The notes under the pieces were generated by a model. That model made no database searches, was not told the DNA's origin, and saw only the letters and a list, made by a program, of their open reading frames with translations. Both the position numbers and the translations under genes were made by a program. DNA of 64,000 bases from Octopus bimaculoides (lineage: Eukaryota). This document shows, in pieces, positions 1 through 64,000 of this stretch (positions within the stretch are counted from its first letter, which is position 1; each line of letters starts with the position of its first letter). The DNA lies in the NCBI RefSeq assembly GCF_001194135.2, contig NC_068986.1:61303055-61367054 (forward strand), in the 5' to 3' direction.

Positions 1-930
1 ATCCCGTTGCATAATTTAGGAGGATCTAAATTTCTTAGAAGCATTATTAGGACTCTACCTTTAGAAAAAGTTTATGTGGAGGAATACCAGGTGGCTCAAG
101 AGAATTAAGGAACTCTGTTGGGTAATGGACAGCTTGATTTTCATCAAGGACTGAATCACCTGATTTGAATTTCTTAATGACTGTTGGAATCTTATTCATT
201 AAGTCATGATTAATACTTGCTACTGTGTCATTTTTTGGAGCAAGAATTGCCCTTTCACACAACCATATATGTGAATTATGATTATTACTTAAGTCTGGAA
301 ATACCATTCTTCAATTCAGCTGGGGAATTCACTATGGTAGTAATATGAGCCAAAATGATATCATCATTCCCATCAAATGGTACTTTCCCATTTCCTAATT
401 GGAGGAGCCAGATTAAAAACTGTTTTGCACATTGGTCCCTGTGTAATAAAACTCACACATTAGTACTGAAGGAGAATTTCAGTACTTTATTCCATAGGTG
501 TGAAGGCTTAATGCATGCTTTTATTTCATCAGATCATGTTTGTCTCAGAATGACTGGTAATGTCTGTCTGAAGTCTCCTGATAAAACTAATGGAACTCCA
601 CCCATAGATGGAAGAGCTTCCATTGTGACATGGTGCATTCATCCCTAATGATAAGGTGGCATTGGCTCAACACTTCTGCTGAACCTGAATCTTTGCTTAT
701 GTTACAGATTGGACTGTCATTTGTGACCAGGTTTAGTGGTAATTTAAAAGCAGAATGAGCTGTTCGTCCTCCTGGGAGAATGGTGGAAGCAAAGCCAGAT
801 AATGGTAAAGCAACTGCAATTCTTTTTTGTTACCTTACCTTGGAGAAAAGCAATGTTACAAATGTTATACTTATGCCACCAGGAGCATCAAGAAAGAAAA
901 TTACTCCGCTTTTTTCTGGTGATTGTAGAA
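1..930 (-). mobile_element. Helitron RepHel PIF1-type helicase remnant (frameshifts and stops)
   Basis: Minus-strand translations give FFLDAPGG (P-loop region), GGRTAHSAFKLPLNL, GDFRQTLPV, WLCERAILAPKN and YPTEFLNSLEPPGIPPHKL..LRNLDPPKLCNG, all hallmark Helitron helicase motifs in the expected order. Confidence 0.92.
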
Positions 931-1309
931 TGCTGAATGCATGCATGCACACACACACAGATACATATACATACAGTATGAAACATCAGATGAAATGGAT
1001 GTGCATGTGTGAGAGAGAGAGCGAGAGCGAGTGAAGGGGTGTGTTGTCATGTATACGTACATACATAAATAAATAGGCATACATCTTTCTTGTACATATG
1101 TGTGCATGTGTGAGTGTGTGAGAGAAAAAGAGAGTGCTACTTAGACATCATTCTCTCTCTCTCTCACACACACACACAGATACACGCATACATACATAGA
1201 TAAAAGATGTATGCATATGTATTTATGTATGTCGTATACATGACAACACCCCTTCACTCACACCTACACACACACAAACATAAATATATACAAACATATA
1301 AATGTATAG

Positions 1310-1439
1310 GTGCAGGCATGCTTCTTTCAGTTTCTCTCTACCAGATCTACTCACAAGGTTTTGGTGGATCCAAGGCTATAGCAGAAGATACCTGCCCAAG
1401 CTGCTATGCAGCGGAACTGAACCCGGAACAATTTTGGTC

Positions 1440-1445
<6 letters not shown>
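1310..1445 (-). mobile_element. tRNA-derived SINE fragment (family 2)
   Basis: TTCTTTCAGTTTC..CTCACAAGG..GCTATAGCAGAAGA..TGCCCAAG..GAACTGAACCC is the reverse complement of the SINE head and core at 6562 and 29393. Confidence 0.7.
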
Positions 1446-2170
<725 letters not shown>

Positions 2171-2232
2171 TGATTTATATATAAAAATTTGATTTGTAAA
2201 GATCTCTAATCTTTTTTCAACCTCTGTGTGTA

Positions 2233-2279
<47 letters not shown>

Positions 2280-2318
2280 ATATGTATATGCATGTATATA
2301 TGCTTATATATGTATGTA

Positions 2319-3178
2319 CATGGTCTGATTAATAAGAATCTGGACTATTGCTATAGTAATGAAGCTAAAGCACAGAGAGTAAAGCCACTTGGCACAGATT
2401 TAACTCTGCTGTGCATTCCAGCTCACTTCTGCTGTTTACAGCAGTGCTTGGAAGGAATGTGCATAGCGTGTGATCATCAAATAACCATGGCAGAGAAAGT
2501 TGAGCAGAGAATCTCCATCAAATTTTGCCAAAAGCTCGGTGATACTAGCTCAGAGGCCTTACACAAAGTTTTCAAAAAGTTTTCATCATTCTCTACACAA
2601 TCAAAGGGATCTTGTGCAACTAAAATCCGAGCGTCTTTTTGATCAGCTGAATGCAGTCTTGGCACAAACTTGACAGGCACATGTCTCATACCCAAATCTT
2701 CAGTGATAATGAACCATAACTAATCTGCACATCCTCTGATAACTCACAGATGGTGATTCAACAATTTCCCCTCAGAGCTGCACGCATATCTGTGATGTTT
2801 TTCTCAGTTCTGCTGATTGCAGGTCTCCCATAATGTTCATCAATATCAACATTTCTTTGGCTATCTTGGAAACATCTGAACCACTCATACACTTGTGTGC
2901 GGCTCATACACTCCTCTGCATACACTTTCTGCAACTTTGTGTAGGCCTCTGAGCAGGTATCACCACGACAACTTTCTCTATCATGGTCACTGCAATGGTT
3001 ACATGCTACACACCTTTCTTCCAAGTACTGCTGTAAACAGAAGAAGTAAGCTAGAATGTTGAAACTTAGTGCACATGCACAGCAGTGTTCAAGGTCAGTC
3101 TGCGCCAAGTGGCTTCACACTGCGTGGTTTAGCTTCATTACTATAGCAACAGTCTGAATACTTATTGATCAGATCTCG
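2319..3178. mobile_element. fold-back mariner derivative made of two left ends in inverted orientation
   Basis: TA|CATGGTCTGATTAATAAG at the left and CTTATTGATCAGATCTCG|TA at the right, with inverted arms of about 250 bp. The + arm encodes MAEKVEQRISIKFCQKLG; the - arm encodes MSRTQVYEWFRCF..GRP and GMRHVPVKFVPR..NFLKT (transposase N-terminal HTH region). Confidence 0.88.
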
Positions 3179-3369
3179 TATGTATGAACATGTATGTGCT
3201 TGCGTGTATGTGAATTCATGTGCAAGTGTCTATTTACGTGTATTTGTATTTGCACATATACATATGTGAGTGCATATATTCATATGACTGTATAGATATG
3301 TGCAACCATATACATGTAAAGTTTCTGTTGTATCCATGCACATTATATGCACACAAGTGCATTTGTATA

Positions 3370-3429
<60 letters not shown>

Positions 3430-3433
<4 letters not shown>

Positions 3434-3466
3434 CAATGTTAATTCTCTAAATGAAGTATTAACAGT
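3430..3466 (-). repeat. short copy of an unclassified (TA)n-abutting repeat (also at about 63178-63212)
   Basis: TAAGCAATGTTAATTCTCTAAATGAAGTATTAACAGTA matches the reverse complement of about 63176-63213 with 4 mismatches. Confidence 0.7.
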
Positions 3467-3483
3467 ATGTACTTTATATATAT

Positions 3484-3640
3484 ATCATCATCATCATCAT
3501 CATCGTTTAACGTCCGCTTTCCATGCTAGCATGGGTTGGACGATTTGACTGAGGACTGGTGAAACCGGATGGCAACACCAGGCTCCAGTCTGATTTGGCA
3601 GAGTTTCTACAGCTGGATGCCCTTCCTAACGCCAACCACA
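3484..3640 (-). mobile_element. RTE LINE 3' terminal fragment with (GAT)n tail
   Basis: (CAT)n-CGTTTAACGTCCGCTTTCCATGCTAGCATGGGTTGG, the same sequence type as the 3' ends of the long RTE copies in this window. Confidence 0.9.
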
Positions 3641-4209
3641 CATATGTATGTGTGTGCATGTGTGTATGTATTTTTACTTAATTTCTTTATGATCCCCACC
3701 ATCTTTATCTATCTCTCTCCCTCCCTTCTCTCTTTCTAATACTTTGATACAATGTTTCATTACTGCATTTCTTGTACTTACCAGATAACTTACTCCACCT
3801 ACCTCTTTTATAATCCTTCCCCCTTTCTTTCTTTCTTCTCTTCATTTTTCCTTATTTTACTGTCACCTTTCCACCACTTCACCCATCCAACCCCTGCTCC
3901 ATCCCAATGTCAAATACCATAACAATAATTTTCCAATTTTGTTCCTTTTCCTCTCTCTTCTTCTCAGGCAACTGAAAATATGTATATGTATATGGTTGCA
4001 GATATCTGACAAGCATGTACACATGGACACATATATATGTATGTAAGTGCATGTGTGGGTATGTACATATGTAGGTATGAAGGTATATGTATATATGTGA
4101 AGATATGTGTATACATGTATGCACATAGATATATATGCATATATGATACATGTGCGTGTGTGTGTGTATTTTGCACACATGTATATAGTCGTAGATTTAT
4201 ATGTTTGTA

Positions 4210-6062
4210 CTAGCAGTATAACCTGACCTTGTCCGGGTGTGACTTATTACACCATCTACAATAAGTCTTGCTAGGTGAAAATCAACTAAAAAAGAAAGCC
4301 TTACAACAAAAAAAACCTTATGATGTAAATATGTTCATAATTCAAAAGATGATGAAATTAATAGGGAAAGTCTGAAGGCTGTTTTGTGTAACATTATTAA
4401 GTGTACGTAAATTTCATCCATCTAATTGCCTATAGAAATGCTTGTGCAAAACAACTTTTTGTGCTGCCCTGATTATACATAGCAGGGTAATCCCTTTTAG
4501 CAGGAGGTAGGATGGCAATTTCTGATGAAGCAATTGCTGGCGATCTGTTGCTACACAGTTTTGCCAGAATTCTATCAGATAAGGCAGAAGATGTTNNNNN
4601 NNNNNNNNNNNNNNNNNNNNNNNNNNNNNNNNNNNNNNNNNNNNNNNNNNNNNNNNNNNNNNNNNNNNNNNNNNNNNNNNNNNNNNNNNNNNNNNNNNNN
4701 NNNNNNNNNNNNNNNNNNNNNNNNNNNNNNNNNNNNNNNNNNNNNNNNNNNNNNNNNNNNNNNNNNNNNNNNNNNNNNNNNNNNNNNNNNNNNNNNNNNN
4801 NNNNNNNNNNNNNNNNNNNNNNNNNNNNNNNNNNNNNNNNNNNNNNNNNNNNNNNNNNNNNNNNNNNNNNNNNNNNNNNNNNNNNNNNNNNNNNNNNNNN
4901 NNNNNNNNNNNNNNNNNNNNNNNNNNNNNNNNNNNNNNNNNNNNNNNNNNNNNNNNNNNNNNNNNNNNNNNNNNNNNNNNNNNNNNNNNNNNNNNNNNNN
5001 NNNNNNNNNNNNNNNNNNNNNNNNNNNNNNNNNNNNNNNNNNNNNNNNNNNNNNNNNNNNNNNNNNNNNNNNNNNNNNNNNNNNNNNNNNNNNNNNNNNN
5101 NNNNNNNNNNNNNNNNNNNNNNNNNNNNNNNNNNNNNNNNNNNNNNNNNNNNNNNNNNNNNNNNNNNNAGAAACAACAGCCAAATCTCCCTTAAATCACA
5201 CAAAGTAAACGGAATTTAAAAATTTTTACATCAATGGAATTTTTTCGATGTGAACTTTCCAGTGCAGTAATTACACGCTCAACATATAATATAGAGAATA
5301 AGAGTAGAAGAGGGAGAGGGAGAGAGAGAGAGAGAGAGAGAAAGTGATACATAAACCCTAACACTAACACCCTAGTGAAAATCGTGGTATATTTACCAAA
5401 CATTGACGAACATGAGTTATATTGTAGTGAATGTTTTGTGAGAGAGAAGAGGGAGAGAGGAAGAGGGAGAGAGAGGGGGAGAAAGGAATAGAGACGGTAG
5501 CAATGAAGAGAGAAAAAGAGAAAACGGAAGACAGTTATAAAATTGCAATGCGTAATGCGTGCACGTGTTTATATAAGAAACACAGAAACTAAATCTTATA
5601 TATATAATGTTGATGTGTGAATGTGTTTATAATGTTGTTGTCACAGATCACGTATGTGTGGTTGTGCGTGTTTTTACGTATCTATGTTATGAAAAATAGG
5701 TAAAGAATAATGAGAGGAAAGTTTAATCTATGACTTTGTATGTATCACTTTCTCTCACTCTCTCTCTCTCTCTCTCCCTCTTTTACTCTTACTCTCTATA
5801 TTAAATGTTGAGCCGCGTGTGTAAGAACGCCGTTCCAAGTAGAAGGGAAGAAATATAAAAGTTGCTAGAAACAACAGCCAAATCTCCCTTAAATCACACA
5901 AAGTAAACAGAATTTTAAAAATCTAGTTACTGCACTGGAAAGTTCACATCGAGAAAATTTCATCGATGTAAAAATTTTTACGAAAAAGTGGAAAATGTGG
6001 ATTTCTATACACTTTTAAAAAGGCTTCACACAGACACACAACTTCAGCTTTATATATTAAGA
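4210..6062 (-). mobile_element. complete non-autonomous Helitron (contains an assembly gap)
   Basis: The minus strand reads A|TCTTAATATATAAAGCTGAAG (5' end at 6062) and CCCGGACAAGGTCAGG-TTATACTG-CTAG|T (3' end at 4210), i.e. inserted between A and T with no TSD. An internal helicase relic reads SPAIASSEIAILPP. Confidence 0.88.
4596..5168. other. assembly gap (N run); other gaps at 11310-11319, 13654-14559, 32461-32470, 33229-33238, 60256-60780, 62063-62978
   Basis: Runs of n in the sequence. Confidence 1.
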
Positions 6063-6561
6063 TGTGTATGTGAATTCTTTAATCCATGGATTTTAAAATT
6101 TATACAAACAAACTTACGCTTCTATTAATCATTAATTATTACTTAATCTCTCTTCTGGACATGCATTACTCCTTTCTTCACTCAAGGTTTTTTCGATATA
6201 TAATATAATATATTTATATTTTACGATTCAATTTATATACCCCCAACCTGCCCAACTGTTAGCAGATACAACACCATTTATATTTTGAAAATAAATTACC
6301 CAATGAAATTCAAATGCTTATTTGTCAAATTGAATTATATCAAATCATATCTCACATGTACCATCACAATTTTATTCCAGTCTTGATCTCAACTGTCCAA
6401 TGAACAGAAATGTGAAGTCTGAGTAGCAGTTGTTTTGTGATGGTTTTGCAGATTTAATAAAAAAAAGCATATCAGTATTTGGGTATTATTATCTTCCACC
6501 TTGTTCTGCATTTATGTGCTTACTCACGTGTGTGTGTGTGTGTGCGTGTGTGTATATATAT

Positions 6562-6945
6562 GTAGGCACAAGTGTGGTTGTGTGCTAAGAAGCTTGCTTT
6601 CCAAACTCATGGTTCCAGGTTCAGTCTCACCATGTAGCACCTTGGGCAAATGTCTTCTATTATAGCCTTGTAAGTAGATTTGATAGATAGAAACTGCAAG
6701 AAGCCCTTCATGTGTGTATGTGTGTCCATGTGTGTGTGTGGGGGGGGGTGTCTTTGTGTCTGTGCTTGTCCCACAACCACCACTTGACAACAGGTGTTGG
6801 TGTGTTTACATCACCATAACAGCAAGGGAGACTAATAGAATAAGTATCAGGCTTAACAAAAGTTTGTACAAGGGTAGATTAATTTCACTAAAAAGTCCTC
6901 AAGGCAGTCTAATGACTGAAATAAGTAAAAGATAAAAGATGTCTG
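6562..6945 (+). mobile_element. tRNA-derived SINE (family 2, with internal microsatellite)
   Basis: Head GTGTGGTTGTGTGCTAAGAAG..GGTTCAGTCTC (A/B-box-like), core GCACCTTGGGCAAATGTCTTC, internal (GT)n and an A-rich 3' end. Confidence 0.8.
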
Positions 6946-6977
6946 CACATACATGCGCATACATATGGTACAAAAAA

Positions 6978-7022
<45 letters not shown>

Positions 7023-7704
7023 TATCATCATCATTTCAATGCTCACAATTCCATGCAATGCTCACTATTCCATCAGATAGAGTTTATCTGAGGTAGATTT
7101 TCAATGGCCAGGTGTCCTTTTTGTTGCCAACCCTTACCAGTTTCCAAACAAGACAATATTTTCCCATGCCCAGACATGTTTTGCAGAATATTGGAAATGA
7201 ATGGTATTTATTTACAGCATTCACACAATGGAAGTGTCAACAAAAAAGGTTTTTTGAAGATAGAAACAGAAGGATTAACTATTTACAACCTATGATCAGG
7301 TTCCTTATTGGATAAAGAAAAACATCAACAACCAAGATGTATCAGTAAAGTATAGACTGCTTGGTGAAAGGGCCAAGTTAACACAGCTAATCTTCCATGT
7401 ACTAGCACAATGTCCAAAAATACCACAATCTGAATATAAGGTCAGACATGAATAATCTGGCTAGGATTATCCATCTAGAACTGTGCCTTATTAGTGAGAT
7501 CAAATAGTATAACCACAAATCACAAAATGCCATGGATCTAGAAGTAAAATATTTTGGTTCTGTACAAAAAATGTGACATTATTGTTTGAAAATGTGACAT
7601 TATTGACACAGCAATCACCGAGGAAGAAAAAGTGACCAACAACAGACTGAGAGGAGAACTGAAAAAGATCAGACTTAAAGTAATTAAGTGTGAGTCCAAA
7701 CATA

Positions 7705-8985
7705 CAGGGTGTCCCAGAAAGATTTAGCCATGTTTAAAACTCTTTCTAAAGAATATCAGTTTAAGTAATAGTATCTACATTTTACATAAGGATTTGCACA
7801 TGTCTTTTGTTCATGTGTCTATTGTTTCATTTGTCTATAACAGGTTTGTAAACAAACATGGCATCGAAAGCAAAGCGTAACTAGACTGTCACTTTGAAAA
7901 TAGTTGGAGTGAGCAACAAGGACATAACAAAACAATTGAAAGTGTGCCGTAAAACAGTGTTCAAAACCTGCAAATGGCATATGGAGTTTGCTACTACCTC
8001 TAGCAAGCCAATGTCTGGTAGGAAGCAATCAATTTGTTCCAAACAAACAGTTGAAACTGTGAAGAAGTGAAATCCCCACAGGAGTGCAAGAAAAACTGCA
8101 AAAGCTCTTGATATTTCGAAATCATCAATGCACAGGATTTTTAAAGAGGATTTAAAGCTAACTACATACAAGAAACAATCCCAGCAGTTAACTTCAACAG
8201 CCTCCAAGAAGAAACAGCTTGACAGAGGTAAAACCATGTTAGCTGAGATGAAGCACACCGTTAACAAAGTGTTGATCTGGTCTGATGAGATTTTCACCAT
8301 GGAGGCAGTTACCAACAGGCAGAATGACAGGCTATGTGCACATAATGCAGGAGACTTGCCCAAAGGTAGCAGGAGTCATTTACACTGTCAGAAGCCAGCT
8401 TCACTCATGGTGTGAGCCTCAGTTGCAACTGATGGGTCCAAGTCTCCCTTGATCTTCATCAATGCTGGTGTCAAGGTCAACAGTGAAGTTTATGGGGAAA
8501 TGTTGAATGAGAAAGTGTTACCCTGGGTCACAGAAACCATTGGTGACTGTTACATCTTCACTCAAGACAGCCCACACAACCAATTTGACACAGTGGTGGT
8601 ACAAAGAACATTTCAGCGATTTTTGGGATAAGACGATATGGCCTCCCTCAAGTCCAGACATCAATTCCATGGACTTTGCTACTTGGTCCATCCTAGAGAG
8701 TAATATTTCTGCTCACTCCTATTCAACTGTGTCAGATCTGAAGAAAGCCCTTCAGTCTTCATTGGTCAAACTGGATGAAGAGATGGTACAATGCTCATGC
8801 AACTCAGTGACCACTTGTTTGCAGGTTATGGTCAAGGCAAAAGGTGGTCATTTTGAAATGTAATTACTGCAATGGATTGACAATTTACATTAGAACGTGT
8901 GTGCCAAATTTCATTATCCTACTACTTTAAGTTTATTATGAATAATTAAGAAATATCAATGGGTAAATCTTTCTGGGACATCCTG
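7705..8985 (+). mobile_element. full-length decayed Tc1/mariner element, probably maT (DD37D) type
   Basis: 27-bp TIRs CAGGGTGTCCCAGAAAGATTTAGCCAT / ATGGGTAAATCTTTCTGGGACATCCTG (2 mismatches) with TA TSDs. The transposase has WSDE, QD and WPPSSPDINSMDF motifs. Confidence 0.9.
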
Positions 8986-8987
8986 TA

Positions 8988-9632
8988 GTTGCCAAAGAAG
9001 AAAGACTCTGTCTTGATACCTTCCAGCTTCATCCACCACACAATTTCTTTTGCTATAGCCACAAGATAGAGGAAAACTGCCTTCCTTGTCCAGTTAAATG
9101 TGGCCAGCAGAGCAATCATCATTATAAACTCGATTAATAGCCAGATCCATCCTATAAATCCAGTATGAATTTGTAGAATTTGTACAACCAACCATCCAAA
9201 CCAGGTAATTTATGTCTTGTGCAACCTCTCATTGCTTCCTGTATTGCAGCAGCCATCATCTACTTTTTGTAGGACTTCACATCTTCAGTTGCGAGCCTAC
9301 TGCCAATCCACTATTATCTTCGACCTATAGTCAGGTAAAATGCTGCTGGAGAGTCACACACATCTACTTGAACTGAAAAGCACACTCTTGTTCTGATTTG
9401 TCAAAGGCCTGATTGTGGCTTCGTTTACAGGTCACATCTCTGTCACTCAGGTTCATCAAACAGCTTTTGTTGCCTTGTGTTTGAACACACTGACATTAGC
9501 TTCGACAACGCAGCCTTTGGATTTTGCCCCCAAAAAATAGTGAAGAACCATGTTGGTCACAATGTCTTCACCAGTTACCTCTCCTAGGTCACTAACTAGT
9601 TCTTCTCTCTCTTCTATTTTTATTGCTAGCGC
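8988..9632 (-). mobile_element. Tx1/L1-like LINE remnant, internally deleted; probably continues left of the maT insertion
   Basis: HYFLGAKSKGCVVEA, KLPGLDGWLYKFY and KAVFLYLVAIAKEIVWWMKLEG are homologous to segments of the 51.7-57.1 kb copy. Confidence 0.7.
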
Positions 9633-9635
9633 TTT

Positions 9636-12600
9636 CATCATCATCATCATCATCATCGTTTAACATCCACTTTCCATGCTAGCATGGGTTGAACAATTTG
9701 ACTGAGTACTGGTGAACCGGATGGCTGCAGCAGGCTCCAGTCTGATCTGGCAGAGTTTCTACAGCTGGATGCCCTTCCTAACGCCAACCACTCCAAGAGT
9801 GTAGTGGGTGCTTTTACGTGCCACCAGTATGAGGGCCAGTCACACGGTACTGGCAATGGCCACGCTCAAAATGGTGTTTTTACGTGCCACCTGCACAAGA
9901 GCCAGTCCAGCAGCACAGGCAACGACCTCGCTCGAATGATTTTCTAAGGTGCCACCAGCACAAATGCCAGTAAGGCGACACTAGAAATGATCATGCTGAA
10001 ATGGTGCTATTTACGTGCCGCTAGCACGGAAGCCAGACAGCTGCTCTGGCAATGATCACGCTTGGACGATGCTGTTAGTGCTCCACTGGCACAGGTGCCA
10101 ATCACCGAATATGGTTCAATTACAATTTCGATTTCACTTGCCCCAACAGGTCTTCGCAAGCAGAGTTTAATGTCTAATGAAGGAGAGGTTGGCATGGGTG
10201 CCAGTCGTCGAATTTGGTTCAATTTCGATTTCAGATTTACTTACATCAACAGGTCTTCGTAAGCATAGTTTAGTGTCCAATGAAGTAAAGATACGAATAA
10301 GTGAGCTGGCTACACTTCTAGCAGAGGCCACAGATTATGCCCTCACTTGGCTTGCTGGGTCTTCTCATGTACTGCATATTATCAAAGGTCCCGGTCAATA
10401 GTCATTGCCTTCGTGAGGCCTAAAGTTCGAAGGTCGTGCTTCACCACCTCATCCCAGGTCTTCCTGGGTCTACCTCTTCCACAATTTCCCTCAACCGCTA
10501 GGGTGTGGCCCTTTTTCACACAGCTATCCTCATCTATTCTTGCCACATGACCATACCAGCGCAATCGTCTCTCTTGCACACCACAACTGATGCTTCTTAG
10601 GTCTAACTTTTCTCTCAAGGTACTTACACTCTGCCAGGTATGCACACTGACATTACACATCCATCGGAGAATACTGCCTTCGTTTCTTGCGAGCTTATGC
10701 ATGTCTTCAGCAGTCACAGCCCATGTTTCACTGCTATGTAGCATGGCGGTTCGTACACATGCGTCATACAGTCTGCCTTTTACTCTGAGTGAGAGGCCCT
10801 TTGTCACCAGCAGAAGTCAGAGCTCTTTGAACTTTGACCAGGCTATTCTTATTCTAGCAGCCACACTTTCGGCGCACCCTCCCCCCGCTACAAACTTGGT
10901 CACCCAGATAGCGGAAGCTATCAACTACTTCTAGTTTTTCTCTCTGGAATGTGGCAAAGGTTGTTTACTGCACATTTGCCATGTTTATTGCTCTTCAGCA
11001 TCTGTCACATACAAAAACTATCTTGCTAGTTAGCCTTCCTTTGATATTGCTGCACCTCTTATGTGTCCATAGCTTACACTGGGTACAACTTATGGAGTTA
11101 CTACCTACGCCTTCTCTACAGATCGAGCAGGCCCATCTACCTGAAGGGATTTGTGTTTTGTCTACCTTCCTACTTATTAGTACTTAAGTTTTAGCTAGGT
11201 TGACTCTAAGGCCCTTCGATTCTAGTCCTTGCTTCCACACCTGAAACTTCTTCTCCTCTAGTTCTGATAGTGACTCAGCAATTAGGGCAAGGTCATCAGC
11301 ATAGAGGGGNNNNNNNNNNTCTTCTCCTCTAGTTCTGATAGTGACTCAGCAATTAGGGCAAGGTCATCAGCATAGAGGGGCTCCCAGGGGCATCCTGTCT
11401 TGAATTCCTGTGTTATTGCCTGGAGGACTATGATGAATAGGAGTGGGCTGAAGACTGGACCCTGGTGGACCCCTGCCTCTACCCGGAATTCTTCACTGTA
11501 CTCGTTGCCAACCCTCACCTTACTGACAGCGTCCCTGTACATGGCTTGCACAGCTGTCACTAACCATTTGCCTATCCCTAGTTTTCTCATTGACCACCAG
11601 ATAAGGGAGCGGGGGACCCTGTCAAAGGCTTTCTCCATGTCAATGAAAGTCAGGTACAGAGGTTTATCTTTGGCTAGGTATTTCTCCTGCAGCTGTCTTA
11701 CCAGAAATATAGCATCAGTGGTGTTTTTCCCTGGAATGAACCCAAACTGCATCTCATCTAAGCTGACTCTAATTAGTTGGGCTAGGACCTTCTCAGTGAC
11801 CTTCATTACCTGGTCCAACAACTTGATACCTCTGCAATTGTTTTTGTCTAAAGCGTCACCTTTACCTTTGTAGCAGTTGACTATGGTGCTGCTACACCAG
11901 TCATTGGGTATGTCTGCTTCGTGTATCACCTGATTAACTATACGGGTAACTTGGCAAAAGCCGACACTGCGAGAGATTTTGAGCATCTCTGCAGTGATTC
12001 TTAATGGGCCGGGGGCTTTCCCTGTCTTCATACTCTTGATCGCTTTATCTACCAAGGTACTATCAATTAGGATAACTGGTCCTTCTGTTGGGTTGACATG
12101 CAGCAGACTCTCTTCCTTGCATTCATTCTATTTATTAAGCAACCTTTCATAGTGGCGTCTCTAAACCTCTCTCTTTGCAGCCTCGTTTAGTGCAAGTGAG
12201 CCATCATCCATGCAGACACATTTCTCTCCTACGACATCACGATTCTCTCTCACACACTGTCTTAATTCTTTATTGCCCACAAGGGGCTAAACATAGAGGG
12301 GACAAACAAGGACAGACAAAGGGATTAAGTTGATTACATCGACCCCAGTGCGTAACTGGTACTTAATTTATCGACCCTGAAAGGATGAAAGGCAAAGTCG
12401 ACCTTGGCGGAATTTGAACTCAGAACGTAACGGCAGACGAAATACCGCTAAGCATTTCGCCCGGCGTGCTAACGTTTCTGCCAGCTCACACACTGTTTTG
12501 CAACACAAAATACTCCAAGTCTTTGGTCCTCACGACGCAGAACATTGGCATATTTTTTCTTATCTCCTTCCCTTTTGGCAACCTGATACAACTCCCTGCT

Positions 12601-13653
12601 ACCTCCATTCATCTAATCCTTTCAAGCCCGTTTCTTTCGTCTAATAGCCCTGTCAACCATATTGTTCCACCACCACGTTACTTTGGGCCGAGAAGGGACT
12701 TTGCACCATCCACAGATCTGGTCAGTGGCTCTCAGCAGGTTGTCCCGTAGAAACCTCCAATTGTCTTCCACATTATGTGATGCTATATCCCCTTTTATTT
12801 TGTCAAAAGCTTCGAGTAACACATCTCTAAATCTCTGTCCATTTGCAGGATCTTTAAGCTTCCAGACCCTTCTCCAAGCTGGTCTACTTCTGGGCATTCA
12901 TTTAGCCTTGATCCCGAAGTCGCTAACTACTAATCTGTGTTGAGGGGTACATTCTTTGCCTGGGAAGGTTTTGGCATTTATAAGCAATCCTCTTTCCCTT
13001 TTTCTGGTGAGGATGTAGTCGATTTGGCTAGTGTGTCTGCCAGAACGGTAGGTGACAAGGTGACAGGCAGGTTTCCTGAAGTTGGTATTGCAAACCATAA
13101 GATCATTTGCATCACAGAACTCCAGCAGTCTAGTTCCCTCCTCATTGTGGGAACCGAAGCCATAGCCTCCATGTATGCCATGGAGGCTCCCTGTATGTTG
13201 TTCAACATGTCCATTGAAATCACCTGCCACAAAGAGAAGGTCCCTGTCATTCGACAATGAGGTAGTCTGCTAAAGGGTGTCATAAAATTGGTCTTTCTGC
13301 CCATCTGGTAGCCCTGGTTGAGGGGCATAGGCTGAGATGACGGTAGCTAACCTATGGTGAAGCACTTATCTAATCTTAAGTACTCTGTCACATACTCTGA
13401 CTACCTCGATTACCTTATCAACCCATTTGTCTGCAAGAAGTATACCCACGCCCCCGACCCCATCAGTGTTCCCTGCCCAGACAATCTTGTACCTGTGTTC
13501 TTTGCCTGTGAGGACCCTAGCGGAACCTCCTCTCCACCTTACTTCTTGGATGCAGCACAAATCTACGTGTCTCCATTCAAGCATTTCAACAATCTCACCA
13601 GACCTACCTTTCAGTGTGCCGACGTTGAGAGTGCCAATTCTGATGGTATGGGA
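9636..13653 (-). mobile_element. RTE-clade LINE copy A (APE endonuclease + RT + structured 3' UTR); 5' end runs into a gap
   Basis: CIQEVRWRG, AGDFNGHV and SQIDYIL (APE); KAPGP, QFGF, DMEKAFDRVP and LYADDLAL (RT); (GAT)n tail at 9636. Confidence 0.95.
12264..12484 (-). mobile_element. tRNA-derived SINE (family 1) inserted in RTE copy A
   Basis: Head GAGCTGGCAGAAACGTTAGC..GAGTTCAAATTCC and core GCCTTTCATCCTTTC. A 15-bp TSD CTCACACACTGT(C/T)TT lies at 12249-12263 and 12485-12499; the uninterrupted site is present in RTE copy C near 30760. Confidence 0.92.
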
Positions 13654-14559
13654 NNNNNNNNNNNNNNNNNNNNNNNNNNNNNNNNNNNNNNNNNNNNNNN
13701 NNNNNNNNNNNNNNNNNNNNNNNNNNNNNNNNNNNNNNNNNNNNNNNNNNNNNNNNNNNNNNNNNNNNNNNNNNNNNNNNNNNNNNNNNNNNNNNNNNNN
13801 NNNNNNNNNNNNNNNNNNNNNNNNNNNNNNNNNNNNNNNNNNNNNNNNNNNNNNNNNNNNNNNNNNNNNNNNNNNNNNNNNNNNNNNNNNNNNNNNNNNN
13901 NNNNNNNNNNNNNNNNNNNNNNNNNNNNNNNNNNNNNNNNNNNNNNNNNNNNNNNNNNNNNNNNNNNNNNNNNNNNNNNNNNNNNNNNNNNNNNNNNNNN
14001 NNNNNNNNNNNNNNNNNNNNNNNNNNNNNNNNNNNNNNNNNNNNNNNNNNNNNNNNNNNNNNNNNNNNNNNNNNNNNNNNNNNNNNNNNNNNNNNNNNNN
14101 NNNNNNNNNNNNNNNNNNNNNNNNNNNNNNNNNNNNNNNNNNNNNNNNNNNNNNNNNNNNNNNNNNNNNNNNNNNNNNNNNNNNNNNNNNNNNNNNNNNN
14201 NNNNNNNNNNNNNNNNNNNNNNNNNNNNNNNNNNNNNNNNNNNNNNNNNNNNNNNNNNNNNNNNNNNNNNNNNNNNNNNNNNNNNNNNNNNNNNNNNNNN
14301 NNNNNNNNNNNNNNNNNNNNNNNNNNNNNNNNNNNNNNNNNNNNNNNNNNNNNNNNNNNNNNNNNNNNNNNNNNNNNNNNNNNNNNNNNNNNNNNNNNNN
14401 NNNNNNNNNNNNNNNNNNNNNNNNNNNNNNNNNNNNNNNNNNNNNNNNNNNNNNNNNNNNNNNNNNNNNNNNNNNNNNNNNNNNNNNNNNNNNNNNNNNN
14501 NNNNNNNNNNNNNNNNNNNNNNNNNNNNNNNNNNNNNNNNNNNNNNNNNNNNNNNNNNN

Positions 14560-14598
<39 letters not shown>

Positions 14599-14629
14599 GG
14601 CAGAGAGGGAGGGGGTCAGGCAGTAAGTA

Positions 14630-16670
14630 CATCACAAGGAGAATATTCTTTGGGATTTTCGGTAACAAAATTGAATGAAACAACAAATGCCTAAATCGTG
14701 AGACAGAAGTGAAAAATATTTTTTGTTAAATGATATTCTGCTTTGATTGCCCTCTTTAGAAGACTCAACACTGGCTATTGACAACTGCCACTTAACTAAT
14801 TCACTAATCCTGCCCCTGTGGTCTTTACAAGCTACTAAAGACATGTTCAACTTCCAGTAATTGGATCTCAACCTATTGGGCATTATCTAAGTCAGCTCAG
14901 TAGATCACAAATTTGTGATCTGTGTAGCCAACTAGTTTGAACTGTGGACATTCTACACTATCCCTAACTGTTGGTTGAACACTCTAACTAGATATGATCT
15001 GTATGGCCTGCTGTGGTTGCTCTATATCCACACCGGTATACTAGAGATATCCAATCAGTACCTGTCAGACAGCTGGAAATTTCTGAGCAGGTTTTCAAGG
15101 TTTTTGTACCCCTTTCTCTTTTGTGCTAGTTCCACACAGCTCATCAGTGTATCTAAAATCGAATTCCAATTTCCTACGAACTAAAGTGATAAGAATTTCC
15201 CCAGGAATGCTTCTACATATCTAAAGAAATGTAACCTTCCAGTCCTTTCAGAGCATAAACAACCATGAATCTAAAGGCACTACCTTTGCTGTCAATTTAC
15301 ATCCAGGATCACCGACTAACTGTCAAGGTCCAAAAAGATTGCTTGTACCTTGAGATTCAAGAATTTCCAAAATAATATTGCTACCCTATCACAAAAACCC
15401 AACAGACCATGAGGAATATCTTATAGTCATTGAAAATGAGCATATATGCATGCACTCCAAAGACCCTGATCTCGCTGATGGCTATTACATCTATGTCAAA
15501 CAACCTAAAAATCATTGAGCAAATGACCTTGCTTCCAGGTTGATCCTGGACCCCACACATTTATACATCTGATTATGAGAATAGCTATGTGTGTCAGAAT
15601 AAAAAAAAAAAAGAGGTCAGTTAATTCAGTTTCTTTATTGCTGCAGGAAGAATTAGTGAAAAGCCTTCCTAAAGTTCATTTATCCAGCTTTAAATGAAAC
15701 GTTTTTTTTTTAAAGTTTCAAATAAGTGTTTATGTGTCTGAATTAACAGCTAGCCATGAGAGGGTTTTCAACAAGAGTTCATCTAAACCCTTCCTTCTTG
15801 GGACAATGTTTTTGGTTCCTGTTACCTCTTCCGTCAGATCATTGATGCTCTTTCAACAACTTTGAAACTGATGAATCCCAGACCAATTTTCTTTTCAATA
15901 TTTTTTTCATATCAAGCAAGGTATGTGGGTCTTTACTTACTACACATGCCATCACCCACCAAATACCTAATTCTGGTGGTATATCTGATATTTTAATTTT
16001 TGCCACATGCTGACCAAATAAATCCCCATCTTTGCACTGGACCATTGAATGTTTTTGTGCCAGAGCTTCTGAGAGTAATCTCACTTTCACAGAGCCATAT
16101 TACCTTTCTTGAGTTATAAAGACTACATCAGCCCATAATCCCTTAACTTCTTATAAAGTCTACATTTTTCAACTTGGGTGTGTGAGGCATTAAAAACCAT
16201 TGATTTGTAATAGAAATACTTTGATATAAAATAGATATTCTGGCAATCCTTTCCATAAATTCTGAAAGGACATTGATTTAGGTTTACTGTTTCCTCTGTT
16301 AAAGAGCTTTCCTGCATTCAAGTTCCTATATTCTTCTTCCAATAAAACCTGCTCCTGAAACCTTGTTACTCCAGCAAAGGAGTTGTTATTGATGCTGTTG
16401 TTATTGACGCTGTTGTTGTTGATACTGTTGTTGTCATAGTTACTGTTGGTGGTGATTGTAGTATTTCCAGAAGTCAAAGCAAATGTCTATGGTGGTGTAC
16501 AATATAGTATAGCTTGTGATTGCGAAGGTAGTGTTTGTCATCAATATTGTTATTGCTGTTGCTTTGTTACTTTATTAAAAAATTTTCTTGTTCTCACTGT
16601 GTTGTTATTGTTGTTGTTGTTAAATCCTGTCCTTTGCTTTGTAATCAGACAACATAGATTCACTTGATTC
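14630..16670 (-). mobile_element. Tx1/L1-like LINE remnant (ORF1 relic + APE endonuclease)
   Basis: YWKLNMSL and SYLVRVF..DHKF APE motifs; KISDIPPELGIWW is homologous to MNVPPEIFITWL in the 55-57 kb ORF1 region. Confidence 0.75.
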
Positions 16671-16767
16671 AGTATCAACTATGCCTGGAGTTTCTCTCTC
16701 CCCTCTCCCGCATAACATCAACATTAATCTCTTTCATTTTCCTCCTACCTCATAATGATAATAATAC

Positions 16768-16975
16768 TGGTTTTAAATTTTGGCACAAGGCCAGCACTTT
16801 GGGGGTAGGAGTAAGTCAATAACATCAACCCCAGTACTCAACTGGTACTTATTTTATCAACCCCAAAAGGCTGAAAAGAAAAGTCAACCTCTGTGTAATT
16901 TGAAGGCAGAATGTAAAGATGGATGAAATGCTGCAAAGTATTTTGCCTAGGGTGCTAACAGTTATGCCAGCTTGA
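16768..16975 (-). mobile_element. degraded SINE (family 1)
   Basis: AACCCCAGTACTCAACTGGTACTTATTTTATCAACCCCAAAAGG core, similar to 12264-12484. Confidence 0.75.
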
Positions 16976-17101
16976 ATAATTTTATATTTGGTTGGTATAG
17001 GTTAGGTAGATGTGCATCTCATAAATACAGCATCATCTATTCACATATTTTAGGCCAGTATTGACTGTATTATGTATAGTTTTAGTTGTTTCTGTTTTCA
17101 G

Positions 17102-17130
17102 TCTAATAACTGGATTCTTTCTTATGGCAA
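17102..17130 (+). CDS. candidate micro-exon E1 (29 nt) of an unidentified host gene: LITGFFLMA
   Basis: GTTGTTTCTGTTTTCAG|exon|GTGAGC. An in-frame upstream acceptor also exists at 17054. Confidence 0.55.
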
Positions 17131-18455
17131 GTGAGCAATCAAATAAAGAACACCAGGTTGTGAGAAGTGGCAATGAAAATGCTAAGGCTTTATGTAATGA
17201 ATTTAAAATAGGGGTTAGTACCGTCTTAATGTATGGACAGGGCATACTAGGCAGGAGTGTCTCTCAGTCAAGAGGCACAATTCTGATCTATGTATGATGC
17301 TGTGGCTTGCTGTCAAATAAAAACTACAGGACCCATTTATTTTGGTGGGGGGGGGCCTATAAATGCTGCTGTGACAGTCCTGACAGTTGCTAGTTGTTGT
17401 TCAACTCAAGATTAACCCTGATGAAACAGATTTATGATCAAAAGTGTTCTGACCATGACCATCAATGTATATAGCACCTCATTATTTAATGTGTACAAGC
17501 ATCCTCCATGTTATAGAAACTTTGGCTTTGGAATTTTGCACCTATAGATATTATAAAATACAACTAATAATTTCAGCCTGTACTTACAAAAGCTTGGATA
17601 GATTTTAACAACTTTAAAAACTAAAATTATGATACATGTATATGTATAAAAATATCTTTCTTTTTTTTTTGTTTAGAAATAGTATATATTGTGACTTTAA
17701 TGCACCCAATTGCACTTGACATCAATTTTCTATCTCCAGTCACTGCATTTTGTTCCTTACAGTTTAACAATTCTTAAGTTTTTAATTTTTTTCTCTTTAC
17801 AAACTTCTTTTTTTATATTTATCATTCCTGTCAGCAGATACCTATTTCCCCTCCACCATGCACCAGTTCAACTGACCTGGGTCTTAAGTTCAATCATACA
17901 ATAGTGTACAAATCTCATCATTGGGCAGCACTTCTTCACCCCTTTCATTTTCATTCTTGTATCCAAGGTAATAAATAGGGCTCACCACATTTTTGCCAAT
18001 GAAGAGTCAACTTTTGTATGCATGATGGAGGGGATACATACCTAACTATGATATCACTACATCTCCATTGATTCCCTCATGTTTTTCTCTCCAAATGTCT
18101 TTATGTACCCATACTGTGTATATTTGAAAATTGTTATTTTCCTGCATGAAGTAATTGTGCTTGTTTAAATTCTTGTCAGAACGCATCTCATTTTATAATA
18201 TGGAAGTCAATGGAAAAATATTAGAATTCCACATTATAGCAAGATTTTCAAGAATATATCCTATTTTCTATTTTTAAAAAAGAGTTATTTGCAGAAGATT
18301 TGGTTACCATTTCTACTAGTTCCAGCAGCCATGTAGCTGTTCTCTCATTGACTTGCTGAAGCAATAATTCATAACAGTGGTAGGAGGTTCCTAAGGACAT
18401 TCAAAATCTGAACAAATCAGCATTTGATTCTTAACATAGTTTAATATAATAATAA

Positions 18456-20664
18456 TGCAGAGATGCTCAAAATATCTGGCAGTGTCGGCTATAGCCTAGT
18501 CACCCATATAGTTAACCAGGTGATATATGAAGGAGTCATACACAATGACTGGTGTAGCAGCACCATAGTCAACTGCTACAAAGGTAAAAGTGAGGCTTTA
18601 GATACAAATAATTACAGAGGTATCAAGTTGTTGGATCAGGTAATGAAGGTCACGGAGAGGGCCATAGCCCAACTAATTAGGGAGTGAGTCAGTTTAGATG
18701 AGATGCAGTTTGGGTTCGTGCCAGGAAAAAGCACCACTGCTGCTATATTTCTGGTAAGACAGCTGCAGGAGAAATACCTAGTCAAAGATAAACCTCTGTA
18801 CTTGGCTTTCATTGACATGGAGAAAGCCTTTGACAGGGTCCCCCAATCCCTAATCTGGTGGTCAATGACGAAACTAAGGATAGATAAATGGTTAGTGACA
18901 GCTGTGCGAGCCATCTACAGGGATGCTGTCAGTAAGGTGAGGGTTGGAAATGAGTACAGTGAAGAATTCTGGGTAGAGGCAGGGGTCCACCAAGGTTCAG
19001 TCTTCAGCCCCCTCCAATTTATCATAGTCCTCCAGGCAATAACACAGGAATTCAAAACAGGATACCCCTGGGAGCTCCTCTATGCTGATGACCTTGCTCT
19101 AATTGCTGAGTCACTATCAGAACTTGAGGATAAGTTTCAGGTGTGGAAGCAAGGACTAGAATCGAAGGGTCTTAGAGTCAACCTAACTAAAACCAAAGTC
19201 CTAATAAGTAGGAAGGTAGATCTGTAGAAAAGGCATAGGTAGAAACTCTATAAGATGTACCCAGTGTAAGCTATGGACACATAAGAGGTGCAGCAATATC
19301 AAAGGAAGGTTAACTAGCATGATAGTTTTTTTTTATGTGGCAGATGCTGAGGAGCAATAAACACTGAAAATGTGCAGAGAACAACCTCTGCCATATTCCA
19401 AAGAGAAAAACTAGAAGTAGTTGATAGCTTCCGTTACCTAGGTGACCAAGTCAGTAGCGGGGGAGGGTGCGCTGAAAGTGTAGCTGGTAGAATAAGAATA
19501 GCCTGGTCAAAGTTCAGAGAGCTCTTACCTCTGCTGGTGACAAAGGGTCTCTTGCTCAGAGTAAAAGGCAGACTGTATGACAATTGTGTACGAACAGCCA
19601 TGCTACATGGCTGTGAAGCATGGGCCGTGACTGCTGAGGACATGCGTAAGGTTGCAAGAAATGAAGCTAGTATGCTCCGATGGATGTGTAATGTCAGTGT
19701 GCATACTCGACAGAGTGTAAGTACCTTGAGAGAAAAGTTGGACCTAAGAAGCATCAGATGTGGTGTGCAAGAGAGACGATTGCGCTGGTATGGTCATGTG
19801 GCGAGAATGGATGAGGATAGCTGAATGAAAAAGGGCACCTGTGGAAGAGGTAGACCCAGGAAGACCTGGGATGAGGTGGTGAAGCACGACCTTCGAACAT
19901 TAGGCCTCACCGAGTCAATGACTATTGACTGGGACCTTTGGTAATATGCAGTACATGAGAAAACCCAGCAAGCCAAGTGAGGGCATAATCTGTGGCCTCT
20001 GCTAGAAGTGTAGCCAGCCCACTTAAGTGTACCTTTCCTTCTTTGGGCACTAAACTCTGCTAGCGAAGACCTGTTGAGGCAAGTGAAATCGAAATCGAAC
20101 CAAATTCGACGACTGGCACCCATGCCAACCTTCCTTCATTGGACACTAAACTCTGCTTGCGAAGACGTGTTGGGGCAAGTGAAATCGAAACTGAACCAAA
20201 TTCGATGACGTACACCCGTGTCAGTGGAGCGCTAACAGCCCCATCCGAGTGGAATCATTGCCAGAGCAACTGTCTGCCTTCCATGCCGGTGGCACATAAA
20301 AGGCACCATTTCAGCATGATCATTACCAGCATTGCCGTACTGGCACTTGTGCCGGTGGCACGTGAACAAAACATTTGAACGAGGTCGTTGCCAGTGCCGC
20401 TGGACTGACTCCTGTGTAGGTGGCACTTAAAAACACCATTTGAGCATGGCCGTTACCAGAAGCGCATGACTGGCCCTCGCGCCAGTGGCACGTAAAAGCA
20501 CCCATTACACTCCCGGAGTGGTTGGCGTTAGGAAGGGCATCCAGCTGTAGAAACTATGCTAGATTGGATTAGAGCCTGGTGCAGCTATCTGGTTCGCCAG
20601 TTCTCAGTCAAATTGTCCAACCCATGCTAGCATGGAAAGCGGGCATTAAACAATGACGATGATG
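18456..20664 (+). mobile_element. RTE LINE copy B, 5'-truncated
   Basis: QFGFVPGKST, KAFDRVP and LYADDL RT motifs, 3' UTR and (GAT)n tail; same family as copies A and C. Confidence 0.95.
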
Positions 20665-20679
20665 AATATAAAACTGAGA

Positions 20680-22400
20680 CTGAAAATAAGGCAAAAGTGA
20701 CATCGGATAAAAACCCTGTGTGGAAATGACAAGTAGAACTATGCAGAAGCAATAACAATAACAACAACCAGTAGCAGCAACATCCCAAAATGGCTTAACC
20801 AAGACAGAAAAAACACAGAACCCATAGAATTACCGGCTTAGCACCTACCTACCAAATAATACAAAAATCATTACATCTGTTAATACTTGTCAACAACATA
20901 GATCAAATACAAAAAGTAATTTAACAGTATACTACACTAATGGATGGAGAAGAGCCCCAAATCTACAAAATCCATCCAACAATTATTAAACTCATCATGG
21001 AGAGTAAACCTAGAAGACCACCATGAATACTTACTATACAGATCAATCAAGGCTGATCAACTACCACCACTCTCACCGCTAATCTTCTGCCTTATACTTA
21101 TGATACTAGCAATTTACTAAACAACAGTCACAGATACAACTCACAAAATAGCAAAGTGAACCACCTGTTCAACATTGACAATGTCAAGACATTTGCCACA
21201 GGCAATGACCAGTAAAAGGATCTATTTATTATAATAAAAACCTTCTGAAATTATATCAAGACAGAGTTCTGAATCAACAAGTATATAAAACAAAAATTGA
21301 CCAAGATTGCAAATTTAGACCTTGACAATAACACTGTAATTGAGGAGCTAGACCAGTGTGGTACATAGATGAAGAAAGAAAACAGTATACATCACTGCCA
21401 TGAAGGAAAAAATCTGGAAATAGTACTACAGGAGAATGCATCTGGTACTAAACTCAATGAGGCTAACAGAGTGATTAACAGCCTGGAAATAATCATAATA
21501 ATGTACTTCTGCAACACCATGAACTGGAAACTGAATGGCATCAAGAGACTGAGCACCAAGACAAGAAAGATGCTGACTACAGAGAAGATGCACTACCTGG
21601 AAGCAGATGCTGATAGTTACACCTACTAAGAACTTTAGAAAGAAGAGGCCTAGAACAAAATAAATTGAACAGGACACATACCTGACAAAAACAGGTTGCC
21701 CTCTCCTCAGATCTACTCAACCAAGAAAGAAGCTGCATTATTAAAAAAAGAAAGACTGATGTTCCAATAATCCCAACAAGAAACAAGGTGACTACCATCT
21801 ACATAAATGATGGAAATAGAAGCTAAAACAGCATCCGCAGCTGCAATTACAGAAAAACCTGTGAATACAAGGTAATGCACAAGATGTACCAATAAACAAT
21901 TGCAAAAAGCAGATATGGACCAATGACTAAGGAGTAGCATATTGAAAACAGAGGACCGGAAAATTTCAGAGTCATCCAACCAGATACCACCACCATTGCA
22001 TAATCAAGGATGGAACAGACTCACAATCCTTGATATGTGGAAAATATAACGAAATCATTGACCACATAGTTTCTGCATTCCTAGAACAGGCAGAGACCAA
22101 ACAGATTCACAGGCATAACAAGGCAGTAGCATACCTGCACCAGAGAAAATGCAGGACTTACAAGATCATGACGACTAAGCAGTAATATGAATATCAACCA
22201 AACACAACCATTGGCAAAAATGAAGTTATCCTCTGAAACATACCTGTCTAAACTAATCAACAAGCATGAGATCATTATCAGGGGTTAGAAGTATAAGTGC
22301 ATAGCCATCAACATATAAATGTTATCTATGCAGTCCAGAAAACTGCCCAACAAAAAACAGTCACAAACTACAGAGAACACTGTGACTTTCTTTGTATAGC
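20680..22400 (+). mobile_element. R4/Dong-like (RLE) non-LTR retrotransposon remnant
   Basis: SPLIFCL, KVNHLFNIDNVKTF (cf. INHLLYMDDLKLY), RHNKAV and a QKT..-type C-terminus, all typical of R4-clade ORFs; heavily decayed. Confidence 0.7.
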
Positions 22401-22499
22401 AATTCAAGTCAGTTTGGGCTCAGCTGTACATGATGTAAGATAAGAAACTCATAGAAAATCATAAGATAATGAAAATAACAATCATGATCTTATTTACAG

Positions 22500-22521
22500 C
22501 CTGTGACCTGTGCCAATCAAT
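22500..22521 (+). CDS. candidate micro-exon E2 (22 nt): (T)CDLCQS
   Basis: GATCTTATTTACAG|CCTGTGACCTGTGCCAATCAAT|GTATGT; phase fits E1 and E3. Confidence 0.55.
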
Positions 22522-22916
22522 GTATGTTTGAGTGAGATGTTTAATCCATTACCCAGTTTGATATCATCACCTGGATGTAATTTTTTAGCAGAGTTTACTT
22601 TCTTGCAAGCATTTGTGTCATGATAGTTTCCTGGTGTCATGATAGTTTCCTCCGTTCCTCTCAGCACTCTCAGAAACCCAGCACTTCCACCTTTCACTAA
22701 GCCATATTATTTTAAATGTAAAAAATGTGTAAGTGCTGTTGTCTAGTTGAGATATCTGTTCAAAGAAACAGGTTATTGACATTTTATTTTGTTGTGGTTG
22801 CCACCTTATCCTTATCGTGAGTTACAATCATGAGATTTATTTCTTAAAGTATTTGTCTTGCTGTAGAGATTCATGAAAAAATACAGCAAAGTGGTTTCTC
22901 TATTAACTTCCCCCAA

Positions 22917-22944
22917 GAGCTTAGGAGGTTTTGAATTCAAAACT
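22917..22944 (+). CDS. candidate micro-exon E3 (28 nt): (I)ALGGFEFKT
   Basis: TTTCTCTATTAACTTCCCCCAAG|exon|GTGAGC, with a branch-point-like TTAAC. Confidence 0.55.
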
Positions 22945-23654
22945 GTGAGCAAATAAAATACTTCAACATATCTATTTTACAGTGCCTACCAGCAAAATCT
23001 ATGTCTATGGCACTTATTTATTTACATGTGAATTGTATTGTCTATGCCCGGGGCATACTACTGGCAATTCCAGTAATTAGATATGAACCATCAACCATTT
23101 GGCCAGTAGGGTGGTAATCTATCAACTCACTAAGACTCATTAGAAGTTTGAGTGAAGTTCTTAGGAGATGACATGGCAAATAATGATAAAAATTAATTCA
23201 AACATCAAAGAAAATTTCCCAAGAACATAAGACTGCTATGATGCGGCAGTAAATGTTGAAACAATTAGATGAAATTTTAGCAGCTTATTCACTCCCTCTC
23301 CACATTAAATGGACATAGATAGAATAACAATATTTATTACATATGCAGTACTGATAATGGAACATGATATATATGACAAAATAAGTGGAACTAATTGACA
23401 GCAATTATTAAATTATCATGTGAAACACACAACTTCAATCTGTTGCTACTTAAATGTCATCGTTTGATGGTTGTACACAATGTAACATTAGCTCTCTTTC
23501 TGTCTCACACACTCAAATGTGTGTTGGGGGTGGGGGGAGAATAATTTTTTTCAACATATATATATGAATCTACAATGATTACGTGGAACTTGTCACACAA
23601 ATATTGGAGCAGGCAGGCTGACAGACAGACAAATGCATGTCTATAAATATATGG

Positions 23655-23800
23655 TAAATTGGCAGAATCATTAAACCATGCTGCACCAGGTTCCAGTCTG
23701 AATTTGGCTAGAAACTCTGCACTCTGAGTTCAAGTTAAGGGGATCAATTATGCTTTTTATTTTTTTCAAGGTTGATAAAAAAAATTATCAATCTAGGGCA
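23655..23800 (+). mobile_element. degraded SINE (family 1)
   Basis: TTGGCAGAATCATTA..CTGAGTTCAAG..AAGGTTGATAAA, similar to the family-1 head and core. Confidence 0.55.
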
Positions 23801-24016
23801 TATTGAGTAGGTTTATGTTTATACTGAAAGAAAACGAAAATATTCAATACGGAAAAAAAATTTAAAGAATGGATAACTATTTAAATTTTTGCCTTTGTCT
23901 CTGATACTATATTCTTGCAATACAATTTTCTTTTCTAAATATATTCACTATATCATGCTTGCTTTTGTTATTCTGAGAAAGTATAATAAAAAACATATAA
24001 ATATTACTTTTCTCAG

Positions 24017-24036
24017 ATACACAACCTTTTAAAACT
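24017..24036 (+). CDS. candidate micro-exon E4 (20 nt): IHNLLK
   Basis: ATATTACTTTTCTCAG|ATACACAACCTTTTAAAACT|GTAAGT. Confidence 0.6.
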
Positions 24037-24211
24037 GTAAGTATATCTTTTAAAACCATTTTTCTTATTATTTTGCCCTAAAATATTTCAAAATTTGCTG
24101 TCTTGATCTTTCAATTTCATGGCATTCAGTACCCTGAAATTTTGGTCTTTCACACTTTAGTGTTCTGATTTTCTTGGTTCTTAGAATTTCAGCCTTTCCA
24201 TGTTTGGTATT

Positions 24212-24398
24212 TCTTGTAGAAAATATGTTGAATATTCATAACTGCAAGATTACACAGCTTGCTTCAGAAGGCTACACTGTACGGTTCCTTAGCATCCTTT
24301 CGTGCATAGTGGTATCGTCCCTTTTATGGCTGCCAGCTCATTCATCTTTCATCTCATGATTTTCACATGATTGCACAAGACTTCCCTTGAGAGTTATA

Positions 24399-24454
<56 letters not shown>

Positions 24455-24479
24455 GATACCAAAATCAGCATTTATCACA
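24212..24479 (-). repeat. 3' LTR with (TA)n expansion
   Basis: Direct repeat of 28443-28672. Confidence 0.9.
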
Positions 24480-25697
24480 TTATTCCTCCTTGAAAAGGTT
24501 TGGCTTTTGACATCTTGTTGCAATTCTTGCACTTCGCCTCAGTTGAGAACTTGATGAAATTTTCATGTTCTATCTGCGATGGCTAGCATTATCAATAATA
24601 AACTGTCCCACTTCTTCTATAACTCCAGTGTTGGTGTCATGCCTAGCCTGGGAATTTGATATGGTCACACTGTCACTATTAGGCATACTTGGAGACTCAT
24701 TGTGCCAGGTGTTGTGCTCAATTTTGGTTCTGGTTCCCATGTGTTTAGCAGGACCAGTTGCTCAACTGCCACTAACTGCAATGGGCAACCTTCCTTCTTA
24801 ATCCATGCAGTATTCTTTCCGGCATGTATCACATATTTTGCCTTGGATGCAACCTTGTCGAACATGGTTTTGTGTACTACATCCTCACCTATTTCAAAGA
24901 ATAGGTTTACAACAACCCTCAATGGTCTTTTCATTAACTTTTTGGCTGGTGATAATTTACAACCACCCAAGGCACTCCAATAGTTGAACAGAATTTTGTT
25001 CAAGTAGTTGCTGAAATTTCCTGTCTTACGATCAAAATGTTTCAGTGCAGCTTTTACAGTTTGTACAGCCCTTTCAGCAGCACCGTTAGATGCCAGACTG
25101 TAAGCTGATGTCTCAATCTTTCTGCAACCTACTGATGATAACATATTCTTTAACACAACAAATTCAGGCCCATTGTATGATACTAAAGCCGTGGGCACAT
25201 CAAAACAAGCAATGACACCAAGTAGCTTGCTTTTTACCACTTCAGTTGAGCAATTAAGACACAAGAATGCCTCAATCTATGTTGAATAGGCATCTACAAT
25301 TACAAGTATGTTACTAATGTTTGGAACATGTGCCCAAACCATATGCACACATCCCCAAGGCCCAGAAATAGATCATGTATCATTTGCTTTTACTAAATTT
25401 GGCCAAACTCTGGCAACTATCGCAAGATTTGACAAACTTCTCCACCAACTAAGCCAACACAGGTCACCAAACACAGAGTTGTGCCTTTTTAATTGTTTAT
25501 TGAATACCCATGTCTGTGTTGTGTATTTTAGCTAATGCTGTGACTCTATAAAGTGCTGGAATAAATAGGCGATTTTTGTGATATATTATGCCATTTTTGC
25601 ATGTTAGAAAATCATCCTTCTCTTTAACAAATGCATGTTCCAAATTCAAGACTGATCTCCCATTTTGCTGTAAAATTCTTTCCTTTATTTTGTTCTA

Positions 25698-25909
25698 TAG
25701 GCTGTCCACAAGGTCTGGGTACATGGAGTAAATAAAATCATAACATAAACAATTAAATATAAGAAATAATAATTTCTTAAAGTATGTGTTAATCCCCATG
25801 TGGGTACATGGAGTAAATAAAATCATAACATAAACATTTAAATATAAGAAATAATAATTTCTTAAAGTATATGTTAATCCCCATGTACCCAGACTTTGTG
25901 GACACCCTG
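25698..25909. mobile_element. Tc1/mariner-type MITE inserted in the Gypsy pol region
   Basis: TA TSDs, TIRs of the CAGGGTGTCCACAAAGTCTGGGTACATGG type, and an internal 85-bp tandem duplication (25716-25800 / 25801-25885). Confidence 0.88.
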
Positions 25910-28442
25910 TATAATGCATTTGCATTTAATTGTTTTCAGATGCCTTCCATCATTACAGGATCAATGTCACTGTCACATTTGTCTAAATGCAAAGCAAAGG
26001 AAATTATATCACCATCATTAGCTTCATTATATTTCAATTGAGAGAGGGAGTTGACATGCAGAATACTTTTACCCAGAACATGCTTAACAACAAAATCGTA
26101 CTGTGATAGAATCAAACTCCATCTGGCTATTTTTTGCAAAGCATGTTGAGATACCTCTAAATCCTCCGCAAACAGGGTTTTTAAAGGCTGATGATCTGTT
26201 TCCAAATAAAACTGCTTTCCTAGAAGGAAACACTGCAGTCTATCTATGCACCATACCACTGCATAAGTTTCTCTCTCTGTGTTTGACCAATTTCATTGTA
26301 CCTGGCTAAAGGTGTGGCTTCTGAATGCTACTGGGTGCCCTTCCTAGAATAACACCCCAGCTATTGCAATTAAAGATGCATCTACAGTGAGAGTGCTCAT
26401 CTTTTCCATTGAGTATGGTTGCAAAATTGGAACCTCCGAAAGCTAAGTGATAAGCACACAGAAGGCCTTCTCTTGCTCTTTACCCCACTTAAATTCTTTA
26501 GATCTAGCTGATAAGAGCAGTTCTACTTTTTTAGCATATGCTGGGACAAATCTTCTGCAGTAATTCGTCAGACCCAATATTTTGTCAGTGTCTTCCTTCG
26601 ATTTTGGTACTTGTAATGTCCTTTAGTTTTGCTACCAATTCTGGAGATGGAGAAATACTCTCTTCAGATATGTTCATTCCCAGGAAAGTCAAATTTCTTC
26701 TTCTGAAGAATAACTTTTCTTTTTTAATGGAGAACTACATCTTGGTTAGCCTTGCAACTACTGCATTTTCTCTGCTCATCAATTTTGCTTTGCTACTAGC
26801 ATAGATGAGGATATCATCTTGGTATATCCTGACTCCTTTGGTCCCTTTTAGTAGAGTTTCCATGCAGTTCTGAAATATGCCACTTGAATTCTTAAGGCCC
26901 ATTTAAAGTCTGTTAACCAGGTAGAAACCATTGGTTGTACTAATAGTGCAAATATGCCTTGCTTCCTCTGCTATAGGTATTTGCCAATATGCATGCTTTA
27001 AATTGAGAGTGGAGAAAAATTTTGCACCTGACATACCAGTGAAGATAGTGTCAATTAGATTTTCACATGATTGTATGGGAAAAGAATAGGTGTCAATATG
27101 TGCATTTAAATGAGCCTTGTAATCGACACACATGTGAAGAGATCCATCTTTTTTCCTCAGTCATACCACAGGTGAGGCACACCTGACTCCACAGTAATCT
27201 GACGGTGTGGTGATACCCATCATTTCCAACTTCTTTAACTCATCTTTCACTTCTTTTTCCAAATGGACTGGAACACGTCTTGCTGAACTCATCATGCTAT
27301 ATCTCACATTAGAGCAGTTAACTTGGGGAACACATCCATGTTTAGATTGAAACAAAATGAACTGTCTTTAATAATATTTTTTTCCAATCAGTATGGGCAG
27401 TCTACCACAATAAATTTACATTACTCATCATTGTTGTTGAGTTTAAATGTCACTTGGATTGATCTAACATCCTTTAGATCTGAACCATCAAAAGTGGTTA
27501 ATCTATTATGGCATGATTCAATTGGGATACCTAACTGTGAAGCAAATGATTATGGGATTATCAAACAAACTACCCCAGTATCCACTTTCATATCTATGCT
27601 TCTGTTATTTATAAAACACTTGCAAAAGCCAATGTTATCTGCACTCTCATTGTTGTTCATGTTTAGCAACAAACTGTCGACAGATCTAGTCTCACTTGGA
27701 GATACATGTATGTTGTACACATAACAATTGCTTTTAGATCAGCAAAATCTTGCAAAATGCCCTAATTTGCAGCACTTATTACAATGTTTTCCATATGCTG
27801 GACACGCATGAACTTTGTGCGTATGTCCACAATTTTGACATTTCACTATGACATCACAACTGTGAGTATTCTTGTTGACATTAAAGTTTGTTGTTGTTTG
27901 TCAACTACTCACAGGCAGTGTTTCTAATTCTATGGTGGATGCAAGAGCAGCTATTTCAGTGTATTTCATTTTAGAATGACACTGTAACTGATCCAAAATT
28001 TTAAACTTTATCTCTGCCAATGACAATCCAACGATGAAAATGAGTTTCGTGAGTTCCTCTTCTGAATTTTCTTTCAACCTATTCAAGTGACAGAAGAAAG
28101 CTTGAGAATTAATCCTAAAGAGAAAGTTATTGATTGACTCATCTTCTAGTTGTTCTAGTTCTAATAATTTTAATCTGTCCACAATTAACAGTCTCTCTTT
28201 GGCTTTATTAGTTGTTGCAATGAATTCATTATTTGTTGGTATGTTGCATTCTGAAGACTTACCAGGAAAAGAACATCTTTTAACTTCGTTATGCCTTCAA
28301 CTTCACAGGTAGAAAGAAATGTTGGCTTCTTTTTGACATCTTCAACATTGTCACATTCAGTTTTTGTTTTGAACTGTATCAGCCAGGCATTAGCTTCTTC
28401 CAAGTTGTTCAAGTTTAAATGTTGCCATACGTTGTGCTTCAC

Positions 28443-28672
28443 TCTTATAGAAAATATGTTGAATGTTCATAACTGATTACACAGCTGCTTTCCAAGTGCC
28501 ACACTGTACAGTTCCTTAGCATCCCCTCATGTGTAGCAGTATCGCTCCTTTTATGGTTGCCAGCTCATTCATCTTTTATTTCATGATTTTCACATGATTG
28601 CACAAGACTTCCCTTGAAAGTTCTTTATATATATCAGGATACCAAAATCAGCAACCCATTGCAACTATCACA
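28443..28672 (-). repeat. 5' LTR
   Basis: Direct repeat of 24212-24479, with many substitutions (old insertion). Confidence 0.9.
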
Positions 28673-28700
28673 GTATTCTTTCATTTAGCCTTATGATTGT

Positions 28701-28746
<46 letters not shown>

Positions 28747-28942
28747 TGTGTGTGTATATGTGTGTGTATGCATGCACTCGTGCATGCATACATGCATTTA
28801 TGCACATATGCTTGTACGTATGTATATACATATGTATGCAAGAGAAAGAGCATGCATATGTGCATGTTTGTGTGAGTCTGTAAGCCTTGAAATGTAGAGG
28901 ATTTATAAAAGGCTGGAAAGAAGTAAGGTGACCATGCTTTAA

Positions 28943-29159
28943 CCCTTTAGCATTCAGATTATTCTGTCAACTGTAATTCTTATATACTCACGTTGTTTTG
29001 AACTAATGCATTATCTTGTAGCTTCAAGATTTCAATGATGTGATAGCTTATTTTTAGAATGATATTATAGGATAGGTTTGAAAGACCAGATCTGGCCTGT
29101 TTGAACATAAAATATAAAGAATATTTGGGCCTGATATGGCTTGTTTAGATGTTAAATGG
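28943..29159. mobile_element. piggyBac-like MITE
   Basis: TTAA|CCCTTTAGCATT ... GATGTTAAATGG|TTAA. A matching right end AAATGCTAAAGAG|TTAA also occurs at about 40670-40685. Confidence 0.7.
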
Positions 29160-29392
29160 TTAATGTGCATGAACAACAGAGTATAAATGATGTGTATGAA
29201 GGATGTCTGTTGCATAAAGCAGTTCTATTTCTTTAAAGTGGATGGAACCTGCGGAAGAAAAAAATTAAGGAAGCAATGGGAAGAAATAGTAAAGACCTTT
29301 CTCCCATACAATTTCTATACAAAATCTTTAATAAAAAAAGATAAAACTTGAAAAGTCGTCTCTTTAACAATATATTTGAAACATTTACAACA

Positions 29393-29541
29393 GGAGTCGC
29401 TGTGTGGTAAGTAGCTTGCTTAACAACCACATAGTCCCGGGTTCAGTCCCACTGTGTGGTGCCTAGTGTCTTCTACTATAGTCTTGAGCTGACCAAAGCC
29501 TTGTGAGTGGATTTGGTAGACAGAAACTGAAAGAAGCCTGT
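29393..29541 (+). mobile_element. SINE (family 2) 5' half, split by RTE copy C; 3' half at 33526-33755
   Basis: The head and core end at GAAAGAAGCCTGTC. After the RTE the sequence resumes with microsatellite + CCACCATCGCTTGACAAC..GATAGAATAAGTACTAGG, as in the intact copy at 6562-6945. Confidence 0.8.
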
Positions 29542-32500
29542 CTGCTGCTGTTCTCCATCCCAGGGTCTCACGGGCCCATACCTCCCACACCCTCAGGGTT
29601 GGCACTCTCAACGTCGGCACACTGAAAGGTAGGTCTGGTGAGATTGTTGAGATGCTTGAATGGAGATGTGTCGATATGTGCTGCTTCCAAGAAGTAAGGT
29701 GGAGAGGAGGTTCCACTAGGTTCCTCACAGGCAAAGAACGCAGGTACAAGGTTTTCTGGGCAAGGAACACAGACGGGGTTGGGGGCATGGGTATACTTCT
29801 TGTGGAGAAATCGGTGGATATAGTAATCACGGTAGTCAGAGTATGCAATAGAATACTTGAGATTAAATTAGTCCTTCATCATGGGTTAGCAACCATTATC
29901 TCAGCCTATGCCCCTCAGCTGGGGCTACTCGATAGACAGAAAGACCAATTTTATGACACCCTTTTGCAGACTACCTCACTGACGAATAACAGGGACCTTC
30001 TCTTTGTGGCAGGTGACTTTAATGGATATGTTTGACAACATACAGGGGACTTCCATGGCGTACACGGAGGCTCTGGTTTTGGTTTATGCAAATGAGGAGG
30101 GAACCAGGCTGCTGGAGTTCTGTATGTAAATGATCGTATAGTTTGCAATACTAACTTCAGGAAACCTGCCAGTCACCTAGTCACCTAACATTCTGGCAGA
30201 CACACTAGCCAAATCGACTAGCCAAAGGGAAAGATGGCTGCTAATAAATGCCAAAACCTTCTCAGGTGAAGAATGTACCCCACAACATAGACTGGTAGTT
30301 AGTGACTTCAGGATCAGGGCTAAGTGGATACTCAGAAGACGACAAGCATGGATGAGAAGGGTCTGGAAGCTTAATGATCCGGCGAATGGACAGAGATTTA
30401 GAGACATATTACTCGAAGCCTTTGACGAAATAGAAGGGTATATAGCTTCACAAGATGTAGAAGACAACTGGAGGTTTCTACGGGACAATTTGCTGAGGGC
30501 CACTGACCAGATCTGTGGATGGTGCAAAGTCCCCTCTCGACCCAAAATATTGTGGTGGTGGAACAATGTTGTTGACAGGGCTATTAGACAAAAAAAACAA
30601 GCTTGGAAGGACTGGAAGAATGGTGGCAGCAGCGAATTGTATCAGACTGCCAGAAGGGAAGCTAAGAGACAGGTTTATTTAGCCAGAGGGGAAGGAGATA
30701 AGAAAAAATTTGCCAATGTTCTGCACCGTGAGGACTAAAGGCTTGAGGTATTTCGTGTTGCAAGACAGTGTGTGAGAGAGAATTGTGATGTCATGGGAGA
30801 GAAATGTGTCCGCATGGATGATGGTTCACTTGCACTAAACAAGGCTGTAAAGAGAGAGGTTTGGAGACACCACTATGAAAGGTTGCTCAATAAAGAAAAT
30901 GAATGGGAGAAAGAGAGTTTGCTGAATGTTGACCCAACAGAGGGACCAGCTATTTGAGTTGACAGTACCTTGGTAGATAAAACAATTAGGAGTATCAAGA
31001 CAGGGAAAGCCCCTGGCCCATCAGGAATCACTGCAGAGGGGCTCAAAATATCTGGCAGTGTCAGCTATATCCTAGTCACCCATATAGTTAACCAGGTGAT
31101 ACACGAAGGAGTCATATCAATGACTGGTGTAGCAGCACCATAGTCAACTGCTACAAAGGTAAAGGTGACACTTTAGACACAAACAATTACAGAGGTATCA
31201 AGTTGCTGGATCAGGTAATGAAAGTCACGGTGAGGTTCATAGCCCAACTAATTAGGGAGAGAGTCAGTTTAGATGGGATGCAGTTTGGGTTCGTGCCAGG
31301 GAAAAGCACCACTGATGCTATATTTCTGGTAAGACAGCTGCAGGAGAAATACCTAGGCAAAGATAAACCTCCGTACCTGGCTTTCAATGACATGGAGAAA
31401 GCCTTTGACAGGGTCCCCCAATCCCTAATCTGGTGGTCAATGAGGAAAATAGGGATTGATGAATGGTTAGTGACAGCTGTGCGAGCCATGTTCAGGGATG
31501 CTGTCAGTAAGGTGAGGGTTGGCAACGAGTACAGTGAAGAATTCCGGGCAGAGATAAGGGTCCACCAAGGTTCAGTTCTCAGCCCCCTCCAATTTATCAT
31601 AGTCCTCCAGGCAATAACACAGGAATTCAAGACAGGATGCCCCTGGGAGTTCCTCTATGCTGACAACCTTGCTCTAATTGCTGAGTCACTATCAGAACTA
31701 GAGGATAAGTTTCAGGTGTGGAAACAAGGATTAGAATCGAAGGGCCTTAGAGTCAACCTAGCTAAAACCAAAGTCCTAATAAGTAGGAAGGTAGATCTGT
31801 AGAAAAGGCATAGGTAGAAACTCTATAAGATGTATCCAGTGTAAGCTATGGACACATAAGAGGTGCAGCAATATCAAAAGAAGGCTAACTGGGAAGAAGA
31901 TAGTTTTTGTATGTGGCAGATGCTGAGGAGCAATAAACATGGCAAATGTGCAGTACACAACCTTTGCCACATTCCAGGGAGAAAAACTAGAAGCAGTTGA
32001 TAGCTTCCGTTCCCTAGGTGACCAAGTCAGTAGTGGGGGAGGGTGCGCTGAAAGTGTAGCTGCTAGAATAAGAATAACCTGGGCAAAGTTCAGAGAGCTC
32101 TTACCTCTGCTGGTGACAAAGGGTCTCTTGCTCAGAATAAAAGGCAGACTGTATGTCGCTTGTATACGAACAGCCATGCAACATGGCAGTGAAACATGGG
32201 CCATGACTGCTGAGGACATGCATAAGATAGCAAGGAATGAAGCCAGTATGATCCGATGGATGTGTAATGTCAGTGTGCATACTCGACAGAGTGTAAGTAC
32301 CTTGAGAGAAAAGTTGGACCTAGGAGGCATCAGGTGTGGTGTGCATGAGAGACGACTGCGCTGGTATGGTCATGTGGCGAGAATGGATGAGGATAGCTGT
32401 GTGAAAAAGGGCCACACGCTAGCGGTTGTGGGAACCTGTGGAAGAGGTAGACCCAAGAAGNNNNNNNNNNGGCCACACGCTAGCGGTTGTGGGAACCTGT

Positions 32501-33228
32501 GGAAGAGGTAGACCCAAGAAGACTGGGATGAGGTGGTGAAGCACAACCTTCGAACATTAGGCCTCACCGTGGCAATGACTAGTGTGCGAGACCTTTGGAA
32601 ATATGCTGTGCATGAGAAGACCCGGTAAGCCAAGTTAGATCATAACCCGTGGCCTATGCCAGGGGTGTAACCAGCCCACTTATGTGTATCTTTCCTTCAT
32701 TGGACACTACACTCTCCTTGTGGAGATCTGTTGATACAAGTGAAATCGAAATCGAATCAAATTCGATGACTGGCACCCGTGCCAGTAGAGCGCTAAGAGC
32801 ACCATCCGAGCCCGATCGTTGCCAGAGCAGCTGTCTTGCTTTTGTGCTGGTGGCACGTAAAAAGCACTATTTGAGCGTGATTATTACCAGCGTCGCCTTA
32901 CCGGCACTTGTGCCGGTGGTACGTGAAAAAACATTCGAGCAAGGTCTTTGCCAGTGCCGCTGGATTGGCTCCTGTGCAGGTGGCATGAAAAATACACCAT
33001 TTGAGCATGGCTGTTGCCAGTACCGTACGACTGGCCCTTGTACCGGTGGCACATAAAAGCACCCACTACACTCTCGGAGTGGTTGGCATTAGAAAGGGCA
33101 TCCTGCTGTAGAAACTCTGCCAGATCAGATTGGAGCCTGGTGCAGCCATCTGGTTTGCCAGTCCTCAGTCAAATCGTCCAACCCATGCTAGCATGGAAAG
33201 TAGACGTTAAACAATGATGATGATGATA
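29542..33228 (+). mobile_element. RTE LINE copy C, near full length, disabled
   Basis: CFQEVRWRG, AGDFNG, KAFDRVP and LYADNL motifs, 3' UTR and (GAT)n tail. A second 3' UTR copy follows at 33239-33522. Confidence 0.95.
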
Positions 33229-33525
33229 NNNNNNNNNNGTGGTCATTGCCAGTGCCGCTGGACTGGCTCCCATGCAAGTAGCATATAAAAAACACCTTTT
33301 GAGCGTTGTCGCTGCCAGAACCATCTGGCTGGCCCTCGTGCCAGTTTCACGTAAAAGTACCCACTACACTCTTGGAGTGGTTGGCATTAGGAAGAGCATC
33401 CAGCTGTAGAAACTTTGCCAGATCAGATTGAGCTTGGTGCAGCCTCTGGCTCACCAGTCCTCAGTCAAACCTTCCAACCCATGCTAGCATGGAAAGTAGA
33501 CGTTAAACAATGATGATGATGATAT

Positions 33526-33755
33526 ATAGATATATGCATGTATGTATTTGTGTGTTTGTGTTGGTCTCCCCACCATCGCTTGACAACTGATGTTGGTGTG
33601 TTTACGCCCCCATAACTTAGTGGTTTGGCAAAAGAGACCGATAGAATAAGTACTAGGTTTACAAAGAATAAGTCATGGGGTCAAATTGTTTGACTAAAGG
33701 CAGTGCTCCAGCAAAACTGCAGTCAAATAACTGAAACAAATAAAATAATAAAAGT
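33526..33755 (+). mobile_element. SINE (family 2) 3' half
   Basis: Homologous to 6740-6945. Confidence 0.75.
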
Positions 33756-33847
33756 ATACTAGTTCTTATACATATACATACATGTAAACATATTCTTACA
33801 TATGAACTATATGAAATCATATTATTTATTCACTTAAAGTGTCAATA

Positions 33848-33891
<44 letters not shown>

Positions 33892-34420
33892 ACATGTGTG
33901 TGTGTGTGCGTGTGTGTGTATGTGTGTGCATGTGTGTATGTGCATGTTGACTTAGTAGCTAGAAAGCAAATAGACAGTGATACTTTGCAATTGTGTGTCC
34001 TTTGAAAAAGAAGTTGGAAAAATACAGAGAAAAAAAACAGATTCAGTTTTGTGAAACTTTCCATTTGCTCTCAAGTTAAAGATTTCCAAATCTCAAAGGA
34101 AAGTCTCAGCACACATGTTCAACATTAACTTGAAAAATAACTAGTATCATATGAAAATTAAATAAAAATTTTCAGAAGGAAACAAGAACAAAAATAATAT
34201 TGTTTTCTTTTAATATTAATAATAAAGGTAGATTTTAGATTTCTGGCCAACACAGGATTTTAACTTTGTTAGGAAAGAATATATTTAAATAAATTAATAA
34301 TAGTATATGAAACTGACATAGTACCTACTTTAAAAAAAAATAACAGAGGGTGAACTGGTAAGATTTAAACTCTTAAAGTAGAGAAATGGCATTTGTTCCA
34401 AGACCATGATTTCTGTTTAG

Positions 34421-34442
34421 CACCTTTATTCATTATAAATCA
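34421..34442 (+). CDS. weaker optional micro-exon (22 nt): (L)TFIHYKS
   Basis: GATTTCTGTTTAG|exon|GTAAAT. Frame is preserved only if it is spliced together with 35512-35516. Confidence 0.25.
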
Positions 34443-35511
34443 GTAAATTATACTGGCAATAGAACACAAATATCAGAGAGAAAAAAAAAACAGTATTCTT
34501 TGAACAAAGTCTTTTGTGGGAGCAAAATTCTTTACACACGTTACCATTACTTCTTTGGTACTGTTACCATTAGAAACATGTAACTCATTTCAATATATAT
34601 TTCAATATACCTTTCAGTATATATATAAAAAAAAAATTGATTTGCATATCCATGAGTCCAAACATCACCACTATTCTCATTCTGTTTGTACCCCTGCATA
34701 AGGCATATAATTCTTCTCACTCCAGTTTTCCTGACTGACATAAAACTTGTTCTACTCCCTACTTCAGAGTAGAGTGATTAATAGTAAGGGATTAACTGTC
34801 AGTACTAATTGCAACTCCTTTTTTAAATGCAGCCAGCACTTTATTAACTTCTGGTCTTATACACAAATTACTAAGCTAATCATGCATTAATGGACATATC
34901 TAGTTATAAAAATTCAAGTAATTGAGATAATCATTTGATACAAGAAAGACTTACTATAGAAAGATTATAATAATACACTTAAATTAAGGACAAACATAGG
35001 ATAGAAAGGATATAATAAAAATTAAAACACCAACACTATTATGTTTTCCTCTTCTATGTTAACCTCATAAGTGCAAAAATATATACACAAAAACAATCAT
35101 TTAATAGCCACTATTTAAAATTTATGTGATAATTAATTTTCTAAAGACTCACTTATTGAAATGAATTTTCCAAGAATCACTTATTTATGCACACTACCAA
35201 TTTCCTATGAATCACTCCAATTGATATATTCAAAGTAATCAAAATTAAGATTATATTTTTAAGAGCATATTAACAAGTATACTAGGTAACCAAAGAATTT
35301 TTGAAGCCTAAAAATGATTTCAACATGCTTTCTGATCATATGTTCTCATTAACTTAGGTCAATCCCAGCAACACTAAATTTGTTAGTCTGCACATAAATT
35401 ATGTCATATGCTGCATGGTGTATAATTAATGTCAACAAAAAAAATGTTTGGTGAGATGAATGCATTAAAAATCCTACAACAAAACAAATTTTAATTTCTT
35501 TTCATTATCAG

Positions 35512-35516
35512 AATAG
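35512..35516 (+). CDS. optional 5-nt micro-exon candidate (AATAG)
   Basis: TTAATTTCTTTTCATTATCAG|AATAG|GTAACT. Frame is preserved only together with 34421-34442. Confidence 0.25.
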
Positions 35517-36379
35517 GTAACTTGTTAAGTCGTGATACTTAATGTGAATATCTTCACAACAAACCAACTTAGCTCTGGATAATTTTTGTTCAACTATCAC
35601 CATAAAATAAACAAATTAGATGTTCCATAAATTTGCCTGAATATGTTTATTTTTCACTTAAAATGCTCAGATTAAAGTAAAAGAGACAAAAGGATTTGTT
35701 TTAAAGGGCAGTAGTCAAATGAGGGAAAGAAAAAGAAATTAGCAAACAAGGTTTCAATGTCCAAACATTAAAGATAACAGCACAATTGTAAGCATATTAT
35801 AATATACTTTCTAGTTGATAACAGAATGTAAAGAACAGGGATCATTTTAATAGTTACTGTAATAACAGAATTTTAAAGCAGTTTCCTACTAATTTCTTTT
35901 CAATAATTTCAAAAATGAAAAAAACTTCTTTTAATATGAGTAAGCAGTAACTTTTCAAAGATGCCATTGTAATGGCTTCAAATTTTTTTTAAACATAAGG
36001 GTATTATTTCCTAACCTCAAAAACAGAATGTGCGTTTATTTTGATTGCTGTTTTGGTTTCAAATGTATCTCAACTGTATCCCTTTGCAACTCACCACTTA
36101 GATTCTGTTTTTCCATAAATTATTCACGTTACCTTTCTAAGCACAAAATTAGTCACATAACATTTTATTTATCCAACCAGTACACTCTTAAAGCAGGCTA
36201 TAAGAACTCAGGCTTTTTTTTTTCTGGAGAACTAACTAATATATGAAAATTAACTAAATAATAAATTAAATGACTTTTGACATCTTTGCATGTAACTTCA
36301 AGTAATAACAGTTTTTAGCATCTACAATTCGTCAGTAGTAATTTTAAATTTAGTTTTAGTCTACTGTCAAGCCAACTAT

Positions 36380-36668
36380 CACTCACTAGCAAGTATGGTT
36401 TGGCACCATATATCATACTTTCTCTAATTGTTACAGGTGCCTATGTAGTCACAAGCAAACTTAGACATCATGTCAGCCCCATCTAGGATTTGACAGCTAA
36501 AGTGAGCAGGGAATGGCTTTGCCAACACCCAGGTGGTACTCAGCTAAGTATGATGGAACAATGTGAAACAAAGTACCTTGCTCAAAGACACAATCAGCCT
36601 GATCCAGGATTTAAATCTATGACTTTATGATCATCAGTCAAATATCAAACCACTAGGCCACGTGCCTC
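36380..36668 (-). mobile_element. tRNA-derived SINE with CORE-like segment (family 3)
   Basis: The reverse complement begins TGGAGGCACGTGGCCTAGTGGTT (A box) and contains GTCTTTGAGCAAGGTACTT. Confidence 0.7.
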
Positions 36669-36964
36669 CACAATTTTAGTCTCTCCTTCCCCCCCACCTC
36701 TCTCTCTCTCTCTTGCCTCATCTTCGAAACACCTAGTTTAGAATAGAGGCAGCTGATGAAGGAAAAGTTCCATAAGTGGCTCATCTGTTTTCCTATGTGT
36801 TCATTCTGTTGTCCGTAAAAAAAGTCCATTTTTTTTGCGCTTTGTTTATGTTCCCATTCCTTTTTTGACGTCCTGTACCCGGATATGCATCTATATATAC
36901 ATGTAGATGTAGGTATGTACATATATGTATGTATACATGCATATGCTCACATATCATTTGTATC

Positions 36965-37000
<36 letters not shown>

Positions 37001-37003
<3 letters not shown>

Positions 37004-37180
37004 GAGAATATACAAATAATAACAACAGACGAGGACAGGTGGTGTAAATAACAAAAGTATATATTAGTATGACGCTCGGGAATACGGAAAGTCTTTGACG
37101 TTTCAAGCTACGCTCTTCAACAGAAAGAATACGGAGACAAGGAGAAAAACACGGAGAAAAAAAATTGGGAGAAAAAAAAT
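37001..37180 (-). mobile_element. Penelope-like terminal-repeat fragment next to (TA)n; a similar relic lies at about 36720-36890
   Basis: The reverse complement contains CTGTTGAAGAGCGTAGCTTGAAACGTC, resembling the CTGAnGA...GAAAC motif of PLE pseudo-LTRs. Confidence 0.5.
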
Positions 37181-37290
37181 TGATATATATATATAGTAGT
37201 AAGGGTGCACACTTGACAAAAGTGCAATATTATTATATGATATTCATTTATCAAATTTATCAATTTTTTCATTTTTTATTATTTCTCCAG

Positions 37291-37297
37291 ATCATTG
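37291..37297 (+). CDS. candidate 7-nt micro-exon E5 (ATCATTG)
   Basis: TTTTTTCATTTTTTATTATTTCTCCAG|ATCATTG|GTAAGG: very strong acceptor and donor. Confidence 0.55.
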
Positions 37298-37372
37298 GTA
37301 AGGCACAGATGAATAAATAGATGGTAACAGACAGACATTTTAAACCAATGATCAATAAGTGCATCATCATGA

Positions 37373-40268
37373 GTTTTTTTTATTATTTAGGCCTCCGTCA
37401 GTCATGGCTGACCATGGATGTTGTCATCCATCCGTTGAGTTGTCTATTCAGTTTTTGCAATGCCGCCTGTGGCTGTAGAGACCGATGCGAGAGTGGCAGT
37501 CTTGTTTGCAGAGGTCACACCTACACGTTGAATCCGGTCTGTAGGCTGTCATTTCTTTTCTGCGGGCTCAGTTTTCAGCTGCTGCCACCCTGAAATTCTC
37601 TTCACCGGTCTGCAGTTGTTTGTGAAGAGTGCCTCTCCAGCTGGTTTGGTTGGCTGCGAGATCCTCCCAGGAATTGGTGTTGATACCAAGTGCCTTCATA
37701 TCCCTCCTGCACACGTCCCTGTACCTCAGCTTCGGGTGGCCAATGTTTCTCTGCCCTGCGACAAGCTCTCTGTAAAGGACATCCTTTGGGATCCAACCAT
37801 CCTCATACGGCAAACGTGGCCAATCCAGCGCAGCCAACATTGTCTTAGTAAGGTGAGCATGGTGGGGAGGCCAGCACGAGACAGAACGTCAGTATTGGTT
37901 ACTTTGTCTTGCCAGAGGATGCCGAGTATGCATCGGAGGCTTCTGAGGTGGAAGGTGTTGAGCCGTTTCTCCTGGCAGGCATATGCGGTCCATGTCTCGC
38001 TGCCATATAGTAGGGTGCTGAGGACGCAAGCACTGTACACAGCCATTTTCGTTTTCACTGTTAGCTTGGTGTTTGTCCTCACTCTTGGTGTGAGGCAAGC
38101 GTATGTTGTGGCTGCCTTCCCGATCCTCTTGTCTATCTCAGCATCTAGGGAGAGGTTGTCAGTGATAGTGGAACCAAGGTACATGAACTGGTGGACAACT
38201 TTGAGCTCATAGTTGTCAATGGTGATGACAGGTGGTGCCGGCATGTTTTGACCCATAACGTTTGTCTTCTTCAGACTGATAGTCATTCCAAAGTCTTTGC
38301 AGGCCTGAGCTAAGCAATCCATCAGCAGCTGCAGTTCCCTCTGAGTGTGAGTCGCAACTGCAGCGTCATCAGTGAACAGCATGTCTCTAATGAGGACTTC
38401 ACGGACCTTTGTCCTCTCTTTTAGGCGAGCAAGATTGAACAGCCCACCATCCAATCTCGTCCGTAAGTATATTACCTCATGTGCTGTGCCAAATGCATGC
38501 CTCAGGAAGAGTGAGAAGAAGATCCCGAAAAGGGTTGGGGTGAGTACGCAGCCTTGTTTGACCCTGCTGCGTATGTCGAAGGGCTCGGAGAGGTTGCCGT
38601 TGAACTACGCAGTCCCTTTCATGTTGGAGGGGAAAGACTCGATTAAGCTGTGCAGTTTTGGAGGACAGCCGATCTTTCGGAGAGCCTTGAAAAGGCTGTC
38701 TCTGCTGACAAGATCAAAGGCTTTGGTGAGATCAATGAATGCGACGTAGAGGGGCATCTGCTGCTCTCTGCACTTCTCCTGGAGATAGCGAAGGGTGAAG
38801 ACCATGTCTATCGTGGATCTTTCAGCTCAGAAGCCACACTGTGATTCTGGGTAGATATGTTCAGCCAGCTTCTGCAAATGGATCAACAGGACCCGAGCAT
38901 AGACTTTACCAACTACACTAAGGAGGGAGATACCTCTGTATTTGTTGCAGTCACTTCTTTCACCCTTGTTCTTGTAAAGGGTGATGATTTTAGCGTCCCT
39001 CATGTCTTGCAGCACGCTTCCCTCCTTCCAGCACTGGCAGAGAACCTCATGCAAGGGCTGTAGCAAGGTAGACTTGCAGTGCTTGATGAGGTCTGGAGGA
39101 ATACTGTCGCTGCCTGGTGCCTTGCCTGCAGTCAACCTGTCAACAGCCTTACTGAGCTCATTCATGGTAGGCTCTGCATCGAGCTCTTCCATGACTGGTA
39201 TGCAATTGATGGCATCAAGGGCTGCAGGAGTCACTGTTGCCTCTCCAGAATAGAGGTCAGAGTAGTGCTCCATCCATCTCTCCATCTGCCTGCCCTGGTC
39301 GGTAATGATTTCCCCGGTGTTGGATTTGAGGGGGGCGTTCTTGTTCTGTGTTGGTCCCAGTGCCTTCTTGATACCATCGTACATGACTCTGATGTTGCCT
39401 GTTGCAGCAGCCTTCTGAATCCTCTTACTGAGCTCTGTCCAGTACTCGTTGGCACAGTGCCTGCCGATGTTCTGAACCTTGCTCCTGGCCGCCTTGAGGA
39501 TCTTCAGGTTTTTTTCAGTGGGTGACCACTTGTATTCTACGAGTGCAGCACGCTTGGCCTCAATGACGGGGTTCATCGTGGACAACTTGGCGTCAAACCA
39601 GTCATGTGGCTTCGAGGCCCTCTTCCCAAAAGTTGCCAGGGCAGTGCGGTGGATGGTGTCTCGCAGAGTTTCCCACTTCTCTTTGGCAGTATCTCCGGCC
39701 TTCGATGCATCATATACTTCTTCAAAGGCCTCTGTGAACTGTTCCACAAGATTGAGCTGAGTCATCTTGCTAACGTCAATGTACGAGGCCCTCGGTTTCT
39801 TTGCACTGTGGAACCTTTTTGGTTGCAGCCTGATTTTGCAGCATACCAGGGAGTGGTCTGTGTCGCAGTCCGCACTGTGGTAAGAGCATGTATGGAGAAT
39901 GTTTTTTATGGCAGCACGCCTGACCACAATTAGATCCAGTTGGTGCCAGTGCTTTGAGTGTGGGTGCCTCCAGGAGACCTTGTGTTGGAGTTTCGTTTTG
40001 AAGAAGGAGTTGGCGATGCACAGGTTGTGAAGGGCACAAAGTTCGAGCAGTTGCTGACCATTCTCATTGAGTCTTCCCACTCCAAACGAACCAAGGCATG
40101 AAGGCCACGAGTCGCTGTCTGCACCCACTCTGGTGTTGAAGTCACCCAGGAGAATAAGCTGTTCGGCACTTGGTATATTCTTGATGGTAGATGAAAGGTT
40201 CTCATAGAACTCATCCTTGGTGTTCGAAGTGGCGGACAGTGTTGGGGAATACACACTGATGAGTACTG
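37373..40268 (-). mobile_element. RTE-clade LINE of a second family (BovB/RTE-1-like), 5'-truncated, relatively intact
   Basis: 491-aa ORF with LLGDFN, KVSWRHPHSKHWHQLDLI and KAPGSD; then FIDLTKAFD, LFTDD and LLYGSETW. Probable 8-bp TSD CATCATGA (37365-37372, 40269-40276). Confidence 0.93.
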
Positions 40269-40789
40269 CATCATGAATACTGTACTGTCTTATTGTGTTC
40301 ACATCCTAGATATTTAATGCACAAATCAAATTTGTTCAGTTTGTCTCAGTAGGTGCCATAGGTTAAGAACAGTTTGCTGATCTAAACAGCAATAGCATGG
40401 TTGAATTATAAATAAAATACATTCCACAGTCTAAACAATTTACAGTTAAACTATTCATTGTCCTATAAGCATATAGTACTGAATTCAAATTCTTCAGTGG
40501 GTTTAGATTACTTATTTAGTTCACATTACTTCATGAGGAGCATAGGTCTGCAACTATTTCATGTCAGTGAACAAAACCATGAGCTACTTCCTTACTTTCA
40601 AACCAAAACAAACTAATTGCTTTCACTTCATCTTTCACACATACTTTCCAGGTTTTCTTCGGCCGGTTTAAATGCTAAAGAGTTAAGAAAGGAATGACTC
40701 AATTGAAAATGTAATCTAAAATAAATTATGTCTGAAAAGACTGGATGATCATGGCTAGAATATCTTTCTTTGTAGGTATGCTCAAGTAG

Positions 40790-41310
40790 GAGCTAAACAA
40801 CATAATCTAGGGAATTTTAAGAGTCAATGAAATGGGCTTCCAAGTGATGGAAGTTTTGAGGCAGAACACCTGTCATGAGGAACCAATTCAAATTGGCACT
40901 AAAGCTCTTCTGGAGACCAAAAAATGTGTGTATCTATGCAGTGTTGTCTCAATGACTGGTGGAACAGAGGAGGATGTGATGTCCAGGATTAGCAAGGCCT
41001 GGTATGTTTTCAACAGTCTTTGACTGATCTGGGACTCCAAAGTCATCTCCCACAAAACAATGCTCTGAATCTTCAATTCCAACATCAAAGTTGTTCTTTA
41101 TTGGTCAGAAACTTGGAGGGTCACCAAGTGACCAAACAAAATTTCCAACAGATGTCTGAGGGACAGAACAGACCAAACTCCCATCAATCAAGAAATTTTG
41201 ACAACAAAATGGGGCTGGATTGGTCACGCTAAAAGCTGATGTCCAAGTAGCATTGCAAGACAAATGTTAGACTAGCAACCTGAAGGAAAGAGGAAGGTTG
41301 GTTGACCATT
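40790..41310 (+). mobile_element. degraded RTE RT C-terminal fragment (third family)
   Basis: CVYLCSVVSMTGGTEEDVMSRISKAW..IFNSNIKVVLYWSETW (cf. YLGS..GG...DV..RI.KA..LLYG.ETW). Confidence 0.75.
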
Positions 41311-41474
41311 CAACTGATGACTCTTAAAGTTTAGCAGATAACTATCAATCTCAACATTCTCATTTTATACCAATTCTTTCTACTCTTAGTTTAAGATACA
41401 TCATTAATAATTTAAGTGTTATGAAGTCAATTAAATTGTAGGAATAGAAAACCTCAAAATAAATGTCTTTCTTG

Positions 41475-41650
41475 TGCTTCTGTACACCATCTCCAAATGC
41501 AGAATTAGTTTAAATCTATTTGTAGCCAACTTTACCTTTTACCCAGTCAGGGTTGATAAAATAAGTATATATCATGCACTAGTATTGATTCAATCAACTA
41601 CCTTATCCTCTATAAATTTATGAACATGTGCCAATCAAAGAAATCAATAA
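41475..41650 (+). mobile_element. degraded SINE (family 1)
   Basis: AACTTTACCTTTT..AGGGTTGATAAAATAAGTA core. Confidence 0.55.
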
Positions 41651-41720
41651 TGTATGCACTGAAATGTAGGGGTAAATTCTTTCATACAAAATATTGCTTC
41701 TATATTTCATATGTTGTCAG

Positions 41721-41727
41721 ATTTACT
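41721..41727 (+). CDS. candidate 7-nt micro-exon E6 (ATTTACT)
   Basis: TTTCATATGTTGTCAG|ATTTACT|GTGAGT. Confidence 0.5.
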
Positions 41728-41800
41728 GTGAGTGAAAGCAGAAGAAAGGTTGGTAAGAGGATAGAAAATTTCAATTTGACTAGTTAGAAAATGTCTGGTT

Positions 41801-43612
41801 TCTTAAAGAAACTGTTGAATATATGACTAATGACAGGATATTCAATATGATTATTGCAGAATCTTTAACAGAATTGGAGAAGAAATTCCAGGTATGGAAA
41901 CGAAACCTGGAATCAAAAGGCCTTAAAGTTAACCTAGCTAAGACAAAAGTAGTTTTTAATAAGAAAGAAGATAAAACTTTCTTTGTGTCAGGTAAATGGT
42001 CCTGCTCCACATGTAGGAAAGGAGTTGGAAGAAATTCCATTCATTGCATCCATTGTAAACTATGGACACATAAGAGATACAGTGGTACCACAGATAAAGT
42101 AGTCTTTGTATGGGGCAGATATGCAGGAACAATAACTACAAAGAGCACACAGAAATTAGATTCTCTCAAATGCCCAGGAGGTTCTCTTGAGGTTGTAGAT
42201 AGTTTCTGTTACCTTGGTGACCAAATTAGCAATGGTCAAGGATGCTCTGAAAGTATTGTTTCTAGAATAAGAATTGGGTGGAGGAAGTTCAGAGCACTAT
42301 TACTTCTGTTGGCAACAAAAGGATTCTTTCTCAGAATGAAACGAAGATCATATAATGCTTGGGTATGAACGGCTATTCTCCATGGTAGTGAGACATGGGC
42401 TCTGAATGCTGAAGACAGCATAGACGAAGATAGTATGCTCTGCTGGATGTGCAACATCAGTGCACATGTAGAACAAAGTGCAAATGTATTGAGAGAAAAG
42501 TTGGGCATAAGAGGAATCAAAAGTAGCATGCAAGAGAGAAGACTACATTGGTTTGGACATGTAATGCATATGAATGAGGACAGCTGCATAAAGAAGTGCT
42601 GATTACTGAAAGTGGATGGTACCCATAGAAGAGGGAGACCCAGGAAGACATGGGATGAAGTGGTAAGGACTGATCTCAGGAAGTTGGACCTCACGGAAGA
42701 AATGACCATGGACCAAGATGTCTGGCGATATAAAATTCTTGAAAAGACCTGCCCACATCAGCGAAACTGAGTTCTAGAAGCACTGTGTGTCTCACCCACA
42801 CTCAACAAGAAAACTTCTCACACTCTCCACCACAACGAATTAAACTATGTCCCTACATCCCTTCTCTTCCTCATATTTCCATTTCATGTACTATGATTAC
42901 CTCCCACTCCCTAAACTTGTCTTCTTTTTCTCACATTTCCTCTTTCATTCACTATGCCTAGCTCTCATTCCCCAACCCTATCCTCACACCCCTGTTCCTC
43001 TGTATCATTGCCACCCAGTAGCCCCTCTAACTCTATATATGCCCAGGTCTTTCACCACTTATTTGCACTCTTTAATCATACTCCCTTCGCAATATCCTGT
43101 CACTTATATTATGGCATTTGAACCTCAAGGGTATCCCTGGTACTTGCCACTATCTATATCTCTCTCTTCCTTTACTCAGCCATCTCATTTATACTCTGAT
43201 CCCCGTTCCTTGTGAGTATGCCCAGCATTTTGCCACCATCTCCATCCTGCAGTCTCTCACTCTCTCTCTCTCTCTCTCTCTTTCTCCTGCACTTCCCTCA
43301 GGTTGGGCAACTGTGTAATTTCTTTGTGGTAGCATGCCTGTTTCTGTCTTCACTCCAGATCTTTCTCTCTCTCTGACTGGGTAACCTTGTATTTCCTTTA
43401 CAGTATCTGTCTTACTATAACCTTTTCATCATCACCTCCTCAAATGCAAAGTTTTTGTCTCACAAGTATTTGGTGGCCTTGTTAGTGCAGGTGCCACTTA
43501 AAAGCATTCAGTCCATACTGTAAAGTGGTTGGTGTTTGGAAGGGCATCCAGCTGTAAAAACCTTGCCAAAACTGACCTCACTTGTGCTTGTGCCACGTAA
43601 AAAGTACTACTC
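41801..43612 (+). mobile_element. older RTE LINE copy D (RT C-terminus + long pyrimidine-rich 3' UTR)
   Basis: IIAESLTELEKKFQVWKRNLESKGLKVNLAKTK, VVDSFCYLGD and GRPRKTWDEVV; the 3' end carries GGAAGGGCATCCAGCTGTAAA. Confidence 0.88.
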
Positions 43613-43614
43613 AC

Positions 43615-43899
43615 CATCATCATCATTTAATGTCCGTGTCCACAGGCGACTGTGCAACATTGAAGCCTGCACCAAACTTCTGTGACTGTTTTGGCAGGAT
43701 TTTTACATCTGCTCTTCCTAATACCAACCACTCAGCAGAGAAGGCTCTGCTGAGTGGTTGGTATTAGGAAGAGCAGATGTAAAAATCCTGCCAAAACAGT
43801 CACAGAAGTTTGGTGCAGGCTTCAGCCTGGCTGGCTTTTGTGGTACCATCCCATCCATGCTAACATGGAACACGGACATTAAATGATGATGATGATGAT
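43615..43899. repeat. palindromic element: perfect 80-bp inverted repeat (43661-43740 / 43745-43824, loop AAGG) inside outer (CAT)n/(GAT)n-tailed inverted arms
   Basis: Checked base by base: the inner arms are exact reverse complements. The sequence derives from the RTE-type 3' tail (GAGTGGTTGG..AGGAAG.GCA). Confidence 0.95.
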
Positions 43900-44642
43900 T
43901 GCTATTTAAGAGAAATAAAACAATGGAAAACTAATGTATGTATAAGATGCAATTATCCAGAGACTTTTTAGAATGGACCAAGTTAAGAAAGACACCCTTT
44001 GTCCTATACATACTCGGTAATTAGCAAATTCTATATATATGTACTGTTGTTCAAATGTGACATTGCTCATCATTAGGTACACATTTAGTCTTGTGACATT
44101 TCACTTTGCTATATTGACTGCATTATCCCAGTTCAATATATCACAAAGAAAAATGTGTATGGGAGGGAAGATCTCACAACAGGGTTACAGGCTGGTTTTA
44201 CTTGAAAGAATACTTTCTTTTCTTTTCTTTTTTTTTTGTTTTGTTTATAATGTTGATACAGTGAGGTTAATAGAACATGAAATCAATCCCAATAACTGAC
44301 AACAGAGGCAAGGAGGAAAGTGTTAATGTAAATGGCTATTTAGATCATTTGATCATGCTTCAATCTATTCCATAATGGTATGGAGGTAAAGCCAAAAAAA
44401 TGGGACATCACTGTTCTTCACATAAAAGATATGCTTTCAATACTGGAATTTAAAGTATAATTTAGTGTCCCCTGCACTACCACTCTTACAACTATTACTG
44501 GAAATTTGATTCAAGCCACAATGCCATAAGGTCAATACAATCCAAAAGGAACATAAACCATAAAGTATAAAGGAGAGAAAGTAGATTTTATCAGATTGAA
44601 AAACATGTTAAGGCTTAAATAGTTTTCTCTCTTTCTGTGTAG

Positions 44643-44666
44643 TTTTGATTTATGATAACATATACA
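44643..44666 (+). CDS. candidate micro-exon E7 (24 nt): (F)LIYDNIY
   Basis: TTTTCTCTCTTTCTGTGTAG|exon|GTAATT; only one frame is open, and it is the one required by E6. Confidence 0.55.
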
Positions 44667-45284
44667 GTAATTGAGATACATCATTTAGTAAAAAGAAGGT
44701 TCAAATATCTTTACAACTATAACATTATTTCCTTTCATAGTTAGAAATTCATATAATAACTACATAGGAAGATAAGTACTCAAATAAAGAATAATATTAA
44801 CATACTTTGACGAAATTATTGACACTCAAAATTATTGTAAAACAAGCCATTAAAAATTTCTCAGTCATTGGAGAATAAGTTTAAATAGAACAACTAATTC
44901 AGAGCTAAGGGCTACAAATTTAGGCATTATCAGAATCACTTAAGTTTTTATCTTTCCTGGGTTGAAAAAATACATTTTAATATTATAGAAGCAAAACAAA
45001 TTCCAGATCTCACATTCAAGCATTGTTACAATTAATTTAAGTTTGTAAATCTTCTGGGATTGATAAAATATATGCCAATCATAGTCACAGCTGAAACATG
45101 ACAATCCAGTCCTACCTCTAAGGAGAAATTAAAGCCAATGTTCAGTCACTCAGACTGTTTACACTGTCATTTCAAAACAAACTATCAGCATTTATAGTAG
45201 CAACTACATCACCTAAATGGAATACAGGAACATTTTTTACTAATTCCAGTTATATATTGTATATCAAAGGCTGACTGATTTCAG

Positions 45285-45439
45285 ATGTTTCTGAACCCGC
45301 TTGGTTTCAAAATATGTTGGAAAACTCAAGAAAACAACAAGTAAACAAGGGGGCTTCAAATTACAACCTACCTACTGTCATATGTAAAGAAACAACATAT
45401 AGTCCTACAAACAGGATGGATGTGGCTGGAATGGCATAG
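45285..45439 (+). CDS. candidate exon E8: either terminal (stop TAG 45437-45439) or a 99-nt cassette ending at 45383
   Basis: CTGACTGATTTCAG| opens VSEPAWFQNMLENSRKQQ..MA* in the phase left by E7; a weak donor T|GTAAAG lies at 45384. Confidence 0.4.
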
Positions 45440-45623
45440 GGTGAAAGATCAAACAAAGAAAGTGTGAACAACTGAATGGATTGAACTAGAGTTGTATGAT
45501 AGTCTATGAGCAGGTCCATGTACACATGTCATGTATATATGTAAAATAACTGATAAAGTATTTTATAGGTTAGTTAGAAGAGGAGGTTAATGTCCATGAT
45601 TCTTAACCATTCTGTAAGACTAG

Positions 45624-45675
45624 TGAGAGATGAAGCTGATGCCTACACTGAACATTTGTGGGACAATATTTGCAG
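45624..45675 (+). CDS. candidate exon E9 (52 nt): RDEADAYTEHLWDNIC
   Basis: TTCTTAACCATTCTGTAAGACTAG|exon|GTAAAA (CAG|GT donor); phase 1 entry fits E7 or the 99-nt E8. Confidence 0.45.
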
Positions 45676-45704
45676 GTAAAACTTGGGTGGAGAGAAAAAA
45701 AAAC

Positions 45705-48700
45705 ATTTGGAAGTAGAAGTAGAGATTAATAGTTCTCCTATATTTTTATTCCATCTAAAGGCTACAATAGGCAGTTGAGGAAATATATGTTTGAAATGAG
45801 GATATTTTTCCGCAACATGCTGCTAACTTTCAACACTTTTGAAATGCCAGTGAAATTTCAGTGCCAGTTAATCACTAAAAGAATTCTGTTACATATTGCA
45901 CTTTGTTTGCTAAAATTATGCGTGAAAGTTTGACTTTCTTTGCTAGTCTAAGCTATGTCATTTGCTATTTCTTTTAATTGTGATTCACTGTAACTGTGTT
46001 TAACACATTGGTGTATTTGCATGTTTCCAGTATTCCCCTATGTTAGTACAAATCTATTTTATCCTCAAAAATTGGGATTTCGGATTTGACCGAATTTTAT
46101 GAAGTGGATGATCGGAGCGGCAGTGGAGGTAAATGTGGGATGACATGGGCTTGCAAAATAACTCTGTCACTATTCTGCCTCCAAAATTTTTGTGTCCAAA
46201 GATTCAACACTAGTTTTTGAAAAACTAGACATAAATTTTATGTTGGACTTAAAGCCATAGATTTTAGCATAATAGTCACAGAAATGCATGAAGTCAATTA
46301 AACTATCTTGTGATCCTTCCCAGACGAAAAGGACATCATCAATGAACTGTAACCAATAGTTCATGACCATATAGGGAATTGAATGTCTTCAGTAAGTGCA
46401 TCTTAAATTTCATCATGAAGACATTAGCAGAATTATGGGGGTACCCATGGTGCAACCCCTTGTCAAATGGTAAAATTTTTGTCCAAATTTCATTGTGTTA
46501 CTTTGTAACACAAATCTCAATAGCTTCCAGATGAAATTAGAAGGAATACTTTTGTTTGACCGTTTTTTGAAAGCATTCATGCATGCTCCTACCACTTCAT
46601 TGTGGTCACTATTGGAACACAAGGAAGAAACATCCATGGTTACCAGAATACAGTTTATGACATGACTTTAGTGCTTTAAAAAGTTGTTAATTTTAGACAC
46701 AAAATCAAAAGTATCTCGAATATAGGAACTTGATCTTTTTGCAACAGGGAGTAGAATGCCATCCAGTCACTCTGAAATTTTGGCTGTACAACATTCATAC
46801 CCACTGCAAATTGGGCTCATTGGAGGAAATCTTTTGAACTTCTTGTGTATCTTAGGGAGACCATAAAATATAGGTGTTCTTTCTGTCCATAAAATCCTGG
46901 ATTTGACCTTATTAATGAAATTGTTTTTCTCCATTTCGAGAATCATTTTGTCAAGTTCCTCTCTGTAATTGGGATTTGGATCAACAGGTAATTCTTCATA
47001 TGAAGTTTTGTCACTTAAAGCTTCTTCACAAGCTGAAATATACTCGCTTTTGTCCATATAATTACAATAGCGCCTCCTTTATCTGTCATTCATTTTTACA
47101 ACAATAGAATCATTTTTAGCGAGACAGCAGAGTCATAACGTTGGGAATTTGTGAGGTTATTCCAGGACTTCTTTCCACTTGTTTTAAGGCTTTCCCTAAT
47201 GCCTGTCTAACCAAGATTCAAGAAATTCCAGTCGTGCTTGTGAATGTCCATCTTGAACTTAATCTGGATACCAATTGGGATTCTTTTCAATCCATTTATG
47301 CCAGATTCGATCACCTTTTTAATTTTCAGTAAGCATAGGGATTTCTGTCTCCTTGTCATCATTTTGACAAATAAAATATTCCTTCAGCTTGTGACGACAA
47401 ACTAAAATAGCCCTTGAGCTACTTTATTCTTCACAAAATTCTCAGAAGCACAGTCCAAGCACCAATCAGAGACATCATCAGGTGAAAGTTTTAATTTAGA
47501 TAAATTTATGGCCAATATATTCTCTAGTGTGATGGATTTTCTTGGGCAATTGTTTTTCAGAGTCTTACTTTCATTAGATTCCTGACTACCTTTTGGGCTT
47601 TGCTCAAAATCTTCACTTAAAACGTGGAACCTATTGAGTCATAAAATTTGTTCTGAGTGTTCATGTTAGTAGTCTTAATTTTTAGTCGTCTTTCTAAGAG
47701 TAATCCATTTCTGGGTGGGTGTGGCTTTTGTAGGCATTTGAAAAACATTTGCTTTCAGGAAAGGAATAAATTTATTGTTTTCGAGCAAAATCTTAAATGT
47801 GTTCACATTTTTGATTGATGAAGTAAAAACCTCTCTGGAGCACTTTCAATGACCAGTTCAAATGTGTATGCTAGGGTAAAATAACCTCAATCATATGCAC
47901 CAACTTAGGGATTATTAATATAAATTTGTTGAACTGTAGGGTTTATATTTGTTTGTGGTGAGTACAGCATTGTCATTTGTGCTGTTAGTTCGTGTGGTAC
48001 CGGTAAGTTCAAACTGTCATAAACATCGAAAAAATTAGTTGACAAAACAAAATGATTGTTTCTGGTGTGACGAATGAACAATGTGTCTTGTGGACTGTAT
48101 ATTAGAAATTCCATGTGAGGAGAAATGGTTGGTTGTACTGGAATTTCAGGAAAATTTTCCACTATGATTTTCAGCCCGGCATCAATGTCACATAACATTT
48201 ATTCCAAAAGTAAAAACAACTTCACATATTTAAAAGCAAATGTTCTCAACCAAAATGTTCCCTTGCCCACTGGCTCAGAGGGATAGGAAATCAGCTTTTT
48301 CAGCTTCTTTTACTTTTTTGTCTTTAGGAATGAAATTTTCTTTTTTTTTTCAAAGTTCATCAAACAATTACACAAGTAGCTGAAACAGTTTTTAGAAGAA
48401 CATACCTGATCAAGAACACTCAAAATCTCCTTAATGCCTGCACCAAGCAATACTAATTTTGAATGATAGTGTTCAATAATAACTTTCATTATGTGAAATG
48501 AATTGCTCTCACCAATCAATTTAAACTTTGAAGCAATGAATCATCAGGCACACATTGGTACATTTGGTCAATGCACACATTGGTATATTTGATGTAAGAC
48601 TGTCCGATATAATTGTTTCTAGTTTGCATGTTTCCAGAAATGATAACTGGCTTTTGATTTTAGCACAGAAATGATTAAGTTTTTTAACTGATAGAAATGT

Positions 48701-48880
48701 TGATTTCTTATTTTCTGATTCGTATTTGAATGGTACAAAATCCATTGACCCAGGATTGGACACAACATTGGGGTCTAGTGAAACTAACAGTGCTGACAAG
48801 CCAGCCGTAAGAATCAATAAAATGCAAAAGCTGTAACCTACATTAGGATTTTCATTAGACACCCGACTGTTTAGGTAACT
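45705..48880 (-). mobile_element. Penelope-like retroelement arm 1: N-terminal domain + Ulp1-like protease + RT, lacking the GIY-YIG end
   Basis: SQLSFLETCKLETII (PLE N-terminus), HTRNNHFV/YDSL/D*G (protease), AINLSKLKLS, FYGLPKIHK, MDVSSL, GCTMGT, LQFIDDVL, YLHCRSDHP and PIVAFRWNKNI. Confidence 0.9.
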
Positions 48881-48884
48881 TCAG

Positions 48885-51590
48885 GTAACAAATGTTATGT
48901 GACAAATTTATTGACGCCAGTGGAAAATTTTCCTGAAATTCCAATACAATCAACCATTCTTTCTCACATGGAATTTCATCACATCAGGAACAATCATTTT
49001 GTTTTGTCAACCAATTATTTCGGAGATGTTTATGTTTATGACAGTTTGAACTTACCATACCACAGGAACTAAAAGCATCACAAATAAAAATGCTGTACTC
49101 ATCACAAACAAATATAAACCCTACAGTTCAACAAATTTATATTAATAATCCCTAAGTTGGTGCATATGATTGAGGTCATTTTACCCTAGCATACACATTT
49201 GAACTGGACATTAGAAACACTCCAGAGAGGTTTTTATTTAATTAATCAAAAATGTGAGTACATTTGAGATTTTGCCTTGAAAACAATAAATTTATTCCTT
49301 TCCTGAAAGTAAAAGTTTTTCAAATGCCTACAAAAACCACAACAGTTGTTCACTTCCTATCACCCATCCAGAAATGGATTACTCTTAGAAAGACAACTAA
49401 AAATTATGACTTCTCACATGAACACTCAGAAGAATTTTTATCACCCAATAGGTTTCATGTTATAAGTGAAGATTTCTAGCAAAGCCCAAAAGGTAGTCAA
49501 GAATCTAATGAAAGTAAGATTCTCAAAAACACTTACCCACGAAAATCTATCACACTACAGAATAAATTGGTCATAAATTTATCTAAATTAAAACTTTCAC
49601 CTGACAATGTCATTGTTGTGGTGCTTGGACTGAGTATCTGCCAAAGTACTAAGAATTTTTAGAAGAATAAAGTAGCTCAAGGGCGATTTTAGTTTGTCAT
49701 CACAAGCTGAAGGAATATATTTTTTTGTCAAAATGATGACAAGGACTCAGAAAACTCTATGCTTACTGAAAATGAAAAAGATGAAGATCAAATCTGGCAT
49801 AAATGGATTGAAAAGAGAAGAATTTGATAAAATGATTCTCGAAATGGAGAAAAACAATTTCATTAATAAGGCCAAATCCAGGAATTTATAGACATAAAGA
49901 ACACCTATATTTTATGGTCTCCTTAAGATACACAAGAAGTTCAAAAGATTTCCTCCAATGAGAGCAATTTGCAGTGGGTATGAATGTTGTACAGCCAAAA
50001 TTTCAGAGTGACTGGATGGCATTCTACTCCCTGTTGCAAAAAGATCAAGTTCCTATATTCAAGATACTTTTGATTTTGTGTCTAAAATTAACAACTTTTT
50101 AAAGCACTAAAGTCATGTCATAAACTGTATTCTGGTAACCATGGATGTTTCTTCCTTGTGTTCCAATAGTGACCACAATGAAGTGGTAGGAGCATGCATG
50201 AATGCTTTCAAAAAACGGTCAAACAAAAGTATTCCATCTAATTTCATCTGGAAGCTATTGAGATATGTGTTACAAAGTAACACAATGAAATTTGGACAAA
50301 AATTTTACCATTTGACAAGGGGTTGCAAGCGTGATCATTGCCAGAGCAGCTGTTTGGCTTCCATGCTAGTGGCACGTAAATAGCACCATTTGAGCATGAT
50401 CGTTACCAGTGTTGCTTTACTGGCACTTGTACCGGTGGCACGTTAGAAAATCATTCGAGCGAGGTCATTGCCAGTGCCCCTGGACTGGCTCCTGTGCAGG
50501 TGGCATGTAAAAAACACCATTTTGAGTGTGGCTGTTGCCAGTACTGCATGACTGGCCCTTGTGCCGGTGGCACGTAAAAGCACCCACTACACTCTCGGAG
50601 TGGTTGGCGTTAGGAAGGGCATCCAGCTATAGAAACTCTGCCAGATCAGATTGGAGCCTGGTGCAGCCATCCCCTTCACCAGTCCTCAATCAAATCTTCC
50701 AACCCATGCTAGCATGGAAAGCAGATGTTAAACGATGATGATGATGATGATGATGATTTCCTCAGCTGCCTATTGTAGCCTTTAGATGGAATAAAAATAT
50801 TGGAGAACTATTAATCTCTACATCTGCTTCCAAGAAAACTAACACTGGAGTCTCTGCATGCTGTACCTTGAAAAACGGCTGCAAGAGAGCTAAGCACAGT
50901 TCATTGTGCAACAGCAATCGTAACAGAAATTTTATGATTTACACAGAAGGTGGGATGTGTAGAAATTCCTGTTTGGTGTATGTAACGGAATGCATGAAAC
51001 ACAACTTGATTTATGTTGGTTGTACAACAGAACAATTAATCAAAAGATTCAATGGGCATAGATATGACATCAGGCACAATAACAGTGGTTTGACAGAACT
51101 TGCCAAACATTTTGCATCAAACAGCTGCAATTTTAAAAAAGACCTGAAAGTGCATATTTTCAGAAAATATTCTGACTCTGCTACATTTTTAGTACTCAAA
51201 ATGCATAAGGAGAAATATGTTTATGAGTTATTAACATCACGCCCTGGAGGAATGAATAAAATGACAGAATTTCATCATATTTACACAAAATTGTTTGATT
51301 AAATATTCTTCTTTTTCCTCTTGTTTTTTCTTTTCTTTTCTTTTTCTCTCTTTTCTTTTTTTTTCTTTTTGCCAGTTGTAAACTTGAAAATTGAAAATTG
51401 ATGATGTTATTCCATCAGTGTGGTTGCCCTCATTCATATTTTGGATTTCAATTTCTATAATTTTGAATTTCCATGTATTACATTTCATTTTGAACTCAAC
51501 AAATACAGGCTAGCTGTCGAAATACCATTCAACCAATAAAACACCTATTGCAATCACATCACACTCTTTGTATTGTCTATTTACCTTTGT
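48885..51590 (+). mobile_element. Penelope-like retroelement arm 2: protease + partial RT + C-terminal GIY-YIG endonuclease + 3' UTR
   Basis: Inverted homolog of arm 1. ORF 50868-51302 has LVYVTEC..NLIYVGCT, RFNGHRYDI and PGGMN (Neptune-like GIY-YIG); a degenerate CTCAACAA..GTCGAAATA motif lies near 51495-51525. Confidence 0.9.
50328..50757 (+). mobile_element. RTE 3' UTR fragment inserted into PLE arm 2
   Basis: AGCGTGATCATTGCCAGAGC..CCATGCTAGCATGGAAAG..(GAT)n. Confidence 0.92.
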
Positions 51591-51739
51591 GAAATTATAA
51601 TAACAGTAATGATAATGATGATGATGATGATGATGATGATGGATAAGACAGACATAAAGTGTGGGGATTTAGATATAATGAAATGATTAAGAAAAAACAG
51701 TATACACAGTATGCATTAAAAGAAAGAAAGTATGCATAA

Positions 51740-54700
51740 TATACAACAGTAAGAGAATTAAAAACAAAACAATGATAGTAATGGGGACCTACTGATACAG
51801 GAGGACTTTAGGGATAATCAAGGAACCCCACCATCGAAGATCTCCCTGAATACCAAGGTCAAGTGCCCTCGAACTCCTTTCCTCCAACTCACAGGTGTAC
51901 ACTTAGAGCAATATCATCCACTCTTGCCATTTTTGCAACTTTCACCCACATTTTAATTTACTCAAAGACAGCACCTCCCTATCCACCCTCACTTTCCTTT
52001 TCAAGTGAAACTTGAAAAAGTCAATCAGGTCTTTACCATAGAGGAATGTTTCTGTCCTCATTCCTTTCAACCTCGTCCACCACAGCCACCAGGCAAAAGA
52101 AAATAGCCTTGCCTGCCTGATTAAAGGAGGGTGGCAGGGCAATCATCACTATGGACTCAGCCAACAGACAGCTCTGTCCCACATGTGACAGCAGCTGTTC
52201 AACATAACTCCACAAGTCAGCAATGCCCAGACACTGAGCAAGTGCATGTAGAACAGTTTCATCACCCTATGCACACCTCGGACATCTATGCCCATAGAGG
52301 TTATCTTGAACTGGAAAGTTTGCCAGAATAGACTAGCCAGTTTGTTTATGCTGATACCCAGGGTCCCAAGAATGTCGTTGAACTTCCCTGGTATTAATCC
52401 TTATATATATATATATATATATAGCTAAAGTGGAACATCAACCGATCCTATTGCCCAACTGGTAGAGGGCAGTGAGTACCTGATGGCATTCTAGGTGCCA
52501 GTTGCCCAGTCTTGGTCTATCCTTCACCCAGGACTGCAGCTCCATCAAAGGGACATGTTTCATAAAGATGTGCCACACAAACAGAGCCCACAGATGTTCA
52601 CTATCTAGAAATTATTGCAAATGGCACAACCTGAGTGTGTGTCTGTGAATCAAAAGCCATGGCATGCCTAAGCTGCCACACAGAGGGAGCTGGCAGCAGA
52701 TTGACAGCCTGACCATTGGAACACATCCCTTCCACAAGAAAATAAACAAGAGATGCTCCAAACTAATCAAGCAGTAACTGGGACAAGGTGCAATGATCAG
52801 GTGATAAATGATGCCAGAGGCATTGTAGGCATTTACCACCTCTGCCTGACCTTTCAGAGACAGCTTCCTCTCTGCCCATTTCTGAGTAAGACTGGCCACC
52901 CTGTTCATAATCTCATCCCAATTATTATTCACCTGGAGGTCAGGACTGAACCAGACCCCAAGAAGTTTAATTGGTCTGTCAGTCTAGCATCCAATGACAC
53001 AATCTGATGGTATCAATCTGGCTCTCCAGGTGCCCAGTCACAACCCCACTGACTTGTTAACATTGATTTTGGCCCCTGCAACAAACTCATATTCTTTTAC
53101 AATGAAGCTGACCATCTGCATATGCCAACACTGCTCTTCTGAGTCCCAGTTTGAAAGGGACGTCCCTTAACTGTTCCAACTTCTGCAGCAGTGGCTTGAG
53201 AGCCAACATGTACAGAAGAGGGCAGTCCTGACAGACCGAACATGTGATGCAAAACAGTTCTGATAGGTGGCTGCTTACATTAACCACTGAGCAGATGCTG
53301 CTGTGCATCGCAGCAATCCAGCCTCTTAAAACAGGTCTGAAACACATTAAGGACAGCCTTCAAGTAGCAATGGTCAACCCTATTGAATGCTTTTGACTAG
53401 TCTAAATTGATTGGGGCCCCACCAAAGACAGCTTTAGTTCCAGCCATCTCTATGATGTATTGCGTAAGGTGGAGGTTGTCATGGGTAGACCTGTTCGAGA
53501 CTGTGCACATTTGTACCTCCCTGACCAGACTAGTGACAACAAGCACCAACCTTTCACTAGCACTCTGGCCAAAATCTTAAACTCTGTGTTTAGCAGAGTT
53601 ATGGGTCAAAAATTTCCTAGCACGTCCCCTTGTCTGCATTTTTTCTCAGTAGTGTTAGCACACCCCAGCTAACAGCACTAGGAATTCTGTTCTGTTACTA
53701 GTTATGGTAGATATCTGCTAAAATGCTGCCAAACAAATCTGGTATGAGTATATAGAATTCATAGGGCGGACCATCCAAACTGGGTGATTTGTGACTTGTG
53801 CAATCACTCATCAACTCCTATATTTCAGTGGTCATTATCAGCTTTTCGCAGAATCTCATGTCTGTTACCAAGAGTTGTGGTAAGCCATTCAATTACAAAA
53901 TAAAGTCCACTGCTGTTGTCAACCCATCACCCTCCCCAAACAGTCATGCAAAGTGCTGCTGGAAAGCCACACACATCTGATCAGAACCAAGTAGCACGTG
54001 CCCATCCTGATCCACCAAAGACTTGATTGTGGTTTTGTTGCCATGTCACATCTCTACTGTTCAGGCCCATCAGATAGCTTTAGTTCCTCTATGCTTTAGC
54101 ACATGGGCCTTAGCTCTGACAATGCATCTTTCATGTTTTGCCTCAAAGAAATGGTCAAGGGCCATTCTCGCCACTACCACATTGGTCGCAATGCCTACAC
54201 TAATTGCCTCTTCTAGTTTGCTAACAAGTTTTCTCCTCTAATCTATTTCTTTCTATTGCTAAACACTATCGATTCTACTCTAATCACCCTCTTTAGGGTG
54301 ATCCACTATTGGTTGTTGAAGACTGCCCCTGTCTGCTTAACTAGTTCACTAATCCGGTCCTTGTAGTCTTTGTGTGCCAGTAAGGATGCATTCAACTTCC
54401 AGTAACCAGGTCCCTGTCTATGGATCCTATCTAAATTAACAATGCATATCACAAATTTGTGATCTGTATAGCTGATCAATTTAAACTGTGTACAACCTAC
54501 GCTATCCCTATCCTCTGACCTAACAAATACTCTATCTAAATATGATCTGGATGACCCATTGTAGTTGCTCCATGTCCACACAGGGACATCAGGGAAATTC
54601 AGTCAGTACCTATCAGATAGCTGGAAATTCCAGAGCAGGTTTTTGAAGCTTTTACATCCACTTCTGCTATGTACTAAACCCACATAGTCTTTCCGTGCAT

Positions 54701-57110
54701 CCAAAATACTATTCTAGTCTCTCACTAGTACTAAAGTGCAAGACATTCCCAAGAATGTTTCTAGACACCTGAACAAATCTGGCCTTCCAGCCCCCATCAG
54801 GTCATAAACTGCTACCAGTCACTACCATTCACATTCAGGACCCCCACCTTACCATCCAGGTCCAAGAAGATAGCCCATACTTGAAGATCAAAGGATTTCC
54901 AGAGTAGCAATGCTACACTGCCACCCACTCAGATAGACCACAAGATGTGAATATCTTGTGGTCCCTAAAATATCTTGTGGTCCCTAAAAACGGATACAAG
55001 AGCATGCTTTCAGGAAATTCTTGTTTCACTTATGGTGGCCACATCTTAATCAAGAGACCTGAGATTATTGAGCATGTGACCTTGCTTCCAAGCTGATCCC
55101 AGGTCACGCATATTCACACACCTCACTCTCAGCAGTCACGCTAGTTGGAGAAAGAGAAAGAAGAGGTCACTCACCTTGATTTTTGAGAAGCCCAAAAGTT
55201 CCAGGCCTTTCTACTAGCAAAAGTTTTCTAAAAGTCCTTTCCAAAAGCCTTTTGTCAATTGCTTTTTAAGAAATCCCCACACTACATGAGAATTTTTACA
55301 TGGATTATTTTATAAACATCTGAGGATGCTTTAATTAATAACCTGTCCTTCGGGGTTTTGAGGATGAAATCTTCAAATTCCTTTCCCTTTGTCTCAATTT
55401 TGCTTGTATTTTGATTTACAATATCCATCAATTCACTGTTGCATTTGTTCACAACAGTGAAATTGATGGATATGTTTCACTGACAGGTGGAAGTATTTTC
55501 TTGCTTTTGAAGTTCCATTACTGATTGTTTCTGTGTTTTCATGCTGTTGCTGATGATGTTGCTGTTTTTGTAGTTGTTCTTGTTCTTGTTGGAGTGGTTG
55601 TGAATTGGGCTGCAGCTTTGGTTTTTGTGTATTTTTTTGCTGTGTTCTTTGAGTAGGGCTATGTACCCTCCTCCTCTTTCGTCTACTGTCTTTTGTCACT
55701 GTGATCCATTGTTCAGTCTGCTCTTCTTTCTCTATGTCATTGCTGTTGTTGGTTTGGGAGGTAGAGTGTTCGGGAGAAGTTTGCTTTTCCATGGCCACTA
55801 GGAATAAACTCCTATGTAAACTTGGTTTGGGTGTAGGAGTTTTGAGCACATCCTCATGATTTTGTGTTTGTGGTGCTTTTAGTGTTCGCAGTGGGAGTTT
55901 TGTTTTCCTTGTTTGAGGGCAGAAAACCTTTAAGTCACAGTTCCACATATATGGCATCTTGGTTTTCTACCTTCCATTAACATTGACATGTGAGTGTCAG
56001 CCAATCTGACAGATCAGTTAGGTCAGGTAGCTCATTGATATAGGTTTGCTTACACTGTAAAGTCAGTTCAATACCTATACCTGACCAGTTTTGTTTAAGT
56101 ATTTTCTTTACCTCCAAGATAGTCACTTTGTCTTCCACTAACCAGGTGATAAATATTTCGGGTGGCACATTCATCACCCTAACTTTAGGAAAGTGTTGTC
56201 TGCGATAGCTGGGAATTCAGAAGAAGTCTTCATTCCTCAAGGTCATTGTGGAATGACACTTGGCTTCTTCTTTGGTCCCAAATCTTACTTCAATTGTCCT
56301 AAACTTCTTTCCTTAGGTGATGTGGGTTGTCTGTTTCTACACATGCCCAAGGCATTTTGGGATTTGGCTCTCAAAAGTATTTTCCACCAGGTGCGATTTT
56401 ACTCTGATTCAGTGATATGTAACTGTGCATCTCAAGATATTTTTGGTCACATCAATCAGGTGGAGGGTTTGTGGCTATTCTTCTTCCTTTTGTTTTAACA
56501 ATTTTGCTGGCCAATTTCAATTCTTCTCCATCTATGGGGAAATCTTCCAGATTTCTTGTAGCAATCACAAAAGAAAATCCCATTGCTGCATCGCTTGCTA
56601 CTTTAGCAGCTACAGTAAAGGCAGTTGTGGTAGCAGCAGTGGTAATGATGTTTGCTTGTCTTTTAAAACTTGCTTTGCTTATCTTTCCTCCTCTAAGTTT
56701 CACTTCTTTATTATGAGTATTGCTGCTGACATTGCTGTTGATATTGTTGTTGTTGCCATTGTCACCAAATGTTTAGTTGTTCAGTTGCTGCTTTACTGTT
56801 TTGATGCTGCAGTTTTTGTTTTTGCTGGTGTGGCAGTAACATCATTTAGTGTAGTCAATGCTCTGCCAGTATTCCCCTTTTTCTCCAACAAGAAATGTGT
56901 CCCATCATCAAACATAATGATGACTTCTTTATCAGCTATGTTTCAATATATGTGGAAAATAGTAAAATATTTGCTCTTTCCATTAGTAGATAAAAGTCAA
57001 AGAAATATTGATGTGCACCCCTTGCAAAACAGGGTGTGTTTCTAAATATAAATACTATCAGCGCACTTCAGACAATGTCAGAAATAAGTTGGTGACATTG
57101 TCTGAAGAAA
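51740..57110 (-). mobile_element. near full-length decayed Tx1/L1-like LINE (ORF1 + APE/RT ORF2)
   Basis: ORF1 relic at 55.4-57.0 kb; SYLDRVFV, TDHKF and GYWKLNASLL (APE); CPLLYMLALKPL and LAYAD (RT); WAERKLSLKG; HALAQC C-terminal motif. Confidence 0.85.
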
Positions 57111-57239
57111 GAAAATGGGGCCTTAAAAGACCAAAAAGATTATAAACAAACTTAAAGAGCTTCAAGTTACCATGTTTTTCCCAGCATGGCATCCATAATA
57201 CGAAGGAGGACAACAATGATGATGACAACAAAGGAGAAG

Positions 57240-57425
57240 AAGAAGGGTTCCAAATTTTGAAACAAGGTCAGTGATTTTAGGGGAAAGGTATAGTTGATTA
57301 CATCAACCCTGGTACTTGACAAAAGGATGAGAGGTAAGTTAAACTCAACACAATTTTACTCAGGCTGTAAAGACCTAGAAGGAATGCTAAGCTTTTGTAA
57401 GGTATGCTAATAATTCTGCCAGCTT
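57240..57425 (-). mobile_element. degraded SINE (family 1)
   Basis: GTTGATTACATCAACCC..GGTACTT..AAAGGATGA..TTCTGCCAGCT. Confidence 0.65.
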
Positions 57426-57553
57426 GCTACTATAATAATAATAACTAGTGGGACATGTGAATATTTCACACAATTAATGGTAAACCTATTGGGTTATTTC
57501 TGAAAACTTTATCCAAAAAATCTGAAAGCATAGTCTGCGTTGTGTCTGTATAG

Positions 57554-57560
57554 AAAGATA
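57554..57560 (+). CDS. candidate 7-nt micro-exon E10 (AAAGATA)
   Basis: GCGTTGTGTCTGTATAG|AAAGATA|GTAATT; continues the frame after E9 (R-K-I). Confidence 0.35.
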
Positions 57561-58360
57561 GTAATTTATCTGCTATTCATTGATAAGTGAAAGAAATTGG
57601 AATATGATGATTACTTAATGCACTTTATATACTTTAAGCACAATTTTATAGACTTAATACACAGCACTCATAAAATAAATATTCACTCTCATTTTTCCAT
57701 TTTCCCCATAAACAAAAAACAAAAAAAAAAATATCACCACAGCCACTTGGCTGAAACACATAAATAAATAAAAATACATATAATACAACCTTTAGTTAAA
57801 TTGCATATATCTACCACATAAATAAGCATGACTATTTCCTGGAATTGCACTTATGCACATGCATTAAGCAATGGGTGATATAAAAACTTAGTTCAATCAA
57901 AAAAAAACACTTTTCACTACACACTCACCACCATCATCATCTCTCTCTGCCCCATCTATTTCCTCCTCTCTCTGTGCCCTATCTACTCCCTCCTCTCTCT
58001 CTCTCCCCCTCTTTCTCTGCCTTTCTTTAACCTCACTATCAGAACATCACACCTCCTCTATATCATCAGTACTTTCAACTAACTTTTTTAACCATGTAAT
58101 ATTACATTGCCCCTACCTCACATCATGGACACTTCTCTCTCCTTTTTCTTTCTCCCTCTTTCTGTCTCACACTTCGCCTTATCCTCTTTTTCTCTCTCCT
58201 TTTTCTTTCTCCCTCTTGTTCTCTCTTTCCCTTCAATGGCATGAAAGTGTTACAATTATGTTCCTTCTACATCATGTCATGGACGCTTCTCTCTCCCTCC
58301 TTTTCTCTCTCTGGCTTTTTCTCTCTCCCACTTTTCTTTCTCCATTTTATCTAATCACAG

Positions 58361-58382
58361 GAAAGCATTATGAAAGGGCTAA
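58361..58382 (+). CDS. candidate micro-exon E11 (22 nt): ESIMKGL
   Basis: TTTTCTTTCTCCATTTTATCTAATCACAG|exon|GTAATG; in frame after E10. Confidence 0.4.
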
Positions 58383-58419
58383 GTAATGGAATGACAAGCA
58401 GAATTATTATGAGATAATA

Positions 58420-58605
58420 ATACTTTCTACTAAAGGCACAAGGCCTGAAATTTGGGGGGAGGGAACTAGTCGATTTCATTAACTCCAGTGTTTCACTGGT
58501 TTTTAATTTATCAACACTGAAAGGATGAAACACAAAGTTGACTTCACCGGAATTTTAACTCAGAACATAAAGATGGACAAAATACCGCTAAGCATTTCAC
58601 CCAAC
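58420..58605 (-). mobile_element. SINE (family 1)
   Basis: GAAAGGATGAAACACAAAGTTGACTTCACCGGAATTTTAACTCAGAAC..AATACCGCTAAGCATTTC. Confidence 0.8.
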
Positions 58606-58639
58606 ATAATAATAACAATAATAATAATAATAAAGTGCA

Positions 58640-60000
58640 GAAGAGTATGTGCTCCAGTTTGATCAGATGTAAACCAGGACAAGGCACAACAGTTAGGCAG
58701 TAATATATAACAGAGGCAATGTATGTATTTACCACTGCTACCCATCCTTTCAGGGATAGCTTTCTCTCAGCCCATTTCTGAGTGAGATTGGATACCTTGC
58801 TTGTCACCTCATCCCAGTTCTTCCCCACCTGGATATCCAGACCATACCAGACCCCAAGCAATTTAAGCAGTCCTTCCATCCAGCATTGCATGATACTCTC
58901 TAGGTGCCAAGTTGCAGCTCCATTGACTTTTCTTGGTTAATTCTTTGTTCCTGTCACTGCCTGGTATTCTTTTAAAGCAGTGCCAACCAGGTCTATGTGC
59001 TTGGTGTTCAGTACTATGACAGTGACGCTGTCTGCATATGCTGACACAAATCTCCCATGTCCTAGTTCAAACAGGATGCCTCTCAATGCCTCCAATTTTG
59101 ACAGTAGTGGCTCTAGAGCCAGTATATACAGAAGGGGTGAGAGAGGACACCCTTGATAGGCCAAGAGCATGATGCTGAATGGTTTCAATATGTAACCATT
59201 CACCTAAGCTACCCAGCAGATGTCGCAATACATTGCAACAATCTAGCCACAGAAAGTGGGACCAAAACCAGCTACCATAAAAATGGATGCCAAGTATTAG
59301 TGGTCAACCCTATCAAAGGCTATAGATTGATCCAAATTGATCAGGACCCCACTCATGCCAGCTTCTTTACCCACCCTGTCTGTGATGTATCACATGAGGT
59401 GGAGGTTGTCATGGATGGATCTGCTTGAGATTGCACATTTGCTCTGAAATTGCACATGTTTGCACAATACCTCAACAACAGGCACCAACTACTTTACTAA
59501 CACCTTGGCCAAAATTTTGAAATCTACATTCAGCAGCATTATGGGCCTAAAGTTTTCTATTTCATCCCCTTGTTTAGCTCCTTTCTCATTGCTCCTTGAC
59601 TCACTGAACTACAAATTCTCCTATTCTTCTGCCAGTTGAGGTAGATATCTGCTAAAAGGCCACCAAACAAGTCTAGCATATAAAAGTAAAGCTCATAAGG
59701 CAGATCATCCAAACCAGGTGACTTCCCCCCTTCCTCCATGCAGCCCATCATTGTATCCTGTATTTCCACAGCTGTCACCGGCATTTTGCAGTGCTCTTCC
59801 CCCTTTGCTGAGAGCCATGGCATGCCATCAAGGTAGGAACTGAAGTCCATCCTGAGTTCTGGACTGCCATTCTTCCCAAAGAGTTGGACAAAGTACTGCT
59901 GAAATGCCACACACATTGCTCAGACTTGAGTACCATGTGCCTGTTTTGATCCATCAAAGACTGAATTGTGGCTTTGTTGCCATATTGCACCTCTGCCACT
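58640..60000 (-). mobile_element. Tx1/L1-like LINE RT fragment
   Basis: KSPGLDDLPYE, QGCPLSPLLYILALEPLL, SAYADS and WAERKLSLKG. Confidence 0.88.
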
Positions 60001-61379
60001 CAGTATTTCATCTATTCAATAAGACATATTCCATATATTCAATAAGACATTCAATACTTTATTTCATAGTACCATCCATTTTTATTTTATATTATATATT
60101 CTATATTATATTATATATTGTATATTCCATATTCTATATCCCACATTGGTTTTGCAGGAATATAAATAAAACATAAAAAACAGACAGTGTTGGAACTCTT
60201 TTAAACAAAATAATATATTCCTCTATACACAATCATACAAAACACCCTTTTTTTGNNNNNNNNNNNNNNNNNNNNNNNNNNNNNNNNNNNNNNNNNNNNN
60301 NNNNNNNNNNNNNNNNNNNNNNNNNNNNNNNNNNNNNNNNNNNNNNNNNNNNNNNNNNNNNNNNNNNNNNNNNNNNNNNNNNNNNNNNNNNNNNNNNNNN
60401 NNNNNNNNNNNNNNNNNNNNNNNNNNNNNNNNNNNNNNNNNNNNNNNNNNNNNNNNNNNNNNNNNNNNNNNNNNNNNNNNNNNNNNNNNNNNNNNNNNNN
60501 NNNNNNNNNNNNNNNNNNNNNNNNNNNNNNNNNNNNNNNNNNNNNNNNNNNNNNNNNNNNNNNNNNNNNNNNNNNNNNNNNNNNNNNNNNNNNNNNNNNN
60601 NNNNNNNNNNNNNNNNNNNNNNNNNNNNNNNNNNNNNNNNNNNNNNNNNNNNNNNNNNNNNNNNNNNNNNNNNNNNNNNNNNNNNNNNNNNNNNNNNNNN
60701 NNNNNNNNNNNNNNNNNNNNNNNNNNNNNNNNNNNNNNNNNNNNNNNNNNNNNNNNNNNNNNNNNNNNNNNNNNNNNNNNTACCCTAGCCTAGTCGTTAC
60801 TACTCCCCAATGTAAGATTCCTCACCATACAGGTCACAGGCACAGCCGTAAGATGCATTATGGATCTATAGCAATTGGAAGGGCATGACCTAACTGAAAC
60901 ATTAACAACTGTGTGACGTGAGGGCTAAGGGGAAATGAAAGTGTCACCTCTGGAGTTTGCAAATGACCACTATACCGATAGGTAACTGGACAGAATAAAT
61001 TTACATTCTATAAATGTCTTTCAATAACCAGTCACTCATCTGGGAAGGCCTTGAAATCAATGTTACCATCAAGGGACTATGTGTGACCCAGTGATAATAA
61101 AAAGACTCAAAGGAGGTCTGCAATTAAATAACTTTACTGAACACTTTGCAACTGAATCAGTGGAGGCAAAGATGCGTCTCATTTACTTGACAATTTAGGC
61201 ACCACATTGCAGAAATCACAATCTAAGTATACCTCAAAGCAAACTCTTACACTGTTGTACCATTGAATCACAAATAACGCTCATCTTTTATGCTCGGGTG
61301 ACTCTACAGCTTCCGAGAGTACAACTGCATTGGTCTTTGCTTAGATAAAATAACTAAATTGTGGGTGTTAAGTCCCCAT

Positions 61380-61994
61380 GAAGGGGTCTTTTTAACTTCT
61401 AAGAAGATGAAATTTTAGAAATATTACGTATTTGAGTGTAATATCTATAGTTAAAATTTCATCAATAGCAAAAATATATGAATTTTCATGGGGGTTATGG
61501 CCCTTATGTATAGAATATAATTTCCAAATTTCATAAAGATTCATTCAGTACTTTTGCCATAGTTTTGGATCATAAAAAAATGACTTAAAATTTGGGAGTT
61601 AAGGCCCCCCCCCCCATTAGAGAGTGTTAGAATCCTCATGAGAAGTGGAAACTTTGAGAATACTTCTTGATGTGTGTCAATTACCCATGGTTGAAATTTC
61701 ATCAACATCAAAAATTTACGAATTTTCATGGAGGTTCTGCCCCCTTTAAGCCATCTCAAATTCAAACTAAACATACTGCATTATACCCGCCCTTATGCAT
61801 TGAATCTAAGTTCCAAATATCATAAGGATTCATTCAGTAATTTTTGTCTATGAAATTGTATGAAGCACACAGCATTACCCTTCTCTCTAGGTTTGGATTT
61901 TGCGTTCCAAATTTCATTAGGATCGGTGCAGTAGTTTTTGAACGTATAAGTAACATACGAACACACATAAAGACATTGACTTTTATATAATAGA
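61380..61994 (-). mobile_element. 5' part of a non-autonomous Helitron-like element with internal repeated modules
   Basis: The minus strand begins A|TCTATTATATAAAAGTC at 61994; AAATTTCAT-containing modules repeat. The 3' end was not located (possibly in the 60256-60780 gap). Confidence 0.6.
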
Positions 61995-62978
61995 TATGAA
62001 TATGCACATATATATGCATGTATGTGTGTGTGTGTCTATTATATATATATATATATATATATNNNNNNNNNNNNNNNNNNNNNNNNNNNNNNNNNNNNNN
62101 NNNNNNNNNNNNNNNNNNNNNNNNNNNNNNNNNNNNNNNNNNNNNNNNNNNNNNNNNNNNNNNNNNNNNNNNNNNNNNNNNNNNNNNNNNNNNNNNNNNN
62201 NNNNNNNNNNNNNNNNNNNNNNNNNNNNNNNNNNNNNNNNNNNNNNNNNNNNNNNNNNNNNNNNNNNNNNNNNNNNNNNNNNNNNNNNNNNNNNNNNNNN
62301 NNNNNNNNNNNNNNNNNNNNNNNNNNNNNNNNNNNNNNNNNNNNNNNNNNNNNNNNNNNNNNNNNNNNNNNNNNNNNNNNNNNNNNNNNNNNNNNNNNNN
62401 NNNNNNNNNNNNNNNNNNNNNNNNNNNNNNNNNNNNNNNNNNNNNNNNNNNNNNNNNNNNNNNNNNNNNNNNNNNNNNNNNNNNNNNNNNNNNNNNNNNN
62501 NNNNNNNNNNNNNNNNNNNNNNNNNNNNNNNNNNNNNNNNNNNNNNNNNNNNNNNNNNNNNNNNNNNNNNNNNNNNNNNNNNNNNNNNNNNNNNNNNNNN
62601 NNNNNNNNNNNNNNNNNNNNNNNNNNNNNNNNNNNNNNNNNNNNNNNNNNNNNNNNNNNNNNNNNNNNNNNNNNNNNNNNNNNNNNNNNNNNNNNNNNNN
62701 NNNNNNNNNNNNNNNNNNNNNNNNNNNNNNNNNNNNNNNNNNNNNNNNNNNNNNNNNNNNNNNNNNNNNNNNNNNNNNNNNNNNNNNNNNNNNNNNNNNN
62801 NNNNNNNNNNNNNNNNNNNNNNNNNNNNNNNNNNNNNNNNNNNNNNNNNNNNNNNNNNNNNNNNNNNNNNNNNNNNNNNNNNNNNNNNNNNNNNNNNNNN
62901 NNNNNNNNNNNNNNNNNNNNNNNNNNNNNNNNNNNNNNNNNNNNNNNNNNNNNNNNNNNNNNNNNNNNNNNNNNNNNN

Positions 62979-63211
62979 CCCAGAAACTCAAGTCCGTACG
63001 TATCGCAGATCAAGATGGGAAGGATGACTTCCCTTTGCAAATACAGACAGGACACAGATGTGTGTCAATAGCCAGCTGGAGGACATGTTCTCCTGGGGCT
63101 AAAAGCAACAGTAACATCCACCCTTAGGGGTCAGCCACATTTAAGTGGCAAATATACTTCACCTTGTCGTGCAGTTACTGTTAATACCTCGTTCAGAGAT
63201 TTAACATTGCT

Positions 63212-63215
<4 letters not shown>
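62979..63215 (+). repeat. unclassified repeat ending in (TA)n
   Basis: Its terminal 38 bp recur inverted at 3430-3466. Confidence 0.55.
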
Positions 63216-63249
<34 letters not shown>

Positions 63250-63329
63250 ATACACACACACACACACACATACAGACAGACTGATAGATACAACTGAGTG
63301 GGCAAACAAAACTATGAGACACTGCCTAG

Positions 63330-63680
63330 TGCGTTTTTTTATTTTGATAAGCCTGGTATTTATTCTATCAGTTTCTTCTTGTCAAACCAGTAAGTTAAGG
63401 GGATGTAAACAAACAAACAGCAGTTGTGAAGCAGTGATGAAGGTGAAACGCAGAGAGAAAGACACACACATACACTTACATATATACATACATATATACA
63501 TACATATATATATATATACAATTGATTTCTTTCAGTTTCTGTCTACAATATCCACTCACAAGGCTTTGGTTGGTCTGAGGCTATAACAGAAAATACATGC
63601 TAAGTCACCAAACAGTGGTACTGAACCCATGACCATATGTTTTAGAACCAAGTTTCTTACCACACAGCCACACCTGCACC
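63330..63680 (-). mobile_element. SINE (family 2) with internal microsatellite
   Basis: Reverse complement of the head GGCTGTGTGGTAAGAA..GGGTTCAGTACC, the core and the 3' part seen at 6562-6945. Confidence 0.8.
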
Positions 63681-64000
63681 TATGTATATGTGTGAGTGTG
63701 TGTGTGTATGTGTGTATGGGCATATATATGTATGCATGTATATATATATGTGTACATATTATATGTACATCTATATATATATACATCTACACATATACAT
63801 ATACATCTATATGTATATATATATTTATATATATACATCTATACATATAGATCTATACATATACAGCTATACATATAGATGTATACATATACATCTATAT
63901 ATATATACTTGTATATATATACATCTATATATATACATGCATATATATATATATACATCTCTATATATACATTTGTGCAGATGTATACATATACATACAT

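What the first reader, a model, noticed from the sequence alone, without database searches (positions are those of the whole stretch)
47750..49600. Penelope-like retroelement encoding an in-frame Ulp1/SENP-like (C48) cysteine protease upstream of its RT
Both arms encode, between the PLE N-terminal domain and the VINLS motif, a domain whose two-arm consensus is MLCDKFIDA..ENFPEI....HIRNNHFVLSTNYFGDVYVYDSLNL...QQIYINNP(Q)VGAYD(*)G.F.LAY.FEL....PERFLFNQSKMR.HLRFCLENNKFIPF. It has the His, Asp, Gln and Cys order and the Q..MR.HL..CL...F.PF tail of transposon-associated Ulp1-like proteases. In arm 2 the D*G site (49168-49176) and VINLS (49570) are 133 codons apart in one frame with no frameshift, so this is a fusion rather than a neighbouring insertion. 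Ulp1-like domains are established cargo of some DNA transposons and NeSL-type LINEs. Canonical EN+ PLEs are described as RT + GIY-YIG only, and I know of no protease-bearing PLE (literature search needed). Possible roles are polyprotein processing or deSUMOylation to counter SUMO-dependent silencing (inference).
Basis: partly seen in the sequence, partly recalled or inferred. Interest (0 to 1): 0.88.

Follow-up and report, generated by a model that had tools for sequence, protein, structure and literature searches.

The report
Penelope-like retroelement carrying a Ulp1-type protease
Two dead, head-to-head copies of a Penelope-like retrotransposon in a cephalopod-like genome really do encode a SUMO-protease-like (Ulp1/SENP, C48) domain in the same reading frame as the reverse transcriptase, and intact relatives elsewhere show this is a whole, apparently undescribed lineage that also carries a 2A-like "ribosome-skipping" motif.

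Summary
Window 45707-51581 holds two inverted, decayed copies of one Penelope-like element (PLE). Arm 1 is on the minus strand (48867 down to 45707) and arm 2 on the plus strand (48868 to about 51581).

Both arms encode a roughly 170-aa domain upstream of the PLE N1 motif (VINLS). It has His, Asp, Gln and Cys in Ulp1 order. In both arms the Gln and Cys codons are stop codons (TAA, TGA).

A database-wide HMMER search found intact 1000-1460-aa ORFs with the same collinear layout: leader with a 2A-like E-x-NPGP motif, a helical region, the protease, then KW/NRF linker motifs, N1-N3, RT and GIY-YIG. So this is a fusion, not a nested insertion.

C48 membership rests on four results:
- A profile of the PLE-linked domains hits 20 Pfam-C48-annotated proteins (E down to 1e-25).
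- The top PDB sequence hits are all Ulp1/SENP.
- An AlphaFold model (pLDDT 85) matches SENP5, Ulp1 and SENP1/2 (Foldseek probability 1.0).
- UniProt names an Octopus relative a "Ubiquitin-like protease" domain protein.

Direct Pfam C48 hits are absent or sub-threshold. I found no paper describing a C48- or 2A-bearing PLE. The window copies are fossils, and the protease's function is inferred only.

The parts
45707..48867 (-). Arm 1: a decayed PLE copy. It is collinear with aa ~30-1111 of intact relatives, from the N-terminal leader to the end of the RT/thumb. It lacks the GIY-YIG part.
   Evidence: tblastn of P0133 and P0141 maps aa 68-1111 and aa 2-1071 to 48802 down to 45715, across frames -1, -2, -1, -3 and -2. 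No GIY-YIG hit was found on this arm.
48746..48775 (-). Decayed 2A-like motif, 'DPNVVSNPGS'. Intact relatives have DPS[VI]E-x-NPGP here.
   Evidence: Coordinates are. All six N-terminally complete long relatives carry E.NPGP at aa ~15-66. Twelve representatives have it upstream of the protease.
48268..48745 (-). N-terminal helical region between the 2A-like motif and the protease. It is present in arm 1 only.
   Evidence: P0133 aa 68-129 and 136-235 align here. The AF2 model of P0272 shows a long helix preceding the protease core. A protease-less PLE in L003 shares the 'HR.F..C....I.P.GL' motif.
47753..48267 (-). Arm 1 Ulp1/SENP-like (C48) protease domain. His codon 48052-48054 and Asp codon 48016-48018 are intact. 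The Gln position is TAA (47905-47907), the catalytic Cys position is TGA (47887-47889), and the tail Arg position is TGA (47803-47805). A further stop lies at 48199-48201.
48868..51581 (+). Arm 2: a 5'-truncated PLE copy in inverted orientation. It starts inside the protease domain, carries an internal deletion and a foreign insert, and keeps the GIY-YIG part and the 3' end.
   Evidence: The 3' limit is set by homology to the Octopus sinensis copy L001.
48892..49308 (+). Arm 2 protease domain, lacking the first ~25 aa. 'NNHF' lies at 48989-49000 and 'YDSL' at 49037-49048. The Gln position is TAA (49153-49155), the Cys position is TGA (49171-49173), and the tail Arg position is TGA (49255-49257).
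49309..49569 (+). Linker in the protease frame, with the family-conserved motifs KW (49372-49377) and NRF (49447-49455).
   Evidence: KW..P occurs downstream of the protease in 29 representatives and N[RK][FY]..L in 27. The motifs are visible in the intact ORFs.
49570..49584 (+). PLE N1 motif VINLS. It is in frame with the catalytic-Cys codon, 134 codons downstream.
   Evidence: The N1 motif sits in the same relative position in P0132, P0133, P0141, P0187, P0247, P0259, P0134 and P0145.
49814..50327 (+). Arm 2 RT fragment, 97-98% identical to arm 1 46451-46964. About 320 nt of upstream sequence present in arm 1 (47281-46955) is deleted here.
50328..50755 (+). Unrelated ~430-bp interspersed repeat. 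It replaces about 670 nt of RT/thumb sequence in arm 2.
   Evidence: blastn finds copies at window 9636-10062, 32814-33227, 20254-20665 and 3484-3639, and in L001.
50868..51302 (+). GIY-YIG endonuclease ORF (144 aa) of arm 2.
   Evidence: Pfam PF01541 scores E 4.9e-4 and 20.8 bits, below the 22.6-bit cut-off. tblastn of P0141 aa 1049-1222 gives E 5.6e-20.
45783..47405 (-). Arm 1 N2/N3 motifs, RT core and thumb, with many stops and frameshifts.
   Evidence: tblastn of P0133 and P0141 gives E ~1e-74. The RT query found 209 PLE proteins, the best being Octopus sinensis LOC115222486 at 73% identity.

Best explanation
**What is there (shown).** Window 45707-51581 is a fossil head-to-head pair of copies of one Penelope-like retrotransposon (PLE). 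It belongs to a lineage whose single ORF has six parts in this order:
1. A short leader with a hydrophobic stretch, ending in a 2A-like motif DPS[V/I]E-x-NPGP.
2. A helical N-terminal region.
3. A compact Ulp1/SENP-type (clan CE, family C48-like) cysteine-protease domain with His, Asp, oxyanion Gln and Cys.
4. A low-complexity linker with conserved KW..P and NRF..L motifs.
5. The PLE N1-N3 motifs, RT and thumb.
6. A C-terminal GIY-YIG endonuclease.

The domain order, the in-frame fusion and the C48-type fold and catalytic residues are all demonstrated in intact relatives.

**State of the window copies (shown).** Both copies are dead.
- They share stop codons at the Gln, the Cys and a tail Arg position. 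They therefore descend from one already defective template, or were duplicated after it decayed.
- Arm 1 lacks the endonuclease.
- Arm 2 lacks the 5' third and carries a deletion and a foreign repeat.

**How active members probably work (inferred).** The 2A-like motif would release the leader co-translationally. The protease probably acts in trans as a ubiquitin-like-protein (SUMO-type) isopeptidase on host factors, for example to blunt SUMO-dependent transposon silencing. It probably does not process the element's own polyprotein, because no conserved Gly-Gly site is visible in the linker.
For: **Inverted arms.** The arms and their alignment are shown.

**Collinearity.** The arms map collinearly to intact 1187- and 1223-aa ORFs.

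**Same architecture in intact ORFs.**
- The intact ORFs carry RVT_1 and GIY-YIG downstream of the protease match.
- Regex and HMM counts of the architecture: 12 representatives have the 2A-like motif upstream, 21 have N1 downstream, 29 have KW..P and 27 have NRF..L.

**Catalytic residues.**
- In the alignment of both arms with eight intact domains, the window's stops sit exactly on Gln, Cys and Arg.
- His, Asp, Gln and Cys are invariant among sequences that are only 40-52% identical.

**C48 assignment.**
- The A3 profile hits 20 PF02902-annotated proteins, with E down to 8.7e-26.
- The top PDB profile hits are all Ulp1, SENP1 or SENP2.
- The AF2 model has pLDDT 85, and its top 26 Foldseek hits are SENP5, Ulp1 and SENP1/2/3/7.
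- The Octopus relative P0122 is named a ubiquitin-like protease domain protein.

**A bona fide PLE.**
- The complete 4.4-kb unit L004 has a terminal 58-nt direct repeat and a (TA)n end. Both are typical of PLE partial-tandem insertions (PMC8557442).
- The window RT is 40-45% identical to the RTs of protease-bearing PLEs.
Against: **Weak direct Pfam support.** The Pfam C48 model does not hit the window domain. It hits PLE-linked relatives only below its cut-off.

**Marginal PDB E-values.** The PDB sequence-profile E-values are marginal (0.02-0.6).

**Model is of a relative.** The structure model is of a relative (P0272), not of the window sequence. The window sequence could not be submitted because of its stops.

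**Possible difference in substrate binding.** In a tentative alignment, the first of the two Trp residues that clamp the Gly-Gly tail in SENP1 (the W of 'WLND') aligns to Glu/Asp/Gln. The residue after the catalytic His is Phe or Tyr rather than Trp. SUMO specificity is therefore not assured.

**2A-like motif is non-canonical.** It has Ser or Cys where the canonical motif GD(V/I)ExNPGP has Asp (PMC3708506).

**No hammerhead ribozyme.** Rfam found none in the window or in L001, L004 or L005.

**Closest non-octopus RT relatives are uninformative.** The sampled copies (P0003 on L002, P0007 on L003) show no protease. They are 5'-truncated, so they neither support nor contradict the fusion.
Confidence: 0.85

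Rival explanations
1. The protease segment belongs to a different mobile element or host gene that merely lies next to, or was nested into, the PLE. The composite was then duplicated as an inverted repeat, so the shared frame is accidental.
For: Both arms are riddled with stops and frameshifts, so being 'in frame' carries little weight on its own. P0001, a third copy, reads the linker in a different frame. The sampled closest RT relatives L002 and L003 show no protease.
Against: Intact ORFs of 1012-1461 aa from several assemblies have the same collinear order with no interruption. P0109, found through the RT alone, begins with the protease. L004 is a complete unit with a terminal direct repeat enclosing one ORF.
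Confidence: 0.03
2. The domain has a CE-clan fold but is not a SUMO/Ubl isopeptidase. It could act in cis as a viral-type processing protease (adenain, I7 or pS273R-like), or as a YopJ-like acetyltransferase.
For: The Gly-Gly-clamping Trp residues are apparently not conserved. A few relatives get weak YopJ-family (PF03421) or RickCE (PF22179) Pfam hits. Adenain and ASFV pS273R appear lower in the Foldseek list.
Against: The best sequence and structure matches are consistently Ulp1/SENP, with Den1/NEDP1 next. The related non-PLE proteins are Pfam C48. No conserved GG or AG cleavage site is visible in the linkers of the six long ORFs (by inspection). Separation of the leader can already be explained by the 2A-like motif.
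Confidence: 0.12
3. The TGA at the catalytic Cys codon is a selenocysteine codon, as in the selenoprotein-encoding Naiad PLEs, so the window copy might still encode an active enzyme.
For: The stop at the Cys position is TGA in both arms. Selenoprotein PLEs exist (PMC8557442).
Against: The oxyanion Gln codon is TAA in both arms. There are further TAA and TAG stops and several frameshifts, and both copies are truncated. Intact relatives all have Cys at this position.
Confidence: 0.01

Closest known systems
Canonical C-terminal-EN Penelope-like elements (Penelope/Poseidon, Neptune, Nematis, Hydra clades)
   Same: [quoted passage not shown] It also shows 5' truncation, tandem or inverted partial copies, and a (TA)n target in L004 (PMC8557442).
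   Different: It has an extra ~400-aa N-terminal module: a 2A-like motif, a helical region and a C48-like protease. ORFs are 1200-1460 aa, against roughly 600-900 aa in canonical PLEs. No hammerhead ribozyme was detected. The clade was not assigned, because no reference phylogeny could be run.
[quoted passage not shown]
   Same: The layout is the same: an N-terminal Ulp1-like protease, then RT, then a C-terminal endonuclease, all in a single ORF (PMC4640811).
   Different: They belong to a different retroelement class: a non-LTR RT with a restriction-like endonuclease, in nematodes. Here the RT is PLE-type and the endonuclease is GIY-YIG. The acquisition is presumably independent. Homology between the two protease domains was not compared.
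Ulp1/C48 domains carried by DNA transposons (e.g. CryptonF/CryptonS), and the widespread C48+PHD-finger proteins found here
   Same: The catalytic motifs and the 'MR.HL..CLE....FP' tail are shared. The A3 profile hits these proteins at E 1e-25 to 1e-15. C48 domains in Cryptons are reported in PMC3212892.
   Different: Those proteins keep 'HW' after the catalytic His and the W of 'WL.D', and they are often followed by a PHD finger. They are not fused to an RT.
N-terminal 2A-like sequences of APE-type non-LTR retrotransposons
   Same: The E-x-NPGP motif lies in the first ~60 residues of a single long retroelement ORF. This is also seen in molluscs (PMC3708506).
   Different: The retroelement class is different. 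The residue at the canonical Asp position is Ser or Cys. Recoding activity is untested.
Chlamys-1_cBra, a PLE with a weak Josephin-like motif
   Same: It is the only published hint of a cysteine-protease-like accessory domain in a PLE (PMC8557442).
   Different: That domain is Josephin-like rather than C48, lies at the C-terminus, and occurs in an N-terminal-EN PLE of a charophyte alga.

Membership tests
Penelope-like elements (C-terminal EN+) | PLE-type RT with the upstream N1-N3 motifs and a thumb | tested here: met
   The window RT query found 209 PLE proteins (RVT_1, DUF8422, HTH_animal and GIY-YIG annotations). VINLS, 'DKGG' and the RT motifs are visible in the translations. The region is collinear with P0133 and P0141. 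The window's own degraded RT gives no Pfam hit.
Penelope-like elements (C-terminal EN+) | GIY-YIG endonuclease C-terminal to the RT | tested here: met
   The arm 2 ORF 50868-51302 scores 20.8 bits against PF01541 (cut-off 22.6). It aligns to the EN of P0141 at E 5.6e-20. Arm 1 lacks it.
Penelope-like elements (C-terminal EN+) | Partial tandem (pLTR) or inverted copy structure, with frequent 5' truncation | tested here: met
   The window holds a head-to-head inverted pair. The relative L004 has a 58-nt direct repeat at 431-488 and 4825-4882, and a (TA)n end. L001 is a 5'-truncated copy.
Penelope-like elements (C-terminal EN+) | Hammerhead ribozyme motif in the terminal repeat | tested here: not met
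   Rfam found no hammerhead match in window 40000-56000 at E<=1, or in L001, L004 and L005 at E<=0.1. Decay of the copies or model sensitivity could hide one.
Peptidase C48 (Ulp1/SENP), clan CE | Catalytic His, Asp and Cys in that order, with the oxyanion Gln six residues before Cys | tested here: met
   These residues are invariant in eight intact PLE-linked domains, and the motif Q-x-G-x-x-D-C-G gives a Gln-Cys spacing of 6. In the window the His and Asp codons are intact, while the Gln and Cys codons are stops in both arms.
Peptidase C48 (Ulp1/SENP), clan CE | Direct match to the Pfam PF02902 profile above its gathering score | tested here: not met
   There is no hit for the window domain, with or without repaired stops, at E<=10. 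There is none for the long ORFs at E<=0.01. P0154 (18.9 bits) and P0127 (16.6 bits) fall below the 20.7-bit cut-off.
Peptidase C48 (Ulp1/SENP), clan CE | Significant profile-level homology to recognised C48 members | tested here: met
   The A3 profile hits 20 proteins with precomputed PF02902, at E 8.7e-26 to 7e-8 in a database of 5.8 billion proteins. P0173 and P0128 match both the query profile and PF02902 (7e-13 and 2e-12). The PDB top 7 are all Ulp1/SENP, with a best E of 0.02. The UniRef name of P0122 agrees.
Peptidase C48 (Ulp1/SENP), clan CE | Ulp1/SENP fold | tested here: met
   The AF2 model of relative P0272 has pLDDT 85. Its top 26 Foldseek PDB hits are SENP5, Ulp1 and SENP1/2/3/7, with probability 1.0, E 1e-5 to 1e-3, and target-normalised TM 0.5-0.69. 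The window sequence itself could not be modelled.
Peptidase C48 (Ulp1/SENP), clan CE | Trp pair forming the Gly-Gly tunnel | tested here: inconclusive
   In the PLE group the residue after the catalytic His is Phe or Tyr. The 'W' of WLND aligns to Glu/Asp/Gln, but that alignment segment is weak (2.2 bits). P0109 and the PHD-linked relatives keep 'HW'.
Peptidase C48 (Ulp1/SENP), clan CE | Isopeptidase or processing activity on SUMO or another Ubl | not testable with these tools
   This needs a biochemical assay.
2A / 2A-like ribosome-skipping peptides | C-terminal signature GD(V/I)ExNPGP | tested here: inconclusive
   Relatives have DPS[VI]E-x-NPGP or CIELNPGP: the (V/I)ExNPGP part is kept but Asp is replaced by Ser or Cys. 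The signature, and an active Asp-to-Gln variant, are described in PMC3708506. The window remnant DPNVVSNPGS has lost the Glu and the final Pro.
NeSL/Utopia non-LTR retrotransposons | Non-LTR RT with a restriction-like endonuclease | tested here: not met
   The endonuclease here is GIY-YIG and the RT relatives are PLEs. NeSL/Utopia is an analogue only (PMC4640811).

The most novel reading that the evidence does not exclude
The window preserves a fossil of an undescribed, taxonomically widespread clade of EN+ Penelope-like elements. Its ORF combines a functional N-terminal 2A-like recoding signal with an active Ulp1/SENP-type Ubl protease. The element would use this protease in trans to strip SUMO or a related modifier from host silencing factors, making it a retrotransposon-encoded anti-silencing enzyme.
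Probability: 0.2. Interest if true: 0.8.

Novelty: new variant of a known kind. Interest (0 to 1): 0.6.

Why it matters
**Current textbook view.** PLEs are described, including in a 2026 review, as RT plus GIY-YIG only (PMC13269885).

**What changes.** A lineage with an in-frame Ulp1/SENP-like protease and a 2A-like motif extends the known domain repertoire of this retroelement class.

**Convergence across mobile elements.** The same accessory enzyme has been recruited independently by NeSL/Utopia LINEs, by Cryptons and other DNA transposons, and now by PLEs. This suggests that interfering with ubiquitin-like modification is a general transposon strategy.

**Testable material exists.** Intact ORFs such as P0132, P0141, P0187 and P0259 provide sequences for biochemical tests.

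**Practical point.** Because most copies are 5'-truncated, this module is easily missed in repeat libraries. Isolated fragments of it are annotated as host 'ubiquitin-like protease' genes, as with the Octopus entry A0A0L8FR10.

Tried and rejected
**Direct Pfam scans.** Scans of the window domain, with X at the stops and with repaired stops, gave nothing.

**Single-sequence PDB search.** phmmer against PDB gave only a non-significant hit on the active-site motif (E 0.6).

**First word-indexed homologue search.** The search with the protease consensus found only one fragment, P0001.

**P0001 as a guide to the linker frame.** P0001 follows the protease frame for ~70 aa and then a shifted frame.

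**Submission limits.**
- A MAFFT alignment of window fragments (A1) was misaligned and discarded.
- As a result, the representative search effectively used only the 138 columns of P0001, which is the Cys half of the domain.

**Uninformative loci.**
- The Octopus sinensis copy L001 is 5'-truncated downstream of N1, so it says nothing about the junction.
- L002 and L003, the closest non-octopus RT relatives, show no protease but are truncated or belong to another lineage.

**Hammerhead ribozyme searches** were negative.

**Selenocysteine reading** of the TGA at the Cys codon was considered and rejected, because TAA and TAG stops and frameshifts are also present.

**Host taxa** of the ENA assemblies ERZ23489101, ERZ27294820 and ERZ25878582 could not be determined.

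**No full-length consensus** of the element was built.

Full report
**1. What is in the window**

The region is eukaryotic, AT-rich and full of repeats. The best match to its RT is an Octopus sinensis protein at 73% identity, so the source is probably a cephalopod.

Inverted-repeat search and pairwise alignment show two copies of one element lying head to head.
- Arm 1 is on the minus strand, from about 48867 down to 45707.
- Arm 2 is on the plus strand, from 48868 to about 51581. Its 3' limit is set by homology to the O. sinensis copy L001.
- Homologous sequence starts at 48218 in arm 1 and 48868 in arm 2.
- Identity is 86-94% in the 5' part and 97-98% in the RT block.

Six-frame translation shows PLE hallmarks:
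- the N1 motif 'VINLS...LS';
- the 'DKGG' N3 motif;
- RT motifs ('FIDDV');
- thumb motifs;
- in arm 2 only, a GIY-YIG ORF at 50868-51302 (Pfam PF01541, 20.8 bits, just under the cut-off).

**2. The observation**

- In arm 1 it is one continuous frame from 48198 to 47776.
- In arm 2 it spans 48892-49308, with two frameshifts in its first half.

The His codon ('NNHF') and the Asp codon ('YDSL') are intact in both arms.

Three positions are stop codons in both arms:

| Position | Codon | Arm 1 | Arm 2 |
|---|---|---|---|
| Gln | TAA | 47905-47907 | 49153-49155 |
| Catalytic Cys | TGA | 47887-47889 | 49171-49173 |
| Arg of the 'MR.HL' tail | TGA | 47803-47805 | 49255-49257 |

Because these stops are shared, the two arms derive from one already defective template, or were duplicated after the element had decayed.

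In arm 2, D*G (49168-49176) and VINLS (49570-49584) lie in one frame, 134 codons apart. There are five in-frame stops between them and no frameshift.

**3. Is it a fusion or a neighbour?**

Decayed copies cannot settle this on their own, so I looked for intact relatives.

A word-indexed search with the protease consensus found only a 138-aa fragment, P0001, which has 'PQVSAYNCG' with the Gln and Cys intact.

A full HMMER search of 1.84 billion representative proteins gave 388 hits at E<=1e-3. The query was an alignment of arm 1's stop-free 97 aa plus P0001, and in effect only P0001's columns were used.

Eight hits are 1012-1461 aa long: P0132, P0133, P0141, P0187, P0247, P0259, P0134 and P0145.
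- The protease match lies at about aa 220-410 in the six N-terminally complete ORFs, and at the N-terminus of the truncated P0134 and P0145.
- Pfam finds RVT_1 and/or GIY-YIG far downstream in seven of the eight.
- Their sequences show the same order as the window: protease, 'KW..P', 'NRF..L', low-complexity linker, N1 ('V.N[LI]S'), N2/N3, RT, thumb, GIY-YIG.

Further support for the fusion:
- tblastn of P0133 and P0141 against the window maps arm 1 collinearly to aa ~2-1111 and arm 2 to aa ~234-1222, and nowhere else in the 64 kb.
- A local HMM of the domain, run against all fetched proteins, found 21 representatives with N1 downstream in the same ORF. It found 29 with KW..P and 27 with NRF..L.
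- P0109 was retrieved earlier by the window's RT alone, and it also begins with the protease.
- The long ORFs come from at least two independent assemblies (ERZ23489101, ERZ27294820). A third (ERZ25878582) has the protease followed by N1.
- L004 is a complete 4.4-kb unit. It has one ORF (502-4284), a 58-nt direct repeat at 431-488 and 4825-4882, and a (TA)n end. This is the partial-tandem structure and target typical of PLEs (PMC8557442).

That frame is therefore the coding one, and the second half of P0001 is read out of frame.

The nested-insertion alternative is effectively excluded.

**4. Is the domain C48?**

Direct Pfam evidence is weak.
- There is no hit for the window domain, even with the stops repaired.
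- There is none for the long ORFs at E<=0.01.
- Two PLE-linked proteins give only sub-threshold hits: P0154 (18.9 bits) and P0127 (16.6 bits), against a cut-off of 20.7.

Indirect evidence is strong and consistent.
- (a) Aligning both arms with eight intact domains gives invariant His, Asp, Gln and Cys at 40-52% pairwise identity. The Gln-Cys spacing is 6, as in Ulp1 (from knowledge of Ulp1). The window's stops fall exactly on Gln, Cys and Arg.
- (b) A profile of the eight intact domains (A3) hits 91 proteins. Twenty of them carry a precomputed PF02902 annotation, with E from 8.7e-26. Many are followed by a PHD finger and share the 'MR.HL..CLE....FP' tail.
- (c) Against PDB sequences, the seven best A3 matches are a Ulp1-like SUMO protease, SENP1 and SENP2. 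E-values are marginal (0.02-0.6). However, 'YDSL' aligns to the catalytic-Asp motif and 'Q.G..DCG' to the Gln/Cys motif.
- (d) An AlphaFold2 model of relative P0272 was built with 42 aligned sequences and has mean pLDDT 85. P0272 is 57% identical to the P0132 domain and comes from a locus where N1 follows. Its top 26 Foldseek matches are all SENP5, Ulp1 or SENP1/2/3/7, with probability 1.0 and E 1e-5 to 1e-3. Den1/NEDP1 and other CE-clan enzymes rank lower.
- (e) P0122 is a 183-aa Octopus protein very close to the window's domain, with Gln, Cys and Arg at the three stop positions. It is UniRef100_A0A0L8FR10, 'Ubiquitin-like protease family profile domain-containing protein'.

One caveat concerns substrate binding. 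In the PLE group the residue after the catalytic His is Phe or Tyr rather than Trp. The Trp of 'WLND' appears replaced by an acidic or polar residue, though that alignment segment is weak. The substrate may therefore not be a classical SUMO tail.

**5. An additional feature: a 2A-like motif**

All six N-terminally complete long ORFs start with a ~50-aa leader containing a hydrophobic stretch. The leader ends in DPS[V/I]E-x-NPGP, or CIELNPGP in P0133. Twelve representatives have E.NPGP upstream of the protease.

Arm 1 of the window keeps a decayed version, 'DPNVVSNPGS', at 48775-48746. The 'unique centre' between the arms (48219-48867) is therefore simply the 5' part of arm 1. Arm 2 is 5'-truncated inside the protease.

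The published 2A signature is GD(V/I)ExNPGP. 2A-like sequences are known in the N-terminal region of APE-type non-LTR elements, including those of molluscs, and one active variant lacks the Asp (PMC3708506). Activity of the PLE motif is untested.

**6. Mechanism**

The architecture is shown. The function is inferred.
- The 2A-like motif would release the leader co-translationally.
- I see no conserved Gly-Gly or Ala-Gly site in the protease-RT linkers (by inspection). I therefore favour a trans-acting Ubl isopeptidase over a self-processing protease.
- Removing SUMO from host silencing factors is a plausible purpose. The role of SUMO in piRNA-guided silencing is established in Drosophila (Ninova et al. 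2020, cited in PMC13269885). There is no direct evidence for this role here.
- The window copies themselves cannot be functional.

**7. Comparison and novelty**

The closest analogue in layout is the NeSL/Utopia-1_TSP group of non-LTR elements, which have an N-terminal Ulp1-like protease (PMC4640811). C48 domains are also carried by Cryptons (PMC3212892).

For PLEs, the literature searches returned little.
- The search terms paired PLEs with Ulp1, C48, protease, cysteine protease, SUMO, 2A peptide and 2A-like.
- The only relevant result is a weak Josephin-like motif in one algal Chlamys element (PMC8557442).
- Repbase reports and subscription journals were not searchable, so prior description cannot be excluded.

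I rate this a new variant of a known kind. It is interesting for transposon biology, but the locus itself is a fossil.

**8. Limits**

- The clade within PLEs was not assigned.
- The host taxa of the intact ORFs are unknown.
- The model is of a relative, not of the window sequence.
- No full-length consensus of the element was built.

Noticed in passing
window 50328-50755; also 9636-10062, 32814-33227 (plus 33241-33523), 20254-20665, 3484-3639; L001 7027-7387 and 14235-14562: A ~430-bp interspersed repeat with an internal ~130-bp periodicity. It has at least five copies in the window, 85-92% identical to one another, and copies in Octopus sinensis. One copy replaces part of the RT in arm 2.
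   Followed up: partly
window 43661-43824: A perfect 80-nt inverted repeat with a 4-nt spacer, not AT-rich. It gives sub-threshold Rfam miRNA-precursor matches (MIR1027, 54 bits against a gathering score of 150). It could be a foldback or MITE-like hairpin.
   Followed up: no
window 46451-46964 / 49814-50327 versus 47471-48218 / 48868-49611: The two arms are 97-98% identical in the RT block but only 86-94% identical in the protease and linker part. This could reflect gene conversion or a mosaic origin of the pair.
   Followed up: no
window 38827-40302 (-), 52612-54581 (-): Fragments of non-LTR retrotransposons flank the PLE pair. One is a 491-aa ORF with an exo-endo-phosphatase-type endonuclease and the start of an RT. 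There are further RT and endonuclease-like ORFs downstream.
   Followed up: no
P0001 (metaclust UPI0006952852), matching window 47949-47560 and 49111-49522: This 138-aa database 'protein' is a third copy of the family. Its first ~70 aa are the protease C-terminal half. The rest reads the linker in a shifted frame, with no stop for ~70 codons.
   Followed up: partly
L003 8832-11765 (-): A 977-aa PLE ORF with a long N-terminal extension but no protease and no NPG motif. It shares the 'HR.F..C....I.P.GL' motif with the region between the 2A-like motif and the protease. This suggests the protease was inserted into a pre-existing PLE N-terminal domain.
   Followed up: partly
L002 4560-5963 (-) and 6001-7875 (+): The closest non-octopus RT relative (P0003) also lies head to head with an inverted PLE copy, both 5'-truncated. 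It is another example of the inverted PLE insertion pattern.
   Followed up: no
one search hits such as P0294, P0305, P0318, P0331: A large set of ~170-330-aa proteins combines this C48 subtype with a C-terminal PHD finger. They are the nearest non-PLE relatives of the PLE protease, and their genomic context (host gene or another transposon) is unknown.
   Followed up: no
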